Shown piece by piece: positions 1 through 64,000 of a DNA stretch of 64,000 nucleotides (within the stretch, counting starts at the first letter, position 1; the number at the start of each line of letters is the position of its first letter). The notes under the pieces are model-generated. The model did no database searches and was not told the DNA's origin. It worked only from the letters and a program-made list of their open reading frames with translations. The position numbers were made by a program, and so were the translations under genes. The DNA is taken from NCBI GenBank assembly GCA_963718875.1, contig OY970378.1, forward strand, positions 132,396 through 196,395, in the 5' to 3' direction. This DNA comes from Candidatus Parcubacteria bacterium (lineage in GTDB: Bacteria; Patescibacteriota; Saccharimonadia; UBA4664; JBIOIQ01).

Positions 1-269
1 TTCTGTTGCCATCTCGTAGAGGGTCTTCAAGCCACCCCTGCATGACACATCCATACGGTAGTTCGGTTGTTATAATCTCAAGTGTTCTAGACCAGTCGTG
101 GCGCACACCTATGGGAGAATTCGCTACTTCGTTAGCGGCTTCTTCCGGATTGGGAACTTCTGGGTATGGAACACTGGGGTCTATAAGTTCAGGAAGGTCG
201 TGTTGAGGATTAAACTCTGGATTATTTATAAAAAGGCTCCAATCTAGTCGATATACGATTAAGTCTGTA

Positions 270-359
270 TGGCGGAGAGGGTGGGATTTGAACCCACGAT
301 ACCCTTGCGGGCATACTGCTTTTCGAGAGCAGCGCCTTCAGCCACTCGGCCACCTCTCC
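270..359 (-). tRNA. tRNA-Ser (anticodon CGA)
   Basis: Reverse complement reads GGAGAGGTGGCCGAGTGG...TTCAAATCC...CTCTCCGCCA. Cloverleaf with long variable arm, anticodon loop CTCGAAA, encoded CCA. Confidence 0.85.
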
Positions 360-422
360 ATCTTATGGCTTACCCAATTTAAACAATTATTTTGGTTTAG
401 TACAGCTTGTAATATGGCGTAG

Positions 423-1127
423 TTAAAACTTGAGTGTTCGAGTTAAGCGCTCGACAAGGTCAGGTTCGCGGTCAATGCGGGGCAAATGAGTTGAAAGAAT
501 AGATTCAATATGGGGTAAATCATTGCTTTCAAACATCACGGTTAGGCGGGGTTGAAAACGTTGCAGAGGATCTAGGTCAATGCTGTGCCAGGCTACGTCA
601 TTAAAAATGGCAAATGAGCGAAACTGGTTGTAGTGGTAGAGCTTTTGGTCGATCGTAATTCCGCTCGCGCCGAGGTGGTAGTTGAGTAGACGTGGTTCTT
701 TGTTGGCATAAACCACCAGGGCTACAGCCATGACGGCAAATACGGCCGCACTAAACCATTGGCTGGTCAAAATTGTTATAACTACCAAGGCTATTATGAT
801 GAGGCCAAAAAAGACGTACCACATTGGCTTTTTTTGGTGGTGAATAAACTCAGATGCATGCCAGCTAAACTCGGTAGGTCCGTCGCTAGCCGGTTGGGGT
901 TCGTCTTGAAACTGATGCCCTGGTTCTGATTCGCCTAATTCATAATCTTCTGTAGCCGGCTGCTCGGCGTCGTCTGGCTGGATATCATCATCAGCTTCAA
1001 ACCGGGAAGGGCTTTGTGATAAATTTTCTACCTCTAATTGCGGTTCAGGATAGTTGGATTTATGGCTTGGTTCTGTAGGCTCGTTCATGATGGTCCTGCT
1101 TTTGCTTGAATTATGACTTAAGGACAA
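423..1127 (-). CDS. hypothetical membrane protein (acidic N-terminal region, one long TM span, C-terminal bacterial PH-like domain)
   Basis: 234-aa ORF. Hydrophobic stretch MWYVFFGLIIIALVVITILT. C-terminal segment resembles bPH/YdbT-like domains. Low-GC backbone. Confidence 0.55.
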   Translation of the reverse strand: MSLSHNSSKSRTIMNEPTEPSHKSNYPEPQLEVENLSQSPSRFEADDDIQPDDAEQPATEDYELGESEPGHQFQDEPQPASDGPTEFSWHASEFIHHQKKPMWYVFFGLIIIALVVITILTSQWFSAAVFAVMAVALVVYANKEPRLLNYHLGASGITIDQKLYHYNQFRSFAIFNDVAWHSIDLDPLQRFQPRLTVMFESNDLPHIESILSTHLPRIDREPDLVERLTRTLKF

Positions 1128-1190
1128 GCGAATTACAATGTAGTCACGAGTAGTTCACGTTAGATTTAATCCGAGCTAAAGGTGCGTTAT

Positions 1191-1228
1191 AAAAAAATAA
1201 GCCGGACATTAAGTCCGGATTATTTTTT
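1191..1228. terminator. bidirectional hairpin terminator (GCCGGACATTAAGTCCGGAT flanked by A-run and T-run)
   Basis: Perfect 8-bp stem GCCGGACA/TGTCCGGC-like hairpin at 1201-1220 with AAAAAAATAA upstream and TATTTTTT downstream. Directly abuts the 3' end of the minus-strand tRNA-Ser(GCT). Confidence 0.5.
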
Positions 1229-1320
1229 GGCGGAGAGGGAGAGATTCGAACTCTCGCTAGAGATTACTCCCTACTACAGGTTTAGCAAACCCGCCCCTTC
1301 AGCCACTTGGGTACCTCTCC
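1228..1320 (-). tRNA. tRNA-Ser (anticodon GCT)
   Basis: Reverse complement GGAGAGGTACCCAAGTGGCTGAAGGGGCGGGTTTGCTAAACCTG...GAGAGTTCGAATCTCTCCCTCTCCGCCA. Anticodon loop TTGCTAA, long variable arm. Confidence 0.85.
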
Positions 1321-1388
1321 GCGTCGCAGTTTTATATAACTTTCGCTGCAAACTGTCATGTTGAGCGAAGTCGAAACATCTATTCAAT

Positions 1389-1417
1389 AGATCTCTCCAC
1401 TTTGGTCGAGATGACAT
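1389..1417 (+). repeat. REP-like palindromic element, K-subtype (AGATCTCTCCAC...GTCGAGATGACA)
   Basis: Near-identical copies at 53150-53177 and, in reverse orientation, 6829-6857. Hairpin ATCTC/GAGAT. Confidence 0.6.
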
Positions 1418-1450
1418 TTGGCCTTCCAGACGAAGCTAAAGAGCGTAGCC

Positions 1451-1538
1451 TGGCGGAGGGGGTGGGATTCGAACCCACGGACCCGTGAAGGTCTCCGGTT
1501 TTCAAGACCGGTGCACTCGGCCGCTATGCGACCCCTCC
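1451..1538 (-). tRNA. tRNA-Ser (anticodon TGA)
   Basis: Reverse complement GGAGGGGTCGCATAGCGGCCGAGTGCACCGGTCTTGAAAACCGG...GGGTTCGAATCCCACCCCTCCGCCA. Anticodon loop CTTGAAA. Confidence 0.85.
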
Positions 1539-1734
1539 ATCGTCAACCGGCGCCCTCGCTAACTTTGTGAGTATAGTGCTCAAGAGGACTTTTTTCAAGT
1601 AGGGTTGCCGGGTGAGAGACTAACCATAGTCAACGTAACACCAGCTAAACTGGACATTCTTTTTATTTCGTGATATAATAATTTTAGCTTAGTACCAGTT
1701 CGACAACATGCATTTTGACGACAGGAGCATTCTC

Positions 1735-2136
1735 ATGATTCTTCTACCTTTCGATAACCACCCCATTCGCCCTACCTCTATCAACACGGAGGCAGGGCCT
1801 GATCAAAACAGGAAGTTCAGTAGTTTTCCAACGCTCAAGATGAACCGTGCAGCTTTCCTGATCGTCATGATGCTGACCTCGGCAGACGAGTGGATCGAGT
1901 TTACGGTTGCCGATCTCGAAGCCTTTGCCGAGGCGCACGGCTTCCCTTGGAGGGACGCGTCGTACTCGCAGGGGTTCGCCCAGTTGCTCGACAAGACCCA
2001 TCTCGACCGGGAACCCTTTGTGGTCGAGGTTGAGGGCTACTACAGAGTGACGCACATGTTCGTTGCGCTCTGCTTCGCCTCTGCACCCCGAAAGGAGTTC
2101 GTACGGAGGTTCGAGCCCTCGCCGGTTCGTTCCTGA
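1735..2136 (+). CDS. hypothetical protein (GC-rich islet gene)
   Basis: ORF 1708-2136. Preferred start is ATG at 1735, preceded by CAGGAG RBS. TATAAT at 1672-1677 upstream. GC about 58% versus backbone about 45%. Confidence 0.4.
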   Translation: MILLPFDNHPIRPTSINTEAGPDQNRKFSSFPTLKMNRAAFLIVMMLTSADEWIEFTVADLEAFAEAHGFPWRDASYSQGFAQLLDKTHLDREPFVVEVEGYYRVTHMFVALCFASAPRKEFVRRFEPSPVRS

Positions 2137-2282
2137 TCTCGCGATTCAACAATGCTACAAGCGCCATAGGGCGCCGGCCTCACGGTCGGCGCCCTGCTTC
2201 TTTTAAGCGGATTATTGTTGATTGTTTTCTTCCAGACTGCTTTAATGGTGAAACCAAACGACATTTCGAGTGGGAGGTTGCT

Positions 2283-2801
2283 ATGTCGAGAAAGTTTGTA
2301 CACTGGTACCTGCACGGTCTTCGAAATGGCGACCCTGAAGGTTGGCCTTACATCAAGATGGTTGCAATCCCAAGTGGTTGGGTCGAGGTGTCCGAGCAGG
2401 AACAGTATGCGTTTGAAATGGCATACCGTGTTTGGGATGCCAAGAGAATGATTGCTCGGTGCCGTCGAGGTTGCGACCTGTTCTTGTGTTACTACTTGCT
2501 CCAGAGCATTTACCTTGGAAAAGATGACTCGCATCCTCTTTCGCTAAGACAACTCGGGACTTCTTTGCTAGAGGTTGACGGCTTCGTTGCTGCTTACGAG
2601 GAGCAGGAGAGGTCTGAACGGATCAGACATCTCCTGGGAATGCTCGAACGGTGGCGACAAGGCGCTGAGCTACGTTGTGAAGATTTGCTCGGATGTGTAA
2701 AAAAAACGGCTCATACAATGGCGGCTTACTCCAGAGGACATCGGCGCTGCCGCCGAAGAACAAGCTCTATTGGTCTAGCCCTTCTGACCAGCGGAATATA
2801 G
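2283..2801 (+). CDS. hypothetical protein
   Basis: 172-aa ORF with GTGGGAGG RBS 6 nt upstream of ATG. Followed by a hairpin terminator. Confidence 0.5.
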   Translation: MSRKFVHWYLHGLRNGDPEGWPYIKMVAIPSGWVEVSEQEQYAFEMAYRVWDAKRMIARCRRGCDLFLCYYLLQSIYLGKDDSHPLSLRQLGTSLLEVDGFVAAYEEQERSERIRHLLGMLERWRQGAELRCEDLLGCVKKTAHTMAAYSRGHRRCRRRTSSIGLALLTSGI

Positions 2802-2812
2802 CCACTTAGTGG

Positions 2813-2842
2813 CCCCCGCCGGTCGGCGGGGCGTTTCGCTTT
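2813..2842 (+). terminator. rho-independent terminator (CCCCGCC-GGTC-GGCGGGG then TTTCGCTTT)
   Basis: 7-bp GC stem plus T-rich tail immediately after the stop of the 2283-2801 gene. Confidence 0.5.
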
Positions 2843-2844
2843 AT

Positions 2845-2940
2845 AGGAGCTAAGGGAGCCTCCCTCTAAGCGCTAATGCTACATATTTATACTTAAATAC
2901 AATTTAAAGGGAGCCTCCCTCGAAGAGCTAACGCTTAAAT
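2845..2940. repeat. paired palindromic motif element (2x AAGGGAGCCTCCCT about 45 nt apart)
   Basis: GGGAG-C-CTCCC palindromes at 2857-2867 and 2911-2921 with GCTAATGCTA/GCTAACGCT between. The same two-copy arrangement recurs at 32675-32765. Confidence 0.55.
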
Positions 2941-3882
2941 TTTTCCTGTCTCCAATTGATTAATTAAGTCAGCTTGGTGGAGGGCAGCAGCGGTGTTTTG
3001 CTGTCTTAGGTAAACTTCGCGCAGTAGCTTGTGGCTCTCTAGGTTGGCGGGGTCGGTTTGAGCTGCTTTAGCTAAGGCTGTTTCGGCTTCTTTAAGTTTG
3101 GGTGGGTCGTTGGGGGCCAAAATAAGGTTGATTCGGCCTAAAAGGACTTGATCGGGAACCATTAGTTGAGGCTGATTTATTAAAATGGCTCTAGAGCTGC
3201 GTATAAGCCCGCTAGAGTAGAGTTGGTATGCCAGCGCTGGTTTCCCTTGCTTGGCTTGTTTAAGCGTGTGTAGGGCTCGAGGTGAGGTTACAGAGCCTAT
3301 CAAATCGTTCAAACGCACAGTCATGTTGTTAACGGCATAACATAAGCCAAGTTGCACTTGAGCTTCTGGGTTGTGAGTGTCTATGGCTAGGGCAGTTCGA
3401 GCGGCTATTATTGCACTATCCCCTCTCCCCTGTTCTAGCTCAAGCTCGGATTTGGCTATCAGGGCTGCTTGGGATTTATTGGCCTGAAGTACGTCTTCGA
3501 GTACCTTTCCAGCTTGCTTTAGCTGCCCTGATTGACGGTAGATGGTGACAATCTGCATGCCACTCTCCCCTATCGGTAATGTTTTCAGCTCGCGAGCGGC
3601 ATCATTTGGTCGATTAGCCTTAAGGTAGGCGCTGGCTAACAACTGCTTGTAGTTGTGGTTGGCTGGAGCCAGAATAGTAGCTACCTGAAAATCAGCGATG
3701 GCCTGAGTAGTGTCACCCTGACTTAGTCTGGTTTGTGCTTGGGCTACAAGTTTGGCAGCCCGAGCATTAGATATGGGCGTAGCTACAATTATCAGGAGAG
3801 CTATTAGTGCGCTGACTCCGATTATTATGTACCACATATGGGCTTTATTTTTGGGCTTGGCTGATTGCTTGGATTTGCTCAT
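2935..3882 (-). CDS. membrane-anchored tetratricopeptide (TPR) repeat protein
   Basis: 315 aa. N-terminal TM helix WYIIIGVSALIALLIIVA, then repeated A/L/Y-rich TPR-like helices. Confidence 0.6.
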   Translation of the reverse strand: MSKSKQSAKPKNKAHMWYIIIGVSALIALLIIVATPISNARAAKLVAQAQTRLSQGDTTQAIADFQVATILAPANHNYKQLLASAYLKANRPNDAARELKTLPIGESGMQIVTIYRQSGQLKQAGKVLEDVLQANKSQAALIAKSELELEQGRGDSAIIAARTALAIDTHNPEAQVQLGLCYAVNNMTVRLNDLIGSVTSPRALHTLKQAKQGKPALAYQLYSSGLIRSSRAILINQPQLMVPDQVLLGRINLILAPNDPPKLKEAETALAKAAQTDPANLESHKLLREVYLRQQNTAAALHQADLINQLETGKI

Positions 3883-6496
3883 CTAACTTTGATAGTAACA
3901 ATTTGGCCTCGACTTGGCTATCACGAGTTTCTTGAACTACGCTGGCGGGGGCGGAAGAAACGTAACGCTCGTTGGCCAGGCGGGCGTCTAAACTATCTAG
4001 GTAAGCCTGCTTATCTGCCCTCATTTTTGACAACCTGGCTTTTCGGGCACTAATCAACGCATCGTCGGCTTGAATCCATGCTGGAGCGCTACTCCCGAGG
4101 TACAGACCACTCCCCTGCTCCACTAGTTTGATCTCTGTTACCCTTGCAAGATGTTTAATTAAATCTGCGTATTGAACCAGTTTTGGCTCAGTTGTGAGGA
4201 TGGTGGGCCTATCTAGCTTTTCTTCCGTTGCAATGGCTCTGATTTGGAGGGTTGTTTCTTGAATACGGTTAAAATCTTCAACTAAGCTTATATTAGCCGA
4301 ATTGTTAGAATCCGATTCCGGCCAAGGGCTAACAATCAGATCTGCTTTTTGCCACGGCATATTTTGCCAAATGGCCTCTGTTACGAAAGGCGCGGTGGGA
4401 TGAAGCAGTTTTAAAACTGTCTCTAACCCGTAAACTAAGAGGTCGTGATTAGGTGAAATCTTGGATGCCTCAACATACCAGTCGGCAAAATCGTCCCAAA
4501 GCAGAGCGTAAACCATCTGGCCGGCTTCGGAAAAGCGGTAGCTATCGATTGCTTTGGTAACATTCTGGACTGCTTGGTCGAGTTGGTATTTGATCCAGTG
4601 GTCGGCTGGGGCGTTGAGCTGTGGTTCGGCAGGTGTGTAATCGGCTGGCAGTTTGGCCAAGATGAACCTGGCAACATTCCATAGTTTGTTACAAAAATTG
4701 CGGTAGCCTTCAATTTTTTCTTTTCCGAGTGAGCCATTATTCCCGGGTGTAATCCCAATGGTTAGTGCTAAACGAAGAGCATCGGTGCCGTATGTGGCGG
4801 TGTATTCCAGAGGATTAATAACGTTTCCTTTAGATTTACTCATTTTTTTACCTTGTGCATCGTTGACCATGCCCCATAGGTAGACGGTTTTAAAGGGAGG
4901 CAGTTTAAAGCGATAATAACTAAACATCACCATCCGGCTCACCCATAAAAATATAATGTCGCGAGCAGTAGCCATTACGCTGGTGGGGTAAAACTGCTCA
5001 AAATCACCGGTGGCCATGAGGGTAGCGTAAGGCCATTGACCGCTAGAAAACCAAGTATCGAAGGTATCGGTTTCGGTCTCGTAATTATTTTTGCCATAGT
5101 AATCAATGGCTTCATCCTCATTGAAGGCAATGATGTAGGGTTTTTTGGTGGTATCAGAAGAGGCATTGTAATAGATGGGGATAGTTATTCCAAACCAGTT
5201 TTGGCGGCTAATGTTCCAATCGCGTAGGTTTTCCATCCAATCCAAGTAGACTTTTTCGTAACGCTTGGGGACTATTTTGATCTCACCATCCTTAACGGCC
5301 TTGATGGCTGGCTGTTTGAGTTCGGCCACCTTAAGCCACCACTGCTCAGTAACTAGTGGCTCTATTAGGGTGCCACAGCGGTCGTGAAAGGAAACGCTAT
5401 GCTTGTAATCCATTTCAACATGGTCAATTAACCCCCTTTCCTCAAGGTCATGGGCAACTTGCTCTCTAGCTTCGGCTACAGGCATGCCGGCGTATTTACC
5501 TGTTAGGTTGGTTAGCAGTCCGTCTGTCCCAATGGCTTGTTTGACCTCCAGGTCGTGACGTAACCCCATTTCCCAGTCGTTGGGGTCATGTGCAGGAGTA
5601 ACCTTAACTACACCTGTACCAAAGGCTGGGTCAACAAAGTCGTCTGCAATAACCTTGAGCTTGAATTTTCCAAGCAGGCCTTCGGCTTCAATCTCTTGGC
5701 CAATATACTGCGTGTAGCGCTCGTCCTTGGGGTTTACAGCAATGGCGGTATCACCAAATTTTGTTTCAGGCCGGACAGTAGCAAGTATAAACGGGCCGTA
5801 TTTGATGTAATATAACGGGTCAATTTGCTCACGATACTTGATTTCTAGGTCGCTAAAGCCGGAGCGGCAATGAGGGCACCAGTTAACTATGCGATTGCCG
5901 CGGTAAATTAAGCCATCATCGTGCATTTGCTTGAAGGTTTCATAGACGGTACGGACGATGTCGTCGTCCAAGGTGAACTTAAAACGGCTCCAATCGACGC
6001 TAAAGCCCAGGCTGCGGAGTTGAGCTGTTACATTGGCCATGTTCTTTTTTGTAAAAGCTAAGGCACTTTGATAAAACTGCTCACGACCGAGGTCAAATCG
6101 ACTTTTACCCTCTTTGGCCAGCTCGCGCTCGTAGACCACTTGAGTTTCGATACCAGCGTGGTCAGCTCCAGGGAGCCACAAGGTTGGATCCCCTTTCATG
6201 CGGTGGTATCTAGCCATAATGTCCTCGACCACATACATAACGTGGCCAGTGTGCAGGTCGCCGTTGGCATTAGGCGGTGGCATGATTACACTAAACGGCT
6301 CTCGATCAGGTATTGAGTTGTGAGTTGTGAGTTGTGAGTCATTTGTGCTTATCTCTCGACTCGCTTGAACTGAGCCTGTCGAATGGTCGACTCTTGACTC
6401 TTGACTCGAGGTGGGCTTGAAGGCGCCAGAATCTTCCCACATTTTATAAATGTCGGCCTCGTATTTGGCCGGTTCGTAACTTTTTGGTAACTCCAT
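3845..6496 (-). CDS. valS: valine--tRNA ligase (ValRS)
   Basis: 883 aa. HIGH motif (PPPNANGDLHTGH), KMSKS motif (KMSKSKGN), class I aaRS editing and anticodon-binding regions, C-terminal coiled coil. The N-terminus carries an extra ~30-aa low-complexity insert encoded by a tandem-heptamer palindromic segment (6300-6420). Confidence 0.92.
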   Translation of the reverse strand: MELPKSYEPAKYEADIYKMWEDSGAFKPTSSQESRVDHSTGSVQASREISTNDSQLTTHNSIPDREPFSVIMPPPNANGDLHTGHVMYVVEDIMARYHRMKGDPTLWLPGADHAGIETQVVYERELAKEGKSRFDLGREQFYQSALAFTKKNMANVTAQLRSLGFSVDWSRFKFTLDDDIVRTVYETFKQMHDDGLIYRGNRIVNWCPHCRSGFSDLEIKYREQIDPLYYIKYGPFILATVRPETKFGDTAIAVNPKDERYTQYIGQEIEAEGLLGKFKLKVIADDFVDPAFGTGVVKVTPAHDPNDWEMGLRHDLEVKQAIGTDGLLTNLTGKYAGMPVAEAREQVAHDLEERGLIDHVEMDYKHSVSFHDRCGTLIEPLVTEQWWLKVAELKQPAIKAVKDGEIKIVPKRYEKVYLDWMENLRDWNISRQNWFGITIPIYYNASSDTTKKPYIIAFNEDEAIDYYGKNNYETETDTFDTWFSSGQWPYATLMATGDFEQFYPTSVMATARDIIFLWVSRMVMFSYYRFKLPPFKTVYLWGMVNDAQGKKMSKSKGNVINPLEYTATYGTDALRLALTIGITPGNNGSLGKEKIEGYRNFCNKLWNVARFILAKLPADYTPAEPQLNAPADHWIKYQLDQAVQNVTKAIDSYRFSEAGQMVYALLWDDFADWYVEASKISPNHDLLVYGLETVLKLLHPTAPFVTEAIWQNMPWQKADLIVSPWPESDSNNSANISLVEDFNRIQETTLQIRAIATEEKLDRPTILTTEPKLVQYADLIKHLARVTEIKLVEQGSGLYLGSSAPAWIQADDALISARKARLSKMRADKQAYLDSLDARLANERYVSSAPASVVQETRDSQVEAKLLLSKLDEQIQAISQAQK

Positions 6497-6588
6497 AGTC
6501 AGTTAAGTATAGCTAAGTAAGGCCTTAGGCTGCAAATGAACGCAAGCTAATTTTCATTTGATCAAGTTTAAGCCTCCATTGCCTACTT

Positions 6589-6630
6589 GTCATCCTGAAC
6601 CGTCAGCTGATGGTTGTTTCAGGATCTCTT
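6589..6630 (-). repeat. REP/RPE-like palindromic element (family 1, AGATCC-hairpin-GGATGAC)
   Basis: GTCATCCTGAAC...GTTTCAGGATCTCTT is the reverse complement of AAGAGATCCTGAAAC...GTTCAGGATGAC. Matches copies at 26768, 32790, 36929 and others. Confidence 0.6.
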
Positions 6631-6654
6631 AAACTAATTTTTTACATGTTCAAC

Positions 6655-6790
6655 AGATCCAAAAGCGCAGTTATGTTTCAAAATGCTGAAAGCGTTTTTT
6701 CTGCGTGAAAACATAAGCGTTATGCAAATTGGCTAACTTTTAATCTTTGAATTTTGGAACTTTTTGCTTGTGAACTAATTTGATGGTTGG
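6655..6790 (+). repeat. direct repeat copy 1 (about 110 bp, terminator-like hairpin AAACGCT-CAA-AGCGTTT plus CATAA-GCG-TTATG)
   Basis: About 85% identical to 7141-7270 (shared ...GTGAAAACATAAGCGTTATGCAAAYTGGCTAA...). Confidence 0.6.
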
Positions 6791-7140
6791 TGTGCTACTT
6801 AGATTAGATTTAAGTATGTTGTCATCTCGACTCACGTGGAGAGATCTTTCTGGATGGGTTTTTGCACCGGTGCCTCCCGTGCAATGCAAATTAGCCTCAT
6901 TCTGCAATTATCGAGGAGGGGTTTGTGCGCCAAAATGATGTATTCTGGCTTATTTTATACTTAAGAGTATACATGCACGGGAGGCACCCGTGTCTTGACC
7001 GAGAAGCCGAAAGAAAGTTACGAACGCATCTGGGAAAAACACAGCATAGCAATAGCGTACTTGATCGGTGGGTTAGAGATAATTTAAGGGATGAAGCGCG
7101 TCGAGTTGCGGCAGAAAGAGGTGAAGCGGCGTAGAGCTTG

Positions 7141-7270
7141 CAACAGATTTAAAATAGCCATTATGTTTTAAAACGCTCAAAGCGTTTTTTTAGTGTGAAA
7201 ACATAAGCGTTATGCAAACTGGCTAAATTATAATCATTGAGTTTTGTAAGTTTTGTTTGTTGACCTGATC
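7141..7270 (+). repeat. direct repeat copy 2 (partner of 6655-6790)
   Basis: See copy 1. Together they bracket an about 350-bp segment containing a K-type REP (6829-6857) and an 18-bp inverted repeat (6861-6879 / 6977-6995). Confidence 0.6.
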
Positions 7271-7544
7271 TAAGGTTTCAACCAGCATTTTTTGTAACTT
7301 CAAGACCTGGTCTTGACTAACGCGTTTAAAACTTGGGTCAGGCCTCAGGCCCGCCCGCGGGGGTCGTGGACCCCTACGGACGGACACTGAGGGTTTCTCA
7401 CCGAGCGCAGTAGAGCCACGTTCGGCAAGATTGGAGCCCGCAGGCCCTGGTTCGGAAGATGGGGGTTCCTTGCCTGGGCCTGCGGGGGAATTGCCGGTCG
7501 AGTCACGCATAGTGTGTACCCGCCGGCAAGATGGTTGCGCCGGA

Positions 7545-7949
7545 CTAGGCGGGGTTGGAGATGATGCTGAAGCGTAGCTTGACCTTTCGGTCGCCAGCCA
7601 CGGCTTCAACCTCCCACAACAGGCTCCGCGGACGGCTCTCGCCATCTCCGTGGATCAAGAGAGAGTTGAAGAAGCTTTCGCAAAGGCTGCCGACCGAGAA
7701 GTCGGCGGTCAGAAGTGCTTCGCCGATGGAGTCGCCGACGAATCGGAGGGCTTCGCCGAGAGAGCCGCAGGCTTGACGCTGACGCCACACCCCATTGACC
7801 GTATCGTCCGCGAAAACCATGGCTCCGGTTACGCCTTGGTAGGCATCAACGAGCCATGCCCACTCTGTGTCGGTGAGCTCTTGGTACTTCAGCAGCTCGC
7901 TGATTTTCGGCGTGACTACTTTGATGGGCTTTACTGCGACAGCTACCAT
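7545..7949 (-). CDS. hypothetical protein (GC-rich islet)
   Basis: 134-aa ORF with AAGGAGG RBS 5 nt upstream of ATG. Non-repetitive composition, unlike the overlapping alternative-frame ORFs. Confidence 0.5.
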   Translation of the reverse strand: MVAVAVKPIKVVTPKISELLKYQELTDTEWAWLVDAYQGVTGAMVFADDTVNGVWRQRQACGSLGEALRFVGDSIGEALLTADFSVGSLCESFFNSLLIHGDGESRPRSLLWEVEAVAGDRKVKLRFSIISNPA

Positions 7950-8219
7950 TGCATGTGCCTCCTTGAAGGCCTATCGTCCGATGGATTCGGGCGGGGCTTG
8001 CGACTCACATTGCTTGTGAAGCACAAAACCCGACCGAATTTGAATCTGGTGAATCCTAGCCCGATATTTAAAGAGCAATCAACCTAAGATTGAATGTCTA
8101 ACATATTAGCATAAGTGGCATGGAAAGTCAATGGCTGCATCTGGGATATTAAGGATTTGAGATTAGTAGATGGTAGGCAGGGTTCTGAAGCGATCCTCCT
8201 ATCTACTACCTACCAGTCC

Positions 8220-9401
8220 CTAGTCCCTTATTGAATGCGAGTGCATTTGCATGCTCGAGTCAGCCACCAGGAGCTTAGGGTCGGTAGTCATGCCATCGTG
8301 TGCATACCAGTAACCCAGCGCGGCGATCATGGCGGCGTTATCCGTGCAGAGGTTCATAGCGGCATAATTAATTTCTATAGGTAAACGCTTTTTGAGCTCG
8401 GTGCGTAAGGCTTGGCTGGCCGCCACGCCACCAGCAATGACAACAGATTTAGGGCTGTGTCGCTCGTAGGCCACCATCATGCGGTCAACCAGGGTGTCGA
8501 TGACAGTTTTTTGAAATGAAGCAGCCACGTCGTTTTTTTGCTGATCGTTTAAAAGGGGAGCGAGGGTGTGGGAGGCAGCAGTTTGGTCGAGACCGAGCAT
8601 GGTTTGAACTTGACGCAACACGGCGGTTTTAACTCCGCTAAAGCTGTAATCTAGACTATCTTTACCAAGCTTGGCTTTGGGGAAAGTAAAAGCATTGGGG
8701 TCGCCATTTAAGGCAGCTTTTTCTAGCGCCGGTCCACCTGGAAATCCTAGCCCGAGTAATTTAGCAATTTTGTCGAACGCTTCGCCAGCGGCGTCGTCGC
8801 GAGTTTGACCTAAAACTTGGTAGTTGTGGTGGCCATGGAACAGAACGATTTGCGAGTGTCCGCCAGATACAATCATAGCTAGCAGTGGGAAGTCGGGCGG
8901 CTGCCATTCGGATTTAACATTTAACATTTGACCTTTGATGTGTGACGAGTCTAAGAAGTTTGCATAAACGTGGGCTTCTACATGGTTGATGGCATAAAGT
9001 GGTTTGTGGTGGAGCTCGGCCAGGGTTCGTGCTGTCAATGTTCCGATTAAGAGTGACCCGAGTAATCCCGGTCCGGCTGTGACGGCAATTCCGTCAATTT
9101 GATCCCACAGAGTGTTGTCATTCCTGCGAAGGCGGGGATCTAGATCGCTGGATCCTCGATCCGGAGCGCTATGGCTTCCGGTCAAGGATGACAATTGGGG
9201 GAAAGCCTGCTCGAAGGCTTTTTCTACCACGGGAAGCATAGCCTCAATGTGGCTACGGGCGGCAATTTCGGGTACGACACCTCCAAATTGCGCGTGAATG
9301 TCAATTTGCGAAGCCACAATGTTGGATAAAATGTGGCGCCCATCTTTTACGACAGCGGCAGCGGTTTCGTCACAACTGGTTTCAATCCCAAGGATATTCA
9401 T
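8220..9401 (-). CDS. tsaD: tRNA N6-adenosine threonylcarbamoyltransferase TsaD (Kae1/Gcp family)
   Basis: MNILGIETSCDETAAAVV N-terminus, AVTAGPGLLGSLLIG, HVEAH metal-binding motif. Contains an extra ~27-aa insert (PQLSSLTGSHSAPDRGSSDLDPRLRRNDNT) not present in typical TsaD. Confidence 0.9.
   Translation of the reverse strand: MNILGIETSCDETAAAVVKDGRHILSNIVASQIDIHAQFGGVVPEIAARSHIEAMLPVVEKAFEQAFPQLSSLTGSHSAPDRGSSDLDPRLRRNDNTLWDQIDGIAVTAGPGLLGSLLIGTLTARTLAELHHKPLYAINHVEAHVYANFLDSSHIKGQMLNVKSEWQPPDFPLLAMIVSGGHSQIVLFHGHHNYQVLGQTRDDAAGEAFDKIAKLLGLGFPGGPALEKAALNGDPNAFTFPKAKLGKDSLDYSFSGVKTAVLRQVQTMLGLDQTAASHTLAPLLNDQQKNDVAASFQKTVIDTLVDRMMVAYERHSPKSVVIAGGVAASQALRTELKKRLPIEINYAAMNLCTDNAAMIAALGYWYAHDGMTTDPKLLVADSSMQMHSHSIRD
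9124..9184 (+). repeat. REP/RPE-like element inserted in frame inside tsaD
   Basis: GGATCC-TCGATCCGGAGCGCTATGGCTTCCGGTCAA-GGATGACAA matches the intergenic family-1 elements (for example 50672-50736, 32843-32873). It coincides with the TsaD insert. Confidence 0.6.
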
Positions 9402-9575
9402 TGGGTTAGTTTAACCCTTCGATTTCACTCAGGGCAAGCATTTACCTTCCATTTGTGTCATTTAATCATGCTGAGTTGCTTTAGAAGGGCAGACATAAAA
9501 GTGGTTGTGGTTGCTATCTGGGGTTGAGGCTAAAGAAGTCGTACTTTTTTAGCCTCAATAAAGTACGACTTCTTT

Positions 9576-10643
9576 TTAGTCAATGTGTTTGCGCTTAACA
9601 TCGAGCTTTTCTTTGGCGTGAACCAGGCTATAAGGGAGTGGTTTAAAAACATAGTCTTGAACGGGCATATAGAGCTCAATATAGCCCCCAAAGCTTTTTT
9701 TAAACGCGGAGTAGCCGTAGCCATAGTGGCCGGGGTGAAAGTTGGAGTCGCCTACAACGCCCCAAAAGTTGTACTTAGTAGCGCCGTGATCACGAGCGAA
9801 TTTCATAATCTCAATGTGCATGAACTGGGGAGCGTGCAGTTCGCGCTCAATGTCATAGGATGCACCATGGAGGTAAGAGGCTTCTTGCCCGAAAGAAGCA
9901 ATTAAAGCACATGCTAGCGGTTGGCCGTTAAGTTCGGCTACAAAGACCTTTTCAAGTCCGGCCGGAGCCGTGACGGCAAACTGTTTGCGATAATAGTCGG
10001 GAGAAAAAGTACCGATGCCGCCTTTGCGAGCGTCGAGAGCGGCCAGCATTGTAAGAAATAGTTCCAAATCCTTAGGTTTATCAGATGAGCGGACTGTAAC
10101 TCCGGCTTTGGCGGCTTTGCGGAGGTAGCGGGGGACGTTACTACGCATGCCGTGTTCGCCAAGCCACTGCAGCAACTGGTCGTCAGATTTGTCTGCAATA
10201 TCGACTACCCAGGCTCGTCCGACCTGGACAAACCAACGCCCGCCAGGCTTAAACCCCAATTCTGGGAAAAGAGCAGCTTCGGAACTGTCGTGGAGTAGAG
10301 CTGGATCAAGCCGTAGGTAAGCGATACCGGGCTGGGTTTGGCAGTAAGTAGTAAGGGTGGTGAGTACATTACGCATCAGTTCCTGGTCGGAATAGTTTAG
10401 TAACGGACCGCGCGGCGAATAGTAGAATTGACTGAAACGATTACGCTCATGTATTAGCAAAACAGTGGCCACAAGCTGAGCTTGATTGTATAAGCCCAAA
10501 CGCTGGATTGATTTGCCTAAGCTCTCTTGAAACGTGCCCCACTCCCAGGTGTGGTAGAACTTGGCGTAAGCTGCTACCTCAGGTCGAGCTAGGAACTGTC
10601 CCAGCTCCGTTGGTGAACTCAAAGGCTGCAGTGTTAACTTCAT
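9576..10643 (-). CDS. FemXAB-family peptidoglycan bridge aminoacyltransferase
   Basis: 355 aa. Fem/MurM-like core (GATKYNFWGV, GYGYSAFKKSFGG). Confidence 0.75.
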   Translation of the reverse strand: MKLTLQPLSSPTELGQFLARPEVAAYAKFYHTWEWGTFQESLGKSIQRLGLYNQAQLVATVLLIHERNRFSQFYYSPRGPLLNYSDQELMRNVLTTLTTYCQTQPGIAYLRLDPALLHDSSEAALFPELGFKPGGRWFVQVGRAWVVDIADKSDDQLLQWLGEHGMRSNVPRYLRKAAKAGVTVRSSDKPKDLELFLTMLAALDARKGGIGTFSPDYYRKQFAVTAPAGLEKVFVAELNGQPLACALIASFGQEASYLHGASYDIERELHAPQFMHIEIMKFARDHGATKYNFWGVVGDSNFHPGHYGYGYSAFKKSFGGYIELYMPVQDYVFKPLPYSLVHAKEKLDVKRKHID

Positions 10644-11901
10644 TTGCGATCATTGTAGCATGGGATTCAGTAATGTTTGGGCCTGTTGGTAGGTTAATAA
10701 TACGGCTAGCAACAGATTCAGCTATAGGGCAACCGCTCGGCTGATAATTGATAGTAATGTAGTCAACCCCTGCCGGATAAATGGGCGGTGAGTACCAATT
10801 GCTAACGTAAATTGCTTTGGCTGCTAGGGTAGCGACCAAATAATCGCGTAGTTCTGTCGATTGGCAGATTACTGGGTATTTGATATAGGCGGTAGATTGC
10901 TTGGCAGGAGTGAGTCCGGGGTTAGCTTCAATTTTTGATTGGTATAGCTCAGCCAACTTGAGTCGGTGGTTGAGGTTGGGGTTGATATGATTTAAGGCAT
11001 CTAAAACAATTTTGGCGTGTACCCCTGGAAGCGTGGCGAGGGTATGGCTGGGTATCCCGCCGGCGTACTCGGGTTTGGCAACTGCCTGTTTGAGTAATCG
11101 CAGAACTTGTAACAAACGTCGCAAGGGGTTGCTGAGCAAGGTAGGGATTTTGCGTAAAAGCTGGCGTAAAGCAGGATATATCAACCACAAAAAGCTTTGC
11201 CAGCGAGGTAGCTCAGGCAGATCGTGGTAATCTGACTCGACCTCACGAATCAGATGGGGGTTATTAACCAATAAGGCGCCACCCAGTTTGGTTGAAAGGC
11301 TTTTTTCTATGCCAAAACTAATAATGGCTGCATCGCCAAATGTGCCTAGAGCTTGATTGTTTATATTTAGTCCAAGAGCATGAGCACAGTCCTCGATTAA
11401 AAGGAGGCCATGTTTTTTGGCAAGCTCCTGAACGTGTTCTAAGGCTCCTGGAAGGCCGAACGTATGTTGAAGCATAATTACTTTGGTTCGAGGCGTGATG
11501 TGGCTTGTAAGGCTTTCTAGCGAGGCTGAGAGGGTATCTGGATCTATGTCGACGTATACTGGTACTAATCCGGCCCACAAAATTGGGTTAATAGCTGTTA
11601 CACAAGTAAAGCTTTGGACAAGCACTTCGCTACCAGTAGTTAGGTTGAGCGATTTTAAAAACAAGTAAATAGCGGTGCGACCGTTGGCGGTTAAAAACCA
11701 TTGGTGTGGTTTATGGCTATTGGCGAAATAGAGGTCGTCTAAGGCCTTTTTGAGCTGGTTAAATGGCCGCGAGTTGTTGAAGCCCGGAAAGTTGAGGGTA
11801 AGGCCAATGTAGGTTGAGTTGCGCATAAAGTTAACTATAGCAAAGAAGTCAGACTTGGTTGAACGGAAAGAAGTACGACTTGTGAGCGTGTACATAAGCA
11901 T
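10579..11901 (-). CDS. DegT/DnrJ/EryC1/StrS-family PLP-dependent aminotransferase (start uncertain)
   Basis: Conserved aminotransferase core including IEDCAHALG-type motif. The long N-terminal extension suggests the true start is an internal Met. Overlaps the downstream fem gene by 65 nt. Confidence 0.7.
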   Translation of the reverse strand: MLMYTLTSRTSFRSTKSDFFAIVNFMRNSTYIGLTLNFPGFNNSRPFNQLKKALDDLYFANSHKPHQWFLTANGRTAIYLFLKSLNLTTGSEVLVQSFTCVTAINPILWAGLVPVYVDIDPDTLSASLESLTSHITPRTKVIMLQHTFGLPGALEHVQELAKKHGLLLIEDCAHALGLNINNQALGTFGDAAIISFGIEKSLSTKLGGALLVNNPHLIREVESDYHDLPELPRWQSFLWLIYPALRQLLRKIPTLLSNPLRRLLQVLRLLKQAVAKPEYAGGIPSHTLATLPGVHAKIVLDALNHINPNLNHRLKLAELYQSKIEANPGLTPAKQSTAYIKYPVICQSTELRDYLVATLAAKAIYVSNWYSPPIYPAGVDYITINYQPSGCPIAESVASRIINLPTGPNITESHATMIANEVNTAAFEFTNGAGTVPSST

Positions 11902-11938
11902 TAAAGTTACTTAATTAGTCGGATGCTACAATACGAGC

Positions 11939-12928
11939 ATGAATATGCACCCGGGGCTGCCCGAAATTAGTTGGGATAAGTTGCTTGTAACTCAAAATGG
12001 TCATTTTTTGCAGTCTAGAGAGTGGATGCAGTTTCAGATTGAGCTTGGGCGGACAGTTTTCTCGGATCACGGGGACGTATGGAGCTGGATTGCGACAGCT
12101 AGACAGACGTTGCAATTTCGGTATTTAGCTTCAGCCTATGGGCCAACTGCTACCCCGCTATCTTTAGCCGATGCATTAGATTCAATAGTTGTAGCGGCTA
12201 AGAAGCAAAAGGTCGATTTTGTGCGGATTGAACCACTAGGGGTGACAAAAGAGGAGCTCAGGGTAAGCGGCTATAAGCTGGTAGCGCTAGAAGAGATTGA
12301 GCCGGAAATAACTTCATTAATTGATTTAAGCTTGAGCGAGGAAGAATTAAGACATAATTTGAGCTCGGGTCACCGCAATGCCATTAATGGTGCTGAACGG
12401 CGCGGAATTGTTATCCGCGAGGGAAAGTTGAGTTCGGATATCGACGAGTTTAATCGCTTGATGCGTCAAACTGCCCAAAAAGCCGGCATTCGAGTGCATG
12501 ATGCCAGTTATTTTAAAACCATGATGAGAGTGTTGAGTCCAGCGGGCAGAGCAAAACTATATTTGGCTGAAGCCGAGGGAAAGGCGATTGCGGCGACGAT
12601 TATTTATAGCCATAACAAGATTTGGTACTATGCGCATGCGGCGAGCGATCCAGAATTTGTAAAACTTCAGGCTGGAGTACCGTTGCTATGGCGGGCAATT
12701 ATGGACGCTAAGGCAGCTGGAGCAGGTGAATTTGACTTGTGGGGGGTAGTGCCTGTTGACGATGCACATAGTTCAAAATCAGGGTACAGTCGATTTAAGC
12801 GAGCTTTTGGTGGAGTTGACAGGGTATACGCGGGTACTTGGGATTTGATAATAAACCCGGGTCGATATCGGTTGTTTAAGTTAGCGCGCAATGCTTCAAG
12901 AGTAGTGCGCAAACTGAGACGAACGTGA
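11939..12928 (+). CDS. FemXAB-family aminoacyltransferase (paralog 2)
   Basis: 329 aa. LWGVVPVDDAHSSKSGYSRFKRAFGG motif shared with the other Fem paralogs. Confidence 0.75.
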   Translation: MNMHPGLPEISWDKLLVTQNGHFLQSREWMQFQIELGRTVFSDHGDVWSWIATARQTLQFRYLASAYGPTATPLSLADALDSIVVAAKKQKVDFVRIEPLGVTKEELRVSGYKLVALEEIEPEITSLIDLSLSEEELRHNLSSGHRNAINGAERRGIVIREGKLSSDIDEFNRLMRQTAQKAGIRVHDASYFKTMMRVLSPAGRAKLYLAEAEGKAIAATIIYSHNKIWYYAHAASDPEFVKLQAGVPLLWRAIMDAKAAGAGEFDLWGVVPVDDAHSSKSGYSRFKRAFGGVDRVYAGTWDLIINPGRYRLFKLARNASRVVRKLRRT

Positions 12929-13962
12929 GGCAGGCAACTGCAGAGGAGTTAGCGCGGTGGGATGAGTTGGTTTTGGCTAATCCGGACGGTGGGCATGTTT
13001 TTCAGACGCGAGCGTGGGGTGAATTCAAGTCCGGATGCGGTTGGAAGCCACAATTTATGATTCATGATCTGGGGGGAGTGCAGCTAGCGGTGATGTATTT
13101 GGTGCGCAGATTTAGTTACTTTGGTGAATTATGGTGGGTGCCCAAAGGGCCCGGAGTAGCTAGTCAAGCTCAAATAGCCAGCTATGTTGCATCGCTAGAC
13201 CTACCAAAAACAGCTTTTATGCTACGTATAAATCCGGTTTTGAGCGTGGATGGAATTGACCAACCGCTTTTTAAATCCATTGGGTTGATGGAGGCAAAGC
13301 GTGATGTACAGCCGGATAAGGCGACGATTTTGATTGATTTAAGTCGAAATGAGGAGGAAATTTTAGCTGCATTTAAACAAAAGACGCGCTACAATGTGCG
13401 CTTGGCAGCTAAAAAGGGCGTAGTAGTTGAGGCTGTTTCAGCAACAGATGAAAATCTTGAGTTGATGTACCAGTTGATGCACGAAACTAGCTCGCGAGCC
13501 CAATATTACATGCGGGAGCGGAGCTATTATTTAAATTACTGGCGCAAACTGAGTGAGGTTGGTCACGGGCAGTTGATGTTTGCCAGCTTTGAGGGTGAGT
13601 TGCTAGCCGGGTTGTTTGCAACGTATTTTGGTCAAAAAGGCTGGTACAAAGACGGAGGGTCGTTTAAGAAGCATCCGGAAGTAATGGCGCCATATCTGTT
13701 GCAATGGGAGACAATGCGTTGGTTGAGGGGACGAGGCGTGACAGTTTATGACCTGGTGGGCGTGCCGTCACGGCGGGATTTAAACCCAGAAAGTAAGATT
13801 TATAGCTTGTACCAGTTCAAATCTGGCTTTAACGACGAAATTATAGAGTACATCAACTCCTACGACTTGCCGCTGTCATCTAAATTTAGTCAATGGGATG
13901 CTTGGGGTGAGCGGTTAACGAGCAAGTACTATATGCGGATCAAGCGTGAACTTCTGTATTAG
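12925..13962 (+). CDS. FemXAB-family aminoacyltransferase (paralog 3)
   Basis: 345 aa. YDLVGVP...YQFKSGFN motif. The 4-nt overlap with the upstream paralog indicates an operon. Confidence 0.75.
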   Translation: MRQATAEELARWDELVLANPDGGHVFQTRAWGEFKSGCGWKPQFMIHDLGGVQLAVMYLVRRFSYFGELWWVPKGPGVASQAQIASYVASLDLPKTAFMLRINPVLSVDGIDQPLFKSIGLMEAKRDVQPDKATILIDLSRNEEEILAAFKQKTRYNVRLAAKKGVVVEAVSATDENLELMYQLMHETSSRAQYYMRERSYYLNYWRKLSEVGHGQLMFASFEGELLAGLFATYFGQKGWYKDGGSFKKHPEVMAPYLLQWETMRWLRGRGVTVYDLVGVPSRRDLNPESKIYSLYQFKSGFNDEIIEYINSYDLPLSSKFSQWDAWGERLTSKYYMRIKRELLY

Positions 13963-14033
13963 TGACAAGAGATGTGTAGATAGTAGATAGGTAGGGTAAT
14001 CCCAAATTATTGGTTAAATGTTAGACTAGGATT

Positions 14034-15338
14034 ATGTTTCGTAATCTTGTAAAAGCTTTAATCCCGCGGCAGCTTTTCAAGCAAATTGAGCCGTACGGCC
14101 ATTGGGTTGAGGCGCTGCTGGCTAATATTTGGTATGGTTTTCCAGCTCGGAACTTACATGTGATTGGAGTAACTGGAACAGATGGCAAGACTACAACAAC
14201 TACGCTGATTTGGCAGATGTTAGTCGAGGCTGGGTATAAAGCTGGGTTTATGACCACAGTAGGTTATGGCACGCATATGTATCAAAAGGTTCAGCACATA
14301 CACATTACAACTTTGCAAAGTTTTCCTTTGATGAAGCGGATACAGGAGCTAAAACGTGATGGAATTGAATGGTTGGTTCTGGAAACCAGTAGCCACTCTC
14401 TGGCACAAAATCGTACGTTTGGAATTCCTTACGAAGTAGCAGTAATGACAAACGTAACGCTTGATCATCTCGATTATCATGGGACGTTTGAGCGTTATCG
14501 TGATGCCAAAAAACGGTTGTTTAGTTTGGCCAATAAGCGTGGGTTACGAGCAGGAGTTGCTAATGCTGACGACCCATCAGGTGAGTTGTTTACGGCCGAA
14601 GTAGCGCATTCCATTTTATACGGAGTAAATGAGGGAACGTTAAGAGCCGATAAAGTCAAAAGTACTTCGAAGGGGAATCAGTTTGTGGCTGCCTATCAAG
14701 ATCGCCGGATTGAGATTCAGTCATTTTTGCCAGGTAGCTTCAATGTTTATAATGTTCTGGCGGCTGTAGGAACTGGAATAAGCCTGGGATTAACTGATGG
14801 TCAGATTACCGATGGCATTGCGGCGCTCAAAAGTGTGGAAGGCCGGATGAATACAATCGATGAGGGGCAGGATTTTACAGTGATTGTTGATTATGCTTCT
14901 ACCCCGGGCGGGTTTGAGGCAGTGCTTCCGGGCGTCAAAAAAGGGACTAAAGGCCGCGTAATAGCAGTGTTTGGCTCGGCCGGTGGACAGCGAGATCCGG
15001 CTAAACGTCCAGTCCAAGGTAGGGTGGCCGCTACTTATTGCGATGAGGTGGTCATTACTGAAGAAGATGATCGGGATACCGATGGCGTAATGATTATGGA
15101 TCAGATTGCGGCAGGAGCAGAAAGTGCCGGCAAAAAGCGAGATAAAAATCTGTTTTTGGTACACGACAGGCGCGAAGCGATTAAGTTTGCAATTGGTCGA
15201 GCACGTTCAGGGGACACAGTTTTGTTGTTGGGCAAAGGGCATGAACGTACGATTGAGCGCGCCAGTGGTGACGTTCCTTGGAATGAGGCTGGCGAAGCTC
15301 GGATAGCGCTAAGGGCGCGATTAAATACCAGGTCTTAA
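14034..15338 (+). CDS. murE: Mur ligase, UDP-N-acetylmuramoyl-tripeptide synthetase (MurE-like)
   Basis: IGVTGTDGKTTTT P-loop, central Mur ligase domain, C-terminal LLGKGHE. Confidence 0.85.
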   Translation: MFRNLVKALIPRQLFKQIEPYGHWVEALLANIWYGFPARNLHVIGVTGTDGKTTTTTLIWQMLVEAGYKAGFMTTVGYGTHMYQKVQHIHITTLQSFPLMKRIQELKRDGIEWLVLETSSHSLAQNRTFGIPYEVAVMTNVTLDHLDYHGTFERYRDAKKRLFSLANKRGLRAGVANADDPSGELFTAEVAHSILYGVNEGTLRADKVKSTSKGNQFVAAYQDRRIEIQSFLPGSFNVYNVLAAVGTGISLGLTDGQITDGIAALKSVEGRMNTIDEGQDFTVIVDYASTPGGFEAVLPGVKKGTKGRVIAVFGSAGGQRDPAKRPVQGRVAATYCDEVVITEEDDRDTDGVMIMDQIAAGAESAGKKRDKNLFLVHDRREAIKFAIGRARSGDTVLLLGKGHERTIERASGDVPWNEAGEARIALRARLNTRS

Positions 15339-15482
15339 AATCTAGATTTCTTAGGCATTAAGTATCAAGACCTGGTCTTGGAAATACGGCAAATATCAGA
15401 TCTGGTCTTGCAGGAAACTGCCTATGCTTGCATTCGGTATTTGTTCGGTTACACTAAGAAGTGTAATAAGGAGAATGGAGTG

Positions 15483-15653
15483 ATGGAGCAAAGTAATTTG
15501 AGCGTACCAATGACGCCTGCACAGAAAATTTTTTTAAAAGACCTAGCCAAGCAAACGGGTGAAAAGTTTTACGAAGATTTAAGTAAAGCTCAAGCATCGA
15601 AAAAGATTGAAGAGTTGCAGGCAAAGCGAAGAGCTAAGGCTGCTAAGGTTTAA
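15483..15653 (+). CDS. small hypothetical protein (DUF3072-like)
   Basis: Internal Met of ORF 15378-15653 with AAGGAGA RBS. 56 aa, charged helical. Confidence 0.4.
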   Translation: MEQSNLSVPMTPAQKIFLKDLAKQTGEKFYEDLSKAQASKKIEELQAKRRAKAAKV

Positions 15654-15708
15654 GACCAAAGTCAGACTTTTAAATCTAGACTAGCTGAGCCATGACTGAA
15701 GGCTGACT

Positions 15709-16359
15709 TTACTTAAGTCCGATTACCACCAACATTCGTCCCGCCCGATCTCCATCACGACGATAGCTCTGCAAGGATTGGTCGTGGATGGTGCAGCGAG
15801 GATCTAATTCTAGCTGGCTGGCAGGTATACCGACTGTGGATAGCTGGTCTTGAATAATGGCTTGATTGTTGAAATACAGTTTGTCGTCTCGTGTTTCAAA
15901 GAATTTTGACGCAAAGTTAGCTTGAAAGTCGGGCAGGACTTCGTAACAACACTTTTGCGCTAATGGACTTACGTAACCCCAGATGTTTTTAGGCTTGCTA
16001 CCAAACTGATCTACAAGTCGGGTAATGGTTTTTGAAACAATATCCAGTTTGCTGCCGCGCCAACCTGAGTGAATAGCTGCAACTACACTATGTTCGGGAT
16101 CATAAAGCAAAATAGTGGCACAGTCGGCTACGCGCATTCCAATTAACCAGCCAAGTTGGTGGGTGATTAGTGCATCTCCGGAGGTTGGTTCTAGCCCTTG
16201 CTCAGTTTCATTAATGGTGTCGCCGTGAACTTGATGCTGGACAATAATGCGTTTAAAACCAAGAGTTTGTGCGCCGGCATCATCAAACGCATCATGCGAC
16301 AAGCCAGCTAGAATATTTGGAAACTGGTTAAAGATGTTTGGTGGCTCAAGCTGGATCAT
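15709..16359 (-). CDS. pgeF: peptidoglycan editing factor PgeF / YfiH (DUF152) family protein
   Basis: HGDTI...ADCATILLYDPEHSVVAAIHSGWRG motifs typical of YfiH/LACC1 family. Confidence 0.8.
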   Translation of the reverse strand: MIQLEPPNIFNQFPNILAGLSHDAFDDAGAQTLGFKRIIVQHQVHGDTINETEQGLEPTSGDALITHQLGWLIGMRVADCATILLYDPEHSVVAAIHSGWRGSKLDIVSKTITRLVDQFGSKPKNIWGYVSPLAQKCCYEVLPDFQANFASKFFETRDDKLYFNNQAIIQDQLSTVGIPASQLELDPRCTIHDQSLQSYRRDGDRAGRMLVVIGLK

Positions 16360-16557
16360 GTTTTAAGATTGCCATGTCTGTGATGGTGTTGCAATTGATT
16401 TTGATTAGTCTCTGGCTGTCCAAGCGGAACTAATCGAACAATAAGGGGATGCGCATGGATATTGAAATACTTATTCGCAGTTCCAGTAGAAAATTTTATT
16501 GTTCGATCCTGCCTACCGAAGGAAGGCGACAGCGAAAGGTGCCTAGTTGACTCAAGC

Positions 16558-17361
16558 TTAAATCGGCAAATCTAGCCCTAGGCAACGGACTCCACCACCG
16601 GAAAAAACAAATTGGTTGATATTAATCGGAAAGACATTAAAGCCTCGGCTTTCCAACTCTTTGATAAGTCCTGGAGCCCTGAAGGGGAGTATGACATTTG
16701 TGCCGTCGCTCTGAAGGTTGCAGCCAAAACCCAAAGCATCGCGTAAAGAAACTTCTATGAGCTCTACCCCCGGCAAGGCTTTGAGCTTAATTTGACTAGG
16801 CTCGTCTAATGCATCGGGACTATAAGCTATTAAGTCTGGGCGTAACACGCCGACCGACATATCTAGGTCATAAAAACGGGGATCTTTGGCGTGGAGGCTT
16901 ACAACCTCAACGTTAAAATAATCGGATAGTTCTCGGTGGACCTCAATGTCGCTGGCGCGACGATCCCTTTCGCCATAACCCGCTAGCAGCACGTCGCCAA
17001 TCCATAATGCATCACCACCACCACCAAACCTATAATTGGTTTCTTTAACTGCAAAGCCGTGAGACTCGAACCAGTTCTTGTGATAAGGATGTTCTGGTTG
17101 ACGCTCGGCGGGTAAGTTGGATAAAAATACTTTAGAGTCTTTTACAACGCCAGCATTGGCTGTAAAACACAAATCAGGGCAGTTTGGCACTGGTTCAATA
17201 AACTCGAGCTGGTGTCCCTGTGACTTGAGTGTATGAGCTAGCTCATTTTGCTGACTCAAAGCCTTTTCGAGGTTTGGTTGGTGCTCAACGTGCATCCAGG
17301 GGTTAATTTCAAAATTAACCCCAAAATAGTTGGCTTTGCACATAAGAATACGTTTGGTCAT
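16558..17361 (-). CDS. amidinotransferase/DDAH-superfamily hydrolase
   Basis: 267 aa. NYFGVNFEINPWM N-terminus, FGGGGDALWIG, C-terminal GGGVRCLGL (catalytic Cys motif of the amidinotransferase fold). Confidence 0.6.
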   Translation of the reverse strand: MTKRILMCKANYFGVNFEINPWMHVEHQPNLEKALSQQNELAHTLKSQGHQLEFIEPVPNCPDLCFTANAGVVKDSKVFLSNLPAERQPEHPYHKNWFESHGFAVKETNYRFGGGGDALWIGDVLLAGYGERDRRASDIEVHRELSDYFNVEVVSLHAKDPRFYDLDMSVGVLRPDLIAYSPDALDEPSQIKLKALPGVELIEVSLRDALGFGCNLQSDGTNVILPFRAPGLIKELESRGFNVFPININQFVFSGGGVRCLGLDLPI

Positions 17362-17387
17362 AAGAACTATATTAACCCTTGCAAATT

Positions 17388-17951
17388 TTACTTAGTAAAA
17401 AGTAAGAATGAAGTGATGTTGTACTTAAGGTCTTGAATACCGGCTTCTAGAATTTCCAATTCAAATAACTTGGCAGCTTGGGCAGAGGCAATGACGGCGA
17501 CAGTGGATGAAAGCTTACCGTGGCGTAAATCTTGAGCTGCGAGTGCAGTATCTGGGTAATCTTTTAGCGGTGTGCTTCCAAATTCCCGTTTTAAGAATTG
17601 TCGGCATTGGGCAAGGGCTTGAGGGTGAGATGTGATAGATTCTATATCAGTTATTTTTGTTCCAGGTAGAACCATCAGGTTTTGTTGGACATCCAGTTGA
17701 AGTACTTTTTTGATTGTAAAGACATAGTTGGCCATGGCAAAAAGAGTTTCGTTAACCATGCCGCCGGCAGAGTTTTCGAGCGGTACGATTCCGTGGGTTG
17801 CGTTGCCTGACATTACAGTTTGAAAGGTACGTTCAGCGGTAACAGCGTAAAATATGTCGCCATTAAGTTGATTATTGGCCAAATATTTTTGAGCAGCTTC
17901 GTCGTCGAATGATCCAGCAATGCCTGAAACTGCAATTGTTACGTGGTCCAT
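17388..17951 (-). CDS. pheA: prephenate dehydratase (PDT domain only)
   Basis: IAVSGIAGSFDDEAAQKY...IVPLENSAGGMVNETL motifs. 187 aa with no ACT domain. Confidence 0.7.
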   Translation of the reverse strand: MDHVTIAVSGIAGSFDDEAAQKYLANNQLNGDIFYAVTAERTFQTVMSGNATHGIVPLENSAGGMVNETLFAMANYVFTIKKVLQLDVQQNLMVLPGTKITDIESITSHPQALAQCRQFLKREFGSTPLKDYPDTALAAQDLRHGKLSSTVAVIASAQAAKLFELEILEAGIQDLKYNITSFLLFTK

Positions 17952-18093
17952 AAGTGCCTAGCTTACACGATTTTTGTGCTTTGCGCATTTCAAATCAATC
18001 GATCTTTAGCGAGGTTCATACATTTTGCATTGCGGAACTTAGGCGTCAGTGTCAAAAGTTAAATGTTTTTGGTTAGAGTGGTAGAATGAACTC

Positions 18094-18813
18094 ATGAAGC
18101 TTGATGTTGAATTTCAGCCAGTCCGAGTATTGTGCGTTGCTGCTCATCCCGATGACTTAGAGTTTTCAGTCGCTGGTAGTGTAGCAAAATGGACTGCGGC
18201 CGGAGCAGAAGTTTTTTACCTTGTTTGTACGGATGGGGGCAAAGGGTCGGCTGATCGTAATGCAGAAGCCGAGCAATTGGTGGAGGTGCGCCGTCAGGAA
18301 CAGCGAGCTGCTGCTAAAATTTTGGGCGTCAAGGACGTAACTTTTTTAGACTACGAAGATGGTGCTACAGACGTTACGATGGAATTAAAGCGTGATATTG
18401 CCCGCGAAATTCGTCGTCGCAAGCCCGAAGCAGTTTTTTGTTTTGATCCGACTATGGTTTATTCGGCTAAATACAATTTTATTAACCACCCTGATCATCG
18501 CGCGGTGGGTCAAGCTACCCTTGAAGCCGTTTACCCCTTGGCCCGGGATCATTTAACTTTTCCAGAGTTGCTGGGAGAAGGGTTTGAGCCGCATAAAACG
18601 CCCGTGCTTTTGATGCATAATTTTGATGATAACAACTTTGCCATTGATATTACTGAGACTTTTGCGACAAAACTGGAATCATTGGCTGCACATGTAAGTC
18701 AAATCCCAGGGATGAACCAGGCTGAAAAGCTGGTTCGAGAAATGGCAGAAGAGTGCGGTGAGAAGGTAGGAGTGTTGTTAGCTGAAGGTTTTATACGCAT
18801 AAATATCAATTAG
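18094..18813 (+). CDS. PIG-L/LmbE-family N-acetylglucosaminyl deacetylase
   Basis: VLCVAAHPDDLEF and HPDHRAVG zinc-binding motifs. Confidence 0.8.
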   Translation: MKLDVEFQPVRVLCVAAHPDDLEFSVAGSVAKWTAAGAEVFYLVCTDGGKGSADRNAEAEQLVEVRRQEQRAAAKILGVKDVTFLDYEDGATDVTMELKRDIAREIRRRKPEAVFCFDPTMVYSAKYNFINHPDHRAVGQATLEAVYPLARDHLTFPELLGEGFEPHKTPVLLMHNFDDNNFAIDITETFATKLESLAAHVSQIPGMNQAEKLVREMAEECGEKVGVLLAEGFIRININ

Positions 18814-18872
18814 ATCGTAGGCGTGGGCTCAAATAAGTAGGAATGTTTGGATAATAAGTAAAAAGGTGGTGT

Positions 18873-20301
18873 ATGAAGGTTAATCCGGAAATTTTTCGTG
18901 GTTATGATTTAAGAGGGTTGGTGGGCGATGATTTAAACCCGGAGCTGGTAGAACATATAGGCAAGGCCTTTGGAACATACTTAACTAGACGAGGGATGAA
19001 GGAGGCTGTAGTAGCCCGTGACTGTCGGGCAACTAGTCCCGAGTATAGCCAGTGTTTAATTAAGGGATTGACTGCGGTTGGTGTGGACGTTGTGGATATT
19101 GGGATGAACTTGATAGGGACTTTTTACTGGGCTCAGTATTTTTTAAACCGGCCAGCTGGAGTTTTTGTAAGCGCCTCGCATAATCCGCCGGAGTACAACG
19201 GCTTTAAGTTTGCGGATGGCCTGTCTGAAACACTTGTGAGTGATGGAATGAATGAGCTTAAGCGGATGGTACAGGAAGAAGATTATGATTTAGTTCAAGC
19301 TACTGCACCCGTCAGCCAGCAGGATATTCGTCAAGCTTATTTTGATGATGTTATCAAGCGGCTTTCCGCTTAAGCGCGGCGTGAAAGTATTGGTGGATCC
19401 AAGCTGTACTACGGCCGGTGATATTGCGCCCGATATGTTACGTCAGGCAGGGTGCGAGGTGATAGAAAAAAACACCACGGTGGACCCGTCCTTTCCGCTA
19501 GGCATTGCGGATCCTACTGAAACAAAGGTAGTGGAGAGATTAAGCCAAGAAGTACTAGATGCAGGTGCAGAGGTTGGACTTACCTATGACGCCGACGGTG
19601 ACAGGATTGGGATTGTAGACGAAAAAGGTGGGATTATTTGGAATGATGTACTGGTGGCGCTTTTTGCCATTGATGTGTTACGTGATCACCCGGGTGCGAC
19701 AATAATGTATAACACTTTGTGCTCAAAGGTGGTAGCAGAAACTATTTTAAAGCATGGCGGCAAACCATTTATGTGGCGAACTGGTCATTCGTTTTTAAAG
19801 AAAAAGAACCAGTATATAAAAGCCGCATTTATTGGTGAACTGTCAGGCCATTTCTTTTTTTCGGCTGATTTTCACAACCATGATGATGGTTTGTATTCGA
19901 CAATGCGTTTATTAAGATTGTTGTCTTCCATAGACAAAACGCTATCAGAGTTAGTAGCTGAATTGCCCCAGTATATTTCTAGCCCAGAAATTAAGTTGTC
20001 ATGTGATGATGATAAAAAAGTCGAGTTGGTAAAGAAACTTAGCCCCTTACTCAAGCGCGATTATCCAGATGCGGAGGTGATTGATGATGCCAGGGCAGGC
20101 GACGGCATTCGCCTTGACTTGCCTGAAGCCATGTTTGTGGTGCGATATTCGCAAAATGGACCTTATCTTACAATAAAGTTTGAGGCTAAAACTCAGCCAA
20201 AGTACGATGAATTAAAGAACTATATTGCAAATTTGTTGCGGCAGTTTCCGGAAGTTGATTGGAAATCTAAGATTGCAACGAACGTTGAAGCTTTAGCTTA
20301 A
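18873..20301 (+). pseudogene. phosphoglucomutase/phosphomannomutase split by a frameshift near 19340-19380
   Basis: ORF 18873-19373 carries the SASHNPPEYNGFKF active site. ORF 19342-20301 in another frame carries the remaining domains. 166+319 aa equals the normal length. The frame change lies between DDVIKR and LKRGVKVLVDPS. Confidence 0.6.
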
Positions 20302-20446
20302 GGCTTGCGTAAGCGAACATCCAAATAATTGATGGAGCCGAGCGTAATGAATTACTAACTTGATAAAAGGTTAAGCGCTATTGACGTTTTATTGACAAGG
20401 CATTATTTTTTAGACACACCAGACCTTGACGAAAGTGAGGATCGAG

Positions 20447-20593
20447 ATGTTTTCGAAGTTGCTCCTGCCTTTGTTGACCGTAACCGGAAGCGTGGGGGTG
20501 CCGGCTGGCATCCTGTGGCTCTTGCACTCTATCGAGGGGCGTATTGCTCGCCCTCTGAACGCAGAAGTTAGCTACCCGAGGACACGGAGGTAG
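20447..20593 (+). CDS. small hydrophobic peptide (48 aa), candidate
   Basis: ATG preceded by AAGTGAGGA RBS. Not in the ORF track (<60 aa). GC-rich. Confidence 0.3.
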   Translation: MFSKLLLPLLTVTGSVGVPAGILWLLHSIEGRIARPLNAEVSYPRTRR

Positions 20594-20595
20594 AA

Positions 20596-20703
20596 GTGCT
20601 GGCGCATTTAATTTTAGTAGGGTTAGTGTTGATAGGTACCGGTGTGACAATCTGGCGTATATGCCAGGTATTTGGCGGCTACAGTGCAGGTGCCAACTGG
20701 TAA
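20596..20703 (+). CDS. small membrane peptide (35 aa), candidate, translationally coupled
   Basis: GTG start 2 nt after the upstream stop, with a GGAGGTAGAA RBS overlapping that stop. Single predicted TM helix. Confidence 0.3.
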   Translation: MLAHLILVGLVLIGTGVTIWRICQVFGGYSAGANW

Positions 20704-20843
20704 CAACCTGTACCGGGCAGTTGATTTTGTTAAATCCATGAAAAAGAGGTGGCGGAGGCAAGGACGACCTTCGCCGGTCTTTAAAAAAGAGGCTTGCCTT
20801 AGTTAGTAGCTAGAGCGGGCTTTTTGCTTTTATGAACCAGGTC

Positions 20844-20872
20844 TTGACAGGTAAGGAAGTTATTTATAGGAT
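20844..20872 (+). promoter_or_regulatory. sigma-70-like promoter of groESL (TTGACA -35)
   Basis: TTGACA at 20844-20849, 17-nt spacer, TAGGAT. Immediately upstream of CIRCE. Confidence 0.5.
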
Positions 20873-20880
20873 GGTAGTAG

Positions 20881-20907
20881 TTAGCACTCGGCAATCGCGA
20901 GTGCTAA
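20881..20907 (+). promoter_or_regulatory. CIRCE operator (HrcA binding site) TTAGCACTC-N9-GAGTGCTAA
   Basis: Perfect match to the CIRCE consensus inverted repeat about 105 nt upstream of groES. Confidence 0.9.
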
Positions 20908-21014
20908 ATGATAGGTGAAAAGCATAAGAATAAAGAGGTATTGTAGTTCGCCGTAGCACGCAAGCAGAAGTTACGGTAAGGGGGAATCTGCAATATTCTA
21001 ATGGAGGATTAAAT

Positions 21015-21278
21015 ATGAAGCTACAACCATTGGCTGATAGAGTGGTAGCCAAAGCAGTCGAGGCAGAGACTAAAACATCCTCGGGATTTTACTTAACAGA
21101 TAGCGCCAAAGAAAAGCCACAGATGGGTGAAGTTTTGGCCGTTGGTAAAGAAGTTAAGGAAGTCTTGGTAGGTGACAAAATTATTTATACCAAGTATGGC
21201 CCCAATGAAATAAAAGTTGATGGCCAAGATATGTTGTTGCTAAAGGAAGAAGACATATTAGCAGTTGTTAGGGACTAA
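21015..21278 (+). CDS. groES: co-chaperonin GroES
   Basis: 87 aa. Cpn10 pattern MKLQPLADRVV...GDKIIYTKYG. Confidence 0.95.
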   Translation: MKLQPLADRVVAKAVEAETKTSSGFYLTDSAKEKPQMGEVLAVGKEVKEVLVGDKIIYTKYGPNEIKVDGQDMLLLKEEDILAVVRD

Positions 21279-21371
21279 ACCAATTTACATTTTGGCAAGT
21301 TTCAATTTTCATTTGATGCTGCTAGAACTTGGAAATTAAAAATAATACTTAAATGACTGAGAGGAATCTAG

Positions 21372-23051
21372 ATGGCTAAAAAAATATTTTACGATGACGA
21401 AGCGCGTACTCGCGTTTTGGCCGGTGCTAAGGAGCTTTACGACGCTGTAAAAGTTACAATGGGGCCTAAAGGACGAAATGTTGTAATTAGTAAAAGCTAT
21501 GGCGGGCCGACCGTAACTCATGATGGTGTAACTGTTGCGAAAGCTGTCGAAATTGATGAAAACAGCAAGGACGCATCAAGCTTGGGTAAGGGCATTGGGG
21601 CGGAGTTGGTAAAACAAGCAGCCAGCAAAACCAATGATGTGGTTGGAGATGGTACGACCACCGCTACAATCTTGACTTACCAAATTTTGGCTGAGGCAAA
21701 TCGCTTAATTGCGGCCGGGCACAACCCAATGGACTTGAAAAAGGGTCTTGATAAGGCATCTACGGATATTTTGTCGCGAATTAATAGCATGGCCGAAAAA
21801 ATTTCTGGGAACAAAGAAAAGATTGCCCAGGTTGCAACTGTGTCAGCTGGTGATCCGGAAATAGGTGAGTTAATTGCCGACGTTATTGAGGCTGTTGGTG
21901 ATGAGGGTTCGGTGACTGTGGAGCAATCTCAAACCACTGGGCTAGAAAAAGAAGTTGTCGAAGGTTTTAAAATTGACCGTGGTTACGTGAGCCCTTACAT
22001 GGTAACTGACGCGACTCGTATGGAGGCAGCTTACGAAAAACCATTAATCTTAGTAACCGACAAGAAAATTAGCTCCATTCAAGAGATTCTGCCATTACTT
22101 GAAAAGCTTGCTCAAAGCGGCAAAAAAGAACTTATCATAATTGCCGAAGATGTTGATGGTGACGCATTGCCGAATTTGGTGTTAAACCGACTTAAAGGCG
22201 TGTTTAATACCCTGGCTATTAAGGCGCCAAGTTTTGGTGACCGGCGCAAGGCTATTATGGAAGACATTGCAGTGCTAACAGGGGCTACGGTGATTTCCGA
22301 AGACCAAGGTTTGACCTTTGAAAACGCCGGCTTGGAAGTGTTAGGAAGCGCCCGCAAAATTATTGCTACTAAAGACGATACAACTCTCATTGAAGGCTAT
22401 GGAGACGAGGGTGAAATTAAGGCCCGCATTGAGCAAATTAAGGCTCAGGCTGAGAATGCCACTAGCGAATTTGAGAAAGAAAAGTTGGAAGAACGCTTGG
22501 CAGCTCTTGCTGGCAAAGTAGCGGTCATAAAAGTGGGTGGGGCAACTGAAACTGAGATTGAGGAGAAGAAGTTTCGCGTAGATGATGCTGTGGCGGCTAC
22601 TAAAGCGGCTGTGGCTGAAGGTATTGTTCCTGGCGGCGGCGTTACACTTGTGGACTTGTCTAAAACCATAAGCTTAGCCGATGCTCGGGTAACCGATAGT
22701 CACGCGGCCGGAGCGATGATACTGAAACAAGCCTTGCTGGCTCCTTTTCGACAGCTAATGGTGAACTCTGGTCTTAATGCTGAAGAAAAACTTGCTCAGG
22801 TGCTAAAGAGCAATTCGTTGGGGATGGGCTTTAATGTCAATGAAGCTGAGGAGTTGATTAATCTTAAGACCCAAGGGATTGTTGACCCCGCTAAAGTTAC
22901 CCGCGAAGCTATCGTCAATGCTGTTTCGATCGCTGGAACGGCCATGACCATGGGAGCGCTGGTGGTTGATCTCCCCGAAGAGAAGTCGGCCATGGGCGGC
23001 GGTGGTGGCGGGATGGGTGGTATGGGCGGCGGAATGGGCATGGACTACTAG
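21372..23051 (+). CDS. groEL: chaperonin GroEL
   Basis: 559 aa. Cpn60 with GDGTTTATIL and C-terminal GGM repeats. Confidence 0.97.
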   Translation: MAKKIFYDDEARTRVLAGAKELYDAVKVTMGPKGRNVVISKSYGGPTVTHDGVTVAKAVEIDENSKDASSLGKGIGAELVKQAASKTNDVVGDGTTTATILTYQILAEANRLIAAGHNPMDLKKGLDKASTDILSRINSMAEKISGNKEKIAQVATVSAGDPEIGELIADVIEAVGDEGSVTVEQSQTTGLEKEVVEGFKIDRGYVSPYMVTDATRMEAAYEKPLILVTDKKISSIQEILPLLEKLAQSGKKELIIIAEDVDGDALPNLVLNRLKGVFNTLAIKAPSFGDRRKAIMEDIAVLTGATVISEDQGLTFENAGLEVLGSARKIIATKDDTTLIEGYGDEGEIKARIEQIKAQAENATSEFEKEKLEERLAALAGKVAVIKVGGATETEIEEKKFRVDDAVAATKAAVAEGIVPGGGVTLVDLSKTISLADARVTDSHAAGAMILKQALLAPFRQLMVNSGLNAEEKLAQVLKSNSLGMGFNVNEAEELINLKTQGIVDPAKVTREAIVNAVSIAGTAMTMGALVVDLPEEKSAMGGGGGGMGGMGGGMGMDY

Positions 23052-23089
23052 ATTCGGGCCGGTCTTTTGGTGCATTACTGCGTTGAGGC

Positions 23090-23290
23090 TTGCGATGCTC
23101 GCTCAACGTACCATTAAGTACGTCTCGCTGTGCTTCTCGCCTCGCCTAGTACTGCATCCAAAATACCAACCCTTGGGGGATTGGATGACTGTGCGAAGTT
23201 TTGCCGTAGGTTTAGATACGGCTCACTCCGGCCTTCAATATCTCCTTGTACTGCATCAAAGTACACCTTTCTTGAAGCTTGCCGTACCAT
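23090..23290. repeat. post-gene repeat R1 (CAACGTACC-ATTAA-GTACGTCTC and GTACTGCATCCAA palindromic modules)
   Basis: Diverged copy of the segment found after rpoD (49480-49600). Confidence 0.5.
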
Positions 23291-23338
23291 TTATTGCCTG
23301 AGCCTGTCGAAGGCCCTTCGACTATGCTCAGGGAGTAA
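23291..23338. repeat. family-2 palindromic element (ATTGCCTGAGC-CTGTCGAAGGCC-CTTCGAC-TATG-CTCAGG)
   Basis: Full palindrome. Half-copies at 36884-36910, 37027-37054, 53104-53131, 55067-55145. Confidence 0.55.
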
Positions 23339-23443
23339 TCGCAAAACACAAAAAGAGGCCACTCGTGGCCTCTTTTTGTGTGCTGATCATAAAGTTGTGA
23401 TGGAGGGCCGCCTGAGTGGCGGCCCTCCATGCGTGGGCGTGGT

Positions 23444-23896
23444 CTAGGCGCAGTGATCGCCGCCTTTAGAAATGGGGTCCGAGACTCCGGATTTGACGAG
23501 GATGAACGGCTGGTTGGCTGCCCGAGCCTCAGCTGTTTCTAACCCGCGAGGGCCGGATCGAGTTTTTTCGTACTCGAGACAGTGTTGGCTGGGGGCGAAG
23601 CGGCTTGGACATCTAGTCGGATCCATGACCGCATCGTTGTCGTCGTTGGCAGCGTTCCACTCACCCAGTGTCATGAGTGGCGCGCCACAGGTCGAGCATC
23701 TCTCGAGCATGGCTACCTTGCCACCCCGTCCGAGAATCGCTCGTTGAGCTTCATTCTCCGAGACAACATGTTCGTCTCCCGAGACAGTGTCTGTCATGAT
23801 CCCTTCTTCCCGCTGACTGGTCAGCTTGGTGGGGGAGCCGATGCTCCCGGTGGTTTGCAGGAGGGGTCGCCGTTGGGCATAACCTTCCTGAGACAT
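23444..23896 (-). CDS. hypothetical protein with CxxC pair (GC-rich islet)
   Basis: 150-aa ORF. Overlapping alternative frames exist (24006 MATQ... ORF with AGGAGA RBS and its own CxxC). Gene model uncertain. Confidence 0.3.
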   Translation of the reverse strand: MSQEGYAQRRPLLQTTGSIGSPTKLTSQREEGIMTDTVSGDEHVVSENEAQRAILGRGGKVAMLERCSTCGAPLMTLGEWNAANDDNDAVMDPTRCPSRFAPSQHCLEYEKTRSGPRGLETAEARAANQPFILVKSGVSDPISKGGDHCA

Positions 23897-24013
23897 CGTG
23901 GCTTACCTGGCTTAGCGGCAAGCATAAAACCGAGACCGCTGTCCGCTACAACGAGTTCTCGGCCGCAGTTTGCACACAACCCTTTGTTGGGTACTTGGGT
24001 AGCCATCACTCTC

Positions 24014-24238
24014 CTAGCTGGCCGGTCCGTATGGCCGGCCGGCGTCGTGGTAGCAGTCGAGGTGGTAGTGCTCGACGCGTTCCCAAACACCGTCGTTATA
24101 GACGTTGCAGATGACCTGCTGGAGCTTGGACTTGGCCCGGAACTTAACCGGGAGCCGGCAGATGGCGCAGGTGGCCGTGTTTCCGGCTTCGATCAGGCGC
24201 GTTACTGCGCGGCTAGTGAAGATTGACTGTACTGCCAT
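24014..24238 (-). CDS. small Cys/His-containing hypothetical protein (74 aa)
   Basis: GGGAGG RBS 5 nt upstream of ATG. CAICRL...HLDCYH suggests a small zinc-binding fold. Confidence 0.4.
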   Translation of the reverse strand: MAVQSIFTSRAVTRLIEAGNTATCAICRLPVKFRAKSKLQQVICNVYNDGVWERVEHYHLDCYHDAGRPYGPAS

Positions 24239-24486
24239 GTATCCTCCCGCTCGGACGTTGGGTGAGCCCAGGATACACTAATTTGACAAAAAAACCAAGT
24301 ACATAGGGGCAAGTACGATACCTGTCGTTTCCGTTTCATTGACAAGAAATTGAATAGCTGATAGGGTTCATATCCAGATTGAATTTAGAAGTCATTAGTT
24401 ATGCTTTAGGTTCCTCAGTGACTCCCTGCCATTCAGAAAGGTGATCCGGTTGCAAGGGAGCCACTGAGGCTTCGAAAAACAAACAC

Positions 24487-25086
24487 ATGAAAAGAGGACA
24501 AGTGAGAATCCGATACGCTCTGATGTCTGTTGCTTTGGTTGTTGCGGCTCTTGCCGTCCAGGCGTCTCCGGCTACGGCTGACACGCTCTGTAACGGTGCT
24601 TCTGTCGTCGCTCGCGTGGGGACGGTTGTGGTACCTGCTGGCGCCAAGTGCGTCTTGGGGGCTTCAGACAAGCCGACCTACATCACTGTGGCTCCCGGCG
24701 GCACTCTGGCTATGCAAGGAACCCACGCCACGCAAGTGGTATCGCGGGGTGCGACGACAATCGCCAACTCCATCGTTTCCGGCACTGTGGTACTAAGTGG
24801 TATTTCCAACGAATCCAGTCGCATTTGCGGCACAATCATTGGCGGTTACTTGGTGGTGAGTAACAACTCATCACCTGTGGATGTGGCCCCAACCGAATCG
24901 GACGAGTGTCCGATAAGCAACTTTGTGGCCGGCGGAGTATTCGTGTCGGGTAACCGAGGGCCGACCTTCTTCAATGCCCTGTCGATCTTTGGGCCCATCT
25001 ATTGTTGGGGTAACAATCCAGCGCCGGTAGTGTGGGCTGCAACTACTCTCCCGCCTCACCAGTTCTACTGGCAGTGTGCCCGGTAG
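24487..25086 (+). CDS. secreted hypothetical protein (signal peptide, Gly/Thr/Val-rich beta-type)
   Basis: N-terminal MSVALVVAALAVQASPATA signal. 199 aa. Followed by a strong terminator. Confidence 0.6.
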   Translation: MKRGQVRIRYALMSVALVVAALAVQASPATADTLCNGASVVARVGTVVVPAGAKCVLGASDKPTYITVAPGGTLAMQGTHATQVVSRGATTIANSIVSGTVVLSGISNESSRICGTIIGGYLVVSNNSSPVDVAPTESDECPISNFVAGGVFVSGNRGPTFFNALSIFGPIYCWGNNPAPVVWAATTLPPHQFYWQCAR

Positions 25087-25105
25087 CACAACGATTTGAT
25101 TGCTG

Positions 25106-25154
25106 CCCGCGTGGAGCCTCCCTTTAAACGGTGGCTCCACGCGGGAGTTTTTTT
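25106..25154 (+). terminator. rho-independent terminator (13-bp stem CCCGCGTGGAGCC plus T9)
   Basis: CCCGCGTGGAGCC...GGCTCCACGCGGG followed by AGTTTTTTT. Confidence 0.8.
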
Positions 25155-25175
25155 AAAGAGGATTTAACCCGAGGG

Positions 25176-25204
25176 TTGACACTCGAACCTAGTAGGCATA
25201 ATAT
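25176..25204 (+). promoter_or_regulatory. strong sigma-70 promoter (TTGACA-17-TAATAT)
   Basis: Consensus -35, 17-nt spacer, near-consensus -10. No ORF with RBS follows. Confidence 0.6.
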
Positions 25205-25210
25205 CAAAAT

Positions 25211-25820
25211 ATCAGTTTTGCTTATGCTAAGCTGCGAGGTTAGAAAGTTTTTTAGCCGTTATTAACAGACAAGAGAGCAATTGTGTGGGCGGGTTATGAG
25301 CTTTAGAGAGCAGCTAAGGTTTATAACCCGTCCACAAGAAACATCGGACGCGGTAGCGGCAGGTCTTCTGCCGCCTCGATCGCCTCCAATACCGGCAGCC
25401 GGAGCCAACTTCTCGTCCAGCGTTGTGCGAGAAGTTGGCGTTCGGTTTCCCTAGGAGGCGCCAGTTCCGACCAATAGCGGCGGAGAAAGAAGGAGGAGCG
25501 CTGACACAGATCAGCTCTGCAGCAACGTTACTCCTGGTTGCGGCGCTGTGCCGTAGCCTGGGGAGCCTACAGCTCGCAGATACCCTCCCGGTCGGCTCAC
25601 AAGCTCACTTCGCTATCGATCACCGGCGTCGGAGGTCATGGCGACGAGTCAGACTCCGCACTGGAGTCCCGTCGAGCGACAAGGGTGGGTAATCGCCATC
25701 AACAGCGGTGGCCCGCAGCGCCTGAGCGGGCCGTTAGTCTGCCCCCTCAACGCTCGCGGGCCACCGCACTAGTTCTCTCGAACTCTGTTTCGCCCCCTTT
25801 ATGGGGGCGCTTTGTTTTTA
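25211..25820 (+). ncRNA. candidate ~600-nt structured ncRNA (promoter to terminator, GC-rich, many nested hairpins)
   Basis: Begins after the promoter at 25176. Contains long hairpins (TGTGGGCGGGTTAT...ATAACCCGTCCACA, CCAACTTCTCG...CGAGAAGTTGG and others). Ends at hairpin GCCCCCTTT-ATGGGGGC plus T-run (25792-25820). Only RBS-less high-GC ORFs overlap. Confidence 0.35.
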
Positions 25821-25841
25821 TTGGGTACGAAAGCAAAAAGG

Positions 25842-25871
25842 TTGACAAGAATGTTGGGCATCATTTAATAT
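25842..25871 (+). promoter_or_regulatory. sigma-70-like promoter (TTGACA-17-TTAATA)
   Basis: Directly after the previous terminator, upstream of the 25978 ORF. Confidence 0.45.
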
Positions 25872-25977
25872 CAGTGCATCGGTTATTAGTTGTTATGCTA
25901 ATACTGTGAGGCGTGGTTAAGAGCAATTTTGGCCAGCCAAATATTGACAAAGCAATAAGAGCAAAAACACCTGGATT

Positions 25978-26262
25978 GTGGAAGGGCTCAAGTTTTCATT
26001 TATTGAAGATTTTAGCTCTTCCGCAATGCCCGGCGGGAGCGGTTTCGGTCGCATTTCGATCGGATCAGCTACTAGGGCGGTCACGTCAACCATCAGAAAC
26101 GAGGACAGCGTGTTCAAGCGAGTCACCCACAACGAGCCGGCCTTCGAGTTCGACCCCGTGGCGACCTTCTTCGACCCCCACGGCGGCGCCGGCGGGATCA
26201 ACAGGGCCATGGCCGGGATGGCCAACAGCGCGACCAACGCCTTCACCGCGCACTCGGGCTAG
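25978..26262 (+). CDS. small Gly/Ala/Ser-rich hypothetical protein (94 aa, GTG start)
   Basis: ORF followed by long hairpin GGCCAGTGTGCCGCCG...CGGCGGCACACTGGCC. Weak RBS, so model uncertain. Confidence 0.3.
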   Translation: MEGLKFSFIEDFSSSAMPGGSGFGRISIGSATRAVTSTIRNEDSVFKRVTHNEPAFEFDPVATFFDPHGGAGGINRAMAGMANSATNAFTAHSG

Positions 26263-26669
26263 CAGCCCCCGGCCAGTGTGCCGCCGCCGACGAGAATACG
26301 GCGGCACACTGGCCTTGAGATCTCAAGATCGCCTGGACGGGCGGCGCCTGAACCGGCTCCGTAGGCGAGAACGGAGCCGGTTCACGGCTTGCCACTCGCT
26401 GCAAAGTGTCGACGTCAACCAAGGAGGTCTATCGGGTAGCGATACCTGACTCCGTTTCAACACCCACCGTCATCTATCGAAGGGAACGCCTCGTGCGGGA
26501 TCCGCCCTAGAAGATGGACCTCGATGGAAGCACCTCGCCGAGGTCGCAGTTACTACAACCTGCTTTGCCGTGAAGGTGAATGCCATGGGGCAGGGAACGT
26601 CCGCGCGAGCAGTGCCACCAGGCCCTCGCGCGGACGTTCTTCACAGCTCTTATTGCCGAGTCCATCGCG

Positions 26670-26698
26670 GACCTCCTTCGGGAGGTTCTTTTCTTTTT
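26670..26698 (+). terminator. rho-independent terminator (GACCTCC-TTCG-GGAGGTT plus T-run)
   Basis: Closes the GC-rich islet just before the REP element and the pgi-like gene. Confidence 0.5.
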
Positions 26699-26767
26699 AT
26701 ATGGGGCCTAATGCCGAATGCAAGTTTGGCGCTGGGATCACTAACTGGTAGCATTCCGGCTTAGTTT

Positions 26768-26798
26768 AAGAGATCCTGAAACAAGTTCAGGATGACAC
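26768..26798 (+). repeat. REP/RPE-like element (family 1, minimal form AAGAGATCCTGAAAC-AAG-TTCAGGATGACA)
   Basis: Perfect 8-bp hairpin flanked by AGATCC and GGATGACA terminal motifs. Confidence 0.65.
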
Positions 26799-26842
26799 TT
26801 AAAATTTATGAGATAATAAACTTTAAGAAACGGAGCTTTTTT

Positions 26843-27457
26843 ATGTCAGACCCCAACTTTGCATACGTCCCTAAGCATCTGGCCACGCGAACCCACGAAG
26901 ACATGAAAGCGGTTTTAATGAGCCCTGACGCGCAAGGTCCAGCCGTACATTATTACATGATTAGAGGTGGGAGCCAGCAGCGTAATGTAACGGTGTGGGA
27001 GCCGGGTAAGGTAGGGGGTGAATATATCAAAACCTTTGGTCATTACCATGTTGGGCCCTTGGATGAAACTTATGAGATTTTGGAGGGTCAGGGGTTTGTA
27101 CTGCAGGAAAGATTGGAGGTTAACGAGGCGGGAGAAATGGTTGCAGATAGGGTAGCCGAGTTTAAAGTCATTCCCATCAAAGCTGGCGACAGCGTGTTTA
27201 TCCCGGCTGGTTCAGGTCATTTAGCTGTTAATACGGGTGATACCTACATGGTAACGACCGACGACAGCCCGGTTAATTTTGATGATTCTGACCCAAGTGG
27301 ACATCCAGGTCATGCTGATTACTCTCTGGTGAGGCAGACGCGAGGATTTGCCTACTATGTGGTGGAGCGTGATGGCGCGCCTGCCTTAGTAAAGAATCCT
27401 CATTACAGTGTTATTGCAAATGAAGACCTTGGCGGCTTATCGGTGGTAGAAGCTTGA
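26843..27457 (+). CDS. cupin-type glucose-6-phosphate isomerase (cPGI-like)
   Basis: Internal Met with GGAG RBS. TFGHYHVG and YMIRGGSQ cupin/PGI motifs. Low-GC backbone composition. Confidence 0.65.
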   Translation: MSDPNFAYVPKHLATRTHEDMKAVLMSPDAQGPAVHYYMIRGGSQQRNVTVWEPGKVGGEYIKTFGHYHVGPLDETYEILEGQGFVLQERLEVNEAGEMVADRVAEFKVIPIKAGDSVFIPAGSGHLAVNTGDTYMVTTDDSPVNFDDSDPSGHPGHADYSLVRQTRGFAYYVVERDGAPALVKNPHYSVIANEDLGGLSVVEA

Positions 27458-28659
27458 GCGGGGGAGCAGAGGATTCGACTCAGTTTAAGCGCCCATATTT
27501 AGTAATACCCAAACTGATTGAGCAACCTACTTGGGGTGGTACTTATATTGCGGAATTCAAGCAATGGGATATAAAACCGTCTTTAGCGGGTTCAAAAATA
27601 GGCCAGTCGTACGAGTTATTTTCTGGGAGTAACCTATCTTTATTGGATTCAAGTAAAGACCCCTTGTTTGAGGGCGAAATTACCGATCGTGATGAGGTGC
27701 AAAACCCTACTAGTCCCGAGAATTCGGTTAGTTTGGCAAGCTTGATCGAGATGTCGGCCAAAGACACTTTGGGGAGCGCTCGAGCAGTGCGCAGCGGCCG
27801 CAAGTTTGATTTGTTGATTAAGTTTACACAGTCATTAGGCAACTCTTTTCAAATTCACATCAAAGATGGGTTGGAAGACCCATGGTGGAAGCCAAAGCCC
27901 GAGTCGTGGTATTACCTGGAGCCCGGGCTGATAACTTTAGGAGTTAAATCGGGGGTTGATTGGGGGGATTATGAGGCGGCAGTGTCGTCTGTGGCCGAAG
28001 CTATGACTGGCTTGGAGCGCCAAATTTCTACTGGAGAGCTAGACTACGACGAGGCGCAAGCTGAAGTTCATAGTTTGCTGGAGCGCTACGATCCTTGGGT
28101 ATATGTTAATACAGTCGAGGTTAAAAAAGATCAGTTGGTGGATCTTTCGGCAGGAGCTCTGCACCATTCTTGGGAAGAAGATTCGGTAAAAATCCCTTTA
28201 GGGAATGTCTTGTATGAATTGCAACTTGAGGCTATGGATGATGTCTCGACTATAAGGGTGTTTGATAAAGGCAAGATGACCAGAGGTGGGTCGCTGCGTA
28301 AGCTTAATATTTCCGATTATTTTCGGCTGATCGATCGAACTCCAGAGGCTAATGATCCTAAGAACCATATGGGGGAACCGACGGATCTAATTAAAACGGC
28401 GGAGTATGGACTATCTAGGTTACTTAGTACCAAATATTACACTTTGAATAAACTATTGCTTTTAACTCCGACGGCCTCTTATAACGAACGGATTGACCAG
28501 TTCCGACATTTGTTTGTGCGCAAAGGCGAAATCCAAGTTTCAACTGAATTGGGGAGTGTCATTGTAAGCCAGGGGCACGCCTGTTTTATCCCAGCTGGAG
28601 CAATGGAATATAGAGTTGAGTGCAAACGCCCAGCTACTGAAGTGCTAATAAGTTACTAG
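27454..28659 (+). CDS. cupin-fold sugar isomerase, type I mannose-6-phosphate isomerase-like (tentative)
   Basis: PTWGGTYI N-terminal motif resembling class I PMI. 401 aa. 4-nt overlap with the upstream pgi-like gene. Confidence 0.45.
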   Translation: MSGGAEDSTQFKRPYLVIPKLIEQPTWGGTYIAEFKQWDIKPSLAGSKIGQSYELFSGSNLSLLDSSKDPLFEGEITDRDEVQNPTSPENSVSLASLIEMSAKDTLGSARAVRSGRKFDLLIKFTQSLGNSFQIHIKDGLEDPWWKPKPESWYYLEPGLITLGVKSGVDWGDYEAAVSSVAEAMTGLERQISTGELDYDEAQAEVHSLLERYDPWVYVNTVEVKKDQLVDLSAGALHHSWEEDSVKIPLGNVLYELQLEAMDDVSTIRVFDKGKMTRGGSLRKLNISDYFRLIDRTPEANDPKNHMGEPTDLIKTAEYGLSRLLSTKYYTLNKLLLLTPTASYNERIDQFRHLFVRKGEIQVSTELGSVIVSQGHACFIPAGAMEYRVECKRPATEVLISY

Positions 28660-28715
28660 TAAAAACTTTTTATATCATTACGACTTTAAGTTTTTAAGTT
28701 TACCGTGAATCTTAC

Positions 28716-28903
28716 AAACCTCCCATCATTGTCATTACCTATCCCCGGATCGTGGTCCGGGGCAGGCTCCAGCCAAACTCCACTATTGCCTAGTTTGGTG
28801 CTCCGGATAGGGAATCTAGCCGAGATCCTCCGATCATCCGTCGATTGACGGACGGAGGATGACAAAAAATTTAAGGGGTTTCAAGATTCACAAATAAGTT
28901 CAT
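28716..28903. repeat. MITE-like composite: 15-bp terminal inverted repeats (GTGAATCTTACAAACC / GGTTTCAAGATTCAC) enclosing REP-like hairpins
   Basis: TIRs match at 14 of 16 positions. The interior contains CCCCGGATCGTGGTCCGGGG and the family-1 copy GAGATCC...GGAGGATGACAA (28822-28865). Confidence 0.45.
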
Positions 28904-29103
28904 ACTCGCCGTAGGACTTTTTTGTTCTATACCAAAGTACAAAAAGTTTTTAAGGATTATAATTTATGGTGCCGACGCTTAAGAGATAGATTGATAGTCG
29001 CTCTTAATGCGTTTGGTGTTCCCGCCGGCGGGGAGGAGCGATTTCTCGCTCCTCCCCGCTTGGCGGCTTAGTTTTGTTAACCGTAAACTAAACGTGTGAA
29101 GAG

Positions 29104-29703
29104 TTACTTGGGCTTTTCGGTGAAGTTGAAAGTGGCTTGTTGAACCACCACTCGCTTATCGGCTGGGTAGGAGTTGATGATCCCGATGGTGGAATCGACG
29201 TAGCCTTCCCAGTACTTGGCGAACTTCTTGCCGTTGTTGTCCAAGCAAAGCGTCCAGGTACCCGATGATTGCCCGATGTACACGCCGGTGGGCTCACCCT
29301 GATCGATGCTGAACAGCTCGCGGCTGTTGTCATCGGGGAGATCCACCCACTGCGTTGAACCAGACAGTTGATAGCTGCTGGGGACTGGTGCTCCTGCGGA
29401 GGGGCACCACCAGATGAGGCCAATGCCTTCGAGGTACCCCGCGGTGGTGCTGGTGGCACCGGTGGCGCGGATGGTTTCGACGTCAATGACTGTCTGCCTC
29501 TCCTGGCTCCAGTCGAAGGTAGGAACTTGCTGGCTGTTACTCAGCCGGTTGAAGCCGGTTTGCACAGCCTTCTGCTCCTCCTTGGCGGTTTTGCCGCCTT
29601 TCTCGGATTCCTCGCTGTTGTTGCTGCATGTGCCAGCAAATGTTCCGAAGAACACCACTAGCACGAATGCAATTATGCTGAACTGCTTGCGGTTCATGAG
29701 CAT
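29104..29703 (-). CDS. lipoprotein (hypothetical)
   Basis: Signal peptide with lipobox FAGTC. 199 aa. GC about 55%. Confidence 0.55.
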   Translation of the reverse strand: MLMNRKQFSIIAFVLVVFFGTFAGTCSNNSEESEKGGKTAKEEQKAVQTGFNRLSNSQQVPTFDWSQERQTVIDVETIRATGATSTTAGYLEGIGLIWWCPSAGAPVPSSYQLSGSTQWVDLPDDNSRELFSIDQGEPTGVYIGQSSGTWTLCLDNNGKKFAKYWEGYVDSTIGIINSYPADKRVVVQQATFNFTEKPK

Positions 29704-30017
29704 TCCTTAGTTTCGAAGCGGACAATGATGGTGTCGCGGTAGGGCGGCGTCAGCCGGGCGATGAGTTCGCACGTCTGGTCGCGTAACGCGCTACGGGCTG
29801 CGGTGTTGGCGGGGTCAACCAGCTCGTAGTCCTTGATGTTCTGGACAGCTTGGTCACGCCACGCGGTCTGCGTGCCCTTGTTGCGGTTGTCGATGTTGAC
29901 CTGGCGGTCAACATTCTTCTCGGTTACAAACCACCCAAATTGCCAGGCGGCGATGCCGAGAATAGCCATCATGACAAAAGCCACGATGGCTACCAAAATG
30001 CCTTTTGCGGTTTCCAT
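29694..30017 (-). CDS. small membrane-anchored hypothetical protein
   Basis: 107 aa with N-terminal TM helix. 10-nt overlap with the downstream lipoprotein gene indicates an operon. Confidence 0.5.
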   Translation of the reverse strand: METAKGILVAIVAFVMMAILGIAAWQFGWFVTEKNVDRQVNIDNRNKGTQTAWRDQAVQNIKDYELVDPANTAARSALRDQTCELIARLTPPYRDTIIVRFETKECS

Positions 30018-30408
30018 TTTTACCTTTCTGGAAGTAACTCTTCAAGTTGTGAAGGGACATACGCGGGGACGGCCCGCGTGGCCGCGAGTGGCTTTTTAGG
30101 GCCTCTCGTCGCCGGGGTGAATTCAAGTTCCCCGGCGATAAGAGGTGATAAGTGCAGGTCATCAACGCCTCCGATTTTTACGGATTGGCGGATTTTCGAG
30201 TATAAAAAAACCAGGGTCATTGTTGGGCTTTAGGCTAAGCACCAGACTCTGGGGAAACGTTTTCGATACCGATAGCTATTTAACTGATGAAACCATTATA
30301 GGACACCATTTTTGATTTGTCAATAGGTAAATCTCGTAATTATAGTTGACTAAGTGAGCCGGAATATATATAGTGTGGCGGCTGTTTCCAACTATCAGGA
30401 GGACAGAA

Positions 30409-31092
30409 GTGCGTGGTATTCGAAAGCTGCCGCTTGCTGCTGCACTACTTGCGGTCGTATTGGTCGCATCGGCTTGCCCAGGTGGAGAGAGCTCCCCGCC
30501 AACCCCAGCGGAACAAGCTCTCGCGAGCCTGACAAACGATCTTGCCGGCGGCTCTTTGACAAAGCAGCATACCCTTGCGGGCGAGAAGTTCAGGTTCATC
30601 ACGAGGTACGACACGACGTACAACGCCAAGTCGTGGCGTATTACCGACTCAAAGACAATTCATTTCCAGGCCGGGATCGAATTGTTGCCTGGTGGCGAAG
30701 GTGTGCTGGTGATGATCGAGCATGTCCATGTGGACGTCAACCTGCAAGGCGATAAGGCAGGGCTCGATGGAATGCCGCAGGATTCAATGGATGACAGCAT
30801 CCATGGCGGCGATCAGCCAGGGTTTCTTGTGACGCCTCAATACATGTACGAGGAAGTGTTTGTGATCGAGGGGCTTTCCCAAACCTTGATCAACGGCTGG
30901 GGTTTTGCCACTGGTGGTACGGGCAGCTCGGACATAAGCGAGGAACGATTGACCGAGAAGCATCTGAGGAAGAACGGAGTGAAGGGTAACAAATTCAGCT
31001 TCGTCTACGATGTGCTTGTCAGGTACCCAGGGGAGCCGGGCTTCCACAAACGCATCGTTGTCGACGAGTTCCTGATTCAAACGGCCGCATAG
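30409..31092 (+). CDS. lipoprotein (hypothetical)
   Basis: GTG start with AGGAGG RBS. Signal plus lipobox VASAC. Two candidate TTGNNN-17/18-TATAGT promoters at 30316-30365. Confidence 0.55.
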   Translation: MRGIRKLPLAAALLAVVLVASACPGGESSPPTPAEQALASLTNDLAGGSLTKQHTLAGEKFRFITRYDTTYNAKSWRITDSKTIHFQAGIELLPGGEGVLVMIEHVHVDVNLQGDKAGLDGMPQDSMDDSIHGGDQPGFLVTPQYMYEEVFVIEGLSQTLINGWGFATGGTGSSDISEERLTEKHLRKNGVKGNKFSFVYDVLVRYPGEPGFHKRIVVDEFLIQTAA

Positions 31093-31214
31093 AAAGTTCT
31101 GCTCGCTGGTGAGGTTGGGGACGAAAATCTCCCAACCTCACCCCCTACAAGTTATAAACTCAATGTTTTATGCCAAACAGAGTTTAAGTAGTACAATGGT
31201 ACGAGCTCAAGCAG

Positions 31215-31305
<91 letters not shown>

Positions 31306-31332
31306 ATATTATTGATCTTAGTTAATTATCAC

Positions 31333-31935
31333 ATGAACCATTCAACCTATTTTGACTTGATGTCGTCCGAATTGATTCTGAAAGGTAACATTGTCGTGTT
31401 GCCTACAAATACTGTGTACGGGCTTGCGGCCAGGGCGGCAGATATATTAGCCGTAAGGCGTTTGTATGGCTTAAAAGATCGTCATCATAAACCAGGTACA
31501 ATTGTGGCAGCTAATTTGGAGCAGCTGGCAAAGCTGGGTTTAGATTTTACGATTCTAAACGATGTTAAACAGTTTTGGCCGGGAGCGGTCAGCGTAGTTG
31601 TTCCAGCTGACAAGAAATTGGATTACTTGCACCAAGGCTTAAACAGCTTGGCTGTGCGCATACCGGCAGATAAAGAATTTAGGGATTTTCTAATGGTTAC
31701 CGGGCCATTACTCACCAGTAGTGCTAATCTGCCCGGCGAGCCAACGGCTAATACGGTGGAAGAAGCCAAAAATTACTTTGGGGATCAGGTAGATTGGTAT
31801 GTGGACGGAGGGGACTTAAGCGGACGATTGCCTTCAGCATTGGTTCGGTTTACCAATGGTCAGTTAAAGGTCTTACGCGGAGAAAAACTTGCTCGAGATC
31901 TTAGGTCAAACGTTGAGAGCTTGGAGTTTATTTAA
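31333..31935 (+). CDS. tsaC: L-threonylcarbamoyladenylate synthase (YrdC/TsaC family)
   Basis: Internal Met start. VLPTNTVYGLAA motif. About 200 aa YrdC domain. Confidence 0.8.
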   Translation: MNHSTYFDLMSSELILKGNIVVLPTNTVYGLAARAADILAVRRLYGLKDRHHKPGTIVAANLEQLAKLGLDFTILNDVKQFWPGAVSVVVPADKKLDYLHQGLNSLAVRIPADKEFRDFLMVTGPLLTSSANLPGEPTANTVEEAKNYFGDQVDWYVDGGDLSGRLPSALVRFTNGQLKVLRGEKLARDLRSNVESLEFI

Positions 31936-31976
31936 GGCAAAAATGTTGTAACTATGCTTTAGGCTGAAAGATCGGA

Positions 31977-32522
31977 TTAGTTTACATAGAGTGTGATTTC
32001 GCTATAAATTCCGGCTTTTACTTCAACCGTAGTAGGTGACCCGGTTGATCCTTGAAGTTCTGCTGTAAAACTGCCTGTACCGGTGCTGACGAGAAAATAA
32101 CCACTTGAGTTAGATTTGACAGCTTGGATGATGCCATTGGGGCCTTTGATGATGACCGTTCCTGCTTGGGTGCGGGGTTGGTTGCAGGAGCTGTTGGGAT
32201 CAGGAGAATAGCAACCAGTAGCCGCACCGGCGTAAATTTGGCCCTTTATCCCAGAACCTCCAAGGGGTGGGGCAGAGTTCAGGTTTTCAGGCGTTGTAGC
32301 GGATTGAGTAGGTGTCGATTGCGGAGACGTTGTTGAGTTAACAGGCTGAGAAATGGATTTTTTCTGCCCGGTTTGAGCTTGATTCGTATTGGACTTGGTT
32401 TTTTCTTTGGATTTGGCCTGCTGGACTTGAGTCAATACAATGCCGGTTGTAACAAGCAGAGCGGCCAGAATCCCCAGCTCCATTATAACAAGACTGCCGC
32501 GTTGATAATTTGGCTTAACCAT
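31977..32522 (-). CDS. prepilin-type N-terminal domain protein (pilin/pseudopilin-like)
   Basis: N-terminus QRGSLVIMELGILAALLVTTGIVL (class III signal-like) followed by a Ser/Thr/Gln-rich low-complexity region and beta domain. Confidence 0.55.
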   Translation of the reverse strand: MVKPNYQRGSLVIMELGILAALLVTTGIVLTQVQQAKSKEKTKSNTNQAQTGQKKSISQPVNSTTSPQSTPTQSATTPENLNSAPPLGGSGIKGQIYAGAATGCYSPDPNSSCNQPRTQAGTVIIKGPNGIIQAVKSNSSGYFLVSTGTGSFTAELQGSTGSPTTVEVKAGIYSEITLYVN

Positions 32523-32564
32523 GAGCTTAATATAAATGTTTACTTATAAGGTGTCAAAGCTTGC

Positions 32565-32584
32565 TAGAGGTTAAACCTCTGGAT
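32565..32584. repeat. family-3 palindrome CTAGAGGTTAAACCTCTGGA
   Basis: Copies at 37846-37864, 43171-43206 (1.5 copies), 61628-61648. Confidence 0.6.
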
Positions 32585-32674
32585 TATAGGCATGATAATC
32601 GAAAGTCCTCAGATAGCTGAGGCCATGCGAGAGTTGTTCCGGCTGGCGCAGCTGGGGGGAGAGGCTCTGCTTTA

Positions 32675-32765
32675 CAAGTAAAGGGAGCCTCCCTTTTAGT
32701 GGTTATGTTAGCATTTCGAGCTCATTTCTTAAGTTAGGGAGCCTCCCTCGAATTTGTTATGCTCC
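32675..32765. repeat. paired palindromic motif element (2x GGGAGCCTCCC), second locus
   Basis: Same arrangement as 2845-2940. Marks the left boundary of the GC-rich cassette array. Confidence 0.55.
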
Positions 32766-32789
32766 GACCCAAGGCTTCAAACTCCACGT

Positions 32790-32873
32790 TGTCACCCTGA
32801 ACCGTCGGCTGACGGTTGTTTCAGGATCTCTTAATCTGGACAAGAGATCCCGGATCGTGGTCCGGGATGACAA
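32790..32873. repeat. inverted pair of family-1 REP/RPE-like elements
   Basis: Reverse copy GTCACCCTGAAC...TCAGGATCTCTT, then forward copy AGAGATCCCGGATCGTGGTCCGGGATGACAA. Confidence 0.6.
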
Positions 32874-32937
32874 GAAGAAGGTTGAAAACTTAGGTCGGGC
32901 CCCGCACCAGCCTTGGTAGACTTGGTGCGGGACGGGG

Positions 32938-33384
32938 TTAGGACGGGTCGGATTCGGGTGCCGGAGGGCGCTTGGCGAGCTCGATTTCGAGCTCGGCGAC
33001 ACATCTTTCGTGGTCTTTAACAACCTCCATGAGTAGCTCAGCTTTTTCCTGATAACGCTGGGCCTCGGCCGCGATGCGCATGTAAAGCGTTTCGATGGTG
33101 CAGTCTTTGGGGAACTGGTCGAACCCTGCGTCAAGGAGTGCGATGAAAGCATCGATAGCCTTTTTGGCTGCTTTGTACTCATGCTTGTAAAACCAACCGG
33201 GCCAGTCGGGATCGGCCTCGCAGTAGGGAACCATGAACTCCTGGAGCAGCTGAGCGTAGGGTCGAATGACGCTCCATGGCTCATTCCACGGATTGTAGAA
33301 CTGGGTGATCCTCTCCAGTGTCCACATTCCGTCTCTGATTCTTTTGAGGACGTCTCGCAGTGCCTGGGTGGGGTGAATGGTCAT
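32938..33384 (-). CDS. cassette-array paralog A1 (hypothetical, C-terminal coiled coil and Pro-rich tail)
   Basis: 148 aa, N-terminal MTIHPTQALRDVL. Shares N-terminal and C-terminal (ELEIELAKRPP...DPS) features with 33395-33811, 35444-35989 and 36119-36628. Confidence 0.6.
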   Translation of the reverse strand: MTIHPTQALRDVLKRIRDGMWTLERITQFYNPWNEPWSVIRPYAQLLQEFMVPYCEADPDWPGWFYKHEYKAAKKAIDAFIALLDAGFDQFPKDCTIETLYMRIAAEAQRYQEKAELLMEVVKDHERCVAELEIELAKRPPAPESDPS

Positions 33385-33394
33385 GGGATCTGTT

Positions 33395-33811
33395 TCAGTT
33401 GGAGTGCGAAGGGGGCGAGGAAGGACGCTTTTTGAGCTCGGTTTCGAGTCCTTTGATGCGGGCGTCCAGTTCTTTAACCTGTGACGCGAGGGACTCAGAC
33501 CAGTTTTTGTAACGGATCCTTTCGCCGGCGATTCTCATGTAGAGATCACCGATGGTAGTACCACTTGGGAGCCGATCGAATCCGGCATCTATTAACTCGA
33601 TGAAGGCGTCAAGTGCCTGTGTGAAAGTGGGCGAGTAAGGAAGTTCATGGTGCTCGCCAAGGAAAGCTTTGATGAGCTCCTGGTAGGGTGAAAACACGCT
33701 GTCGGTTGCCATGCCACCGCCTTGCATTACTGCGGCATATGCGCTACGAGAGTTTGCGTCTCTGGCTGCGACGAGCGCGTCGCGAAGTGCTTGGGTTGGG
33801 GTTAGCGTCAC
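33395..33811 (-). CDS. cassette-array paralog A2
   Basis: 138 aa, MTLTPTQALRDAL... Shares DAFIELIDAGFD...LYMRIAGE block with A1. GTG start with AAAGGAT RBS. Confidence 0.6.
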   Translation of the reverse strand: MTLTPTQALRDALVAARDANSRSAYAAVMQGGGMATDSVFSPYQELIKAFLGEHHELPYSPTFTQALDAFIELIDAGFDRLPSGTTIGDLYMRIAGERIRYKNWSESLASQVKELDARIKGLETELKKRPSSPPSHSN

Positions 33812-33978
33812 GGGTTATCTATCCTTTGGGTTGTGGATCGTGTACACGGGTTGCATCGTTGCTTCCCGACCTAAGGTTTCAAAGCTCTTTTTAAGACCTG
33901 ATCTTCGATAGTTGAAAGCTTGGGTCGGGGTTCCGCCGTGCGCTGGTTAGGGCGCAGGCAGCGGAACCTGTGGATGGG

Positions 33979-34383
33979 CTATACCGGGTGGATCTTGTGC
34001 ATACTGCACTTGAAGATGTCGATCATGGGGAACTCGGCCTGAGGGTGTTCCGCCTCGAGGTAAACTACGCCGGCCAGGTCGGAAGTCAGGTTGAGGCCGG
34101 TGGAGCTGGTAATGAAGTCACTTACCAAGTCGATGGCCATGCTGTCGTCCTGGTCCAGCTCGTACTTGCTGACGCCGAACTTGGCGGCGATCTTGCCGTG
34201 GTCGAGCTCGAACTGCTCGGTGTTGGTGTCGCGGTCGTAGTCGTTGCGAGAGCAGAGCCAGGCGCTGCGGACTCGGACGATGGCTTTGACTTGGACGCCT
34301 TGCTCTTCTCTGAGCTCGCGCTTGACGAGCGTGAGCTGCTTGGCACTGACCTTGCCGATCACCACTAGCGTGGTGGCTGCCAT
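33979..34383 (-). CDS. cassette-array gene B (hypothetical, 134 aa)
   Basis: Own conserved leader with AAAGGAAGA RBS. Flanked by the TTAGGTCGGG/CCCGACCTAAG inverted-repeat boundary elements. Confidence 0.5.
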   Translation of the reverse strand: MAATTLVVIGKVSAKQLTLVKRELREEQGVQVKAIVRVRSAWLCSRNDYDRDTNTEQFELDHGKIAAKFGVSKYELDQDDSMAIDLVSDFITSSTGLNLTSDLAGVVYLEAEHPQAEFPMIDIFKCSMHKIHPV

Positions 34384-34548
34384 GATGTTCTTCCTTTGAT
34401 CGTCGGTACACGGGTAAGCACTGTTGCTTCCCGACCCAAGACTTCAATCTTATTTACACGGGTGGAACCGATGTAGGATTTGAAAACTTAGGTCGGGGTT
34501 CCGCCGCTGTAGCCGGAGCTACAAACGGCGGAACCTGGGAATGGGTGG

Positions 34549-35226
34549 TTAGCTGGATACGCCTTCGGGTGCTGATCCCTCAACGGGTGCATCCTCGAAG
34601 GGATATGCCAAGACTCGAGCGACTTCACTCTCCAAGGTCTCGGTGCTGAAGCCCACCAGGGCACGGTCTAGGGCTTGGCTACGAAGCTTGACCTCAAGTG
34701 CCTTGAGGCGCTCCGGGATCCCGCTGCTTTGCCAGTCCCGGTAGAGGTGTTGAGCGCAGAGCATCTCCATATGGTAGTGGCTTGCAACTGCCGAGCGGAA
34801 GCCATCGGTGCCTACAGGGCTGTTGGGGTAGTTGCCGAAAATGGCGATGATGAGCTCACCGTCCTCGCCGAAGACGGCGAGAGAGAACTCGTCATCGATG
34901 TCGTAGCCAGCACCGTGACGGAATGGGAAGCCGAAGCTGTCACGACCAGGATCCGGCTGCTTGATCTCGTAGTGGAACACGATACCCATCTCGATGCGTA
35001 GCAGCTCGCCGCCCTTGTTTCGAAGGTGGCGGGTGACCACTTTGCCGCTGACAATGAAATCGAGCGTGTTGCCGAGCTTGACGAGCTCATAGGTGGTGCC
35101 ATTGATGTCGGCTGAGTAAATATCCCTCAACACTTCCTCAATGAGGTGGTGCTCAGGGCTGTGGTGGTGAATCGATCGGTAGCCAACTGCTTGGGGGTGA
35201 GCGTGGGCGGGTCGGGTGTAGGCCAT
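34549..35226 (-). CDS. cassette-array gene C (hypothetical, 225 aa)
   Basis: Conserved leader ...CCGAAAAAGGATGG-N7-ATG. Same boundary elements. Confidence 0.5.
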   Translation of the reverse strand: MAYTRPAHAHPQAVGYRSIHHHSPEHHLIEEVLRDIYSADINGTTYELVKLGNTLDFIVSGKVVTRHLRNKGGELLRIEMGIVFHYEIKQPDPGRDSFGFPFRHGAGYDIDDEFSLAVFGEDGELIIAIFGNYPNSPVGTDGFRSAVASHYHMEMLCAQHLYRDWQSSGIPERLKALEVKLRSQALDRALVGFSTETLESEVARVLAYPFEDAPVEGSAPEGVSS

Positions 35227-35349
35227 TGAAAACCATCCTTTTTCGGTTGTCGATCGGGTACACGGGTAAGCACTATTGCTTCCCGACCTAAGACTTCAAA
35301 ACTCTTTGTTGTCACCTTGTACTTGATTCAGGGTCTCTTAATCTGGACA

Positions 35350-35380
35350 AGAGATCCCGGATCGTGGTCCGGGATGACAA
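35350..35380 (+). repeat. family-1 REP/RPE-like element (AGAGATCCCGGATCGTGGTCCGGGATGACAA)
   Basis: Identical to 32843-32873. Preceded by a degenerate reverse copy. Confidence 0.6.
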
Positions 35381-35443
35381 TTTAGGGTTGAAAACTTAGG
35401 TCGGGCCCCGCATCAGCCTTGGAAGACTTGATGCGGGACGGGG

Positions 35444-35989
35444 TTAGGACGGGTTCGGCTTGGATACCGGAGGACGGGTGGCGAGTTCGGCTTCGAGCTC
35501 GGCGATGCGGGCGTTGAGGTCGTCGTTCTGCTGGCAAACCTTGCGGTGCTCGCGAGCGAGGTTGTCGAGTTGGCTGTACCGCTCTTGGAGTGAGATGACA
35601 AGGGAGTCGTGGTCTAGACGTACTGTCGCGAGCTTGGCCTCGAGCTTGGCGACGGTCTCCCTCGTGATGGCGAGCCAGTACTCTGCCTTGAAACGGTATC
35701 CTGCAGCCCACATCAGCCTGTTGTCGATGGGGTTGGTAGGGGAAAGCTCGTCGGCTCCTGAGTTTACCAACCAGATGATGCTGTTGATGGCCGCGATGTT
35801 GCGAGCTTGGGTTCCCGCGAAGTCTACCTGGGCAGCATCGATGAAGGTACGGAAGTGGCCACTGACTGTGCTGAAGATGCTGTGGTTACCCGGGTTGCCA
35901 ATTATCTGCTCAATGTTGGACTCTTGGGGGTCGGAGTCCCTGAGCGCCTTGAGGGCGTCGATGAGGGCCTGGGTAGGGTTGATTGCCAT
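35444..35989 (-). CDS. cassette-array paralog A3
   Basis: Start at internal Met (MAINPTQALIDALKALRD) with AAAAAGGACGG RBS. C-terminus ARIAELEAELATRPPVSKPNPS. Confidence 0.6.
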   Translation of the reverse strand: MAINPTQALIDALKALRDSDPQESNIEQIIGNPGNHSIFSTVSGHFRTFIDAAQVDFAGTQARNIAAINSIIWLVNSGADELSPTNPIDNRLMWAAGYRFKAEYWLAITRETVAKLEAKLATVRLDHDSLVISLQERYSQLDNLAREHRKVCQQNDDLNARIAELEAELATRPPVSKPNPS

Positions 35990-36118
35990 GGTGGCCGTCC
36001 TTTTTGGGTTGTCGGGTACACGGGTAAGCACTGTTGCTTCCCGACCTAGGGCTTCAAACGAGGTTGAAAACTTAGGTCGGGCCCCGCACCAGCTGGGTAG
36101 GCAAGGTGCGGGACGGGG

Positions 36119-36628
36119 TTAGGACGGGTCGGGTTCGGGTGAGTAAGGCTCCTGCAGAGCTGCGACTTTGGCTTCGAGTTCGGCGACGAGGAGCTTCATT
36201 TGATGACCCTCATGCCTGAGAACCTGGTTCTCGTTGCGCTCTTCCCTCAGGTGGTCTAGGTTCTCGCGGATGACCTGTCGGGCTTGGTAGAGCTCGCCGC
36301 CAACCTTCATAGCGAAGTCAGCAACCTGAGAGCCGTCAGGGAGTACCGTCAAGCCGGCCCAGATGAGCTCGAACAGGTGGTTGATGACAGCCTTGCACTG
36401 CGTGTACAGGATGTCCCTCCTGGTTTGCGAGTTCATGCCCTCGAGGTTATCCAGGATCCCACATGCCTTCCTGAACGGCAGGATGAGTTGAGCGACCTCG
36501 TAGAACATGTGGTAGGGGTCGGTGGTGGTAAGGAGCTGAACTGCTTCGGCGACGTCCAGGGTGCCGGTGTTGGCGCCAATGCGCATTTCTTCCAGCTTGG
36601 CCATCAGAGTTACGGTGGGGTTGAGCAT
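36119..36628 (-). CDS. cassette-array paralog A4 (promoter-proximal)
   Basis: 169 aa. C-terminus LVAELEAKVAALQEPYSPEPDPS. AAAGGACGAATACC-ATG leader. Confidence 0.6.
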   Translation of the reverse strand: MLNPTVTLMAKLEEMRIGANTGTLDVAEAVQLLTTTDPYHMFYEVAQLILPFRKACGILDNLEGMNSQTRRDILYTQCKAVINHLFELIWAGLTVLPDGSQVADFAMKVGGELYQARQVIRENLDHLREERNENQVLRHEGHQMKLLVAELEAKVAALQEPYSPEPDPS

Positions 36629-36699
36629 GGTATTCGTCCTTTGGGTTGTGTAGGTGCGAATGTGTCTGATTGGGCTGTTCCCAACTCAGTGCGGACAAG

Positions 36700-36790
36700 T
36701 CTATACTATTTATGCTTAAATGTCAATATAATGTAGGTAAAATGTAATATCTACAGATAGATATTTGTCAAAATGAGAATTGACAAATAC
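36700..36790 (-). promoter_or_regulatory. AT-rich promoter region of the cassette array (TTGACA boxes on minus strand)
   Basis: Reverse complement contains TTGACAAATATCTATCTGTAGATATTACAT and TTGACATTTAAGCATAAATAGTATAGAC. It is the only AT-rich stretch in the array. Confidence 0.35.
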
Positions 36791-36928
36791 AATTTAGCCA
36801 AGTAATCTATGGTTAGCCTCTCTTTCGTCGAACTATAGGAGGCACGGCGCTTTTATCGTTCGAGGTAATCCGAGAGACTCACTGAGGCCTTCGACTACGT
36901 TCAGGCAATGAGCCAGAGAATTTGGTTA

Positions 36929-36986
36929 AGAGTTCCTGAAAGGTAGAAGCGTCCCGCAAGGGCGGGACTTTCTCTTCAGGATGACA
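36929..36986 (+). repeat. family-1 REP/RPE-like element with nested hairpin (GTCCCGC-AAG-GGCGGGAC)
   Basis: AGTTCCTGAAAG...TCTTCAGGATGACAA. Confidence 0.55.
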
Positions 36987-37064
36987 ATGAGGGTTTGTTG
37001 TTCAAAGAGGGAGGACGAAGACTAACCGGGCCTTCGACTCTGCTCAGGCAATAAGGGAGAAAGA

Positions 37065-37844
37065 ATGACAGAAGAACAGCTTCAACAACTAGGATTATCA
37101 CCTACACAAGCTAAGGCGTACCTTTTACTAGTGCTGACGGGTAAGCTGACGCCGGCGGATTTGATGGCTAAGACGGGGGATAGCCGAACCAATGCTTACA
37201 TGGTGCTGGACAGATTAGTTGAGCTGGGGCTGGCGATTAAAGATGAGGTGGGCAAAAAGCTGATTTATCGCTCAAACAGCCCCGTTGGACTGGCCAAGAT
37301 TGCGGAGCGTCAAAGGGAGAAGGCCACCCAAACGGAAGGCAAGATTCGCGATGCCATGCCTGAGCTGGTTAAGTTTTACCATTCTCACCGAACTCAACCC
37401 GGAGTGCGGTTTTTACAAGGGAAAGAGGGGCTACAACAGGTTTATAAAGACCATCTTAAGACCGGTGGAGACGAGGTAATTTTTAGAACTAAGGCGGATA
37501 ACGAGTATTATGGTCAAGGGTTACTGACGTACATGGAGGAGCGGGCAGCAAAGGGAATTAAGACCGATATGATTTCACCCTGGCAGAGGGATATGGTTAA
37601 GTATGCTCCGGTGGAAAACGTGCGGTTAAAACGTGATGTGACTTTTGTACCGCCTGAGGCCTACGATGTGCCTGTGGAGATTGCGGTATATGGTACTAGG
37701 GTTGCGATTACCTCCTTTGGTGAGGAGGCGATTGCAACGATTATTGACAGCCCCCAGGTGGCGGATGCGGTAAGACAAGTATTTGCCATGGCTAAGGCAG
37801 GGGCGGATAAGCTTTGGGTTGAGGCCGGCGGCTTGCCCGAGTAA
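37065..37844 (+). CDS. TrmB-family transcriptional regulator
   Basis: N-terminal winged HTH (LGLSPTQAKAYLLLVLTGKLTPADLMAKTGDSRTNAYMVLDRLVELGL) plus C-terminal TrmB-like domain. Paralog at 53755. Confidence 0.7.
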   Translation: MTEEQLQQLGLSPTQAKAYLLLVLTGKLTPADLMAKTGDSRTNAYMVLDRLVELGLAIKDEVGKKLIYRSNSPVGLAKIAERQREKATQTEGKIRDAMPELVKFYHSHRTQPGVRFLQGKEGLQQVYKDHLKTGGDEVIFRTKADNEYYGQGLLTYMEERAAKGIKTDMISPWQRDMVKYAPVENVRLKRDVTFVPPEAYDVPVEIAVYGTRVAITSFGEEAIATIIDSPQVADAVRQVFAMAKAGADKLWVEAGGLPE

Positions 37845-37905
37845 TCCAGAGGTTAAACCTCTGGCAATGGTAATATGTTGAAATACAAACTTAAGGTGGG
37901 TATTT

Positions 37906-38310
37906 ATGAGCGATATGAAAGATAAACCGGACGAGTATTGGCGGGCTAAGTTGACGCCGGAGCAATATCGGGTGATGCGGGAAAAGGGCACGGAGTATCC
38001 GGGGACGGGTAAGTACATTGAGACGGACGACAAAGGGGTTTATAAATGTGCTGCCTGCGGACAGGAGTTATTTTCCAGTGATACTAAATTTGGTGGAAGC
38101 TGGATGAGTGGTTGGCCTAATTTTACAGACCCCGTAAATACTAAAAATGTAATTCTTTCCCCAGATTATTCTTATGGGATGACCCGTACTGCTGTGGCTT
38201 GTTCGAATTGTGGTGGCCATTTGGGTCATGCGTTTGGGTATGATGTGGGTCATTCGGGAAGTCGGTACTGTATTAACTCGTGCTCTTTGGATTTTGAGTC
38301 TAAAAGTTAG
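37906..38310 (+). CDS. msrB: peptide-methionine (R)-S-oxide reductase MsrB
   Basis: CAACGQELF...CSNCGGHLGHAF Zn-binding and catalytic motifs. Confidence 0.85.
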   Translation: MSDMKDKPDEYWRAKLTPEQYRVMREKGTEYPGTGKYIETDDKGVYKCAACGQELFSSDTKFGGSWMSGWPNFTDPVNTKNVILSPDYSYGMTRTAVACSNCGGHLGHAFGYDVGHSGSRYCINSCSLDFESKS

Positions 38311-38312
38311 GC

Positions 38313-38870
38313 ATGAAGACGCTCTGGTTTCGATACGCAGGTATAGCAGCAATAATATTGGAATATCTGGGCGTGGCTTATTTTGTATTAATTAAAAAAC
38401 ACCCGTTGGGCTTGGGCTACACCGTTAGTGACTTTGGCGCGTCGGAGTCGCCATTAATTTTCTCTTTGGTTTTTTCGATTGCGGGGATTTTGTACGGCTG
38501 CTTTAGCGCTTGGTTATATCGACAACTGTCTTTGGGTCGTAACTTCCGTTTAAGCTATGTCTTGGCTGTTATAGCAGTCGTAATGTTGTCTTGGTTGCCG
38601 GATGCGGGAAATCACATAACGCCGCTTTTACATACTTATTTTGCCGTGATAGTGATGATTGCGACACCCCTAATGATTTACTATTACCGGCAAAAAGTTA
38701 AGAATCAGCTGTATCGCAAGGTACTAAATGTAATTATTTGGTGTGAGGTGCTTGTCTTGGCTTTGTTGCCATTGGCTGTTTATTTGGATGTTACATTGTT
38801 GCCAGAAATCATAGCATCAATAGCTTTTCAGGCTTGGGTGATAATGGCGACATTTAGAGCAAAGAATTGA
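38313..38870 (+). CDS. hypothetical polytopic membrane protein
   Basis: 185 aa with about 5 hydrophobic helices. Confidence 0.5.
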   Translation: MKTLWFRYAGIAAIILEYLGVAYFVLIKKHPLGLGYTVSDFGASESPLIFSLVFSIAGILYGCFSAWLYRQLSLGRNFRLSYVLAVIAVVMLSWLPDAGNHITPLLHTYFAVIVMIATPLMIYYYRQKVKNQLYRKVLNVIIWCEVLVLALLPLAVYLDVTLLPEIIASIAFQAWVIMATFRAKN

Positions 38871-38888
38871 TAAATAAATTAAAGTGGG

Positions 38889-38921
38889 TCCCACCCGACC
38901 CCTTGTGTAGGGGTCGGGTGG
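38889..38921. terminator. GC-rich hairpin (CCCACCCGACCCC-TTGTGTA-GGGGTCGGGTGGG), bidirectional terminator candidate
   Basis: 13-bp perfect stem between convergent genes. Confidence 0.5.
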
Positions 38922-38928
38922 GGAACCG

Positions 38929-38985
38929 TCTAGTGGCCGAAGCTGACGTGGCCGATGTGCCCGTCGAAACGGCAGTTGAAGTTCA
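38929..38985 (-). CDS. tiny ORF (18 aa, MNFNCRFDGHIGHVSFGH) with strong RBS, candidate
   Basis: AGGAGGTGTCAC-ATG. Bracketed by a long upstream hairpin (39007-39070) and the downstream terminator hairpin. Confidence 0.3.
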
Positions 38986-39061
38986 TGTGACACCTCCTTT
39001 TCTTTGCTAGACGGCGGGGTTCTTGCCAACAACTCTGAAGTTGTAAGCAAGAGGGCGCCGT

Positions 39062-40174
39062 CTAGGTTGGACAATAGGTTTTGATGATTTGAACGTACAT
39101 CTCGGTGAGGGCTTGCAGGGAATCAGTATCCACCCACTCATTGGGAGCATGAGCGTTGCCGCCCAAAGGGCCCAGGTAGGCAACGGGAATTTTCCAAGCT
39201 GCTTGAAGTAGTTGGCCATCGCCATAACCCTTGGATGATGCGTCGAGGTAGTTGTTTCCGACTATGCTCTCCAATCGTTTGAGTTTGGTTGGGTTAGTGT
39301 ACAAGGCTCCGAAATCATGCTTGATGGTGGTCTGTGTGACCGTGAGTCCGGCTGACAGTGCTAGCTGGTTGAATTTAGAAACTACATCCTGGGCGCGCAG
39401 CTCTGGCTTGGTAGGGCGAATGTCAAGGACGGCTTCGGCGTAATCGGGGATATTGTTACCGTCTTTTCCTAGGATTGTTCTCCCGCTTTTTTCTCCTTGA
39501 TAGAGGCCACCTTGAAAGTAAGCGACATTGAGCGATGGAGCGCCAAGAGTTGGGCGGCGGAAGGTACTAAGCCAGGCCTTGAGCTTACTAAGGACATCTT
39601 GTAAGCCGGCAATAGCGTTTATGCCTGAGTTAGGATTGGCTGCGTGTCCGCTGATTCCACGAACGGCTACGCTAAGTTCAATTAGTCCGCGGTGCTCGTT
39701 CCATATTTGCAAATCTGTGGGTTCTGCAATCAGGGCAAGTTGGGGCTTGAGCTGGTTCTTGACCTCTAAAAACTTTTTCATGCCGGCAAAATCGTATTCT
39801 TCATCGCAGTAGAACAGCAGAGAGAGACTGGTAGCGGACTCAATCTGGCTGAGGGAGGAGAGGATTGCTGCGATACCGCCTTTCATGTCGTAAGCACCGA
39901 GGCCGTAGAGCTTTTTACCTTCTAAGAAAGGCTCAAGTGGGTCACGATTTGATCCTTCCTTAGGTACAACCGTATCCATGTGGCCGGCTAGCAATAGTTG
40001 GGGTTTGCCGGGCGTGGTTGCCACCACGTTGAATCGGCCGGGGGCTACCCGCTGCTTGGTGACTTTGAGCCAGCTGAACTGTTGCAAGTAATTGTAGATG
40101 TATTGGCCGACCTCACTTTCCCGCTTGTAGCTGGACAGACGGATGAGGTCGCGGGTAATTGCTAGGGGGTCCAT
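39062..40174 (-). CDS. M20-family metallopeptidase (ArgE/DapE/ACY1-like)
   Basis: LLAGHMDTVVP and YGLGAYDMKGGIAA motifs. Confidence 0.8.
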   Translation of the reverse strand: MDPLAITRDLIRLSSYKRESEVGQYIYNYLQQFSWLKVTKQRVAPGRFNVVATTPGKPQLLLAGHMDTVVPKEGSNRDPLEPFLEGKKLYGLGAYDMKGGIAAILSSLSQIESATSLSLLFYCDEEYDFAGMKKFLEVKNQLKPQLALIAEPTDLQIWNEHRGLIELSVAVRGISGHAANPNSGINAIAGLQDVLSKLKAWLSTFRRPTLGAPSLNVAYFQGGLYQGEKSGRTILGKDGNNIPDYAEAVLDIRPTKPELRAQDVVSKFNQLALSAGLTVTQTTIKHDFGALYTNPTKLKRLESIVGNNYLDASSKGYGDGQLLQAAWKIPVAYLGPLGGNAHAPNEWVDTDSLQALTEMYVQIIKTYCPT

Positions 40175-40243
40175 AAATTATTCCTTATTACTAAAAACCT
40201 CCTCTTTGCGAGGAGGGTTAAAGCTTCGATTATGTATCGAAAG

Positions 40244-40576
40244 TTATTCTCTCATCGCAAAACCGGGCTTCCAGTGATGATGAAGCCCCAGGACATGGCG
40301 GTAGCCCTGGCCGTTTTCTAAAAAGCTAGCTACGCGAGTAACGGTCGTAGTACTGGCGCCGACTTTGTCGGTAATGCTGCGGTAGGGGGAACCATTAGCT
40401 AGCTCACGCGCAACATCTAGTCGTTCGCTCATGGCTTGAAGCTCGGAAAGGGTGGCGATGTCACGTAAAAAGTTTTGAACTTGGGATTCGGTTGTGCAGT
40501 CCAAAAACGCTCTACATAAACGCTTAAAAGCCGGGTCTTTGCTCCAAGTGGTTTCATTTAATCGACGTTTACTCAT
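40244..40576 (-). CDS. YerC/YecD (TrpR-like) family DNA-binding protein
   Basis: Internal Met start. Helical TrpR-like fold signature (LCRAFLDCTTESQVQNFLRDI...GASTTTVTRV). Confidence 0.55.
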   Translation of the reverse strand: MSKRRLNETTWSKDPAFKRLCRAFLDCTTESQVQNFLRDIATLSELQAMSERLDVARELANGSPYRSITDKVGASTTTVTRVASFLENGQGYRHVLGLHHHWKPGFAMRE

Positions 40577-40705
40577 GGAAGTGAGCTTAGCACAGATGTT
40601 TGTATGTGTCAACGTTTTAATACGATGATACAGATTAATCAGGATTGTAGGTTTAAGTGAAGGGCACCCTTGCGGGTGCCCTGGTGATCGTCTCGTTTTA
40701 CCTCC

Positions 40706-41386
40706 TTACCCCTCTTGCAGACCGCGAATTTCTTGTTCCAAAACAAGCTGATCATCTACTTGTCTTAAAAGCGTATCGACGCAGACTCCTATTCCAGCAA
40801 TTACGTCAAAGTAATTGCGAATACTGTCGCGCACCTCGATTTCACAGATTCCGTGAGTGCCAACCCTGACAATTACTTGAGGGTACTGATCTGGGCTTGT
40901 AATAGTGGCGAAGCGGTATTCAACCCATTCTGGCTCCGGTGGGACCCAATAATTCTGACTACCCTGGTAATACACCGGGACGACGGAGTTTGCTCTAATA
41001 ACTGTTAGTCCTCTAGAGCTGAACCACTCTGCCAGAAAAATCTTCTTTTCTCTTCGAGTTAGCCTAGGAGGCTGAGAGTTAACTGTAATTTGGATTGAGT
41101 TACCGATGGCTCTTACTCTTGCCTCGTACGTCTTTGGGTTGGCCCATTCAACGACCCGAGTACGACGCACGGCTGCCATAGATCTAGGAAGAAGATTCGC
41201 CAAGTCGTCTATAAGCTGCAAAGGAGAGCGAACGTACTCGATGCCGATGGGACTAGGCTCATTCCAAGGAGGTCGCTTGCCTGCGCGATATGCCTCAGCA
41301 GCAACCAGCTTTTCTAAGGGGAAAATTCCATCTGGGATGTAGGGCGAAGTCACTTTTCGTACAGCAAGTCGATTGTCCTTAAACAC
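40706..41386 (-). CDS. hypothetical protein
   Basis: 226-aa ORF, backbone composition. Confidence 0.5.
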   Translation of the reverse strand: MFKDNRLAVRKVTSPYIPDGIFPLEKLVAAEAYRAGKRPPWNEPSPIGIEYVRSPLQLIDDLANLLPRSMAAVRRTRVVEWANPKTYEARVRAIGNSIQITVNSQPPRLTRREKKIFLAEWFSSRGLTVIRANSVVPVYYQGSQNYWVPPEPEWVEYRFATITSPDQYPQVIVRVGTHGICEIEVRDSIRNYFDVIAGIGVCVDTLLRQVDDQLVLEQEIRGLQEG

Positions 41387-41587
41387 GGGCTCACATCTCC
41401 TTCGTGCGGGTGATCACGAACAAGACCCTATCATAGGATTTTTTTTATTGTCAAACTTGAGAGCAAATTGAGTCTTATCCCTGATCCCTATGCTCATTTT
41501 TGAGACTTTTTGATCGGTTGGGAAGAGGAAGCTCTTCGAAGTTTTTATGCTGAGTTAGCTGACCCGAACGGTAGCTCGTTTAAATTG

Positions 41588-41929
41588 TTAATACCAGGCA
41601 AAAGCCAACATGTAGGCTACAAAAACCAAGACGAGACTTGAGCATATGGATAGTAAGGTTACAATCAACCGGTTTCTGATTAGCTGATAAATTAGGAGCC
41701 AAAGTAAGGCAAATGTTATGCCTGATGCCGCAAACTTTAAGACAGTCGCAAATGCACCTGATGTCAGCGAGTATGAAGGGATGATTTGATGCCAAATAGA
41801 TAAGTTTGAATAATGGTTATCTATTAAAGGGATTAAAGATAAATAACAAACTATAAAAACGGCTAAAAGCAACAAAAAAGGGATTATTTTTGGTTTCTTA
41901 AACATGAGCGTATTGTAGTGGATCAGCAA
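41588..41929 (-). CDS. hypothetical membrane protein
   Basis: 113 aa, 3 predicted TM helices. Confidence 0.45.
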   Translation of the reverse strand: MLIHYNTLMFKKPKIIPFLLLLAVFIVCYLSLIPLIDNHYSNLSIWHQIIPSYSLTSGAFATVLKFAASGITFALLWLLIYQLIRNRLIVTLLSICSSLVLVFVAYMLAFAWY

Positions 41930-41983
41930 GTTTTGGGCTAGAGGAGACCTAGCGTTTTTATTTGATTAGCGAAACGTTACAAT

Positions 41984-42823
41984 ATGGGCATGACAGCGGA
42001 TGACGTAAAGGCTGTATTGCGACAACTGGGGAGTGCTGAAAAAGCCAAGAGTTCCGCTTGGTTTTTTAAGACTGGAGTTGGTCAATACGGTGAAGGAGAT
42101 GTGTTTATTGGCGTAACGGTGCCGGAGCAGCGGGCGGTGGCAAAACGATTTTTGGGTTTATCAATCCATGAGGTTGAAAATTTGTTGCATTCGCCAGAGC
42201 ATGAGTTTCGGCTGACGGCTTTAGTTATTTGGGTGAATCAATACCGGAAAGGCTCGGAGGAGGTTCAGGCTGAGATTTTTAAACGCTATTTGGCTAACAC
42301 CAAGTGGATTAATAATTGGGACTTAGTGGATGCTTCGGCAGATCAGATTGTAGGGGCTTACTTGCAGGGCGAAGATAAAGCTTTGCTTGCTAGGATGGCG
42401 CGATCTAGCGACTTGTGGGAAAGACGGATTGCCATGCTTGCGACCTTTTACTATATAAAAAAGGGTGACGCCGTTGATGCGCTAAAAGTGGCTGCGATTT
42501 TGGTTCATGACCATCACGATTTGATTCAAAAAGCCGTAGGATGGATGTTGCGCGAAGTCGGTAAGAGATGCGGTCAGCTGTCGTCGCAAATTGCTTTGTC
42601 GACAACTCCAGTCCGCATTCGTCGTAGGTCTACTACGGCTCACTTGCGGGCTTCATCGTCTCCTCGCACTTTATCAACGACCGCTGGCCTTGAATCCGGC
42701 GTAGAGATTTTGGAAGGGTTTTTGAAACAGCATTACAAGACTATGCCAAGGACGATGCTACGCTACGCGATTGAGCATTTTGAGCCAGAGCTGCGAACTG
42801 CTTACCTGAAAGGGCAGATATGA
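41984..42823 (+). CDS. DNA alkylation repair enzyme (AlkC/AlkD-like HEAT-repeat glycosylase)
   Basis: WFFKTG...GWMLREVGKR...MPRTMLRYAIEHF motifs. Contains an atypical ~40-aa Ser/Thr/Arg-rich insert (about 42590-42710). Confidence 0.65.
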   Translation: MGMTADDVKAVLRQLGSAEKAKSSAWFFKTGVGQYGEGDVFIGVTVPEQRAVAKRFLGLSIHEVENLLHSPEHEFRLTALVIWVNQYRKGSEEVQAEIFKRYLANTKWINNWDLVDASADQIVGAYLQGEDKALLARMARSSDLWERRIAMLATFYYIKKGDAVDALKVAAILVHDHHDLIQKAVGWMLREVGKRCGQLSSQIALSTTPVRIRRRSTTAHLRASSSPRTLSTTAGLESGVEILEGFLKQHYKTMPRTMLRYAIEHFEPELRTAYLKGQI

Positions 42824-43140
42824 ACGTTGAAGAATATTGTTTGAGTTTGCCGGGAGTGGTCGAAGATTACCCATTTGGCGACGGGGTGGCAGTATTCAAA
42901 GTGGGAGGCAAGATGTTTGCGCTGACAAGTCCGGCCGGAAAACCGACAAGTGTTAACTTGAAATGTGATCCGGCTCTGGCTGTAAGTTTGCGCCAAACTT
43001 ATCCTGCCGTGACTCCTGGCTATCACATGAACAAAACGCATTGGAACACGGTGGAGCTGGATGGGGGTGTGCCGGATGAGGAGCTAGCGCGGTGGATCGA
43101 ACATTCCTATGAGTTGGTGGCACCAGAGCTGAGAAGTTAA
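42820..43140 (+). CDS. MmcQ/YjbR family DNA-binding protein
   Basis: 106 aa. Matches the MmcQ/YjbR pattern (MNVEEYCLSLPGVVEDYPFGDG...FKVGGKMFAL). Confidence 0.7.
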   Translation: MNVEEYCLSLPGVVEDYPFGDGVAVFKVGGKMFALTSPAGKPTSVNLKCDPALAVSLRQTYPAVTPGYHMNKTHWNTVELDGGVPDEELARWIEHSYELVAPELRS

Positions 43141-43217
43141 AGAGCTAATCCGGGCGGAGTCTTTTAATCATCCAGAGGTTAAACCTCTGGATGAAACCTC
43201 TGGATGATCGACGTAGA

Positions 43218-43919
43218 TTAGTGGTCAACTTTTTGTTGTTCGACAACCGTTCTTAAAAGCGGGTGGAGAATAAGATTGCCAGTTTTATGAAGCCATAAGT
43301 CGAGATATTCGTTTTGGAGTCTCCCTTCGTTCGACATTCTTCGAAACTCAAAAACGCCTTCTGGCGTAAAACTAGAAACCTTGGTTGGCGGGTGACCTAA
43401 ATCTGGCAAAACGCCAACAATACCGTCCCAAGCACGGGACATGCTATCCAAATCTGGCTCTAGGGGTCTAAAGGAAATGGAGGTTGTGCCTTGGTCACCG
43501 TCCTCAACTGTTACTTCCAGCGCACGAAGCTTTTCTTTCGTCGCTTGATCCAAAACAAATTCTCCGTCTATACTTTGGATGTCGTGGTTAATACCAGCAA
43601 ACCCCGAAGAAGTTGTAAGATAGCCTTTTCTCCACATTGATAAAACCGCTTGCCTTACTTGCGGTTCAAGACTCTCGATTAACATCCCCATTCCTAGCTC
43701 TTCTTCAGTCGCAGTAGGATTAGTCAAAAGTCTCTCCCGGGTATCATTAAAAGACTGTACATAGGCTTGCTCGCGCAAATCATAAAAACCGGCTAACCTG
43801 TCGGTCATTTCATTAATTTCGTATTGGGTTACTTTTGGCTTAGCAGCCTCCGCTGTATTCCAATTGCTCAAATTAGAATTGATTTGGTCTATGTTGTCCT
43901 GTGAGTTCGATTCGCCCAT
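43218..43919 (-). CDS. hypothetical protein
   Basis: 233-aa ORF, backbone composition. Confidence 0.5.
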   Translation of the reverse strand: MGESNSQDNIDQINSNLSNWNTAEAAKPKVTQYEINEMTDRLAGFYDLREQAYVQSFNDTRERLLTNPTATEEELGMGMLIESLEPQVRQAVLSMWRKGYLTTSSGFAGINHDIQSIDGEFVLDQATKEKLRALEVTVEDGDQGTTSISFRPLEPDLDSMSRAWDGIVGVLPDLGHPPTKVSSFTPEGVFEFRRMSNEGRLQNEYLDLWLHKTGNLILHPLLRTVVEQQKVDH

Positions 43920-44035
43920 ATGCTTAAACTTAGATTAATTTGCTGGTCTGGTTGTAATATAAGGTATTGTTCAGACAAACTCAATTTATAAGATCAAAAA
44001 GCAATGTCCCGCACCGTTGGGCGGTGCGGGACTGG

Positions 44036-44377
44036 TTATGGAGCTAAAGTTCGCTCCTGTGTCGGTTGGCCAGTTTGGCGGGTCGTTAGCGCATCGATGG
44101 CGAAGCTGATGAACGGCTTGGCCGCCGCATAGCCTTCGACATGGGCATCGATCACTTCCATTAGGTCTTGGAAGGTTGGAGCGGTCAATCTTCTGAGTAG
44201 GTTGAAAATGGCATTGATCGGATACAGAACGCTTTCCCCCGTACTGCTCATGTTCGAGATTGTTGCCCACAGTTTGCCGGCTTCTTGGGTTACCGTAGTG
44301 TCACTGGACGTGTCGGGATCCAAGTTGAGCCGTCCCAGGATGGCATGGACAACCGCAGTAGTGTCGGATGTGCTCAC
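44036..44377 (-). CDS. hypothetical protein (GC-rich, IS-adjacent)
   Basis: GTG start with AAGAGG RBS. 113 aa. Confidence 0.45.
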   Translation of the reverse strand: MSTSDTTAVVHAILGRLNLDPDTSSDTTVTQEAGKLWATISNMSSTGESVLYPINAIFNLLRRLTAPTFQDLMEVIDAHVEGYAAAKPFISFAIDALTTRQTGQPTQERTLAP

Positions 44378-44578
44378 CGTTACCTCTTTTCAGTCGAATG
44401 GGTTTTGCTATTATGCCTGAACTGGAGGTGGTTGGCAAACTCTCGGTTCGTCGAGGCTGCCTAACTGAGAGTTGGCGCAAAAAAAGATGTGCGTTTTAAT
44501 CGGAGGGCGTAAAGAAGAAAGCACCCCGGGCCGCTCTGGTGGGAGCGACGCCGGGGTGCGAGACGGGGAGGATGAGGG

Positions 44579-45121
44579 CTAGTCCCTCGGGTTGATGGTG
44601 AGGGTGCCGGTGAATGTCTGGGTGTTGTAGAGGACCCGGACGGGGCTTCCGTCCATGACGAGGTTGCCGGTCAAGATCCAGCTGTTGTTGATTCCCGACT
44701 CCCGATCAACGTGGTTAACGAGCACGGTGACGGTGCGGGACTGCTTCGTGGTGAAGACGATGTTTTGTCCACCGAAGAAGCGGTTCCCGAGATCGTCACG
44801 GATGGGGCTGCGTCCCGGGATGATGTCGAGCTGGCGGGTGGCAGCAGCATTGATGGTGAGCCTTCCATCCCTAGTGTGGGTGTGGTAGTAGCCCGAGAAC
44901 GGAACTTGGGCTCTGGCGGTCACCCCTGCGATGTTCCAGCAGAAGGGGTTTTTGGTGTGCGTGAGGGAGTTCACATACACATTGACTTTACGCCCGGATT
45001 CAGTGATGAAGGTGACCATCTTCCGTGCGTAGGTGCGCTGGAATAGCTCAAGGCCGTCGGGGTTGTCGGAGCCGTCTATCTTGATTTCGTGGCGGGTTGT
45101 TGTAGGTGCGGCAGCGGACAT
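44579..45121 (-). CDS. hypothetical beta-rich protein (GC-rich, IS-adjacent)
   Basis: AGGAGC RBS. 180 aa. Confidence 0.5.
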   Translation of the reverse strand: MSAAAPTTTRHEIKIDGSDNPDGLELFQRTYARKMVTFITESGRKVNVYVNSLTHTKNPFCWNIAGVTARAQVPFSGYYHTHTRDGRLTINAAATRQLDIIPGRSPIRDDLGNRFFGGQNIVFTTKQSRTVTVLVNHVDRESGINNSWILTGNLVMDGSPVRVLYNTQTFTGTLTINPRD

Positions 45122-45149
45122 GAGTGCCTCACGTTCAGCTCCTGAGATA

Positions 45150-46230
45150 GTGCAGGGCCTCCTCCATTCCGTTTTGAATCAGGACAGTCAACCCGTAGAG
45201 TGTCATCATGGTAAAAGCTACTAAACTAACATCGGCAGAGCGTTCGGAAATAGAAATTCTTTTAAATAAAGGTCACACTCTTAGGGCCATTGGTCGGGCT
45301 TTGGGCCGGAGCCTCAATACCATCAGTGATGAGGTGAAGCGTAATAAGACCCCGGAAGGCTACAATGCCCGCATCGCCAAACAAAAAGCCTACGTCAAAC
45401 GCAAGTATGCCAAGTACCAGGGCAAGAAGATCCAGGAGAATGATGATTTGCGCTGGTACATCATTGTGCGCCTCATGGATGGCTGGAATCCCGATGAGAT
45501 AGCGGGACGACTAAAAAAAGATCAGCACGGTTACTATGCCTCTAAGACAGCCATCTACGAATGGCTCGACAGCGCCAGAGGGCAGAAGTACTGTGACTAC
45601 CTGCCCTCCCGTAGGTACAGACCAAAGAAGCGCAAACCAAAGACCGATCGGGTGATGATTCCAGATCGGGTGAGTATTACAGAGCGCCCCCATGAAGCTA
45701 CCGTCCGGAGCGAAGTGGGCCACTATGAGGGGGATACCATCGTTAGCGGCAAGCGGACTGGATCAAAAGCAGCAATCGTAGTGATTCAGGAACGAGTCAC
45801 CAGACTGATTGCTGCTAGACCCATCCCAGACTTGTGTCCGGTGAGCTTTAATGGAGCCATCAGCTCTTCCAAACTGGTCTTGCTCTCATCAGCAGTCTGA
45901 CTCTCGACAACGGTATCGAGAACCGTTGGCACAGATTGCTCGATATGCTCGTTTTTTTCTGTGACCCCTATTCTAGCTGGCAAAAAGGAGGGGTGGAAAA
46001 CGCCAACCGAATGATTCGGCACTACTTGCCCAAAGGCATGGATCTAGCCACCGTGACGAACAAAGAATTGCAGCGTATCATTACGATCATAAACAACAAA
46101 CCCAGGAAGATCCTGGGATATATGTCCGCTATTGAAATGGCTAAAGAGAAAGGAGTTTTACGAGAGACTGTCCTGATTGAGGGGTGAATTCAGGGCAAAC
46201 ACTGTTAATTGATTATAGCACCAATGCTTA
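45150..46230 (+). mobile_element. IS30-family insertion sequence (boundaries approximate)
   Basis: Contains a transposase with N-terminal HTH and C-terminal DDE region (SLTLDNGIENRWH, LVFFCDPYSSWQKGGVENAN). Terminal repeats are only weakly recognisable. Confidence 0.6.
45208..46187 (+). pseudogene. IS30-family transposase interrupted by a frameshift near 45840-45855
   Basis: ORF 45208-45900 (N-terminal two-thirds) and ORF 45936-46187 (C-terminus). The frame-0 continuation upstream of 45936 reads ...SLTLDNGIENRWHRLLDMLVFFCDP, matching the IS30 consensus. Confidence 0.75.
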
Positions 46231-46278
46231 AATAAGTCAAATTTGCGTAATCGTGAATCTAGTCTATTTTCTTTTCTG

Positions 46279-46327
46279 GGTCCCCGATCCGGAGCGGTTG
46301 AGTACAACCTTCCGATCGAGGATGACG
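46279..46327 (+). repeat. family-1 REP/RPE-like element
   Basis: CCCCGATCCGGAGCGGTTGAGTACAACCTTCCGATCGAGGATGACGA. Confidence 0.5.
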
Positions 46328-46444
46328 ATGAGGCTGTTCAGGTTAATGTTATGACAAGTCGGACTTCTCACCGGAAAAGAAGTCCGACTTGTATTGACTT
46401 TTCGGTTTTTGTTTGGTATGCAAGATTAGGGGTATAATACTGCT

Positions 46445-48187
46445 ATGGATGAGGTTGGGGAAATCAAACAAAGGTTGGACGTGGCTGAAGTAGTGGGGGG
46501 ATACATTACCCTTAAACAAGCAGGACGTAACCTAAAGGCACCGTGTCCGTTTCATAATGAAAAATCGGCTAGTTTTATGGTGAGCCCAGAAAAGGGCATT
46601 TGGCACTGTTTTGGCTGTGGAGAAGGCGGCGACATTTTTAAGTTTGTGATGCGCATGGAGGGGTTGGAGTTTAGGTCGGCTCTGGAATTATTGGCAAAAA
46701 AGGCCGGAGTTGAGCTTAAAAACACTGGCCGCAATGATAACTCGAAGGTTAAAGAGCGTTTGATTAAAGCTCATGATTGGGCGGTCAAGTACTTTCAATC
46801 CAGCTTGGTGCGTAATGAAAAGGCTCTCAATTATGTTGTTAAATCACGTGGGCTGACGAGGCAAACTATTATTGATTTTCAGATTGGTTATGCACCGCAA
46901 AGCTGGGAAGGCTTGGTAGGGATATTACGCAAAAAAGGCTTTAGCGATGACGAGCTAGTTAAGAGTGGGTTGGCGGGCCAGCGGACTGCGGGACGAGGAC
47001 TTTATGACAGTTTTCGAGGACGAATTATGTTTACCATTTGCGATGGGCAAGGTCGGCCAATTGGGTTTACAGGGAGGGTGCTGGATGATTCAGTTCCAAA
47101 GTACTTAAATACCCCGCAAACTATGTTGTACGACAAAAGCCGGGCCATATATGGGTTGCACTTAGCCAAAGAAGCTATTCGGTCAAGCGACGAAGTGGTG
47201 CTGGTAGAGGGCAATATGGACGTGGTAGCGAGCCATCAGGCGGGGGTAAAGCAAGTGGTGGCGGCTAGCGGGACAGCTTTGACGCTTGATCAGCTAAAGA
47301 CGCTGGGGCGATTAACCAAAAATGTAAAATTGGCTTTTGACCAAGATTTGGCGGGGTTAGCTGCTACAGAGCGGGCAATTGAACTGGCGCAAAAGCTAGG
47401 CCTGGTTTTAAAAGTTGTGGTAATAAAAGACGCTAAGGACCCAGATGAGCTCATAACACAGTCGGTGAAAGCTTGGGAAAAGTCCATTGCTGAGGCGCCG
47501 TATGTGGTGGATTACTTGTTTGAACGCTTCAAAAGCGAGTATGACTTAACTTCGGCAACGGGCAAGCGTCAGTATAGCGACCGCTTGGCAGCAAACTTGC
47601 GCAGGCTGGCCGATCCGGTGGAGCGTGATCACTACGTACAACTGTTGGCTCGGACAATTGATGTTTCTGTAGAGGCAGTTAAGCAAAAGCTTGAGCAAGC
47701 GCCTACAGAAACAGAGGTTAGACCTGCGGGCAAACCTCAGCATACGCCCGTGCCGACTGTATTAGAGCCCAAGAGTGGCAAACACGTACTAGAAGAGGCA
47801 ATGCTAGCGCTGGTTTTGGCCTATCCTGATACCCGAATTAGTCTAGATGATTTAAAGGAAAGTGATTTTGATATGCCGATGGCTGCGGAAATACTAGTTT
47901 GTATTCGTCAACACGTCTTACGATCTAGTCAAGAAATAGCAGTTCTCTTGCCAAATGCCAGTGACTATGTCAAAATTCTTACATTACGGGGCGAGGAGCA
48001 ATATGCGTCGCTCGCTCCTGCAGATCGAAGCAGTGAAGCCTTCCTGCTTGCTAGACGGCTGCAAATCCGTGCCAACAAGTACAGACGAGAGAATATAAGC
48101 AAACAACTTCGCGAAGCCGAAACCAAGGGTGATGCGGCGTTGGCGTTGCGTTTGCAAAAACAGTTTCAAACGTTGATGGATGAGTAA
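46445..48187 (+). CDS. dnaG: DNA primase DnaG
   Basis: Zinc-ribbon CPFHNEKSASF...CFGCG and TOPRIM domain (EGNMDV). Confidence 0.92.
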   Translation: MDEVGEIKQRLDVAEVVGGYITLKQAGRNLKAPCPFHNEKSASFMVSPEKGIWHCFGCGEGGDIFKFVMRMEGLEFRSALELLAKKAGVELKNTGRNDNSKVKERLIKAHDWAVKYFQSSLVRNEKALNYVVKSRGLTRQTIIDFQIGYAPQSWEGLVGILRKKGFSDDELVKSGLAGQRTAGRGLYDSFRGRIMFTICDGQGRPIGFTGRVLDDSVPKYLNTPQTMLYDKSRAIYGLHLAKEAIRSSDEVVLVEGNMDVVASHQAGVKQVVAASGTALTLDQLKTLGRLTKNVKLAFDQDLAGLAATERAIELAQKLGLVLKVVVIKDAKDPDELITQSVKAWEKSIAEAPYVVDYLFERFKSEYDLTSATGKRQYSDRLAANLRRLADPVERDHYVQLLARTIDVSVEAVKQKLEQAPTETEVRPAGKPQHTPVPTVLEPKSGKHVLEEAMLALVLAYPDTRISLDDLKESDFDMPMAAEILVCIRQHVLRSSQEIAVLLPNASDYVKILTLRGEEQYASLAPADRSSEAFLLARRLQIRANKYRRENISKQLREAETKGDAALALRLQKQFQTLMDE

Positions 48188-48321
48188 ATGAGTTCGCCTA
48201 TTGTTCGAACGTAGTGAGAGACTAACTATTTTTCGGTTAGTCTCTCGGCTGAAGCTTCGAACAATATTTCGGGGACGGTCAGCCAAGTGAAAAAAGTGGT
48301 AATGATTATAAAGGAGTTTTT

Positions 48322-49458
48322 ATGCCTAAAAAAGCCGTACAGCCGAGTGAAAATGATGATGAAAAAGCCCTGCGTCCTTCGGGCGATGGCGCTGACATTG
48401 ACGCTTTAGTAGCCAGAGGGAAAGAACAGGGCTTCTTGAGCCAGCAAGAAATTTTGGCTGCCGTGGGGGATCCTGAGGAAAACGTAGAGGAGCTTGATGA
48501 CATTTATGCTGCTTTACTTGAAAACAGTATTGAAATTGCCGATAGCAAAGAGCTTACCAGCGATTGGGATGATGCGGCAGAAGCGGAGCCAGAAGCGGCC
48601 GCCATCGAGAGTGATGACTACGTTAAAGACATTGCCGACGACTCAGTACGGCTGTATTTACGCGAGATTGGTCGTGTGCCGCTTTTAACCGGCGCCGAAG
48701 AAGTTGAGCTAGCTAAAAAGATTGAGGCAGGCGATAAGATAGCCAAAGACAAGATGGTAGAAGCCAACTTGCGTTTGGTGGTGAGTATTGCCAAAAAATA
48801 CATTGGCCGTGGATTGGATTTGTTAGATCTAATTCAAGAAGGGTCGAGTGGTTTGCTGCGGGCTGTCGAAAAGTTTGATTACACTAAGGGTTATAAGTTT
48901 AGCACCTATGCTACTTGGTGGATTCGTCAGGCTATTACCCGAGCCATTGCCGACCAAGCTCGAACCATTCGTATCCCTGTGCACATGGTGGAAACCATCA
49001 ACAAGCTCATCCGTACGCAACGCCGTTTGGTGCAAGAGCTGGGTCGCGAACCGTTGCCAGAGGAAATTGCCGCTGAAATGGAAATGGATGTCGAGAAAGT
49101 TAACCACATTATCAAGATTAAGCAGGATATTGTGAGTCTAGAAGCGCCTGTGGGAGAAGAAGAAGATTCCAAATTAGGTGATTTTATTGAAGACGAAGAT
49201 AATCCTCGCCCCGAAGAACTTGCGACTTACCAATTGCTAAAGGAGCATGTTAATAACGTGTTGGCATTGCTAACCCCGCGCGAGCAAAAGATTTTGCGCA
49301 TGCGGTTTGGGCTAGAAGATGGCCGGGGTCACACTTTGGAAGAAGTTGGACAAGAATTTGGCGTTACTCGCGAGCGGATACGGCAGATTGAAGCCAAGGC
49401 GTTAGCTAAATTGCGCAAACATCGTGAGAGTAAGAAGCTCAAAGATTATTTGCGCTAG
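48322..49458 (+). CDS. rpoD: RNA polymerase sigma factor RpoD (sigma-70)
   Basis: Regions 1.2-4 present: [56 protein letters not shown]. Confidence 0.95.
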
Positions 49459-49479
49459 GGCGGCTCGCGTACTTGTCTC

Positions 49480-49600
49480 ATTTCGGCGTCAAAGCTTGCG
49501 CTTCGCATTCAACGTACCTATGAGTACGTCTCATTTGCTATGCTCAACTTTTCCTTGAACTGCATCCAAGTACGCAAGCCTTAGGAAAGATGAATGTTAG
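49480..49600. repeat. post-gene repeat R2 (partner of 23090-23290)
   Basis: TTCAACGTACCTATGAGTACGTCTC and CCTTGAACTGCATCCAAGTACGC modules shared with the post-groEL segment. Confidence 0.5.
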
Positions 49601-49602
49601 AT

Positions 49603-49644
49603 TAAAAACAACGAACCCCCGACCAGGCGAGCGGGGGGCTCGTT
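49603..49644 (+). repeat. hairpin direct repeat, copy 1 (AACAACGAACCCCCGACCAGGCGAGCGGGGGGCTCGTTGTT)
   Basis: Near-identical copy at 50746-50790. Together they flank a GC-rich gene plus a REP element. Confidence 0.6.
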
Positions 49645-49681
49645 GTTCCTGGTCGAGGGCTTGGGAGGGTGTGAACCCTGG

Positions 49682-50503
49682 TTAAGCGGAGCGTGAGGCC
49701 GATCTGGCCTGCTTGGTCCAGTACCCCGGGTGGTTCATGTCGTCGGCGGTGTCAAGCAGTCGATGGCCTGGGACTCCGCCTGCTACGACCGCCTGATGGA
49801 GGGCGGTGAATTTCTTGATCAGTGCTCCGAGCGAATCGGGATGCATTGGTTCCTCCCATCTGCGCTGATACTTTTCCAGCAGCCCTATGGCTTCATTCAG
49901 AGCTGATGTGCATGATGACCTGGACATGCGTCCATACTGGATATTGCTCAGGAGCAGTCGGATTCTGGTGTACCATGCAGGGAAGTTGTCTTTGTCAGCT
50001 CCGAACTCGTTGGACACGAAGCCATCTAGCTGGGTTCGCAGAACGGGCATGTGCAGCCGCAGGCGTTCCGGCAGATTGGTGCCATCGCCCACGTCCTCGG
50101 TCAGCCTGGCGGAATCCTTCATGGCCGAAAGAAGACTTAAGAGAAACGTGTTCGGATAGGTTCCGGAAATGAGGATCCTCCAGGCCTCTGCCAAATGGGC
50201 CTCGAGAGCCCTTGCGACGATCTGCCAGTCGGTTGTAAAAAGCGGACGACTGGGGGTAGGGCCTCGCTGGCCGAAGGTGTCTTGAACTTCTTGCAGAGAC
50301 CCCAGAATTCGGGACAATGGTCCATGAAGAGCCGTTTGTGAAGGGTCGTTACTTCCGAGGGGACGCAGGTCGATCACTTGTCTACGCAAGTCTGTTGCTC
50401 CGAAGAAGGCGAACTTCGTTACCCAAGCCAGCGGATCGCCTTCTACTTTGGGGATGGTCAGGAAGATGGAGAGCCGGTCTCCGTCTATCGTGGTCATGGA
50501 CAT
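49682..50503 (-). CDS. hypothetical protein (GC-rich insert between hairpin direct repeats)
   Basis: 273-aa ORF, GC about 60%. Confidence 0.45.
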   Translation of the reverse strand: MSMTTIDGDRLSIFLTIPKVEGDPLAWVTKFAFFGATDLRRQVIDLRPLGSNDPSQTALHGPLSRILGSLQEVQDTFGQRGPTPSRPLFTTDWQIVARALEAHLAEAWRILISGTYPNTFLLSLLSAMKDSARLTEDVGDGTNLPERLRLHMPVLRTQLDGFVSNEFGADKDNFPAWYTRIRLLLSNIQYGRMSRSSCTSALNEAIGLLEKYQRRWEEPMHPDSLGALIKKFTALHQAVVAGGVPGHRLLDTADDMNHPGYWTKQARSASRSA

Positions 50504-50671
50504 GTGCTCCTATCGAGGAGGGTCGGGAACCCGACCAGGTGCAGGCCGACTTGGCCATGGATAAAGTTTGATACTAAATCATGTATTTGTCAATAAAAGC
50601 CTACCTGTCGTATGTTTTTTGGGCCTTTCACTTCGCTCGGAGCGTTGAAAGGGGTCGAAAAAATCAAGATA

Positions 50672-50736
50672 AGAGATCCCGGATCCGGAGCGCCAAGCTA
50701 TGCAATGGTTCGGCTTGGCTTCCGGTCCGGGATGAC
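50672..50736 (+). repeat. family-1 REP/RPE-like element with nested hairpin
   Basis: AAGAGATCCCGGA-TCCGGAGCGCCAAGC...GCTTGGCTTCCGG-TCCGGGATGACG. Closest relative of the copies embedded in tsaD and polA. Confidence 0.65.
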
Positions 50737-50745
50737 GTTTTTTTA

Positions 50746-50790
50746 AAACAACGAGCCCCCGACCAGACGAGCGGAGGCTCGTTGTAGTCG
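50746..50790 (+). repeat. hairpin direct repeat, copy 2
   Basis: AACAACGAGCCCCCGACCAGACGAGCGGAGGCTCGTTG. Confidence 0.6.
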
Positions 50791-50801
50791 GGGGCGGGGC
50801 G

Positions 50802-51473
50802 TCAGTCCGTGAAGCGGAATGACGCCAAGAAGGCGTCGGCGAAGTGGGGCGTTGTGGTGATCAGGCCGCCTGCCCAAATGCTGTAGACAGCTCCATTGTG
50901 CCAGACGTCGATGAAGGGCCCGGAGCCTCCCAGGGGCGTATGGAAGGTGGAGAAAATTGCAGGCTTCCCCATGAAGGTTCCCTGGCGAACGTCCCTATAG
51001 TTCGAATCGAGCATGTCCTTCCGCACCATTGCCAAGACATCGTCGAAAGCTCTATCCGGGTAACGGACGATGATGACCTCGTAGATCTCGTGAGCAAACC
51101 TATTGCAGAGGGAATTGTCGCTGAAAATGTCCGGGCAGATTTTCCCATTGGTTTGGTCTACACTGATTGCGCTGATATAGATTCCGTCTTTGTCGCCGTC
51201 TTGAAGGATAAGTTTCCTTTGAACAGGATCGCCGTCAGTGGGGAAGTCGGCGCAAAACCCTTTGTCGCAGATTGTCAGGATGATTGGTTGAGTGAGTAGA
51301 CCTCGCACGATGGTACTCGAGGCGGACAACTCAGCAATCGGGATTCGGCGTACAGTTGAGGATGGTGCTTCGATAGTTGTGTCGGGCGAAACGGCGGTTG
51401 TGCCGTCGTCGGATGAACATGCATTGACTATGAAGGCCAGTGCGAGGGATAGAATGACGGTGCGGCGGCGCAT
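50802..51473 (-). CDS. lipoprotein (hypothetical)
   Basis: Signal plus lipobox FIVNAC. 223 aa. Confidence 0.55.
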   Translation of the reverse strand: MRRRTVILSLALAFIVNACSSDDGTTAVSPDTTIEAPSSTVRRIPIAELSASSTIVRGLLTQPIILTICDKGFCADFPTDGDPVQRKLILQDGDKDGIYISAISVDQTNGKICPDIFSDNSLCNRFAHEIYEVIIVRYPDRAFDDVLAMVRKDMLDSNYRDVRQGTFMGKPAIFSTFHTPLGGSGPFIDVWHNGAVYSIWAGGLITTTPHFADAFLASFRFTD

Positions 51474-51694
51474 GGCCGGCCTCCTTAGGCTCGAGGATTG
51501 GAACTGATAATACTATACACTAATTCGAGCATTTTTCAATAATCATAAGTACAAAATTTTGTGCTTGCTCTGCTATAATGAAACAGGCTTTTGAGGATGA
51601 GCAAATAATAAATGAGGAAGTATGAATTTTATGAGAACGCTATGAGCCGATCCCATCATACTTTATTCTTAATTCCTGATTCGCGAGGCTTGAA

Positions 51695-52249
51695 ATGATT
51701 ATTGGCGTAGTGGGTACATTTGCATCCGGTAAGGACACGGTGGCGGAATATTTGGCTGATGCTAAGGGATTTTTCCATATATCTACAGCTGATGTTTTGC
51801 GGCAATACATTCGCGACAACGATTTAGGTGGTTTGGATCGTGATAACTTGCGCTTAGTTTCCAACAAAACCCGCAGTGAACGTGGCGGAGATTTTTTTGT
51901 TAAAGAAGCTTTAACCAGGCCAGAAAGGCCAATGGTATTGACGGCCATGAGAAGTCCGCGGGAAATTGAGGCGATTCAGGCGGCCCATGGGCATGTTGTA
52001 GCTGTGGACGCGCCGGTGCAGCAGCGTTACGACTGGGCTGTGGCGAGGGGCAGGATTGACGATGCGGTAACGGCGGAGCAGTTTAAGCACCAGGAGGAGG
52101 CGGAAACGATTAATACTGACCCCAACCACCAACAGCTTACAACTGTGATTAGTATGGCCGATTTTAACATTGCCAATGATGGTAGCCTCCAGGATTTGTA
52201 CGATAAGGTTGACGGTATTTTAGAACGGTTGGGGTTTACTGAATCATGA
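51695..52249 (+). CDS. P-loop NTPase, dephospho-CoA kinase/nucleoside-monophosphate kinase-like
   Basis: Walker A GTFASGKDT. 184 aa. Confidence 0.55.
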   Translation: MIIGVVGTFASGKDTVAEYLADAKGFFHISTADVLRQYIRDNDLGGLDRDNLRLVSNKTRSERGGDFFVKEALTRPERPMVLTAMRSPREIEAIQAAHGHVVAVDAPVQQRYDWAVARGRIDDAVTAEQFKHQEEAETINTDPNHQQLTTVISMADFNIANDGSLQDLYDKVDGILERLGFTES

Positions 52250-52331
52250 ACTATGAATCAATAAACATGGAGAGGCGTTCGGTGGCTATACTTGATTCAT
52301 CATTCGTAATTCATAATTCGCGAGGCGCTGA

Positions 52332-53114
52332 ATGATAGTAGTTGGCCTCACCGGCGGAATGGGGCAGGGTAAAAGCACAGTTGGGCAGATGCTGCGCGAG
52401 CTTGCGAAAGTGGATTATAAGGCTGACCTAGAGTCATCGTATCCCATTACGACGGTGGCCAATCAGTGGCTATCGACGTGGCCGCAGTCGTTGGTGCTTG
52501 CTGCCAATGAGACGCAGATACAGCTGGCAAACCGGCTAATTGAAAGCCTACCACCCATTATCGAGGAAGTTACTGGTAAATCTACAACAGCCAAAGTTTT
52601 ACAAATTAATGAAGCTGATTCTGCGAATGTGACTTTGCATAAGCGTTTACTTGATTACATAGGTCAATGGCTAGAAGAATCCGAGGGTGAACGTCATGAC
52701 CGGCTACCGCTGCCGATTGTGCCACAAAATAAGGCTCTACATAGGGCGCTGTTTCAGTGGTTGGGTGGGATGGCGATTGAACTGATTTATCGCCCAATTT
52801 GGAGCGACTTGCTTGATAAACGGATAAAACAACTAGCTGAGAGGGATTATAAGTTGGTGACGGTTGGTGGAATCCGCTATGACCATGATGCGGACATGAT
52901 TCAGGCTAACAAGGGGGTTATTTTAAAAGTTATGCGGCCGCATTCTGCTCATAGTAGTGATGTGACGGAGACCTCCATGAGTGAAGTTGAGGCTGATATT
53001 GTGCTGCATAATGATGGGACGCTGGCGCAGTTAGAATGGGTTGTGCGGCAGCTATGGCAGGATTTGCAAGTGGGGAAACCACAGGCAGAGTATCGGGCTA
53101 GTCTTATTGCCTGA
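52332..53114 (+). CDS. P-loop kinase, dephospho-CoA kinase-like
   Basis: VGLTGGMGQGKSTV resembles the CoaE GLTGGIGSGKST motif. Confidence 0.55.
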   Translation: MIVVGLTGGMGQGKSTVGQMLRELAKVDYKADLESSYPITTVANQWLSTWPQSLVLAANETQIQLANRLIESLPPIIEEVTGKSTTAKVLQINEADSANVTLHKRLLDYIGQWLEESEGERHDRLPLPIVPQNKALHRALFQWLGGMAIELIYRPIWSDLLDKRIKQLAERDYKLVTVGGIRYDHDADMIQANKGVILKVMRPHSAHSSDVTETSMSEVEADIVLHNDGTLAQLEWVVRQLWQDLQVGKPQAEYRASLIA

Positions 53115-53149
53115 GCGGAGTCGAAGGCTCCTTTTATTAACATCTGGAT

Positions 53150-53177
53150 AGATCTCTCCACAGGGTCGAGATGACAG
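53150..53177 (+). repeat. REP-like K-subtype element
   Basis: AGATCTCTCCACAGGGTCGAGATGACAG, matches 1389-1417. Confidence 0.6.
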
Positions 53178-53754
53178 AGGGGAATAACTTCATTCAAAAA
53201 GAAAGCGGGCCAGCTCTGGGGAGGGGATTCCCAAGAGCTGGCCCGTGGGGGCCGGATATGTGGGGGGCTAGCCAGTGACGGTGGTGATGACACTGATGCC
53301 GAGCGTGAACCCTGCGCCGAGCGCACCATCCTCGATGAGGTCACGACGAGTCAGCGGCTTGGGTTCCCTCGTGGGGAAGATGACGTCGAAGATGACGACA
53401 ATCAGGGTGCAGAGCGTCCAGCGGAAGCCATGACGACGAAGAAACTGGGACATTGGAACTCACTTTCCCGACCGGTTGGTCGTGGATAGAGGCCATGTGA
53501 AGGCCGATTTGGGTGGGCTTGAGATGGCTGAGGCCGAAACCCGCCGTTGTGATGCTTTTGACCCCAGGAGGGAGTCTACTTGTGTCGAGGGTGCTTGCGT
53601 CTTTGAGACGTGGCACGTTCTCGAAACATGAATCGGATTTTAACATAGATTAATATAAATGTCAACTTTTTGTACGCATGATAGCCAGGGTGGTGAATCG
53701 TGTCATAAGACGAATTCTGTTGAAAAAAACTGACAACAATGCTATGTTGAAATT

Positions 53755-54513
53755 ATGCAAATAACAGAGTTGGCCGCTAAGTTACAATCGTTGGGACTAT
53801 CTGACAAAGAAGCCAAGGTATATGTGGCGTCTTTATTTTTGGGGCCTGCAGCTGTACAGAAGATTGCCGAACAGGCTGGGGTTAATCGCGCGACGGCCTA
53901 TGTGATTCTTGATCAATTAGGTGAGATTGGGCTGGTGAGCCAGAGTACGGAAGATAAAAAAACCGTGTTCGTACCGGAAGGGCCTGAGGCGCTGGATCGG
54001 TGGATTGATAGTCAAGAAGAGCTAGTTAAGGGTCGCCGGAACGAGCTTAAGTCGTTGTTACCTGAGCTCAAACAATCTGCCAGAGCTGATACCGAAGACG
54101 CTCCAGTGGTACGATTTTATAAAGGCGCCGAGGGGAGTAGAGCGGTTACCGATTATGCCCGAAAAAAGGCTAAGCCCGGGACAGAAATATACAGCTTGAC
54201 GAATGTAGATGAGATTGAAAGGAAGTTACCTGGGCATCTGGGATCAAACCCCTCTCACAGAGTTAAAAAGAAAATATCTAGCAAAGTTATTTACTCATAC
54301 GTGGGCGATGTGCCAAGTGACCCAAAGTTATTACGCCAGACCTATAAAATAGGTCAACCAGTTATTGCTGACATTGATCTTTATGACGATCGGGCTTCTT
54401 TGGAGACATATGGTGAAAAAAATTCTGTAAGTATTTTGATTGAAAGTAAGGAGATTGTAGGTGCACTTCGACAGCTTTTTGAACTTGCCTGGAAGAACCA
54501 ACTCAAAAAATAA
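53755..54513 (+). CDS. TrmB-family transcriptional regulator (paralog)
   Basis: HTH LGLSDKEAKVYVASLFLGPAAVQKIAEQAGVNRATAYVILDQLGEIGL. Same architecture as 37065-37844. Confidence 0.7.
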   Translation: MQITELAAKLQSLGLSDKEAKVYVASLFLGPAAVQKIAEQAGVNRATAYVILDQLGEIGLVSQSTEDKKTVFVPEGPEALDRWIDSQEELVKGRRNELKSLLPELKQSARADTEDAPVVRFYKGAEGSRAVTDYARKKAKPGTEIYSLTNVDEIERKLPGHLGSNPSHRVKKKISSKVIYSYVGDVPSDPKLLRQTYKIGQPVIADIDLYDDRASLETYGEKNSVSILIESKEIVGALRQLFELAWKNQLKK

Positions 54514-54525
54514 CGTCAGCTTTGG

Positions 54526-54554
54526 TTGACAATAATTTATAAACGTGCTATACT
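54526..54554 (+). promoter_or_regulatory. strong sigma-70 promoter (TTGACA-17-TATACT)
   Basis: Near-consensus elements with optimal spacing. The transcript starts in GC-rich DNA with no RBS-associated ORF. Confidence 0.6.
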
Positions 54555-54560
54555 GCTTAA

Positions 54561-55056
54561 GCTACGTTTGAAGGGTTAAGCCTGTGTTTTACCCTGATTA
54601 CTCCTTCGGACCCTCCAAGGGAGTGCGCAAGCTCGTAGTAGTTTTCCCGAGAAAGGGGAAATCGATGAACCTCCTCATGGGAGGCGGCGGCCTCTAGCCG
54701 TCGTCCAATGCGAGACACCTCCGGCCATCCAGGCTGAGAACCTCGCATCGCAACACCTGGATCTGCCGGTCGGGCATTGGCCCGGTATCGACACGATCGA
54801 GCGATGACCGCGAGTATGGCGGTCAAAAAAAGCCAGATCTGGCGGTGGGCATCAACCCCCACATACCGTCGAGATCGAACAGCACCCGCGTTCAACGCGG
54901 TCGCAGTTGCAAAAGTAATACTTCCAAACATCGGCTCCTTTGGGGCCACACCGTTTGCTGGAGGGCATGGAACCGGGAATCGCCTGGTAACCACCCTCCA
55001 GCAAACGGAACACATTTTATGAAGCTGTATTTGCACGGCAATGGCCGTGTTTTTTA
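54561..55056 (+). ncRNA. candidate ~500-nt structured ncRNA (promoter to terminator)
   Basis: GC-rich and hairpin-dense. Ends at CACGGCAATGGCCGTG plus TTTTTT (55034-55056). The overlapping ORFs are antisense or RBS-less. Confidence 0.35.
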
Positions 55057-55401
55057 TGCATTATTCCCTGAGCCTGAATGACGGCAGTCAGGCTTGTCGA
55101 AAAAAAAGGGGGGGTTAATGGCCTTCGACTAGGCTCAGGCAGTAGCTAAGTTTACTTTTGCCGACATTAATTTTAGTTACTTTAACAGATACGAAACAAA
55201 GAATTTTAATAAAAACTGTAAAAAAGTATTGACATAAATATATTATGTATGCTAGGCTTGTGAAGTTGTGAAAATAACGTCAAATGTTATGGACACAATA
55301 GTACATTTACTTTTTGTTCTTGCTTACTATTGCATTAACTTTCCGTCAATTGAGCTAAACATTTAACTTAGTTGTCGGAAAGCTATGGGAGGGGGTGAGC
55401 A

Positions 55402-55560
55402 ATGGACGAGTTCGAATACATTCTCTTGCTTGCGCTGTTGATGGGCTATTCGCCCTTCGACATCTGCATGTTCTTCTTTGGGCTGGGCTGCGAGAGCGGC
55501 CACGCCTGTGCGAGGGAGCAGCAGGAGCGCGAGTGGGAGCAGGCCCGGATCGGCTACTAG
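55402..55560 (+). CDS. small membrane protein (52 aa), candidate
   Basis: GGAGGGGGTGAGCA-ATG RBS. Hydrophobic core plus Cys-containing tail. Immediately upstream of the tRNA-like element. Confidence 0.35.
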   Translation: MDEFEYILLLALLMGYSPFDICMFFFGLGCESGHACAREQQEREWEQARIGY

Positions 55561-55590
55561 TCGGTGGAGTGGTCGCCCTAAGCGACTAAG

Positions 55591-55665
55591 AGGGCTGATT
55601 GGTTTCGCTTGGAATGGTCGCATTTGCGAACTGACCAAGCCCGGGTTCGATTCCCGGCAGCTCTA
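55591..55665 (+). ncRNA. tRNA-like element resembling the tmRNA tRNA-like domain (Ala identity features), no tag ORF
   Basis: 7-bp acceptor stem AGGGCTG/CAGCTCT with a G3:U70 wobble and A73 discriminator. Canonical T-arm CCGGG-TTCGATT-CCCGG. No D-stem. 5' AGGGCUGAUU and 3' GGGUUCGAUUCCCGGCAGCUC mimic the tmRNA ends, but only a short hairpin sits between them. Confidence 0.45.
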
Positions 55666-56037
55666 CTTATGGCGAAAAACAGCAGGAAAACGTTACGAGT
55701 TGGCCGAGCCAGCTCATCCTCCCAGAGGTTCGTCTGGGGCGTAATCTTCGGCCCAGACGCCGAACGATACGTCGAGATCACGTCTGATCTGCTTTTTCCT
55801 CCTACGGAGGCAGAAGCACGATGGAGGCTTGGCCTCCCTGACGGCACTCCGGTGTTGGTCGGCTGCCCCTAAGGCAGATCTGCGGCGTTCGGCTACGCCA
55901 AGAACCTTGAAGGAGCATAGCTCCAAGTTGCGCTCTGGGCTAGAGCGAAAACAAAAGCTGGCCAATAGGTGTGGCCATCAAGCTCGGTTCAGAGCAACCT
56001 GTAACCCATTCAAGCGTTAATTTTTTCGCGCTTGAAT

Positions 56038-56124
56038 GGGAGCTGTCATCCACTAAGTAGTGGATCTGATGAGTCCTTCGATTCGTCCTGCGGGTGCGGG
56101 ACTCGCTCAGGACGAAACGGCTGC
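56038..56124 (+). ncRNA. hammerhead ribozyme, type III (copy 1)
   Basis: Stem III 5' strand GGAGCUGUC^A. Stem I hairpin TCCACT-AAGT-AGTGGA. Core CUGAUGA. Stem II GUCC...GGAC with an internal hairpin. Then GAAAC and stem III 3' strand GGCUGC. Predicted cleavage after C56047. Confidence 0.8.
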
Positions 56125-56897
56125 ATATTTAACATTTGGGAGTCGACTTTCGAAACTGGCGCAGATAGTCTGCTTCGGTTTCGGAAGTCGCAAACTTCCA
56201 GCCAAGTCCCATACCAGAAAAACTCAAAAGGTTCCCGGGCCAATCGGGCGCGCTCCTGAGCGTGGTACCCAAAATGGGTGAGAGTAAGAGATAAAAGTCC
56301 GCGCCATCCTTAATAGGGCTGGTTAAGAAAGTCGGACTGGGGTAACTCTACTGGTTTAAAGTGCGTCTCTCTTCCCCAGGAGGTGTTGGGTGGAACCAGC
56401 AACTTCTTTTATAAGAGAACGCAATGTCTAAAAAGGATGATGCCTCTTTGGCAGTACGCCAAAGCAAGGCTCTCCCAAGTTCGCCACCAGAAACCAGTCG
56501 GTATCGCGTACGTCCGCGACTCGCGAGTGCGGCCCGCACTGTCATCCCCAGTAGGGAAGACAATATCCTCTCCCATCGTGGGAAAGGAAGGGTACTGGCA
56601 GTAATGTGAAAAGACCAAACCCGGACGATAACCCGTCCACGCTAGTCCAGGGGAAAAGCTCCTGGGATGCGGTCGCGAGAGTGGCGGGGGATGAACAAAT
56701 TGGTCTGGGGGAATCACTGGTGAAATTGCGGGTTCGGTCCCCAGAGTTGTTGGCCTGAAAAACCAATAATCTTCACATCCGAACTCGTAGGCTCGACGGC
56801 ACAGGAGTAAGCCATGGCGCAGGTTAAACCGCGACAAAAACTCCTTCTCGAAGAGAGAGCTCCTTGATCGCTTTAAGTGACCGAGTGAGACCTCTTC

Positions 56898-56984
56898 GAG
56901 GCAGTTCCTCCGATGTGTGTCGGAGCTGATGAGTCCTTCGATTCTTCCCATCTAAGTGGGATCGCTCAGGACGAAAACTGCGGG
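56898..56984 (+). ncRNA. hammerhead ribozyme, type III (copy 2)
   Basis: GAGGCAGUUC^ then stem I CTCCGA-TGTGTG-TCGGAG, CUGAUGAGUCC...GGACGAAA, stem III ACUGC. Stem I and the stem II insert differ from copy 1 but remain hairpins (compensatory changes). About 50 nt upstream of the RBS of the 57035 lipoprotein gene. Confidence 0.8.
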
Positions 56985-57034
56985 TTGCAACGGTTGGTTT
57001 GCGCTCTTTGTCTTTGTGAGAAAGGAGGCAGGGA

Positions 57035-57403
57035 ATGCAAACCAAAAGCAATACCCACCGGAGCCGCACGGTCATCGCGGCAGTCACATTTGCTCTGTTC
57101 GTCGCAGTCTCGACGTCGGCTTGTGCCAGCTCGCTGTGGAGCGTAACGCCTCTCCCCAGGATGTACGCCTGCAGCTACACGAGCCAGCCGACGCAGGGCC
57201 AGACACTGTCGGCCGTTGCCGTCGCGACCTACAACCGTCAAGGACAAGGGGTTGACGACTGGAAGGCACTGATTCGTGAGCGCAGCCACTACATTGGGGC
57301 TGACACAGCTGTTCTGGATCCCAACCTGACTCTCGTCATCCCGCGCATCTGTGAGGAGGGGGAGCAGTCGGGTTCGGTCAGCAGCGACGTTCCGGCGTCT
57401 TAG
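57035..57403 (+). CDS. lipoprotein (hypothetical, weak LysM-like C-terminus)
   Basis: AAAGGAGG RBS. Signal plus lipobox STSAC. 122 aa. Confidence 0.55.
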   Translation: MQTKSNTHRSRTVIAAVTFALFVAVSTSACASSLWSVTPLPRMYACSYTSQPTQGQTLSAVAVATYNRQGQGVDDWKALIRERSHYIGADTAVLDPNLTLVIPRICEEGEQSGSVSSDVPAS

Positions 57404-57608
57404 GCAGCCCAGTAGACGAGCAAAATGGTTAGCGCGACCAACCCGCATCAAGCGGACAACGCGTCACAATATCACTTCCCTTCGATCGACTTAATGGCTG
57501 ATCGAAGGCCAACCCAGCGCTTCAAAAGTTGAATTTGAAGTTTTAGGCTGGCTATTAAAGCCTATTCAGACATCCCAGAATCAAGACCTCGGTCAGCAGC
57601 GCCATTAT

Positions 57609-57995
57609 TTACATAAATGGGCGGGTTGCTTGGGCGAGGTTTTTGGTTTTATGACTGGATTTTAAGTGCAACCTATACTCGACCTGAGATACTAATTCTT
57701 TTAGACGCTTTAGTTCTTCTCCCAGGAACTCCTGCCCAAAGCCAGCAATAGAGTAGGTTCTAGAAGTGTGGCCGGGGTGATGACTCTCCGAGCTTTCAAC
57801 CATGTAAAATTTTTCAAGCCTGTTTAAGGTGCGGGATATTGATCCATAACTGAACTTCGGCTCGTCTACGGCATCTTTTTGGCACAGTTTGACTAGTTCG
57901 TAAGCGTTGGCTCTTCGCTTTAACAAGACGCTTAAGATTCTTATATCCAATAAGCTGAGTCTGATTTGATCGTCATGCTTCAGAGACTTTACCAT
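57609..57995 (-). CDS. PadR-family transcriptional regulator (start uncertain)
   Basis: Winged-helix PadR pattern (YELVKLCQKD...GSISRTLNRLEKFYMVES). Upstream palindromes TTGAGATA/TATCTCAA are likely operators. Confidence 0.55.
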   Translation of the reverse strand: MVKSLKHDDQIRLSLLDIRILSVLLKRRANAYELVKLCQKDAVDEPKFSYGSISRTLNRLEKFYMVESSESHHPGHTSRTYSIAGFGQEFLGEELKRLKELVSQVEYRLHLKSSHKTKNLAQATRPFM

Positions 57996-58225
57996 GGTTT
58001 TATTATATATCTTATTGAGATACATGGAAATATATTGTTTGAGCTCAACTACTTGATATACGATATATCTCAATGAGATATATGTGAAAAGAGGAAGGGG
58101 TTAGGTAGTACTACGAATGATGAATCGAGGATGCCAAAAAAAGTTATCAGTGTCGAGGGTTACAAAATGTAAGAGACAAGAGATCTATTAAAAGAGGTCG
58201 GCTGAGTTACGCTATACTATAGGGC

Positions 58226-61033
58226 ATGGCTCAAAAGAAACTAATATTAGTTGACGGAAATGCATTGTTCCACCGGGCGTATCACGCTATTCCACATTTA
58301 ACGAACTCTGAAGGGTTGCCGACTAATGCAGTGTATGGGTTTACTAATATTTTGCTCAAAGTTTTTAATGATTTAAAGCCAGATTACGCTATTGTGGCTT
58401 GGGACAAATCAAGTAAAACCTTTCGAGATGAGTTGTATCCACAATATAAAGCGACTCGTACAAAACAGCCGGATGATCTGTATGCCCAAATACCCTTGGT
58501 AAAAGAGCTAGTGGCAGCGCTTAATTTACCCTTTGTAGAACTCGAAAACTATGAAGCCGATGACGTTATAGGGACGCTGGCTGCTCAAGCCAAAGGAGTT
58601 GAGACGATTGTGGTTACAGGCGATCGCGATGAATTACAGCTTGTGAGTGATACTACCAAAGTGGATCTGTATAACCCTATGACAGGGGCGAGCGTGCTGT
58701 ATGATCTTCCGGCGATGCAAGAGCGTTATGGGATGACGCCGGCTCAGTTTATTGACCTCAAGGCGCTTAAGGGCGATGCGAGCGATAATATTCCGGGGGT
58801 GCCCGGAGTCGGTGAAAAAACGGCTATGGATCTAATCCAGCGTTATGGCAGTTTGGACGGCGTCTATGAGCATTTGGATGAGAACAAGGGTAAGCTCTTA
58901 GAACGATTAACCGATAACAAAGAACTAGCTTACTTGAGTCAAAAACTTTCAACTATTGTTTGCGACGCACCAGTGACTTTAGAGCTGGATAAAGCGGAAG
59001 TGGGCCGTTATAACCGTGAAGCTACACATGAACTGTTTCGGAGACTGGGTTTTAAAAGCTTGTTGGCAAAACTGCCAGCTGAACTAGCCATGGCAGAGGT
59101 TGGTGCTCCGCCAAGTTTGTTTGACTCAAAAACACCGCAAAAGTTGCGCTCACACATAGACGATACCAAATACATTTGCGTTAAAAGCGTGCAGCAGCTG
59201 GATGATCTGCTGAAAAAAATGACTACAGTTAGTGAGTTTGCGGTAGATACTGAAACGGATGATATAGCTGTAATATCGGCCAAGTTGGTGGGGATAGCAG
59301 TGTCCTTTAAAGAGGCGGAAGCTTACTACATACCGGTTGGGCATGAAACAAGTGAGGGGGGCAAGGATAAATCCCAGCTTGATCTAGAACTGGTGATTAC
59401 AAAGCTTAAGCCAGTGCTAGAAAACGAAAAAATTGGAAAAATTGGACATAATCTAAAGTTCGATTATCAGGTACTTGCGACTCATGGTGTTGTTCTCAAA
59501 CCAATAGTCTTTGATACTATGATTGCGGCGTTTTTGATGAATCCGTTAATGAGATCGCAAACTTTGGGTGACTTAGCATATTCCGAACTAGGGATAGACA
59601 TGATACCGATTGAGGAAATGATAGGTAAAGGCAAAGGGCAGGTTTCGTTTGACCGCGTAACAGTAGAAGATGCTACGCGTTATGCTGCAGAGGATGCTGA
59701 TATAAGCTGGCGGCTGTACCAAAAAATGCAACCAGAATTGGTTAAAACCGGATTCGATGATTTAGCACGTCAAATGGAGTGGCCGTTGATACCACTTTTG
59801 GGAGACATGGAGCTGGCCGGTATTACACTTGATAAAGACTTTTTAAAACACTTCAATAAAAGCATTAGCGCTCGGATTTTGGAACTGGAGGAAGAAATTT
59901 GGAAAGTGGCAGGGGAAAAGTTCAACATTGCTTCTCCAGGGCAGTTGGCCAGAATCTTATTTGAAAATTTAGGGATTGATCCCCAGGGCATTAAAAAAGG
60001 TAAAACGGCTTATTCAACAGCTGCAACTGAGTTGGAGAAAATGCGCCATTTGCACCCCATTATTGAGATGATCTTTGAGTATCGTGAGTTAGTAAAGCTT
60101 AAGAACACTTACGTAGATGCACTGCCGGAGATGGTAAGTTCTGTAGATCATCGGATTCATACCAGTTTTAGCCAAACAATTGCCCAGACTGGTCGGTTGA
60201 GTTCATCAAATCCGAATTTGCAAAATATTCCGGTAAGGACGGAGTTGGGTCGGGAAATTCGCAAGGCTTTTGTGACGCCACCTGGGCGTGTGTTTGTGGG
60301 AGCAGACTATTCCCAAATTGAGTTGCGAGTGGCAGCAGCACTTTCTAAGGATGAGGCCATGATAGAAACCTTTAAAAGTGGCGTTGATTTGCATCAACAA
60401 ACAGCAGCCGAGTTGTATGGTGTGTCTCTTGATAAAGTTACCAAAGACCAACGGAGTGCCTCCAAAACAATTAATTTTGGAGTTCTGTATGGGATGAGTG
60501 CCCATGGGTTGAGCGTCGCTACAGGGATGGCTCGCGATGAGGCACTAGGATTTATAAAACGCTATTTTGAAGTCAGACCAAAACTAGCTCAATATATAGA
60601 GGAGACCAAGGAGTTTGCACGCAAAAACGAGTACACAGAAACCCTGTTTGGGCGCAAGCGGCCATGTCCAGAAATTAACTCGAACAATCACATTGTGGCG
60701 GCTGCAGCCGAAAGAATGGCAGTAAATGTGCCAATTCAGGGAACGGCAGCTGATATTTATAAGCTGGCTATGATTGCACTTGTGCCAAAGCTGGGGATGG
60801 CGGGTTTGTCATCCCCGATCGGAAGCGATAGCGCTCCGGATCCGGGATCCACCACCCGCCTTGGAACTCAACTGCTGTTGCAAATCCATGATGAACTGAT
60901 AGCTGAAACCGATGAGGATAAGGGAGTTGAGGTGGCCAAAGTTATGAAAGAGGTCATGGAAAATGTTTACGATATCGGCGTCCCTTTGGCGGTTGATACA
61001 GCTGTAGGTAAAAGCTGGGGACAGCTAAAATAA
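58226..61033 (+). CDS. polA: DNA polymerase I
   Basis: 935 aa. 5'-3' exonuclease N-terminus, 3'-5' exonuclease, polymerase motifs A/B/C (DYSQIELR, RSASKTINFGVLYG, QIHDEL). Contains an extra ~20-aa insert (GMAGLSSPIGSDSAPDPGSTTRL) before motif C. Confidence 0.95.
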   Translation: MAQKKLILVDGNALFHRAYHAIPHLTNSEGLPTNAVYGFTNILLKVFNDLKPDYAIVAWDKSSKTFRDELYPQYKATRTKQPDDLYAQIPLVKELVAALNLPFVELENYEADDVIGTLAAQAKGVETIVVTGDRDELQLVSDTTKVDLYNPMTGASVLYDLPAMQERYGMTPAQFIDLKALKGDASDNIPGVPGVGEKTAMDLIQRYGSLDGVYEHLDENKGKLLERLTDNKELAYLSQKLSTIVCDAPVTLELDKAEVGRYNREATHELFRRLGFKSLLAKLPAELAMAEVGAPPSLFDSKTPQKLRSHIDDTKYICVKSVQQLDDLLKKMTTVSEFAVDTETDDIAVISAKLVGIAVSFKEAEAYYIPVGHETSEGGKDKSQLDLELVITKLKPVLENEKIGKIGHNLKFDYQVLATHGVVLKPIVFDTMIAAFLMNPLMRSQTLGDLAYSELGIDMIPIEEMIGKGKGQVSFDRVTVEDATRYAAEDADISWRLYQKMQPELVKTGFDDLARQMEWPLIPLLGDMELAGITLDKDFLKHFNKSISARILELEEEIWKVAGEKFNIASPGQLARILFENLGIDPQGIKKGKTAYSTAATELEKMRHLHPIIEMIFEYRELVKLKNTYVDALPEMVSSVDHRIHTSFSQTIAQTGRLSSSNPNLQNIPVRTELGREIRKAFVTPPGRVFVGADYSQIELRVAAALSKDEAMIETFKSGVDLHQQTAAELYGVSLDKVTKDQRSASKTINFGVLYGMSAHGLSVATGMARDEALGFIKRYFEVRPKLAQYIEETKEFARKNEYTETLFGRKRPCPEINSNNHIVAAAAERMAVNVPIQGTAADIYKLAMIALVPKLGMAGLSSPIGSDSAPDPGSTTRLGTQLLLQIHDELIAETDEDKGVEVAKVMKEVMENVYDIGVPLAVDTAVGKSWGQLK
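60806..60850 (-). repeat. family-1 REP/RPE-like element inserted in frame inside polA (reverse orientation)
   Basis: Plus strand TTGTCATCCCCGATCGGAAGCGATAGCGCTCCGGATCCGGGATCC is the reverse complement of GGATCCCGGATCCGGAGCGCTATCGCTTCCGATCGGGGATGACAA. Confidence 0.6.
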
Positions 61034-61168
61034 GTAGCTTAAACTCCTTTTTAGCTAAATTTAGAATTTTTTAAAAATTTTTGTTGGGTTTTTAACCAAT
61101 GACCTAAGTTAGTGGTTGCGGTTATAATTTGGAAGTCCAAAACTCGATTGGCGATGTAAGGGAGATTC

Positions 61169-61549
61169 ATGAGACAAATCTCAGCTAATCTCAGCACCGT
61201 CCTTCGAACGACGGCTGAGAACTTGATACGGCGAGGAACTCAAGCTGGTGCAGACGGTCGACTGTGGGCGGCCATCGGTGCGGCCCGTGTTGTGGCTGAT
61301 ACCAACCCCTTGCGGGCTACGGCTGTAGCACGTGAGCTGAAGGCGCTGGGGTGCGATATTGATCCGCGAGGTTTTGCAAGCCAGTTGTTACGATCAAGCC
61401 GCCTCATAACTCCAGCAGAACTTGCTCTCCCGAGCTTGTGGACTCCTCTGGCTCAGGCAATCTTGGAAATGCTAGAGCGACCAGACGTCAGCAAGGAATA
61501 CGGGCTGTGTGATCTTTGGGCAGGTACCTCGTCTGCGGCAAACGAATAA
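61169..61549 (+). CDS. hypothetical protein (GC-rich)
   Basis: AAGGGAGA RBS. 126 aa. Followed by hairpin GGGGCTGACGAC...GTCGGCCCC. Confidence 0.5.
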   Translation: MRQISANLSTVLRTTAENLIRRGTQAGADGRLWAAIGAARVVADTNPLRATAVARELKALGCDIDPRGFASQLLRSSRLITPAELALPSLWTPLAQAILEMLERPDVSKEYGLCDLWAGTSSAANE

Positions 61550-61582
61550 GCCCAGGGCGTATGATGCGCCTTGCGGTGCGGT

Positions 61583-61623
61583 GGGGCTGACGACTTTGAT
61601 CGTCGGCCCCATCCTCCTTTATG
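61583..61623 (+). terminator. hairpin terminator candidate (GGGGCTGACGAC-TTTGAT-CGTCGGCCCC)
   Basis: 10-bp stem. The downstream tail is only moderately T-rich. Confidence 0.4.
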
Positions 61624-61749
61624 AATTGCTAGAGGTTTAACCTCTAGCGTCACAAAATTGGTTATAAATGGTGAGGCGCCCCGGTTGCAGCAGGTAAGCT
61701 GCGAACCGGGGCGCCAGAGGCGCGGTTGAGAGATGTGGTTGATCAGGTG

Positions 61750-61956
61750 CTAGCGGTTGAGGGCCCAGTGGAGGGTCAGTGCGATGGTGGCGCCGAGGCA
61801 GGCGCAGGCTCCGCTCAGGATGATCTCGAACGTGTCGTCATCGTTGAGCTGGCGGGGGTTGCCACTGGCATCGGTGGCGCACATGTACGTGACCGCACCC
61901 GTGACCAGGCCAGCGGGGATGAGGACGGGGGCGACCCGCCGGAAAATCGTACGCAT
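61750..61956 (-). CDS. small membrane protein (68 aa), candidate
   Basis: Internal Met start with GAAGGGA RBS. The reverse complement upstream contains TTGCAA-17-TATTAT. GC-rich. Confidence 0.4.
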   Translation of the reverse strand: MRTIFRRVAPVLIPAGLVTGAVTYMCATDASGNPRQLNDDDTFEIILSGACACLGATIALTLHWALNR

Positions 61957-62054
61957 CGGATGATCCCTTCGTAGTAGTATGAGACGATTTGTATAATAAC
62001 ATACTTTTGTTTGTTTTGCAATAGAAGAACACATATTCAGGTATAATAAATCGT

Positions 62055-62927
62055 ATGCCTGAATTACCGGAAGTGGAAACAATTCGAGCTGGCTTGGAAC
62101 TAGGAATCGTGGGTCAAACCATCCAAAGGGTGGAAGTTTTAAACCCATCTACTTTTATGGCGTCGACAGATATGATTGGACAAGCCGTCGAAAAGAGCGT
62201 CGTTAAACATGTAAACCGGCGCGGTAAGGTGCTGATCTGGGACTTGGATAATGGTTATAGCTTGTTATTTCATCTTAAAATGACGGGGCAAGTAGTGCTA
62301 ATAAAGGGCGATGGTGAGCGCTTTGCGGGTGGCCATCCTACTGGTTCAATGGCTGGGGATTTGCCGGATAGATCAACCCGGGCGGTATTTAACCTAGCGT
62401 CCGGTGACCAAGTGTATTACAACGACCAACGCAAGTTTGGCTGGATTAAATTGGTAGAAACGGCCAACATAGAACTTGATTCGTTGATAGGGCGGATGGG
62501 GCCGGAGCCTCTAAGTAGTGCGTTCAAAGTTGAGGAGTTTTCAGCTAAGCTCAAAAGACACGCTCGAGCGCCAATAAAAGCGGTTATTTTGGATCAATCA
62601 ACCGTGGCGGGAGTGGGCAATATTTATGCCGATGAATCACTGCATTTAGCAAGGATTCATCCTGCGCGATCGGCAGGGAGCCTTAACGGGGCCGAAATTA
62701 AGCGGTTATTTCAAGCCATTCGAGATATTTTAACGTTGGGGGTGCAGCACGGGGGAACTAGCTTTACGCATTATGTGAACGCTTTGGGAGGTAAGGGGGA
62801 CTATCTTGAGCATGCCCGTGTGTTTCGGAGGCAAGGGCAAGCCTGTCCAGCTTGCAAAAGGGTGATTCAAAAAATCCGGGTAACTGGACGCGGTACGCAT
62901 ATGTGCCCGAAATGCCAGGTTTTATAA
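62055..62927 (+). CDS. mutM: formamidopyrimidine-DNA glycosylase (MutM/Fpg)
   Basis: MPELPEVE N-terminus (catalytic Pro2), H2TH, C-terminal zinc finger CPAC...CPKC. A TATAAT box 7 nt before the ATG suggests a leaderless mRNA. Confidence 0.9.
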   Translation: MPELPEVETIRAGLELGIVGQTIQRVEVLNPSTFMASTDMIGQAVEKSVVKHVNRRGKVLIWDLDNGYSLLFHLKMTGQVVLIKGDGERFAGGHPTGSMAGDLPDRSTRAVFNLASGDQVYYNDQRKFGWIKLVETANIELDSLIGRMGPEPLSSAFKVEEFSAKLKRHARAPIKAVILDQSTVAGVGNIYADESLHLARIHPARSAGSLNGAEIKRLFQAIRDILTLGVQHGGTSFTHYVNALGGKGDYLEHARVFRRQGQACPACKRVIQKIRVTGRGTHMCPKCQVL

Positions 62928-63057
62928 AGATAAAATATATTTTACGTCTTTTGACAGGTTGATTTAGCTAAGAAATTATACTTAATTTTTTTTGCTAAAA
63001 ACAACATGTCGATGTCTCGACTTCCAACTTTACAGATTCACCTCTAAACTATAAGCT

Positions 63058-63984
63058 ATGATATTTTTCTTTTATGGTCCCAATACCTTCGCGGCTAAAC
63101 AAAAAATTCGCGACATGGCTAAAGCTTACATAACTAAGACCGGTAGCAATTTTGGGTTGGAACGGTTTGATGGGTCGGTTGCGTTCGAAGTATTAGGAGG
63201 AGCCTTAACCGCTATGCCTTTTTTAGCAACTAGCAGGTTGGTGATAATAGACCGATTAAGCGAGAACAAAGTTACATCGGAGCAAATTCATGGGTTGTTG
63301 GTACAGGTGCCAGATTCGACCGTAGCGGTGTTTTATGAGCCTGGAGTAGATCAGCGTACCATCTATTTTAAGACCATGTCTAAGAGCGTTGATAAGAGCG
63401 TAAAGTTTGAAAATTTAAATTCGGCACAGTTAGCTGCCTGGGTTAGGCGCGAAGTGGTAAGGCTTGAGGGTACGATTGATGCCGACGCTGTCGTTTGGTT
63501 AATAGATAATGTGGGCGAAGACCAATGGCGAATGGAGCAAGAGCTTATGAAGTTAGTTAACTATGATTCTCACATAAGCATTGATTCAGCCAAAAAAATG
63601 GTGGCTACGAGTCCTACCCAGAGCATTTTCGATTTAGTGGATGCGATGTCGGCGCGGCGAGTGGGCAAAGCCTTATTGATTTTTCGCGAACTAATTGGTG
63701 AACGAACAAGCGAGCTATATATATTGACCATGATAACATGGCAGCTCAGAAATTTATTGTTGGCTAAAACGGCTGGTTTAGGCAGCTCAAGTGAGTTGGC
63801 AAAACAAGCAGGGCTTTCCCCGTATGTCGCCGGCAAAGCTTTAGCCCTGCAGAAGACAATGAGTAAAGATTACCTCAAAACGGCTTATTTGGCGGCGGTT
63901 GAAACGGATTATGCGATAAAAACCGGCAAGGGCAAGCCTGAGCAGCTAGTGGAGCAACTTATTTACGAGATAGCTGCAGTTTAG
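63058..63984 (+). CDS. holA: DNA polymerase III subunit delta (HolA)
   Basis: 308 aa. HolA N-terminal pattern (IFFFYGPNTFAAKQKI) and C-terminal helical domain. Confidence 0.75.
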   Translation: MIFFFYGPNTFAAKQKIRDMAKAYITKTGSNFGLERFDGSVAFEVLGGALTAMPFLATSRLVIIDRLSENKVTSEQIHGLLVQVPDSTVAVFYEPGVDQRTIYFKTMSKSVDKSVKFENLNSAQLAAWVRREVVRLEGTIDADAVVWLIDNVGEDQWRMEQELMKLVNYDSHISIDSAKKMVATSPTQSIFDLVDAMSARRVGKALLIFRELIGERTSELYILTMITWQLRNLLLAKTAGLGSSSELAKQAGLSPYVAGKALALQKTMSKDYLKTAYLAAVETDYAIKTGKGKPEQLVEQLIYEIAAV

Positions 63985-64000
63985 AATAATATGCCTTTAA

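What the first reader, a model, noticed from the sequence alone, without database searches (positions are those of the whole stretch)
56038..56984. Two paralogous type-III hammerhead ribozymes 860 nt apart with compensatory stem changes
Both copies contain the textbook catalytic core CUGAUGAGUCC...GGACGAAAC, a closed 6-bp stem I hairpin immediately 5' of CUGAUGA, a closed stem II and an open stem III with a GUC or UUC cleavage triplet. That is type-III topology. Stem I (TCCACT/AGTGGA versus CTCCGA/TCGGAG) and the hairpin inserted in stem II (GTCCTGCGGGTGCGGGAC versus TCCCATCTAAGTGGGA) differ in sequence but keep their pairing. That points to selection on structure. Copy 2 sits in the 5' UTR about 50 nt upstream of a lipoprotein gene. 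Copy 1 precedes about 770 nt of GC-rich, hairpin-dense sequence with no convincing ORF.
Basis: partly seen in the sequence, partly recalled or inferred. Interest (0 to 1): 0.85.

Follow-up and report, generated by a model that had tools for sequence, protein, structure and literature searches.

The report
Twin hammerhead ribozymes bracketing a structured RNA
Two genuine-looking self-cutting hammerhead RNA motifs in a tiny-genome (Saccharimonadia) bacterium bracket a conserved 770-base folded non-coding RNA, so they most likely cut that RNA out of a longer transcript; this gives a concrete, testable job for bacterial hammerheads, whose roles are mostly unknown.

Summary
Two complete type-III hammerhead motifs lie on the + strand: HH1 at 56041-56122 (cut after C56047) and HH2 at 56901-56981 (cut after C56907), 860 nt apart. 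A structural descriptor finds both; it found none in 300 simulated windows.

Both have orthologues in the closest available relative, L014 (PolA 79% identical). All score below Rfam's hammerhead threshold, so they would go unannotated.

- **The interior is a structured RNA, not a gene.** It shows no codon periodicity and has frameshifting indels. Its 180-aa antisense ORF has no homologue. Pairing is conserved with compensatory changes, more strongly on the + strand.
- **The hammerheads belong to a conserved ~1.75-kb locus.** It runs: promoter-like site, 52-aa ORF, a tmRNA-like tRNA-like domain lacking the mRNA part, structured RNA, hairpin, HH1, 770-nt RNA, hairpin, HH2.
- **The lipoprotein gene is not a conserved partner.** It is absent from L014.
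- **The stem-II "insert" is a dispersed motif.** It is absent from the L014 orthologues. Its flanks match CCTTCGAYTNNRCTCAGG, which stands alone at least seven times in the window and caps hammerheads in two Microgenomates genomes.

Most likely role: the ribozymes release hairpin-capped RNA pieces without terminating transcription. Cleavage itself is untested.

The parts
55229..55258 (+). Promoter-like site: -35 TTGACA (55229-55234), an 18-nt spacer ending in TGC, then -10 TAGGCT (55253-55258).
   Evidence: Read from the sequence. This block is among the best conserved against L014 (41 of 50 columns identical). The consensus scanner did not list it, so the promoter role is inferred.
55334..55386 (+). 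Long 5'-UTR hairpin directly upstream of the Shine-Dalgarno site of the small ORF.
   Evidence: Predicted in the two-genome consensus fold of the 5' UTR: -26.9 kcal/mol against -8.3 +/- 2.6 for column shuffles. It also produces incidental hits to hairpin (miRNA) models.
55402..55560 (+). Conserved small ORF of 52 aa (MDEFEYILLLALLMGYSPFDICMFFFGLGCESGHACAREQQEREWEQARIGY). It has a hydrophobic N-terminal half and GGAGG 8-9 nt upstream of the ATG.
   Evidence: 81% identical to P0122 (JGI sample 3300071358) and 52% to the L014 version. This segment shows no conserved RNA structure (-19.4 against -19.9 +/- 3.7), in contrast to its neighbours. No Pfam family.
55591..55668 (+). tmRNA-like tRNA-like domain without an mRNA-like domain. 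It has an acceptor stem with G3-U70 and discriminator A, a D-like GAUUGGUUUCG, stem P2, a T-arm CCGGG-UUCGAUU-CCCGG, and no encoded CCA.
   Evidence: RF00023 scores 44.8 bits (threshold 47), E = 2.4e-16, with 22 nt where 314 model positions belong. The L014 orthologue scores 36.5 bits, with compensatory changes at acceptor pairs 1-72 and 5-68. ARAGORN reports no tmRNA.
55669..56005 (+). Conserved structured segment between the tRNA-like domain and HH1.
   Evidence: Consensus fold of 55561-56007 with L014: -90.4 kcal/mol (+ strand), -77.1 (- strand), -31.9 +/- 5.7 for shuffles; 20 compensatory pairs against 11.4 +/- 2.5. About 100 nt (roughly 55890-55990) are absent from L014.
56006..56039 (+). 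Stable 11-bp hairpin (CCAUUCAAGCG / CGCUUGAAUGG) abutting stem III of HH1.
   Evidence: Read from the sequence. L014 has a different 8-bp GAAA-capped hairpin (CCGCUCCG-GAAA-CGGAGCGG) at the same place. The position and structure are conserved; the sequence is not.
56041..56122 (+). Hammerhead 1, type III. Predicted cleavage between C56047 and A56048.
   Evidence: (RF00008, 30.1 bits). The orthologue at L014 ~5061-5121 has a minimal stem II.
56075..56111 (+). Stem-II module of HH1: CC-UUCGAUUC-[GUCCUGC-GGGU-GCGGGAC]-UCGCUCA-GG.
   Evidence: Absent from the L014 orthologue. Its flanks match the dispersed motif.
56123..56900 (+). Conserved ~770-nt structured non-coding RNA. It ends in a long irregular hairpin just 5' of HH2.
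   Evidence: About 70% identical to L014. Consensus fold -195.1 (+), -148.1 (-), -102.9 +/- 6.5 for shuffles; 35 compensatory pairs against 17.9 +/- 3.6. For the window-only minimum-energy structure, 30 of 41 doubly substituted pairs stay paired, against 7-14 in slid-partner controls. No codon periodicity; 15 indels, mostly not multiples of 3. No Rfam family.
56901..56981 (+). Hammerhead 2, type III. Predicted cleavage between C56907 and C56908.
   Evidence: (the unconstrained minimum-energy fold is the hammerhead). The orthologue at L014 5880-5933 scores 34.5 bits against RF00008, with stem II GUCC-AAAA-GGAC.
56935..56970 (+). Stem-II module of HH2: CC-UUCGAUUCU-[UCCCAU-CUAA-GUGGGA]-UCGCUCA-GG.
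   Evidence: Absent from the L014 orthologue.
56048..56907 (+). Predicted 860-nt product of double cleavage (5'-OH at A56048, 2',3'-cyclic phosphate at C56907).
   Evidence: Inferred from the cleavage sites. It folds with z = -6.3. The window 56001-56300 has the most extreme folding z-score of the whole 64 kb (-8.0).
57035..57403 (+). Lineage-specific ORF (122 aa, signal-peptide or lipoprotein-like) downstream of HH2. A neighbour, not a conserved part of the locus.
   Evidence: No Pfam hit. No counterpart in L014, where homology resumes at window 57587.

Best explanation
The two motifs are real, selected type-III hammerhead ribozymes in the chromosome of a Saccharimonadia (TM7 / Patescibacteria) bacterium. 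They belong to a conserved ~1.75-kb, largely non-coding transcription unit on the + strand. Its order is: promoter-like site, small-protein ORF, tmRNA-like tRNA-like domain, structured RNA, hairpin, HH1, 770-nt structured RNA ending in a hairpin, HH2.

During or after transcription each ribozyme cuts itself. This releases an ~860-nt structured RNA (56048-56907) with a 5'-OH and a 2',3'-cyclic phosphate.

Each hammerhead sits directly 3' of a stable hairpin. Each cut therefore leaves the upstream piece with a hairpin-capped 3' end, much like a terminator hairpin, while RNA polymerase carries on. The ribozymes act as end-makers that do not need termination. They separate functional RNA modules, and in this genome they also free the downstream lipoprotein-like mRNA from a long structured leader.

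The stem-II cap of both window ribozymes is a copy of a short conserved module that also stands alone around the genome. It replaces the plain 4-5-nt loop II found in the relative. It probably supplies a tertiary or protein contact, but it could be a tolerated insertion.

**Shown:** the motif anatomy, the orthology, the conserved structure and strand of the interior, the absence of coding signal, and the recurrence of the module.
**Inferred:** cleavage in vivo, the extent of the transcript, stabilisation by the hairpins, and what the 770-nt RNA does.
For: - **Motifs.** Complete cores and three helices in both copies. None in 300 simulated windows.
- **Orthology.** Both hammerheads have orthologues in L014 with pair-preserving changes.
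- **Locus conservation.** Window 55150-56936 is 68-79% identical to L014, comparable to the 74-76% of the flanking TrmB-like and PolA genes.
- **Interior structure.** Consensus fold -195.1 kcal/mol on +, -148.1 on -, -102.9 +/- 6.5 for shuffles; 35 compensatory pairs against 17.9 +/- 3.6. In the window-only fold, 30 of 41 double substitutions keep pairing.
- **Internal control.** The small-ORF segment shows no such structural signal.
- **No coding signal in the interior**.
- **Hairpins.** A hairpin lies immediately 5' of both hammerheads in both genomes, with different sequences. The same hairpin-then-hammerhead layout occurs twice in Shapirobacteria locus L002.
- **HH2's partner.** In L014 no + strand gene follows HH2, so its conserved partner is the RNA, not the lipoprotein gene.
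- **Precedent.** Multiple hammerheads processing long bacterial transcripts have been demonstrated (PMC3088659).
Against: - There are no expression or cleavage data.
- Structural conservation rests on only two genomes. A third, in JGI sample 3300071358, could not be retrieved.
- All Rfam hammerhead scores are below the curated threshold.
- HH1's free minimum-energy fold is a competing structure 1.6 kcal/mol below the active one.
- The promoter is a by-eye call that the scanner did not list.
- No loop I-loop II contact could be identified.
- The large stem-II insertion might slow or inactivate the window's ribozymes.
- The function of the 770-nt RNA is unknown.
Confidence: 0.7

Rival explanations
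1. Circular-RNA cassette, like a retrozyme or viroid. The twin type-III hammerheads excise an 860-nt unit that an RtcB-type ligase or the ribozyme itself circularises. The circle is the functional or mobile form.
For: - The size (860 nt), the non-coding structured interior and the type-III hammerheads resemble plant retrozyme circular RNAs of 600-1000 nt (PMC4918200, PMC5680766).
- Cleavage gives ligatable ends.
- The consensus fold closes most of the interior with a helix (columns 15-18 with 732-735), bringing the ends near each other.
- In L002 the two hammerheads share the same 5' stem-III strand, so a circle there would rebuild a hammerhead.
Against: - In the window the two stem IIIs differ (AGCUGU/ACGGCU against GCAGUU/AACUGC), so the ligated junction cannot rebuild a hammerhead.
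- The direct repeats are only 27 and 15 nt, with no LTR-like repeats.
- There is no other copy in the 64 kb, and no match among phages or plasmids.
It is not seen elsewhere.
- No reverse transcriptase lies nearby.
- The end-to-end pairing seen in the window's fold is not conserved in L014 (read).
- Circular products were looked for and not found in earlier bacterial cases (PMC3088659).
Confidence: 0.12
2. HH2 is mainly a 5'-UTR device for the downstream lipoprotein-like gene: an insulator or regulator that trims the leader. HH1 is an unrelated paralogue.
For: - HH2 ends about 52 nt upstream of the ATG at 57035, which has a good GGAGG.
- A hairpin (56994-57013 with 57026-57045) overlaps the start region.
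- In Daviesbacteria locus L001 a hammerhead of the same variant sits about 10 nt before an ORF.
Against: - The lipoprotein-like ORF and about 600 nt around it have no counterpart in L014, yet HH2 is conserved there. In L014 the next genes are on the opposite strand.
- HH1 and HH2 are conserved together with the RNA between them.
Confidence: 0.1
3. In this genome the hammerheads are compromised relics. A small dispersed repeat (CCTTCGAY...RCTCAGG) has inserted into loop II of both, and the motifs are no longer efficient ribozymes.
For: - The L014 orthologues have plain loops.
- The same motif occurs at least seven more times in the window, in both orientations and as inverted pairs.
- Its copies are not positionally conserved between the window and L014.
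- Lengthening stems I or II by one or two pairs lowered activity in a pseudoknot-dependent hammerhead (PMC3088659).
Against: - The module sits in exactly the same register (GUCC-UUCGA...CGCUCA-GGAC) in four hammerheads from three genomes of two CPR classes. Both genome-scan hits carry CGCUCA although the search pattern did not ask for it.
- The inserted hairpins differ in sequence but all pair.
- The cores and stems I and III are intact.
- Stem II tolerates extensions in many natural hammerheads (general knowledge).
Confidence: 0.08

Closest known systems
Hammerhead ribozyme, type III (Rfam RF00008)
   Same: All conserved core nucleotides (CUGAUGA, GAAA), the G10.1-C11.1 and A15.1-U16.1 pairs, an NUH cleavage triplet, closed stems I and II, and an open stem III.
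   Different: Scores of 24-34.5 bits against a gathering threshold of 48.5 (HH2 not listed), so not annotated by Rfam. Stem II carries a 30-50-nt module with conserved flanks in four of the seven hammerheads examined. The host is a CPR bacterium, for which the paper library holds no hammerhead report.
Multiple hammerheads flanking genes in prophages (Perreault et al. 2011, PMC3088659)
   Same: Several hammerheads in one orientation within 1-2 kb. The proposed role is to cut a long transcript into unit-length pieces. L002 (Shapirobacteria) fits this pattern, with two hammerheads flanking a 229-aa membrane-protein gene.
   Different: Here the flanked unit is a conserved structured non-coding RNA, not a gene. 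The context is chromosomal housekeeping genes (DnaG-RpoD-kinases...PolA-Fpg-HolA), not a prophage. Each hammerhead is preceded by a conserved hairpin.
Retrozymes and viroid-like circular RNAs with type-III hammerheads (PMC4918200, PMC5680766)
   Same: Type-III hammerheads bracket a 600-1000-nt non-coding, highly structured RNA encoded in DNA.
   Different: No LTR-like repeats. The two hammerheads are not interchangeable. Single syntenic copy, and no sign of mobility or of a circle.
tmRNA (Rfam RF00023) and tRNA-like 3'-end processing elements such as mascRNA
   Same: The element at 55591-55668 has the tmRNA acceptor stem with G3-U70, the D-like loop, P2 and the T-arm. As with MALAT1-mascRNA, a tRNA-like fold inside a long transcript could be an RNase P / RNase Z cutting site (general knowledge; the weak RF01684 hit is not evidence).
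   Different: It lacks the whole mRNA-like domain and the pseudoknots (22 nt in place of 314 model positions). It has no CCA, scores below the threshold, and is embedded in a longer transcript.

Membership tests
Hammerhead ribozyme type III | Conserved catalytic core: C3 U4 G5 A6 N7 G8 A9 and G12 A13 A14 | tested here: met
   CUGAUGA at 56066-56072 and 56926-56932; GAAA at 56114-56117 and 56973-56976.
Hammerhead ribozyme type III | A15.1-U16.1 pair, G10.1-C11.1 pair, and a cleavage-site nucleotide 17 that is not G (NUH rule) | tested here: met
   GUC|A in HH1 and UUC|C in HH2. Stem II opens with G...C in both. The L014 orthologues use GUU and UUC.
Hammerhead ribozyme type III | Three helices around the core, with stems I and II closed by loops and stem III open | tested here: met
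   Folding with the core held open gives the junction for all 7 hammerheads examined, and for 5 of 7 it is the free minimum-energy fold. HH1's free fold is a competitor 1.6 kcal/mol lower.
Hammerhead ribozyme type III | Score at or above Rfam's curated gathering threshold for RF00008 (48.5 bits) | tested here: not met
   HH1 30.1 bits; HH2 not listed at E <= 10. L014 orthologues 24.2 and 34.5. L001 27.0 and L002b 32.8. The loss comes from insertion penalties and loops, not from a missing helix.
Hammerhead ribozyme type III | Evolutionary conservation with pair-preserving substitutions | tested here: met
   Both orthologues are present in L014 with wobble-type changes in stems I and III. The paralogues differ in all three stems yet stay paired. 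Only two genomes were available.
Hammerhead ribozyme type III | Tertiary contact between stems I and II that gives fast cleavage at cellular Mg2+ | tested here: inconclusive
   No loop I-loop II pseudoknot could be found by eye in any copy. A conserved 1x3 internal loop (U / CUC), 5 bp from the core, is a candidate contact.
Hammerhead ribozyme type III | Site-specific self-cleavage giving 2',3'-cyclic phosphate and 5'-OH ends | not testable with these tools
   Needs in vitro transcription or end-specific RNA-seq.
Retrozyme / viroid-like circular RNA | Identical hammerhead-bearing direct repeats, so that the ligated monomer rebuilds a ribozyme | tested here: not met
   Repeats of only 27 nt (93%) and 15 nt. 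The stem III strands are not cross-compatible.
Retrozyme / viroid-like circular RNA | Multiple dispersed copies or other signs of mobility | tested here: not met
   No second copy in the window. Syntenic single copy in L014. No match among phages or plasmids. The rest of the 1.19-Mb genome could not be read.
Prophage multi-hammerhead gene cassette (Perreault 2011) | Hammerheads flank protein-coding genes inside a prophage | tested here: not met
   The interior is non-coding. The neighbours are a TrmB-like gene, a PadR-like gene, PolA, Fpg and HolA.
tmRNA (for the neighbouring element 55591-55668) | tRNA-like domain: acceptor stem with G3-U70, D-like loop, T-arm | tested here: met
   RF00023 alignment, E = 2.4e-16. 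The orthologue is in L014.
tmRNA (for the neighbouring element 55591-55668) | mRNA-like domain with a tag reading frame and pseudoknots; score at or above 47 bits | tested here: not met
   22 nt replace 314 model positions; 44.8 bits. ARAGORN finds no tmRNA.

The most novel reading that the evidence does not exclude
The twin ribozymes are the maturation machinery of a previously undescribed large structured RNA (~770 nt; ~860 nt with the ribozyme scaffold) confined to a small Saccharimonadia clade. It is made from a composite precursor that also carries a small membrane-protein ORF and a tmRNA-derived tRNA-like domain with no message, which may be chargeable with alanine.

The stem-II cap would be a dispersed, sequence-specific RNA module (CCU-U-CG...CG-CUC-AGG) that recruits a common factor to the ribozymes and to about one site per 7 kb of the genome. 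Hammerhead cleavage would then be a regulated step rather than a constitutive one.
Probability: 0.2. Interest if true: 0.85.

Novelty: new variant of a known kind. Interest (0 to 1): 0.6.

Why it matters
Thousands of bacterial hammerheads are known. Outside rolling-circle replicons and retroelements, their biological roles are largely unexplained (PMC6765202).

This locus offers an unusually clean test case. It has two conserved ribozymes whose only conserved partner is a large structured non-coding RNA. Each ribozyme is paired with an upstream hairpin, which suggests a defined job: making stable RNA ends without terminating transcription.

It also shows three further things:
- CPR bacteria carry hammerheads that the curated Rfam model misses.
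- Loop II can be replaced by a conserved module shared with free-standing genomic hairpins.
- A tmRNA-like tRNA-like domain can exist on its own inside a longer transcript.

Each point can be tested directly with in vitro cleavage assays and end-specific RNA-seq.

Tried and rejected
**Searches that found nothing useful**
- Rfam at gathering threshold: tRNAs only.
- Metagenome scan for CTGATGAGTCC-N15-45-CGCTCAGGACGAAA: no hits.
- Second metagenome scan with the small-ORF alignment: one locus, L018, with no similarity to the region and no hammerhead, so a false positive.
- Viral scans for the generic hammerhead pattern, for both halves of the module, and for two conserved interior blocks. These gave unrelated hammerhead-like hits or chance matches with no extended similarity.
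- BLAST of the locus against phage and plasmid collections: no match.
- Pfam on the small ORF and the lipoprotein-like ORF: nothing.

**Attempts to get more homologues**
- The small ORF has one homologue, but its contig's DNA is not retrievable.
- The PolA relatives L015, L016 and L017 lack the locus.

**Readings rejected**
- Protein coding by the 180-aa minus-strand ORF (56409-56951). It has no homologue among 5.8 billion proteins. Substitutions fall 45/57/53 across the three codon positions. Indels are frameshifting. Its 42% identity to an L014 ORF is what 70% DNA identity gives by itself.
- Coding by the 61-aa + strand ORF. An 8-nt indel against L014 breaks the frame.
- The motif as the C-terminus of small ORFs. 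The trailing TAA/TGA/TAG suggested it, but the upstream open frames are only 1-2 codons in several copies.
- A hybrid hammerhead or end-pairing that would favour circularisation. Pairing of 56120-56124 with 56901-56905 occurs in the window's fold but is out of register and absent from L014.

**Abandoned**
- A custom covariance model built from the non-window hammerheads. MAFFT could not put stems I and III in register.
- The organism name could not be recovered. Assignment to class Saccharimonadia rests on the named PolA hits.
Full report
**1. The observation**

- **HH1.** 5' AGCUGU-C|A (stem III 5' strand, then the cleavage site after C56047). Stem I is AUCCACU-AAGU-AGUGGAU. Then CUGAUGA. Stem II is GUCCU...AGGAC with a 31-nt insertion. 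Then GAAA and the 3' strand ACGGCU.
- **HH2.** GCAGUU-C|C (cut after C56907). Stem I is CUCCGAU-GUGU-GUCGGAG. The core and the stem-II base are the same as in HH1. The sequence after stem II is GAAA-ACUGC.
- Spacing is 860 nt.
- No other hammerhead core with a closed stem II exists in the window.
- A full structural descriptor hits only these two sites, and nothing in 300 simulated windows.
- HH2's unconstrained minimum-energy fold is the hammerhead. HH1 needs the core held open: -35.8 against a -37.4 kcal/mol competitor.

Rfam does not annotate either copy. There is nothing at the gathering threshold. In E-value mode HH1 gets 30.1 bits against RF00008 (threshold 48.5) with all three stems aligned, and HH2 is not listed.

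**2. Organism and neighbourhood**

The flanking genes are ordinary chromosomal genes. Upstream lie two kinases (AAA_18 and DNMK families) and a TrmB-like regulator. Downstream lie a PadR-like gene, PolA, Fpg and HolA.

The named PolA relatives are Saccharimonadia / Patescibacteria metagenome-assembled genomes. The identical protein sits on a 1.19-Mb contig.

The interval between DNMK and PolA varies among relatives. L016 has nothing there, and L015 and L017 carry other small genes.

The closest relative, L014 (PolA 79%), has the same ORF-poor region. Window 55150-56936 aligns with L014 4240-5915 at 68-79% identity. That is about the level of the neighbouring TrmB-like and PolA genes (74-76%).

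A third genome, in JGI sample 3300071358, has the same gene order and the small ORF. Its DNA could not be fetched.

There are no matches among phages or plasmids.

**3. Both hammerheads are conserved, but with a different stem II**

L014 carries orthologues of both hammerheads.

| | Cleavage triplet | Stem II | RF00008 score |
|---|---|---|---|
| L014 HH1 | GUU | GUUC-CAAAA-GGAC | 24.2 bits |
| L014 HH2 | UUC | GUCC-AAAA-GGAC | 34.5 bits |

- Changes between the orthologues in stems I and III mostly preserve pairing (U-A to U-G, U-G to U-A, G-C to G-U).
- The paralogues HH1 and HH2 differ in every stem yet stay paired.

So the motifs are under selection for the hammerhead fold. The ~30-nt insertion seen in both window copies is lineage-specific.

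**4. What lies between and around them**

*The interior is not coding.*
- Substitutions against L014 show no 3-base periodicity.
- The 15 indels are mostly not multiples of three.
- The 180-aa minus-strand ORF that gene callers report has no homologue among 5.8 billion proteins and no Pfam hit.

*The interior is a conserved structured RNA on the hammerhead strand.*

| Alignment tested | RNAalifold energy (kcal/mol) | Compensatory pairs |
|---|---|---|
| Interior, + strand | -195.1 | 35 |
| Interior, reverse complement | -148.1 | 29 |
| Interior, column shuffles | -102.9 +/- 6.5 | 17.9 +/- 3.6 |

A second test used a structure predicted from the window sequence alone. There, 30 of 41 pairs substituted on both sides in L014 remain paired. 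Slid-partner controls give 7-14.

*The same test separates the other segments.*

| Segment | Consensus energy | Shuffles |
|---|---|---|
| 5' UTR | -26.9 | -8.3 +/- 2.6 |
| 55561-56007 | -90.4 | -31.9 +/- 5.7 |
| 52-aa ORF (55402-55560) | -19.4 | -19.9 +/- 3.7 |

The first two are structured. The ORF is not, which fits its being a real small gene. It is 81% and 52% identical in the two relatives.

*Other conserved features.*
- A conserved promoter-like block, TTGACA-18 nt-TAGGCT preceded by TG, lies at 55229-55258. This is an inference, since the scanner did not list it.
- Each hammerhead is immediately preceded by a stable hairpin in both genomes. Upstream of HH1 the two hairpins have unrelated sequences: 11 bp in the window, and 8 bp with a GAAA loop in L014.
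- Upstream of HH2 there is a long hairpin with several compensatory changes.
- Window 56001-56300 has the most extreme folding z-score of the whole 64 kb (-8.0).

**5. The lipoprotein link**

HH2 does sit about 52 nt before the ATG at 57035. That ORF and about 600 nt around it are missing from L014. There HH2 is followed by opposite-strand toxin-antitoxin genes.

The conserved partner of HH2 is therefore the RNA upstream of it, not the gene downstream.

**6. Most likely mechanism**

A + strand precursor of about 1.75 kb or more is cut at 56047|56048 and 56907|56908. This yields three pieces:
1. The small-ORF mRNA, the tRNA-like domain and a structured tail, ending in a hairpin.
2. An 860-nt structured RNA that starts with the HH1 scaffold and ends in a hairpin.
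3. Whatever lies downstream, which here is the lipoprotein-like mRNA.

The hairpin-then-hammerhead design would give each upstream product a protected 3' end with a 2',3'-cyclic phosphate, without stopping RNA polymerase. The same layout occurs twice in Shapirobacteria locus L002. There each of two type-III hammerheads, 1060 nt apart, follows a gene and a GGGAGCCC hairpin.

Processing of long transcripts by several hammerheads has been shown for prophage operons (PMC3088659).

Cleavage, the extent of the transcript and the stabilising effect are all inferred. I put about 0.9 on the motifs being selected hammerheads. I put about 0.7 on the processing model as a whole.

**7. Rival readings**

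- **Circular RNA (retrozyme-like).** The size and the non-coding interior fit. However, the two stem IIIs are not interchangeable, and there are no long repeats, no extra copies and no reverse transcriptase. The end-pairing seen in the window is not conserved. Estimated at 0.12.
- **HH2 as a lipoprotein 5'-UTR device.** Contradicted by L014. Estimated at 0.1.
- **Ribozymes compromised by a repeat insertion.** See section 8. Estimated at 0.08.
- **Chance or protein coding.** Rejected.

**8. The stem-II insertion is a copy of a dispersed module**

Both window hammerheads read GUCC-UUCGAUUC-[hairpin]-UCGCUCA-GGAC. The flanks are identical and the hairpins are unrelated.

The single genome-collection scan asked only for CTGATGAGTCCTTCGA...GGACGAAA. 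It returned two Microgenomates genomes, a Daviesbacteria (L001) and a Shapirobacteria (L002). Both hits are type-III hammerheads, and both carry CGCUCA before GGAC although the pattern did not require it.

The same flanks, without the hairpin, form an 18-nt motif, CCTTCGAYTNNRCTCAGG.
- It stands alone at 9416, 23315, 23313(-), 36888, 37031, 53127(-) and 55122.
- A fixed 18-nt pattern search gives seven matches at up to 3 mismatches, against 0.64 +/- 0.93 in shuffles. That search lists 29502(-) but not the 17-nt copy at 23313(-).
- A long form with an inserted hairpin lies on the minus strand at 55063-55101.
- Two loci are inverted pairs.
- The base just outside CC...GG covaries: G-C in five copies, C-G in four, U-A in the hammerheads. 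This points to a hairpin.
- Copies also occur in L014 and L017, but not at conserved positions.

Two readings remain open. The module may be a functional RNA element, such as a tertiary or protein contact placed 5 bp from the core where loop II normally sits. Or it may be a small repeat that lands in hairpin loops and is tolerated. Kinetics with and without it would decide.

**9. Comparison with what is known, and novelty**

By anatomy these are members of the type-III hammerhead class. The one curated criterion they fail is the Rfam bit-score threshold.

Three things are new relative to described cases:
- The host: the paper library holds no report of hammerheads in Saccharibacteria, Patescibacteria or the CPR.
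- The cargo: a conserved large structured RNA rather than genes or a replicon.
- The module-capped stem II.

I rate this a new variant of a known kind, with interest 0.6. The evidence for the interior RNA rests on two genomes. Its function is unknown.

Noticed in passing
window 55591-55668 (+); L014 4668-4748: A 78-nt tmRNA-like tRNA-like domain 30 nt after the stop codon of the small ORF. It has an acceptor stem with G3-U70 and discriminator A (the alanine identity elements), a tmRNA-type D-like loop, P2 and a T-arm. Only 22 nt stand where the mRNA-like domain and pseudoknots belong, and no CCA is encoded. RF00023 gives 44.8 bits (threshold 47), E = 2.4e-16. It is conserved in L014 with compensatory changes. 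It could be an RNase P / RNase Z processing signal or a mimic that binds SmpB or AlaRS.
   Followed up: partly
window 9416, 23295-23332, 36888, 37031, 53110-53127(-), 55063-55139; L014 10435; L017 2585-2601(-): A dispersed 17-18-nt motif, CCTTCGAYTNNRCTCAGG, usually followed by (C/G)A(A/G)TAA, TGA or TAG. It occurs in both orientations and sometimes as inverted pairs, with a covarying closing base pair. It is the same sequence as the flanks of the hammerhead stem-II insertion. Two copies precede a second TrmB-like gene (37065-37844). One copy follows the DNMK gene in both the window and L017.
   Followed up: partly
window 55402-55560 (+): A conserved 52-aa ORF with a hydrophobic N-terminal half, three conserved Cys and one conserved His, and a charged C-terminal tail. 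It is preceded by a ~22-bp hairpin abutting its Shine-Dalgarno site. The layout resembles type I toxin mRNAs. Only one homologue cluster was found among 5.8 billion proteins (the L014 copy was found only in the DNA), and no Pfam family.
   Followed up: partly
window 23052-26791, 29104-30373, 32757-36628, 44036-45121, 49682-51473, 61169-62054: GC-rich islands (0.54-0.60, against 0.43-0.48 for recognisable genes). Their ten largest ORFs have no Pfam hit. Several ORF-poor gaps in or beside them fold far better than shuffles (z about -4 to -7 at 25001-25800, 26501-26800, 29001-29300, 30001-30300, 44501-44800, 50501-50800, 53001-53300 and 61501-61800; only 15 shuffles each). This genome may hold several more structured non-coding RNAs.
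   Followed up: partly
L002 3960-5200 (Candidatus Shapirobacteria): Two type-III hammerheads 1060 nt apart. One is minimal (GCUC-GUAA-GAGC) and one is module-capped. Each follows a gene and a GGGAGCCC-UUUAUU-GGGCUCCC hairpin within a duplicated ~50-nt block. They flank a 229-aa membrane-protein gene. The two share the same 5' stem-III strand, so a circularised product would rebuild the first hammerhead. The second is followed by an intrinsic terminator.
   Followed up: partly
L001 5955-6046 (-) (Candidatus Daviesbacteria): A module-capped type-III hammerhead about 10 nt upstream of a 485-aa ORF. It lies at the border of a GC-rich (0.56-0.64) segment of at least 2 kb, in a locus that is otherwise mostly ~0.4 GC.
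   Followed up: no
window 270-1538 and 31215-31304: Four tRNA-Ser genes with anticodons CGA, GCU, UGA and GGA, three of them clustered within 1.3 kb. GC skew is positive across the whole window.
   Followed up: no

What the first reader, a model, noticed from the sequence alone, without database searches (positions are those of the whole stretch)
56048..56907. Ribozyme-to-ribozyme 860-nt segment could be excised as a discrete (possibly circular) RNA
Two same-strand hammerheads would release the intervening RNA with a 5'-OH and a 2',3'-cyclic phosphate. Those are the ends that RtcB-type ligases join, as in eukaryotic retrozymes and viroid-like RNAs. The segment is GC-rich and full of long hairpins. 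Its ORFs (for example 56424-56609) have weak or no RBS. I found no match to RNase P, group II domain V or tmRNA signatures.
Basis: inference. Interest (0 to 1): 0.6.

Follow-up and report, generated by a model that had tools for sequence, protein, structure and literature searches.

The report
Ribozyme-bounded large non-coding RNA
Two genuine hammerhead ribozymes bracket a conserved, highly folded, non-coding RNA of about 0.8 kb in a small group of Saccharimonadia (CPR) bacteria, so it is probably cut out as a discrete RNA of unknown function, but nothing shows it is circular and the closest relative lacks the second ribozyme.

Summary
Window 56041-56122 and 56901-56981 are complete type-III hammerheads on the + strand. 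They would cut after C56047 and C56907 and release exactly 56048-56907 (860 nt). The window comes from a Saccharimonadia chromosome.

The same unit occurs in four other lineages fetched here, plus one seen only as a gene list. Its order is candidate promoter, 52-aa ORF, CDS-less tmRNA-like tRNA domain, structured spacer, HH1, ~0.7-0.9 kb RNA, and usually HH2.

The bracketed RNA is non-coding:
- Its indels are mostly not multiples of three.
- Substitutions show no codon periodicity.
- The minus-strand ORF has no family.

It is structured. Its 3' domain has 52 pairs, 12 with compensatory changes against 0-2 in controls. It matches no Rfam family.

HH1 is present in 5 of 5 lineages. HH2 is present in 3 of 4 and missing in the closest relative. 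One relative has four hammerheads separating the RNA from downstream gene cassettes. Every cleavage site follows a strong hairpin.

Best reading: the hammerheads are transcript punctuation that gives a new large ncRNA defined, protected ends. Circularisation is possible but unsupported. The two ribozymes are not repeats, a circle would not rebuild a hammerhead, and HH2 is dispensable in one lineage.

The parts
55229..55258 (+). Candidate sigma-70-type promoter of the unit: TTGACA, an 18-nt spacer, and an extended -10 TGcTAGGCT.
   Evidence: Homology to L002 begins in this AT-rich block, which contains a 14-nt exact match TTATGTATGCTAGG. The consensus scan did not list it, so the promoter assignment is my inference.
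55340..55381 (+). Conserved leader hairpin just upstream of the ribosome-binding site of the small ORF.
   Evidence: It is aligned with compensatory differences between the window and L002. The pairing is read from the sequence.
55402..55560 (+). Small ORF of 52 aa: a hydrophobic N-terminal half followed by the motif G(C/H)ESGHxC. It is the first gene of the unit.
   Evidence: It has a GGAGG-type ribosome-binding site. P0122 is 81% identical. Three distant members, P0125 to P0127, were found by profile search. All lie at the head of the same unit. In the conserved core, six of twelve codon changes are synonymous (sequence reading). Overall constraint is weak, with pN 0.32.
55591..55668 (+). 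CDS-less tmRNA-like tRNA domain: an acceptor stem with G3:U70, a D-loop analogue, a closed P2-like hairpin and a T arm. It has no mRNA-like domain and no encoded CCA.
   Evidence: Rfam tmRNA scores 44.8 bits here against a gathering score of 47. Orthologues score 68.8 bits (L087) and 56.7 bits (L089). G3:U70 is invariant in 5 of 5 lineages, with covariation at pairs 1-72 and 5-68. ARAGORN calls no tmRNA.
55669..56004 (+). Structured spacer RNA between the tRNA-like domain and HH1. The first ~240 nt are conserved.
   Evidence: RNAalifold on the window and L002 predicts 87 pairs, 15 with compensatory changes. Substitutions show no codon periodicity.
56005..56040 (+). A 12-bp hairpin directly abutting stem III of HH1. 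It would be the 3'-terminal hairpin of the upstream cleavage product.
   Evidence: Pairing is read from the sequence. An equivalent strong hairpin with a different sequence precedes every one of the 12 hammerhead cleavage sites examined.
56041..56122 (+). Hammerhead HH1, type III, cleaving after C56047. It has an extended stem II with the internal-loop motif UCCUUCGA...UCGCUCAGGA.
   Evidence: Orthologous HH1 is present in L002, L085, L087 and L089.
56048..56907 (+). The predicted excised RNA (860 nt): the HH1 body at the 5' end, then a ~780-nt structured non-coding body, then the 5' strand of HH2 stem III at the 3' end.
   Evidence: - Homologues are L002 5069-5935, L085 3749-4640 and L087 4774-5513, one copy per locus.
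- It is non-coding.
- It is structured: 181 pairs with 36 compensatory changes; 30 double changes kept and 11 broken, against 7-14 kept and 16-26 broken in slid controls; z = -6.3.
- It matches no Rfam family.
56596..56852 (+). The most conserved domain of the excised RNA, its 3' domain.
   Evidence: It is about 78% identical even to the most distant relative, L087. It has 52 pairs, 96% of cells paired, and 12 pairs with changes on both sides against 0-2 in slid controls; 0 of 500 shuffles reach the observed values.
56846..56900 (+). A long terminal hairpin immediately 5' of HH2. It would be the 3'-terminal hairpin of the excised RNA.
   Evidence: It varies in sequence but is present in the window, L002 and L087.
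56901..56981 (+). Hammerhead HH2, type III, cleaving after C56907. It has the same extended stem II base as HH1 with a different distal hairpin.
   Evidence: Orthologues are in L002 (5880-5933) and L087 (about 5457-5510, with U.U at 10.1-11.1). It is absent in L085/L086.
57035..57403 (+). Downstream ORF of 122 aa, lipoprotein-like. It would become a separate mRNA with a 5'-OH after HH2 cleavage.
   Evidence: It has a ribosome-binding site. It is 39% identical (E=8e-18) to the 109-aa ORF of L087, which also lies directly after a hammerhead, HH3. It is not part of the unit in L002 or L085.
57470..57650 (+). Conserved 3' terminal module and terminator of the unit. It has an inner hairpin GCGCC...GGGCGG and an outer stem followed by a U tract. 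It faces the convergent PadR-like gene.
   Evidence: It is shared with L085 4750-4925, L002 around 5950-6020 and L087 around 5530-5580.

Best explanation
The 860-nt interval is the body of a previously undescribed, lineage-restricted large structured non-coding RNA of Saccharimonadia (CPR/Patescibacteria).

It is made as part of one composite transcript, in this order:
- leader;
- 52-aa small-protein ORF;
- CDS-less tmRNA-like tRNA domain;
- structured spacer;
- HH1;
- the ~0.8 kb RNA;
- HH2;
- a lipoprotein-like ORF (in this genome only);
- a terminator module.

The hammerheads act as built-in transcript punctuation. HH1 is conserved in every lineage and cuts after C56047. HH2 cuts after C56907. 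Cleavage separates the large RNA from its neighbours without host RNases.

The product starts with the folded HH1 body, so its 5'-OH nucleotide is paired in stem I. It ends in a long hairpin plus a 7-nt tail carrying a 2',3'-cyclic phosphate. Such ends should be poor substrates for 5'-end-dependent RNases and 3' exonucleases. It most likely works as a stable linear RNA.

What is shown by sequence and comparison: the ribozyme motifs, their conservation, the non-coding and structured nature of the cargo, and the operon layout.

What is inferred: transcription from the proposed promoter, actual self-cleavage, end protection, and RNase P/Z release of the tRNA-like domain. The cellular role of the RNA is unknown. 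Its fixed linkage to a mini-tmRNA suggests a translation- or ribosome-related accessory function.
For: - **Ribozymes are complete and non-random.**
- **Ribozymes are conserved.** Across 12 hammerheads in the family loci, 179 of 180 stem pairs are canonical, stems covary and the core is invariant.
- **The unit is conserved.** It runs from the promoter to HH2 in L002, and homology stops right after HH2. The same TrmB-like gene, small ORF, tRNA-like domain, HH1 and RNA layout occurs in L085, L087 and L089.
- **The cargo is non-coding.** 14 of 16 indels are not multiples of three. Codon periodicity is absent (p=0.64, against 8e-78 for polA). The minus-strand ORF has no relatives among 5.8 billion proteins beyond its own locus and L002's, its mismatches are uniform across codon positions, and its length is unremarkable against shuffles.
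- **The cargo is structured.**
- **Hammerheads act as separators.** L087 has four hammerheads that partition the RNA and the downstream gene cassettes. The window's post-HH2 ORF is homologous to an L087 ORF that also follows a hammerhead.
- **Every cleavage site follows a strong hairpin**.
- **Precedent.** Clustered bacterial hammerheads that flank genes cleave in vitro and in vivo; circular products were sought and not found (PMC3088659).
Against: - There are no expression or cleavage data.
- The promoter is inferred and was not picked up by the consensus scan.
- Rfam scores for all these hammerheads are below the gathering threshold.
- Only four full-length homologues are available, so much of the 0.8-kb structure is weakly determined.
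- L087 lacks a recognisable version of the middle third of the RNA.
- HH2 is missing in one lineage, so 'ribozyme-defined 3' end' is not universal.
- The function of the RNA is unknown.
- Linear versus circular cannot be decided from DNA.
Confidence: 0.62

Rival explanations
1. One reading: after double cleavage, an RtcB-type ligase joins the 5'-OH and 2',3'-cyclic-phosphate ends. The functional species would then be a DNA-encoded circular RNA of about 860 nt, analogous to retrozyme or viroid-like circles.
For: - The end chemistry is right for RtcB (established hammerhead chemistry).
- In the window's MFE fold, the 3' tail GCAGU pairs with GCUGC just after the HH1 core. This places C56907 near A56048 in a hammerhead-like junction with a 2-nt bulge.
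- In L087 the chimeric stem III would have 4 of 5 pairs (sequence reading).
- In the unrelated CPR locus L001, the two hammerheads share identical stem III strands, so a circle there would rebuild a perfect hammerhead.
Against: - The pairing of the ends is not conserved: there is none in L002, and no covariation.
- The two ribozymes are not repeats.
- HH2 is absent in L085/L086 although the RNA is conserved there.
- No RtcB was seen among the ten large ORFs tested in the window.
- Perreault et al. looked for circles from clustered bacterial hammerheads and found none.
Confidence: 0.18
2. The hammerheads exist only to process or insulate the neighbouring messages: the small-ORF mRNA upstream and the lipoprotein-like mRNA downstream. 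The 0.8-kb stretch would then be a long structured spacer or UTR with no function of its own.
For: Hammerheads in L087 and L001 flank ordinary protein genes. In the window, HH2 lies 54 nt upstream of an ORF whose ribosome-binding site sits in an inverted repeat.
Against: The stretch is conserved over five lineages, with compensatory changes and a 3' domain about 78% identical in the most distant one. The downstream genes differ in every genome. L002 and L085 have no downstream gene between the RNA and the terminator module.
Confidence: 0.1
3. The segment encodes a protein on the minus strand (ORF 56409-56951, 180 aa, called by a gene finder). The + strand RNA would be an antisense regulator.
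For: An open minus-strand frame is present in both the window (165 codons) and L002 (146 codons), and BLASTP aligns them at 42% identity.
Against: - It has no homologues beyond these two loci among 5.8 billion proteins and no Pfam, NCBIfam or PADLOC hit.
- Mismatches are uniform over codon positions (48/44/60) and pN is 0.37, against 0.12-0.15 for real genes.
- Parts of the alignment are frame-shifted stretches.
- The start positions differ.
- Stop-free runs of this length occur in 5-12% of shuffles.
Confidence: 0.03
4. It is a mobile retrozyme-like or viroid-like element, or a phage-derived insertion, rather than a host RNA gene.
For: The unit sits in a variable accessory region between the dNMP-kinase gene and polA. 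It is absent from that position in relatives with 71-75% PolA identity. Among CDS-less tmRNAs, one is known from a phage (PMC11915505).
Against: - It is single-copy.
- It always lies between the same TrmB-like and PadR-like genes.
- It has no terminal repeats or target-site duplications.
- It gives no hits in phage or viral collections.
- It diverges in step with the flanking genes.
Confidence: 0.05

Closest known systems
Clustered hammerhead ribozymes that flank genes in bacterial and prophage operons (Perreault et al. 2011, PMC3088659)
   Same: Several same-strand hammerheads lie within 1-3 kb and punctuate a polycistronic transcript. The expected outcome is unit-length RNAs. L087 (four hammerheads) and L001 show exactly this layout around protein genes.
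   Different: Here the conserved cargo is a large structured non-coding RNA, not a protein gene. The setting is a CPR chromosome, not a prophage. The unit is tied to a mini-tmRNA. In the paper library searched here, no paper that mentions hammerheads together with Patescibacteria or Saccharibacteria deals with such ribozymes in these bacteria.
Retrozymes and viroid-like circular RNAs with hammerheads (PMC4918200, PMC7229834)
   Same: Type-III hammerheads bracket a non-coding, highly structured RNA of 600-1000 nt. The ends are suited to an RNA ligase.
   Different: - The hammerheads are not identical repeats.
- A circle would not rebuild a hammerhead.
- There are no target-site duplications, PBS or PPT.
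- The element is single-copy and syntenic.
- The predicted fold is branched, not rod-like.
- It is bacterial and DNA-encoded.
- One lineage lacks the second ribozyme.
Large ornate bacterial ncRNAs of unknown function (GOLLD, ROOL, OLE), which my own knowledge says often lie next to tRNA genes
   Same: The size class is the same (0.6-0.9 kb). The fold is multi-domain and supported by covariation. It is adjacent to a tRNA-like gene, has a narrow phylogenetic range and has no known function.
   Different: There is no sequence or structure match to any of them in Rfam, even at E<=10. Ribozyme-defined ends are not a feature of those classes.
CDS-less tmRNAs (mitochondria, some plastids, mycobacteriophage DS6A; PMC11915505). 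This comparison concerns the neighbouring element at 55591-55668.
   Same: It is a tRNA-like domain only, in standard order, with G3:U70, a T arm and a D-loop analogue, and no tag reading frame.
   Different: It is chromosomal in a free-standing bacterial lineage. It is embedded in a longer transcript between a small ORF and hammerhead-processed RNAs. Whether a canonical ssrA also exists in this genome is unknown.

Membership tests
Hammerhead ribozyme, type III | Conserved catalytic core: C3 U4 G5 A6 N7 G8 A9, G12 A13 A14, the A15.1-U16.1 pair, and a cleavage-site nucleotide H17 that is not G | tested here: met
   Both window copies read CUGAUGA ... GAAA with A15.1-U16.1 and C17. All 12 family hammerheads keep the core.
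Hammerhead ribozyme, type III | Three helices around the core, with stems I and II closed by loops and stem III open | tested here: met
   In the window, stem I has 6 pairs, stem II has at least 4 and stem III has 6. Over 12 copies, 179 of 180 pairs are canonical, with several pair types per position.
Hammerhead ribozyme, type III | Reaches the Rfam RF00008 gathering score | tested here: not met
   HH1 scores 30.1 bits against 48.5. HH2 is not reported. Compact orthologues score 24-35 bits. This is a curated score threshold, not a structural requirement. Part of the shortfall in the window comes from the 40-nt insert in stem II.
Hammerhead ribozyme, type III | Site-specific self-cleavage yielding a 5'-OH and a 2',3'-cyclic phosphate | not testable with these tools
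   This needs in vitro transcription or RNA end mapping.
Retrozyme / viroid-like hammerhead circular RNA | Identical or near-identical hammerhead repeats, so that the unit-length circle carries one complete ribozyme | tested here: not met
   Stems I and III differ between HH1 and HH2. The chimeric stem III is out of register in the window and absent in L002.
Retrozyme / viroid-like hammerhead circular RNA | Repetitive or mobile: multiple copies, target-site duplications | tested here: not met
   There is one copy per locus and none elsewhere in the window. No flanking repeats were found. Synteny is conserved.
Retrozyme / viroid-like hammerhead circular RNA | A covalently closed circular RNA exists | not testable with these tools
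   This needs back-splice reads, RNase R treatment or 2D gels.
tmRNA (for the neighbour at 55591-55668) | A tRNA-like domain with a G3:U70 acceptor stem, a T arm and a D-loop analogue | tested here: met
   Orthologues exceed the Rfam gathering score at 68.8 and 56.7 bits. The window copy scores 44.8 against 47.
tmRNA (for the neighbour at 55591-55668) | An mRNA-like domain with a resume codon and tag ORF, and pseudoknots, between the two halves of the tRNA-like domain | tested here: not met
   Only a hairpin of about 32 nt lies between the halves; in the Rfam match 22 nt stand in for 314 model positions. ARAGORN finds no tmRNA. No conserved tag-like ORF lies downstream.
GOLLD / ROOL / OLE / HEARO and other Rfam large ncRNAs | A match to the family covariance model | tested here: not met
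   No hit at E<=10 in 55000-58000, nor at E<=0.5 in the whole window, nor at E<=0.1 in L085, L087, L088 and L089.
Protein-coding gene across the segment | A conserved reading frame, third-position bias of substitutions, and homologues | tested here: not met
   

The most novel reading that the evidence does not exclude
The unit is an RNA-centred accessory module peculiar to some Saccharimonadia. In it, a CDS-less mini-tmRNA and a hammerhead-matured, ornate ~0.8-kb RNA act together, for example on ribosomes, trans-translation or host interaction. The large RNA would be a new class of functional ncRNA. In the HH2-bearing lineages it may also be circularised by a cellular ligase, which would make it the first hammerhead-derived, DNA-encoded circular RNA described in bacteria.
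Probability: 0.15. Interest if true: 0.85.

Novelty: new variant of a known kind. Interest (0 to 1): 0.6.

Why it matters
Natural roles of bacterial hammerheads remain largely unknown. Here they have a readable job: cutting a conserved large non-coding RNA, and neighbouring cassettes, out of one transcript and giving the products hairpin-capped ends.

The cargo itself is a candidate new class of large structured RNA in CPR bacteria. These organisms have tiny genomes and few known accessory RNAs.

Its invariable partner is a tmRNA reduced to its tRNA-like domain. That form is otherwise known from organelles and one phage. If the RNA is functional, the locus offers a compact system for studying three things:
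- ribozyme-defined RNA ends in vivo;
- what a CDS-less tmRNA does in a bacterium;
- whether bacteria make ribozyme-derived circular RNAs.

Tried and rejected
**DNA pattern scans.**
- I scanned for the extended stem II hammerhead signature. Viral contigs gave 0 hits and JGI metagenomes gave 0. GTDB genomes gave 1, an unrelated Shapirobacteria MAG, L001.
- The second metagenome scan, with two conserved RNA blocks, gave 0 hits. The window's lineage is apparently not in those collections.
- Two 15-16-nt RNA blocks gave 79 viral loci. All were chance matches with no extended similarity.
- Two stricter 3'-domain patterns gave 0 viral hits.
- blastn of the unit against phage genomes gave no match.

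**Looking for relatives.**
- The polA neighbourhoods of relatives L003, L004 and L005 do not carry the unit.
- I used the spurious minus-strand ORF as a handle to find more loci. It returned only itself and L002.

**Identity of the RNA.**
- I considered RNase P RNA, a group II intron, the tmRNA body (tag ORF and pseudoknots), and GOLLD/ROOL/OLE. Rfam supports none of them, and no conserved tag-like ORF exists.
- I looked for a different self-cleaving ribozyme replacing HH2 in L085. Nothing was found at E<=10.

**Other checks.**
- PADLOC and NCBIfam give nothing for the neighbouring small proteins beyond generic wHTH hits.
- No RtcB was found among the ten large ORFs tested in the window.
- The weak tmRNA_permuted hits that extend into the spacer (16.8-28.4 bits) were noted but judged inconclusive.
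Full report
**Setting.** The window is a bacterial chromosome segment with housekeeping genes: ValRS, TsaD, FemAB, a Mur ligase, GroEL, DnaG, sigma-70, PolA, Fpg, holA and four tRNA-Ser genes. Its PolA is identical to a protein on a 1.19-Mb NCBI contig. The nearest named relatives are Candidatus Saccharimonadia or Saccharimonadales MAGs. The organism is therefore a member of the CPR (Patescibacteria).

**The observation.** Two complete type-III hammerheads lie on the + strand.
- HH1 spans 56041-56122. Stem III is AGCUGU/ACGGCU, C17 is C56047, stem I is AUCCAC-UAAGUA-GUGGAU, the core is CUGAUGA, stem II is 41 nt, and GAAA follows.
- HH2 spans 56901-56981. Stem III is GCAGUU/AACUGC, C17 is C56907, and stem I is CUCCGA-UGUGUG-UCGGAG.

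A simple type-III descriptor finds only these two sites in 128 kb of searched strand. Of 300 dinucleotide shuffles, 297 have no site and none has two.

Rfam reports only HH1, and below its gathering score (30.1 against 48.5 bits). The compact orthologues are also sub-threshold (24-35 bits). I therefore rest the identification on the invariant core, the three stems and conservation.

**Relatives.** DNA pattern scans of the genome, metagenome and viral collections did not recover the window's lineage. Relatives came from proteins instead.
- A Logan contig with 79% identical PolA (L002) carries the whole unit between the same neighbours. Homology to the window starts in an AT-rich promoter-like block near 55150 and stops immediately after HH2.
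- A profile search found three distant members of the small-ORF family. Their contigs, L085/L086, L087/L088 and L089/L090, all show the same order: TrmB-like gene, small ORF, tmRNA-like tRNA domain, spacer, HH1, then the RNA where the contig is long enough.
- nhmmer finds one copy of the large RNA per locus and no second copy in the window.
- Relatives with 71-75% PolA identity lack the unit next to polA. It is therefore an accessory module of a subclade.

**The cargo is non-coding.**
- Between the window and L002 the bracketed RNA is 67% identical.
- 14 of 16 indels are not multiples of three.
- Substitutions show no three-base periodicity (p=0.64), while polA and the TrmB-like gene give p=8e-78 and 1e-22.
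- No + strand ORF is conserved.
- The 180-aa minus-strand ORF that a gene caller reported has only its own locus and L002's among 5.8 billion proteins. It has no domain hit and an even spread of mismatches over codon positions. Its pN is 0.37. Its length is reached by 5-12% of shuffles.

**The cargo is structured.**
- The MFE is -345 kcal/mol, z = -6.3.
- The two-sequence consensus fold has 181 pairs, 36 with compensatory double changes.
- A fold predicted from the window alone, scored on L002, keeps 30 of 41 doubly changed pairs. Slid controls keep 7-14 and break 16-26.
- With four sequences, the best-conserved part is 56596-56852. It has 52 pairs, 96% of cells paired, and 12 pairs with changes on both sides against 0-2 in slid controls. 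None of 500 shuffles reaches the observed values.
- The middle third is variable and not recognisable in L087.
- No Rfam family matches, even at E<=10.

**What the ribozymes do.** HH1 is present, with an intact core and covarying stems, in all five lineages. HH2 is present in the window, in L002 and in L087, where it has a U.U pair at 10.1-11.1. It is absent from L085/L086. Those are two independent, identical assemblies of the closest relative (TrmB-like protein 91% identical). There the RNA runs into about 170 nt of unrelated sequence and then the shared terminator module, and no other ribozyme is detectable.

L087 has four hammerheads. They separate, in order, the large RNA, a 168-aa ORF, and a pair of ORFs of 109 and 123 aa. 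The window's 122-aa ORF, 54 nt downstream of HH2, is homologous to L087's 109-aa ORF, which also sits directly after a hammerhead. The unrelated CPR locus L001 shows two hammerheads around a membrane-protein gene.

At all 12 sites, the RNA 5' of the cut ends in a strong hairpin 4-8 nt from the scissile bond. The hairpin sequences differ between lineages. Over the 12 ribozymes, 179 of 180 stem pairs are canonical.

This is the clustered-hammerhead arrangement described for bacterial prophage operons, where cleavage was shown and circular products were sought without success (PMC3088659). The new element here is that the conserved cargo is a large structured RNA.

**Mechanism proposed.** One transcript from the candidate promoter (55229-55258; my inference, not listed) contains, in order:
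- the small-ORF message;
- the tRNA-like domain;
- the spacer RNA;
- the large RNA;
- the lipoprotein-like message (in this genome);
- the terminator module at 57470-57650.

The tRNA-like domain would presumably be released by RNase P and a 3' tRNA-processing nuclease, which is an inference from tRNA and tmRNA biology. HH1 and HH2 cut co-transcriptionally.

The large RNA then begins with the folded HH1 body, with its 5'-OH nucleotide paired. It ends with a long hairpin and a 2',3'-cyclic phosphate. Both features are expected to slow bacterial 5'-end-dependent and 3'-exonucleolytic decay (inference from established RNase specificities). Its function is unknown.

**Circularity.** The end chemistry is compatible with RtcB. 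In the window's MFE fold the 3' tail pairs next to the HH1 core. However:
- that pairing is out of register for a hammerhead, is absent in L002 and is not supported by covariation;
- the ribozymes are not repeats;
- the element is single-copy and syntenic;
- one lineage does without HH2.

I put the circular form at roughly one chance in five or six. It cannot be settled without RNA data.

**The neighbour.** 55591-55668 is a tmRNA-like tRNA domain with no mRNA-like part.
- It has a G3:U70 acceptor stem, a D-loop analogue, a closed hairpin in place of P2, the pseudoknots and the tag ORF, a canonical T arm, and no encoded CCA.
- Rfam tmRNA scores 44.8 bits here, and 68.8 and 56.7 bits in L087 and L089, against a gathering score of 47.
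- G3:U70 is invariant in five lineages, with covariation at pairs 1-72 and 5-68.
- The tmRNA database paper lists CDS-less tmRNAs in mitochondria, in some plastids and in phage DS6A. The phage form inhibits host tmRNA in E. coli (PMC11915505).
- Its constant linkage to the hammerhead-processed RNA is the strongest hint at function, but it is only a hint.

**Novelty.** In the paper library searched here, no paper that mentions hammerheads together with Patescibacteria or Saccharibacteria deals with such ribozymes in these bacteria. The RNA is not in Rfam 15. I rate the finding as a new variant of a known kind. Clustered bacterial hammerheads are known. A conserved large ncRNA as their cargo, in CPR bacteria and coupled to a mini-tmRNA, is not.

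**Limits.**
- There are four full-length homologues only, and no expression data.
- All relatives were found through the small ORF, so units lacking it would have been missed.

Noticed in passing
window 55591-55668 (orthologues L002 4668-4748, L087 4250-4329, L089 2244-2325, L085 about 3340-3415): A tmRNA reduced to its tRNA-like domain. G3:U70 is invariant, it has a T arm and a D-loop analogue, and it has no tag ORF or pseudoknots. It starts 8-30 nt after the stop codon of a small ORF. CDS-less tmRNAs are otherwise reported from organelles and phage DS6A.
   Followed up: partly
window 55402-55560; P0122, P0125, P0126, P0127: A family of 52-58-aa proteins with a hydrophobic N-terminal half and the conserved motif G(H/C)ESGHxC. 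In most members the motif is HExxH-like. The family is always the first gene of the unit and is known from only about six lineages among 1.8 billion representative proteins.
   Followed up: partly
window 56073-56116 and 56933-56975; L001 5124-5177: Both window hammerheads carry an extended stem II whose base, UCCUUCGA...UCGCUCAGGA, is identical to that of a hammerhead in a Candidatus Shapirobacteria MAG. That was the only other match in 596 Gb of genomes. The orthologous ribozymes of L002, L085, L087 and L089 have minimal stem II. This could be a transferable or convergent tertiary-contact module, and the two copies within a locus appear to evolve in concert.
   Followed up: partly
L001 3978-5186 (JBAZZE010000019.1): Two type-III hammerheads flank a 229-aa membrane-protein ORF. 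Each is preceded by the same ~55-nt repeat containing a hairpin, and they share identical stem III strands. A circle made from this cassette would rebuild a perfect hammerhead, unlike in the window.
   Followed up: no
L087 4767-7402: An array of four hammerheads lies within 2.6 kb. One has U.U at 10.1-11.1 and one has CUGACGA plus an extra U. They separate the large RNA from three ORFs.
   Followed up: partly
window 57470-57650: A conserved terminal module of about 180 nt, shared with L085, L002 and L087. It has a hairpin, a CCAACCCA stretch, and a terminator whose loop holds a second conserved hairpin, GCGCC...GGGCGG. It lies between the unit and the convergent PadR-like gene.
   Followed up: partly
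window 56994-57045: An inverted repeat (20-nt arms, 75% complementary) would sequester the ribosome-binding site and start codon of the 122-aa ORF just downstream of HH2.
   Followed up: no
window 56202-56220 and 56475-56493; 56350-56366 and 56716-56732: There are internal sequence echoes within the large RNA: CCAAGUCCCAUACCAGAAA resembles CCAAGUUCGCCACCAGAAA, and CUGGUUUAAAGUGCG resembles CUGGUGAAAUUGCGG. They suggest a duplicated sub-domain or alternative ACCAG/CUGGU long-range pairings.
   Followed up: no
window 55735-55746; L087 4298-4414; L089 2298-2375: Weak tmRNA_permuted hits (16.8-28.4 bits) extend from the T arm into the spacer. There, a second GGGGC...UGAUU-like stretch and a T-arm-like hairpin (CCCAGA-GGUUCG-UCUGGG) occur. 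This may be a remnant of a tmRNA duplication or permutation.
   Followed up: no
window 270-1538 and 31215-31304: Four tRNA-Ser genes with four different anticodons (cga, gct, tga, gga) lie in one 64-kb window. Three of them fall within 1.3 kb.
   Followed up: no

What the first reader, a model, noticed from the sequence alone, without database searches (positions are those of the whole stretch)
60806..60850. polA copy of the in-frame palindromic element
This is a separate locus from tsaD. The plus strand reads TTGTCATCCCCGATCGGAAGCGATAGCGCTCCGGATCCGGGATCC. Its reverse complement matches the tsaD and 50672-50736 copies almost base for base (GGATCCCGGATCCGGAGCGC...GGATGACAA). It encodes GMAGLSSPIGSDSAPDPGST between conserved polymerase blocks.
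Basis: seen in the sequence. Interest (0 to 1): 0.65.

Follow-up and report, generated by a model that had tools for sequence, protein, structure and literature searches.

The report
Palindromic repeat inserted in-frame in polA
A small hairpin-forming repeat that is scattered through this Saccharibacteria (TM7) genome has landed inside the DNA polymerase I gene without breaking the reading frame, adding a floppy 21-residue loop. The same thing is already known from Rickettsia and other bacteria, but I found no report of it in this bacterial group.

Summary
Window 60806-60851 is a 46-nt imperfect palindrome inside a 935-aa DNA polymerase I gene. It is 40/46 identical to a copy in tsaD and shares both arms with two intergenic copies.

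It is a lineage-specific insertion. Of the 119 closest PolA homologues, 117 have three residues at this site and this genome has 24. Removing 63 nt (60798-60860) restores KLGIGTQLLLQIHDEL. AlphaFold2 predicts the insert as a low-confidence coil (pLDDT below 50 at residues 866-877) in an otherwise confident model. An independent assembly encodes the identical protein.

The element fits the CGTC/TGTC-tagged REP super-family of Di Nocera et al. 2013, which includes Rickettsia RPE-4/RPE-6 and Neisseria dRS3:
- an unpaired TGTC tag;
- an 8-bp basal stem that starts A-T, T-A;
- a CCA tail;
- frequent head-to-head dimers.

At least 18 units lie in the 64 kb, mostly intergenic. Related units sit in frame in PolA of two other Saccharimonadia and in PcrA/UvrD of a Berkelbacteria MAG, always read as (L/V/A)SS.

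Verdict: a new member of a known kind, most likely a tolerated selfish insertion. How it is mobilised is unknown.

The parts
60806..60851 (+). REP-like unit in polA. Tag TGTC 60807-60810; basal stem ATCCCCGA 60811-60818 pairs with TCCGGGAT 60841-60848 (7 of 8 pairs); inner stem with apical loop ATAG 60828-60831; unpaired tail CCA 60849-60851.
   Evidence: Sequence; DNA fold; unit table; 40/46 identity to the tsaD unit.
60798..60860 (+). The 63 nt (21 codons) that are extra relative to all orthologues. This is the unit plus an outer 7-bp inverted repeat, GGCGGGT (60799-60805) / ACCCGCC (60854-60860). Removing it restores KLGIGTQLLLQIHDEL. The boundaries are ambiguous by a few bases.
   Evidence: MAFFT alignment of 120 PolA proteins; empty site in relative L001; break in the Klentaq alignment; fold. 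GC is 65% for 60794-60856 against 45% for the whole gene.
58226..61033 (+). Host gene polA (DNA polymerase I, 935 aa). The insert falls at residues ~860-880, between helix 822-855 and strand 882-887, which leads into the catalytic Asp889.
   Evidence: AlphaFold2 mean pLDDT 88.3; pLDDT below 50 only at 291-294 and 866-877.
9115..9194 (-). Head-to-head dimer of two units inside tsaD (ORF 8220..9401, minus strand), encoding LSSLTGSHSAPDRGSSDLDPRLRRNDN. The first unit (9149-9194) is the closest relative of the polA unit.
   Evidence: (inverted repeat I3). The alignment to T. maritima TsaD breaks at query 68|100 = chain 69|70.
50673..50738 (-). Intergenic unit of the same subfamily (tag CGTC, longer apical hairpin), lying between two minus-strand genes.
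   Evidence: (-20.8 kcal/mol, z = -5.4); gene table.
46277..46328 (-). Intergenic unit of the same subfamily (tag CGTC, tail CCA).
32789..32873 (.). Example of an intergenic head-to-head dimer of other subfamilies (outer ends TTGTCA...TGACAA, structured spacer). Further units at 1388, 6587, 6819, 26770, 28729, 28822, 35309, 35351, 36930, 53149 and 56043.
   Evidence: (three-hairpin fold, z about -4.7).

Best explanation
The segment is one copy of a dispersed family of small palindromic repeats. These are REP-like units of the CGTC/TGTC-tagged super-family, the kind that includes Rickettsia palindromic elements RPE-4 and RPE-6.

A 63-nt palindrome (the 46-nt unit plus a 7-bp outer stem) was inserted into the polA coding sequence after this lineage split from its nearest sampled relatives. 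It landed in the loop that joins the long palm/fingers helix to the beta-strand carrying the catalytic Asp of motif C. The length is a multiple of three. The reading frame used (TTG TCA TCC ... = LSS...SAPDPGS) gives a small, polar Ser/Gly/Pro/Asp-rich peptide. The protein therefore tolerates it as a disordered surface loop, and the insertion persists as a passenger with no required function.

What is shown:
- it is an insertion;
- it belongs to the family;
- it can form a hairpin;
- the loop is predicted disordered;
- the same kind of in-frame insertion recurs in other CPR genomes.

What is inferred:
- Units spread by copying. I think the most likely route is a single-stranded hairpin handled in trans by an enzyme that reads the invariant tag and the foot of the stem, because exactly those bases are conserved while the rest of the stem co-varies.
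- Selection removes copies in disruptive frames or sites.
For: Insertion:
- 117 of the 119 closest PolA homologues (57-79% identity) have 3 residues where this protein has 24. P0049 and P0110 carry extra residues of their own in this loop.
- The closest relative has an empty site at DNA level.
- Alignments to Klentaq abut at chain residue 480.

Family:
- 4 subfamily copies in the window against 0 in shuffles.
- 18 curated units: GTC invariant in 18/18, preceded by T or C; stem pairs 1-3 are A-T, T-A, C-G in 16/18; pairs 4-8 co-vary (for example pair 5 is C-G in 9 units and T-A in 7); tail starts with C in 18/18.
- 20 tag+stem+tail matches against 5.3 +/- 2.2 in dinucleotide shuffles.
- Copies by descent at unrelated loci: repeat D6 92% identical, I11 100%, and three units sharing the same stem mismatches.

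Match to the published definition of CGTC REPs: CGTC often TGTC, stem 8-9 bp starting with A and T, 3-nt tail ~CCA, head-to-head dimers, intragenic copies in DNA polymerase I and UvrD, no transposase known.

Tolerance: AlphaFold2 mean pLDDT is 88.3, with the insert a coil at pLDDT below 50 and confident flanks.

Recurrence in the same frame:
- P0082 PolA 'LSSSIESGSAPDRGS...'.
- P0110 PolA twice, once in the same loop.
- Berkelbacteria PcrA/UvrD 'ASSLTGSDSAPDRGS...', about 34 extra residues relative to PcrA 2pjr.
- tsaD in this window.

Not an artefact: the identical protein is on an independent assembly.
Against: - No mobilising enzyme was found. The only transposase in the window is a degraded IS30 whose terminal repeats are unrelated.
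- No target-site duplication or conserved target flanks the units.
- Only 64 kb of a 1.19-Mb genome could be read, so copy number and any enzyme encoded elsewhere are unknown.
- No relative closer than 79% exists, so presence/absence among strains, which would be direct proof of recent mobility, was not seen.
- The 46-nt unit is not a multiple of three. The extra 17 nt form an outer stem that the other 17 units in the window lack.
- The idea that the right flank is a decayed second unit is not statistically supported (723 of 5000 shuffles score as well).
- Neutrality of the insert is inferred, not measured. Six of six coding copies share one frame, which could also reflect a function.
Confidence: 0.8

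Rival explanations
1. The hairpin acts at nucleic-acid level inside polA and is kept for that reason. It could be an mRNA structure that pauses translation or alters stability, or a DNA site bound or cut by a host protein (gyrase- or IHF-like, an uptake or recombination signal). The peptide would then be a by-product.
For: - The structure is stable (z = -3.65).
- Foot and tag are conserved while stems co-vary.
- Intergenic units lie mostly between unidirectional or convergent genes, as reported for REPs thought to act as RNA.
- First units are 41/46 identical between Saccharimonadia and a Berkelbacteria MAG.
- Hosts are biased to genome-maintenance genes here and in the literature.
Against: - The insert is absent from every sampled relative, so polA works without it.
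- Inserts in other genomes sit at different sites.
- No Rfam family matches.
- No expression or binding data exist.
Confidence: 0.1
2. The inserted peptide is an adaptive protein feature, a new flexible loop next to the active site that changes PolA activity, fidelity or partners. This is the 'mutator' idea of Di Nocera et al.
For: - All six coding copies are read in the same frame, giving Ser/Gly/Pro/Asp-rich peptides.
- The site is 8 residues before the catalytic-Asp strand.
- The same PolA loop was hit independently in P0110.
Against: - The peptide is predicted disordered.
- The same DNA occurs in non-coding positions.
- Frame bias is expected from purifying selection alone: one frame of the polA copy has TAG, one frame of the reverse complement has TGA, and the others give Arg/Cys/His-rich peptides (read directly from the sequence).
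- The loop varies among relatives.
Confidence: 0.06
3. Assembly or polishing artefact: a repeat copy wrongly joined into polA.
For: The repeat is short, GC-rich (65% against 45%) and multi-copy, which is the kind of sequence that can confuse assemblers.
Against: - The identical 935-aa protein is encoded on an independently built Logan contig.
- The insert is exactly 21 codons with no stop.
- It differs from every other copy in the window (at most 87% identity), so it cannot have been copied from one of them.
- Analogous in-frame inserts occur in unrelated assemblies.
Confidence: 0.02

Closest known systems
CGTC-tagged REPs (Di Nocera, De Gregorio & Rocco 2013, BMC Genomics 14:522; PMC3733652); families CGTC-1 to CGTC-4, including Neisseria dRS3
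   Same: - An unpaired C/TGTC tag at one end.
- An 8-bp basal stem whose first two pairs are A-T and T-A.
- A 3-nt unpaired tail (CCA in the polA and tsaD copies, CTC/CTA elsewhere).
- Head-to-head dimers with the tags outside.
- Several subfamilies in one genome.
- Mostly intergenic, between unidirectional or convergent genes.
- Intragenic copies in DNA polymerase I and UvrD-type genes.
- No associated transposase.
   Different: - The host phylum is Patescibacteria/CPR, which is not among the five phyla listed in that paper.
- Loops are not the 4-5 nt of the published families. They span 0-64 nt here and are often a second, structured stem; in polA there are 20 nt between the basal arms, closed by a 4-nt loop.
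- Sequence relatedness to the four published consensus sequences could not be tested, because the figures are not held.
Rickettsia palindromic elements (RPEs; Ogata et al. 2000 and 2002, from my own knowledge; summarised in PMC10969869 and PMC3733652)
   Same: - Palindromic repeats inserted in frame in housekeeping genes of a reduced-genome, host-dependent bacterium.
- The encoded peptides are compatible with the protein fold.
- RPE-4 and RPE-6 are classed as CGTC REPs.
   Different: - RPE-1 and similar elements are ~100-150 bp; this insert is 63 nt.
- Different phylum.
- Translation of the insert has been shown for some RPEs, not here.
REPIN/RAYT systems (GTAG-tagged REP doublets mobilised by REP-associated tyrosine transposases; PMC3337134)
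   Same: Small hairpin units with a conserved unpaired tag, often as inverted doublets. The proposed single-strand, hairpin-guided mobilisation in trans is the working model I adopt.
   Different: - The tag is TGTC, not GTAG.
- No RAYT or Y1 transposase gene was seen in the window or in the gene tables of related loci.
Classical bacterial MITEs (Correia, ERIC, RUP and others)
   Same: Short, non-autonomous, palindromic and dispersed. They can make in-frame fusions.
   Different: - No target-site duplication.
- No parent IS with matching ends.
- Units are single hairpins, not TIR-bounded segments.

Membership tests
CGTC-tagged REP super-family (Di Nocera 2013) | Unpaired terminal tetranucleotide CGTC, often TGTC | tested here: met
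   GTC is invariant in 18/18 units and is preceded by T (16) or C (2). The polA unit has TGTC at 60807-60810. Definition.
CGTC-tagged REP super-family (Di Nocera 2013) | Stem of 8-9 bp whose first and second positions are complementary A and T | tested here: met
   Positions 1-8 pair and position 9 mostly does not. A-T and T-A occupy positions 1 and 2 in 16/18 units. The polA unit has 7 of 8 pairs, ATCCCCGA/TCCGGGAT.
CGTC-tagged REP super-family (Di Nocera 2013) | Loop of 4-5 nt | tested here: not met
   The distance between 9-nt stem arms is 0-64 nt across the units. In polA it is 20 nt, folded into an inner stem with the 4-nt apical loop ATAG. This is a long-loop, structured-loop variant.
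CGTC-tagged REP super-family (Di Nocera 2013) | 3-nt unpaired tail, consensus CCA | tested here: met
   The tail is CCA in the polA, tsaD and 46277 units and CTC, CTA, CTT or CTG in the others. The first base is C in 18/18.
CGTC-tagged REP super-family (Di Nocera 2013) | Head-to-head dimers (tags outside) predominate | tested here: met
   There are four HH dimers in the window (9115/9149, 28729/28822, 32789/32844, 35309/35351) and no TT dimer. The polA copy itself is a singleton; a decayed second unit is not supported.
CGTC-tagged REP super-family (Di Nocera 2013) | No dedicated transposase | tested here: inconclusive
   No Y1/RAYT or other intact transposase turned up among 30 window ORFs scanned. 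Only 64 kb of 1.19 Mb was visible.
Rickettsia palindromic elements (RPE) | Palindromic repeat inserted in frame in a protein-coding gene, at a position compatible with the fold | tested here: met
Rickettsia palindromic elements (RPE) | Sequence homology to RPE-1 to RPE-10 consensus sequences | not tested
   No RPE sequences were available in the tools. The link is only through the published assignment of RPE-4/6 to CGTC REPs.
REPIN/RAYT | GTAG tag, and a RAYT gene flanked by the repeats | tested here: not met
   The tag is TGTC. No RAYT was found in the window.
MITE derived from an IS | Terminal inverted repeats plus a target-site duplication, and a parent IS with the same ends | tested here: not met
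   Dimers have TTGTCATCC/GGATGACAA ends, but no direct repeats flank any unit. The TIR of the IS30 remnant is unrelated.

The most novel reading that the evidence does not exclude
The units could be the substrate of an undescribed tag-specific enzyme system in CPR bacteria that moves them between distant classes. The first unit of the tsaD dimer is 41/46 identical to units in a Berkelbacteria MAG. Retention in polA, pcrA/uvrD and tsaD, always in one frame, could be functional: tuning replication or repair proteins or their mRNAs in genomes that have few other regulatory options.
Probability: 0.1. Interest if true: 0.7.

Novelty: new member of a known kind. Interest (0 to 1): 0.38.

Why it matters
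It extends the 'protein-coding palindrome' phenomenon, best known from Rickettsia, to the ultra-small episymbiotic Patescibacteria. Their reduced genomes are usually thought to be poor in mobile DNA.

It again involves DNA polymerase I and a UvrD-type helicase, the gene classes that Di Nocera et al. found decorated in other phyla. That recurrence makes the open question sharper: is the bias towards genome-maintenance genes tolerance, targeting or function?

There is also a practical point. Such inserts inflate protein lengths, break profile alignments into two pieces, and could be mistaken for misassemblies or new domains when annotating CPR genomes.

Tried and rejected
- **Peptide searches for other host proteins.** The search for homologous proteins refuses queries under 40 aa. 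A 48-aa concatenate of the two insert peptides found no candidates. A full HMMER scan of 1.84 billion representatives with the 32-aa tsaD insert returned only an unrelated repeat protein, P0121.
- **DNA pattern scans for the subfamily.** They gave 5 loci in genome contigs (the source genome is not in that collection), 4 short metagenome contigs and none in viral contigs. That is too few for a census.
- **Rfam.** Only the four tRNA-Ser genes matched.
- **GATC/Dam idea.** The units are rich in GATC, but GATC is neither enriched nor avoided in the window (241 observed, 251 expected).
- **IS30 as mobiliser.** The remnant at 45177-46178 has unrelated ends.
- **Decayed second unit to the right of the polA copy.** Not significant.
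- **Unbiased tag enrichment with loose hairpin criteria.** This drowned in noise. The perfect-stem version was too sparse, and its 'reversed' control was invalid because reversal keeps palindromes.
- **Intein or mini-intein.** Not pursued: the insert is 21 residues with no splicing motifs, and the same DNA occurs in non-coding positions.
- **Literature.** I found no paper on REP, MITE or RPE-like elements in CPR/Saccharibacteria.
Full report
**1. The observation**

It lies in the ORF 58226..61033(+), 935 aa. That ORF is a full-length DNA polymerase I with 5'-3' exonuclease, 3'-5' exonuclease and DNA_pol_A domains.

The 20-mer GGATCCCGGATCCGGAGCGC, allowing up to 3 mismatches, occurs four times in the window and never in 100 dinucleotide shuffles. 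The polA segment is 40/46 identical to a segment in the tsaD-like ORF 8220..9401(-). It shares both arms with intergenic copies at 50673-50738 and 46277-46328. The unit is one base longer than reported (60806-60851).

**2. It is an insertion, and it is real**

The best database match to the PolA is the identical protein on a 1,189,924-bp contig. The next best match is 79% identical, and named hits are Saccharimonadia/Patescibacteria.

In a MAFFT alignment of the 120 best homologues, 117 of the other 119 have three residues between 'ALVPKL' and 'TQLLLQIHDEL'. This protein has 24. The two exceptions are P0049 and P0110, which carry extra residues of their own in the same loop. The contig of the closest relative shows an empty site, CTA CCT GTG GGT ACT.

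Against solved structures, the alignment to Klentaq splits into two pieces that abut at chain residue 480. About 20 query residues are left without a counterpart, directly before QVHDEL.

Read from the sequence, deleting 60798-60860 (63 nt) gives KLGIGTQLLLQIHDEL. That is the same length as the relatives and keeps their common Gly. These 63 nt are the 46-nt unit plus an outer 7-bp inverted repeat, GGCGGGT/ACCCGCC. The whole folds at -22.4 kcal/mol (z = -3.65). The stretch 60794-60856 is 65% G+C against 45% for the gene.

The identical 935-aa protein is also encoded on an independently assembled Logan contig from run ERR12037361. Together with the intact frame, and the fact that no other copy in the window is more than 87% identical, this makes an assembly artefact very unlikely.

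**3. Effect on the protein**

AlphaFold2 with a 58-sequence alignment gives mean pLDDT 88.3. Only two segments fall below 50: residues 291-294 (an inter-domain linker) and 866-877. The insert is coil between helix 822-855 and strand 882-887, which leads to the invariant Asp889. The fold around it is predicted with confidence, so the insert behaves as a disordered surface loop.

**4. The family**

Hand curation from regex and hairpin scans gives at least 18 units in the 64 kb. Oriented tag-first they read (T/C)GTC | 8-bp stem | variable middle | 8-bp stem | C(T/C)N.

- GTC is invariant in 18/18 units.
- Stem pairs 1-3 are A-T, T-A, C-G in 16/18.
- Pairs 4-8 co-vary. Pair 5 is C-G in 9 units and T-A in 7. 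Pair 7 is G-C in 7, A-T in 4, T-A in 2 and C-G in 1.
- Position 9 is mostly unpaired.
- The first tail base is C in 18/18.

A tag+stem+tail search finds 20 matches against 5.3 +/- 2.2 (maximum 11) in 100 dinucleotide shuffles.

Several subfamilies each have copies at unrelated loci. Examples are repeat D6 (92% identical), inverted repeat I11 (24/24) and three units that share the same stem mismatches. This argues for spread by copying rather than independent origin.

Eight units form four dimers with the tags outside (9115/9149, 28729/28822, 32789/32844, 35309/35351). One of them folds as three hairpins closed by TTGTCA/TGACAA.

Apart from polA and tsaD, units are intergenic. They lie mostly between unidirectional or convergent genes, with one divergent case.

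No Rfam family matches. No target-site duplication or common target is seen. The only transposase in 30 ORFs scanned is a degraded IS30 with unrelated ends.

**5. The same thing elsewhere**

In the PolA alignment, P0082 carries 'LSSSIESGSAPDRGSDSRPRGDDK' in the 3'-5' exonuclease domain. Its DNA is TTGTCATCCTCGATCGAAAGCGGCAGCGCTCCGGATCGCGGATC plus a second unit ending GACGACAA.

P0110 carries two dimers of another subfamily, (T/G)TGTCATCCTCGGACTTGATCCGAGGATCT...AGATTCTCTGGTCAAGCCAGAGAATGA(C/T)A. One of them sits in the same loop as ours.

A pattern scan found the subfamily four times in a Candidatus Berkelbacteria MAG, once in another Patescibacteria MAG and on four metagenome contigs. Berkelbacteria units are 41/46 identical to the tsaD unit. 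In locus L006 the unit, followed by a second hairpin, lies in frame in a PcrA/UvrD helicase. It adds about 34 residues relative to PcrA 2pjr: query 99|140 corresponds to chain 104|111.

The tsaD dimer in this window adds about 31 residues relative to T. maritima TsaD.

All six coding copies are read tag-first as xTG TCA TCC (L/V/A-S-S). Reading directly from the polA copy, one forward frame contains TAG and one reverse frame contains TGA. The remaining two open frames give Arg/Cys/His-rich or hydrophobic peptides. The shared frame is therefore what purifying selection would leave.

**6. Comparison with what is known**

Di Nocera, De Gregorio and Rocco (2013; PMC3733652) define a CGTC-tagged REP super-family with these features:
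[quoted passage not shown] - 3-nt tails fitting CCA;
- mostly head-to-head dimers (tags outside);
- presence in Proteobacteria, Chlorobi, Bacteroidetes, Spirochaetes and Thermotogae;
- identity with Neisseria dRS3 and Rickettsia conorii RPE-4/RPE-6;
- intragenic copies notably in UvrABCD, RecBCD and DNA polymerase I;
- no dedicated transposase.

The units here meet the tag, stem, tail and dimer criteria and show the same genomic habits. They differ in the long and often structured middle part, and in the host phylum.

The MITE review PMC10969869 summarises RPEs as frequent in-frame inserts compatible with protein conformation.

I found no paper describing such elements in CPR/Saccharibacteria. 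That is an absence in the searchable library, not proof of novelty.

**7. Mechanism**

I commit to the passenger model. A non-autonomous hairpin repeat was copied into polA. It survived because the site is a permissive loop, the length is a multiple of three and the frame is benign.

The conserved tag and stem foot, against co-varying upper stems, point to recognition by a trans-acting protein on a folded single strand, as in REP/RAYT systems. This step is inferred, and no enzyme was identified.

Rivals are a nucleic-acid-level function of the hairpin, an adaptive protein loop, and an artefact. I weigh them at about 0.10, 0.06 and 0.02.

**8. What led nowhere**

- Peptide-based searches for further host proteins.
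- The viral scan.
- The GATC idea.
- The decayed-second-unit idea.
- Loose hairpin statistics.

**9. Verdict**

The finding is real and correctly interpreted. It is a new member, in a new phylum and with a long-loop architecture, of a known kind of element and a known kind of event. Interest is moderate.

Noticed in passing
window 45177-46178: Degraded IS30-family element. It has a 13-bp perfect terminal inverted repeat (AATCAGGACAGTC / GACTGTCCTGATT), a truncated transposase ORF at 45208-45900 (NF033563 positions 1-168 of 267, plus HTH_38) and a separate 83-aa ORF at 45936-46187 that may be its C-terminal remnant.
   Followed up: partly
window 32700-36200: A block of segmentally repeated modules (repeat finder families D2-D7 and D13; for example 120 nt at 87% and 58 nt at 97%). 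They are interleaved with ORFs that have no Pfam or NCBIfam match, and two REP dimers lie at the module borders.
   Followed up: no
window 32562, 37844, 43170, 47709, 61627: A near-perfect 19-nt palindrome, CCAGAGGTTAAACCTCTGG (family D10). Several copies sit directly after stop codons (37844, 43170, 61627). It could be a terminator-like element or a protein-binding site distinct from the TGTC units.
   Followed up: no
window 23313, 36886, 37029, 53103(-), 55120, and ~1345-1378: A second hairpin family, GCCTTCGACTnCGnTCAGGC. The unit near 1345-1378 reads TGTC|ATGTT-GAGCGAAGTCGA-AACAT|CTA. From my own recollection, not tested here, the TGAGCGnAGnCGA loop resembles CGTC-type repeats of other phyla.
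   Followed up: no
window 26770-26798 / ORF 26792..27457: The predicted ATG of the GPI/cupin-like gene lies inside the tag of a REP unit (GGATGACAC). Either the repeat supplies the start codon or the true start is downstream.
   Followed up: no
L012 10001-12970 (P0110), L002 4300-7170 (P0082), L006 3-1418(-): Other CPR genomes carry in-frame REP dimers. There are two in one PolA, one of them in the same loop as here; one in another PolA; and one in a Berkelbacteria PcrA/UvrD. The PolA loop after 'PVGH' in the 3'-5' exonuclease domain is a hot spot for lineage-specific inserts of several kinds.
   Followed up: partly
window 270-1538 and 31215-31304: There are four tRNA-Ser genes (anticodons CGA, GCT, TGA, GGA). 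Three are clustered within 1.3 kb, with REP units between them.
   Followed up: no
window 29327-29344: A stemless remnant, TTGTCATCGGGGAGATCC (tag and tail without a hairpin), lies inside ORF 29104..29703(-), which has no family match. It is possibly a collapsed unit.
   Followed up: no
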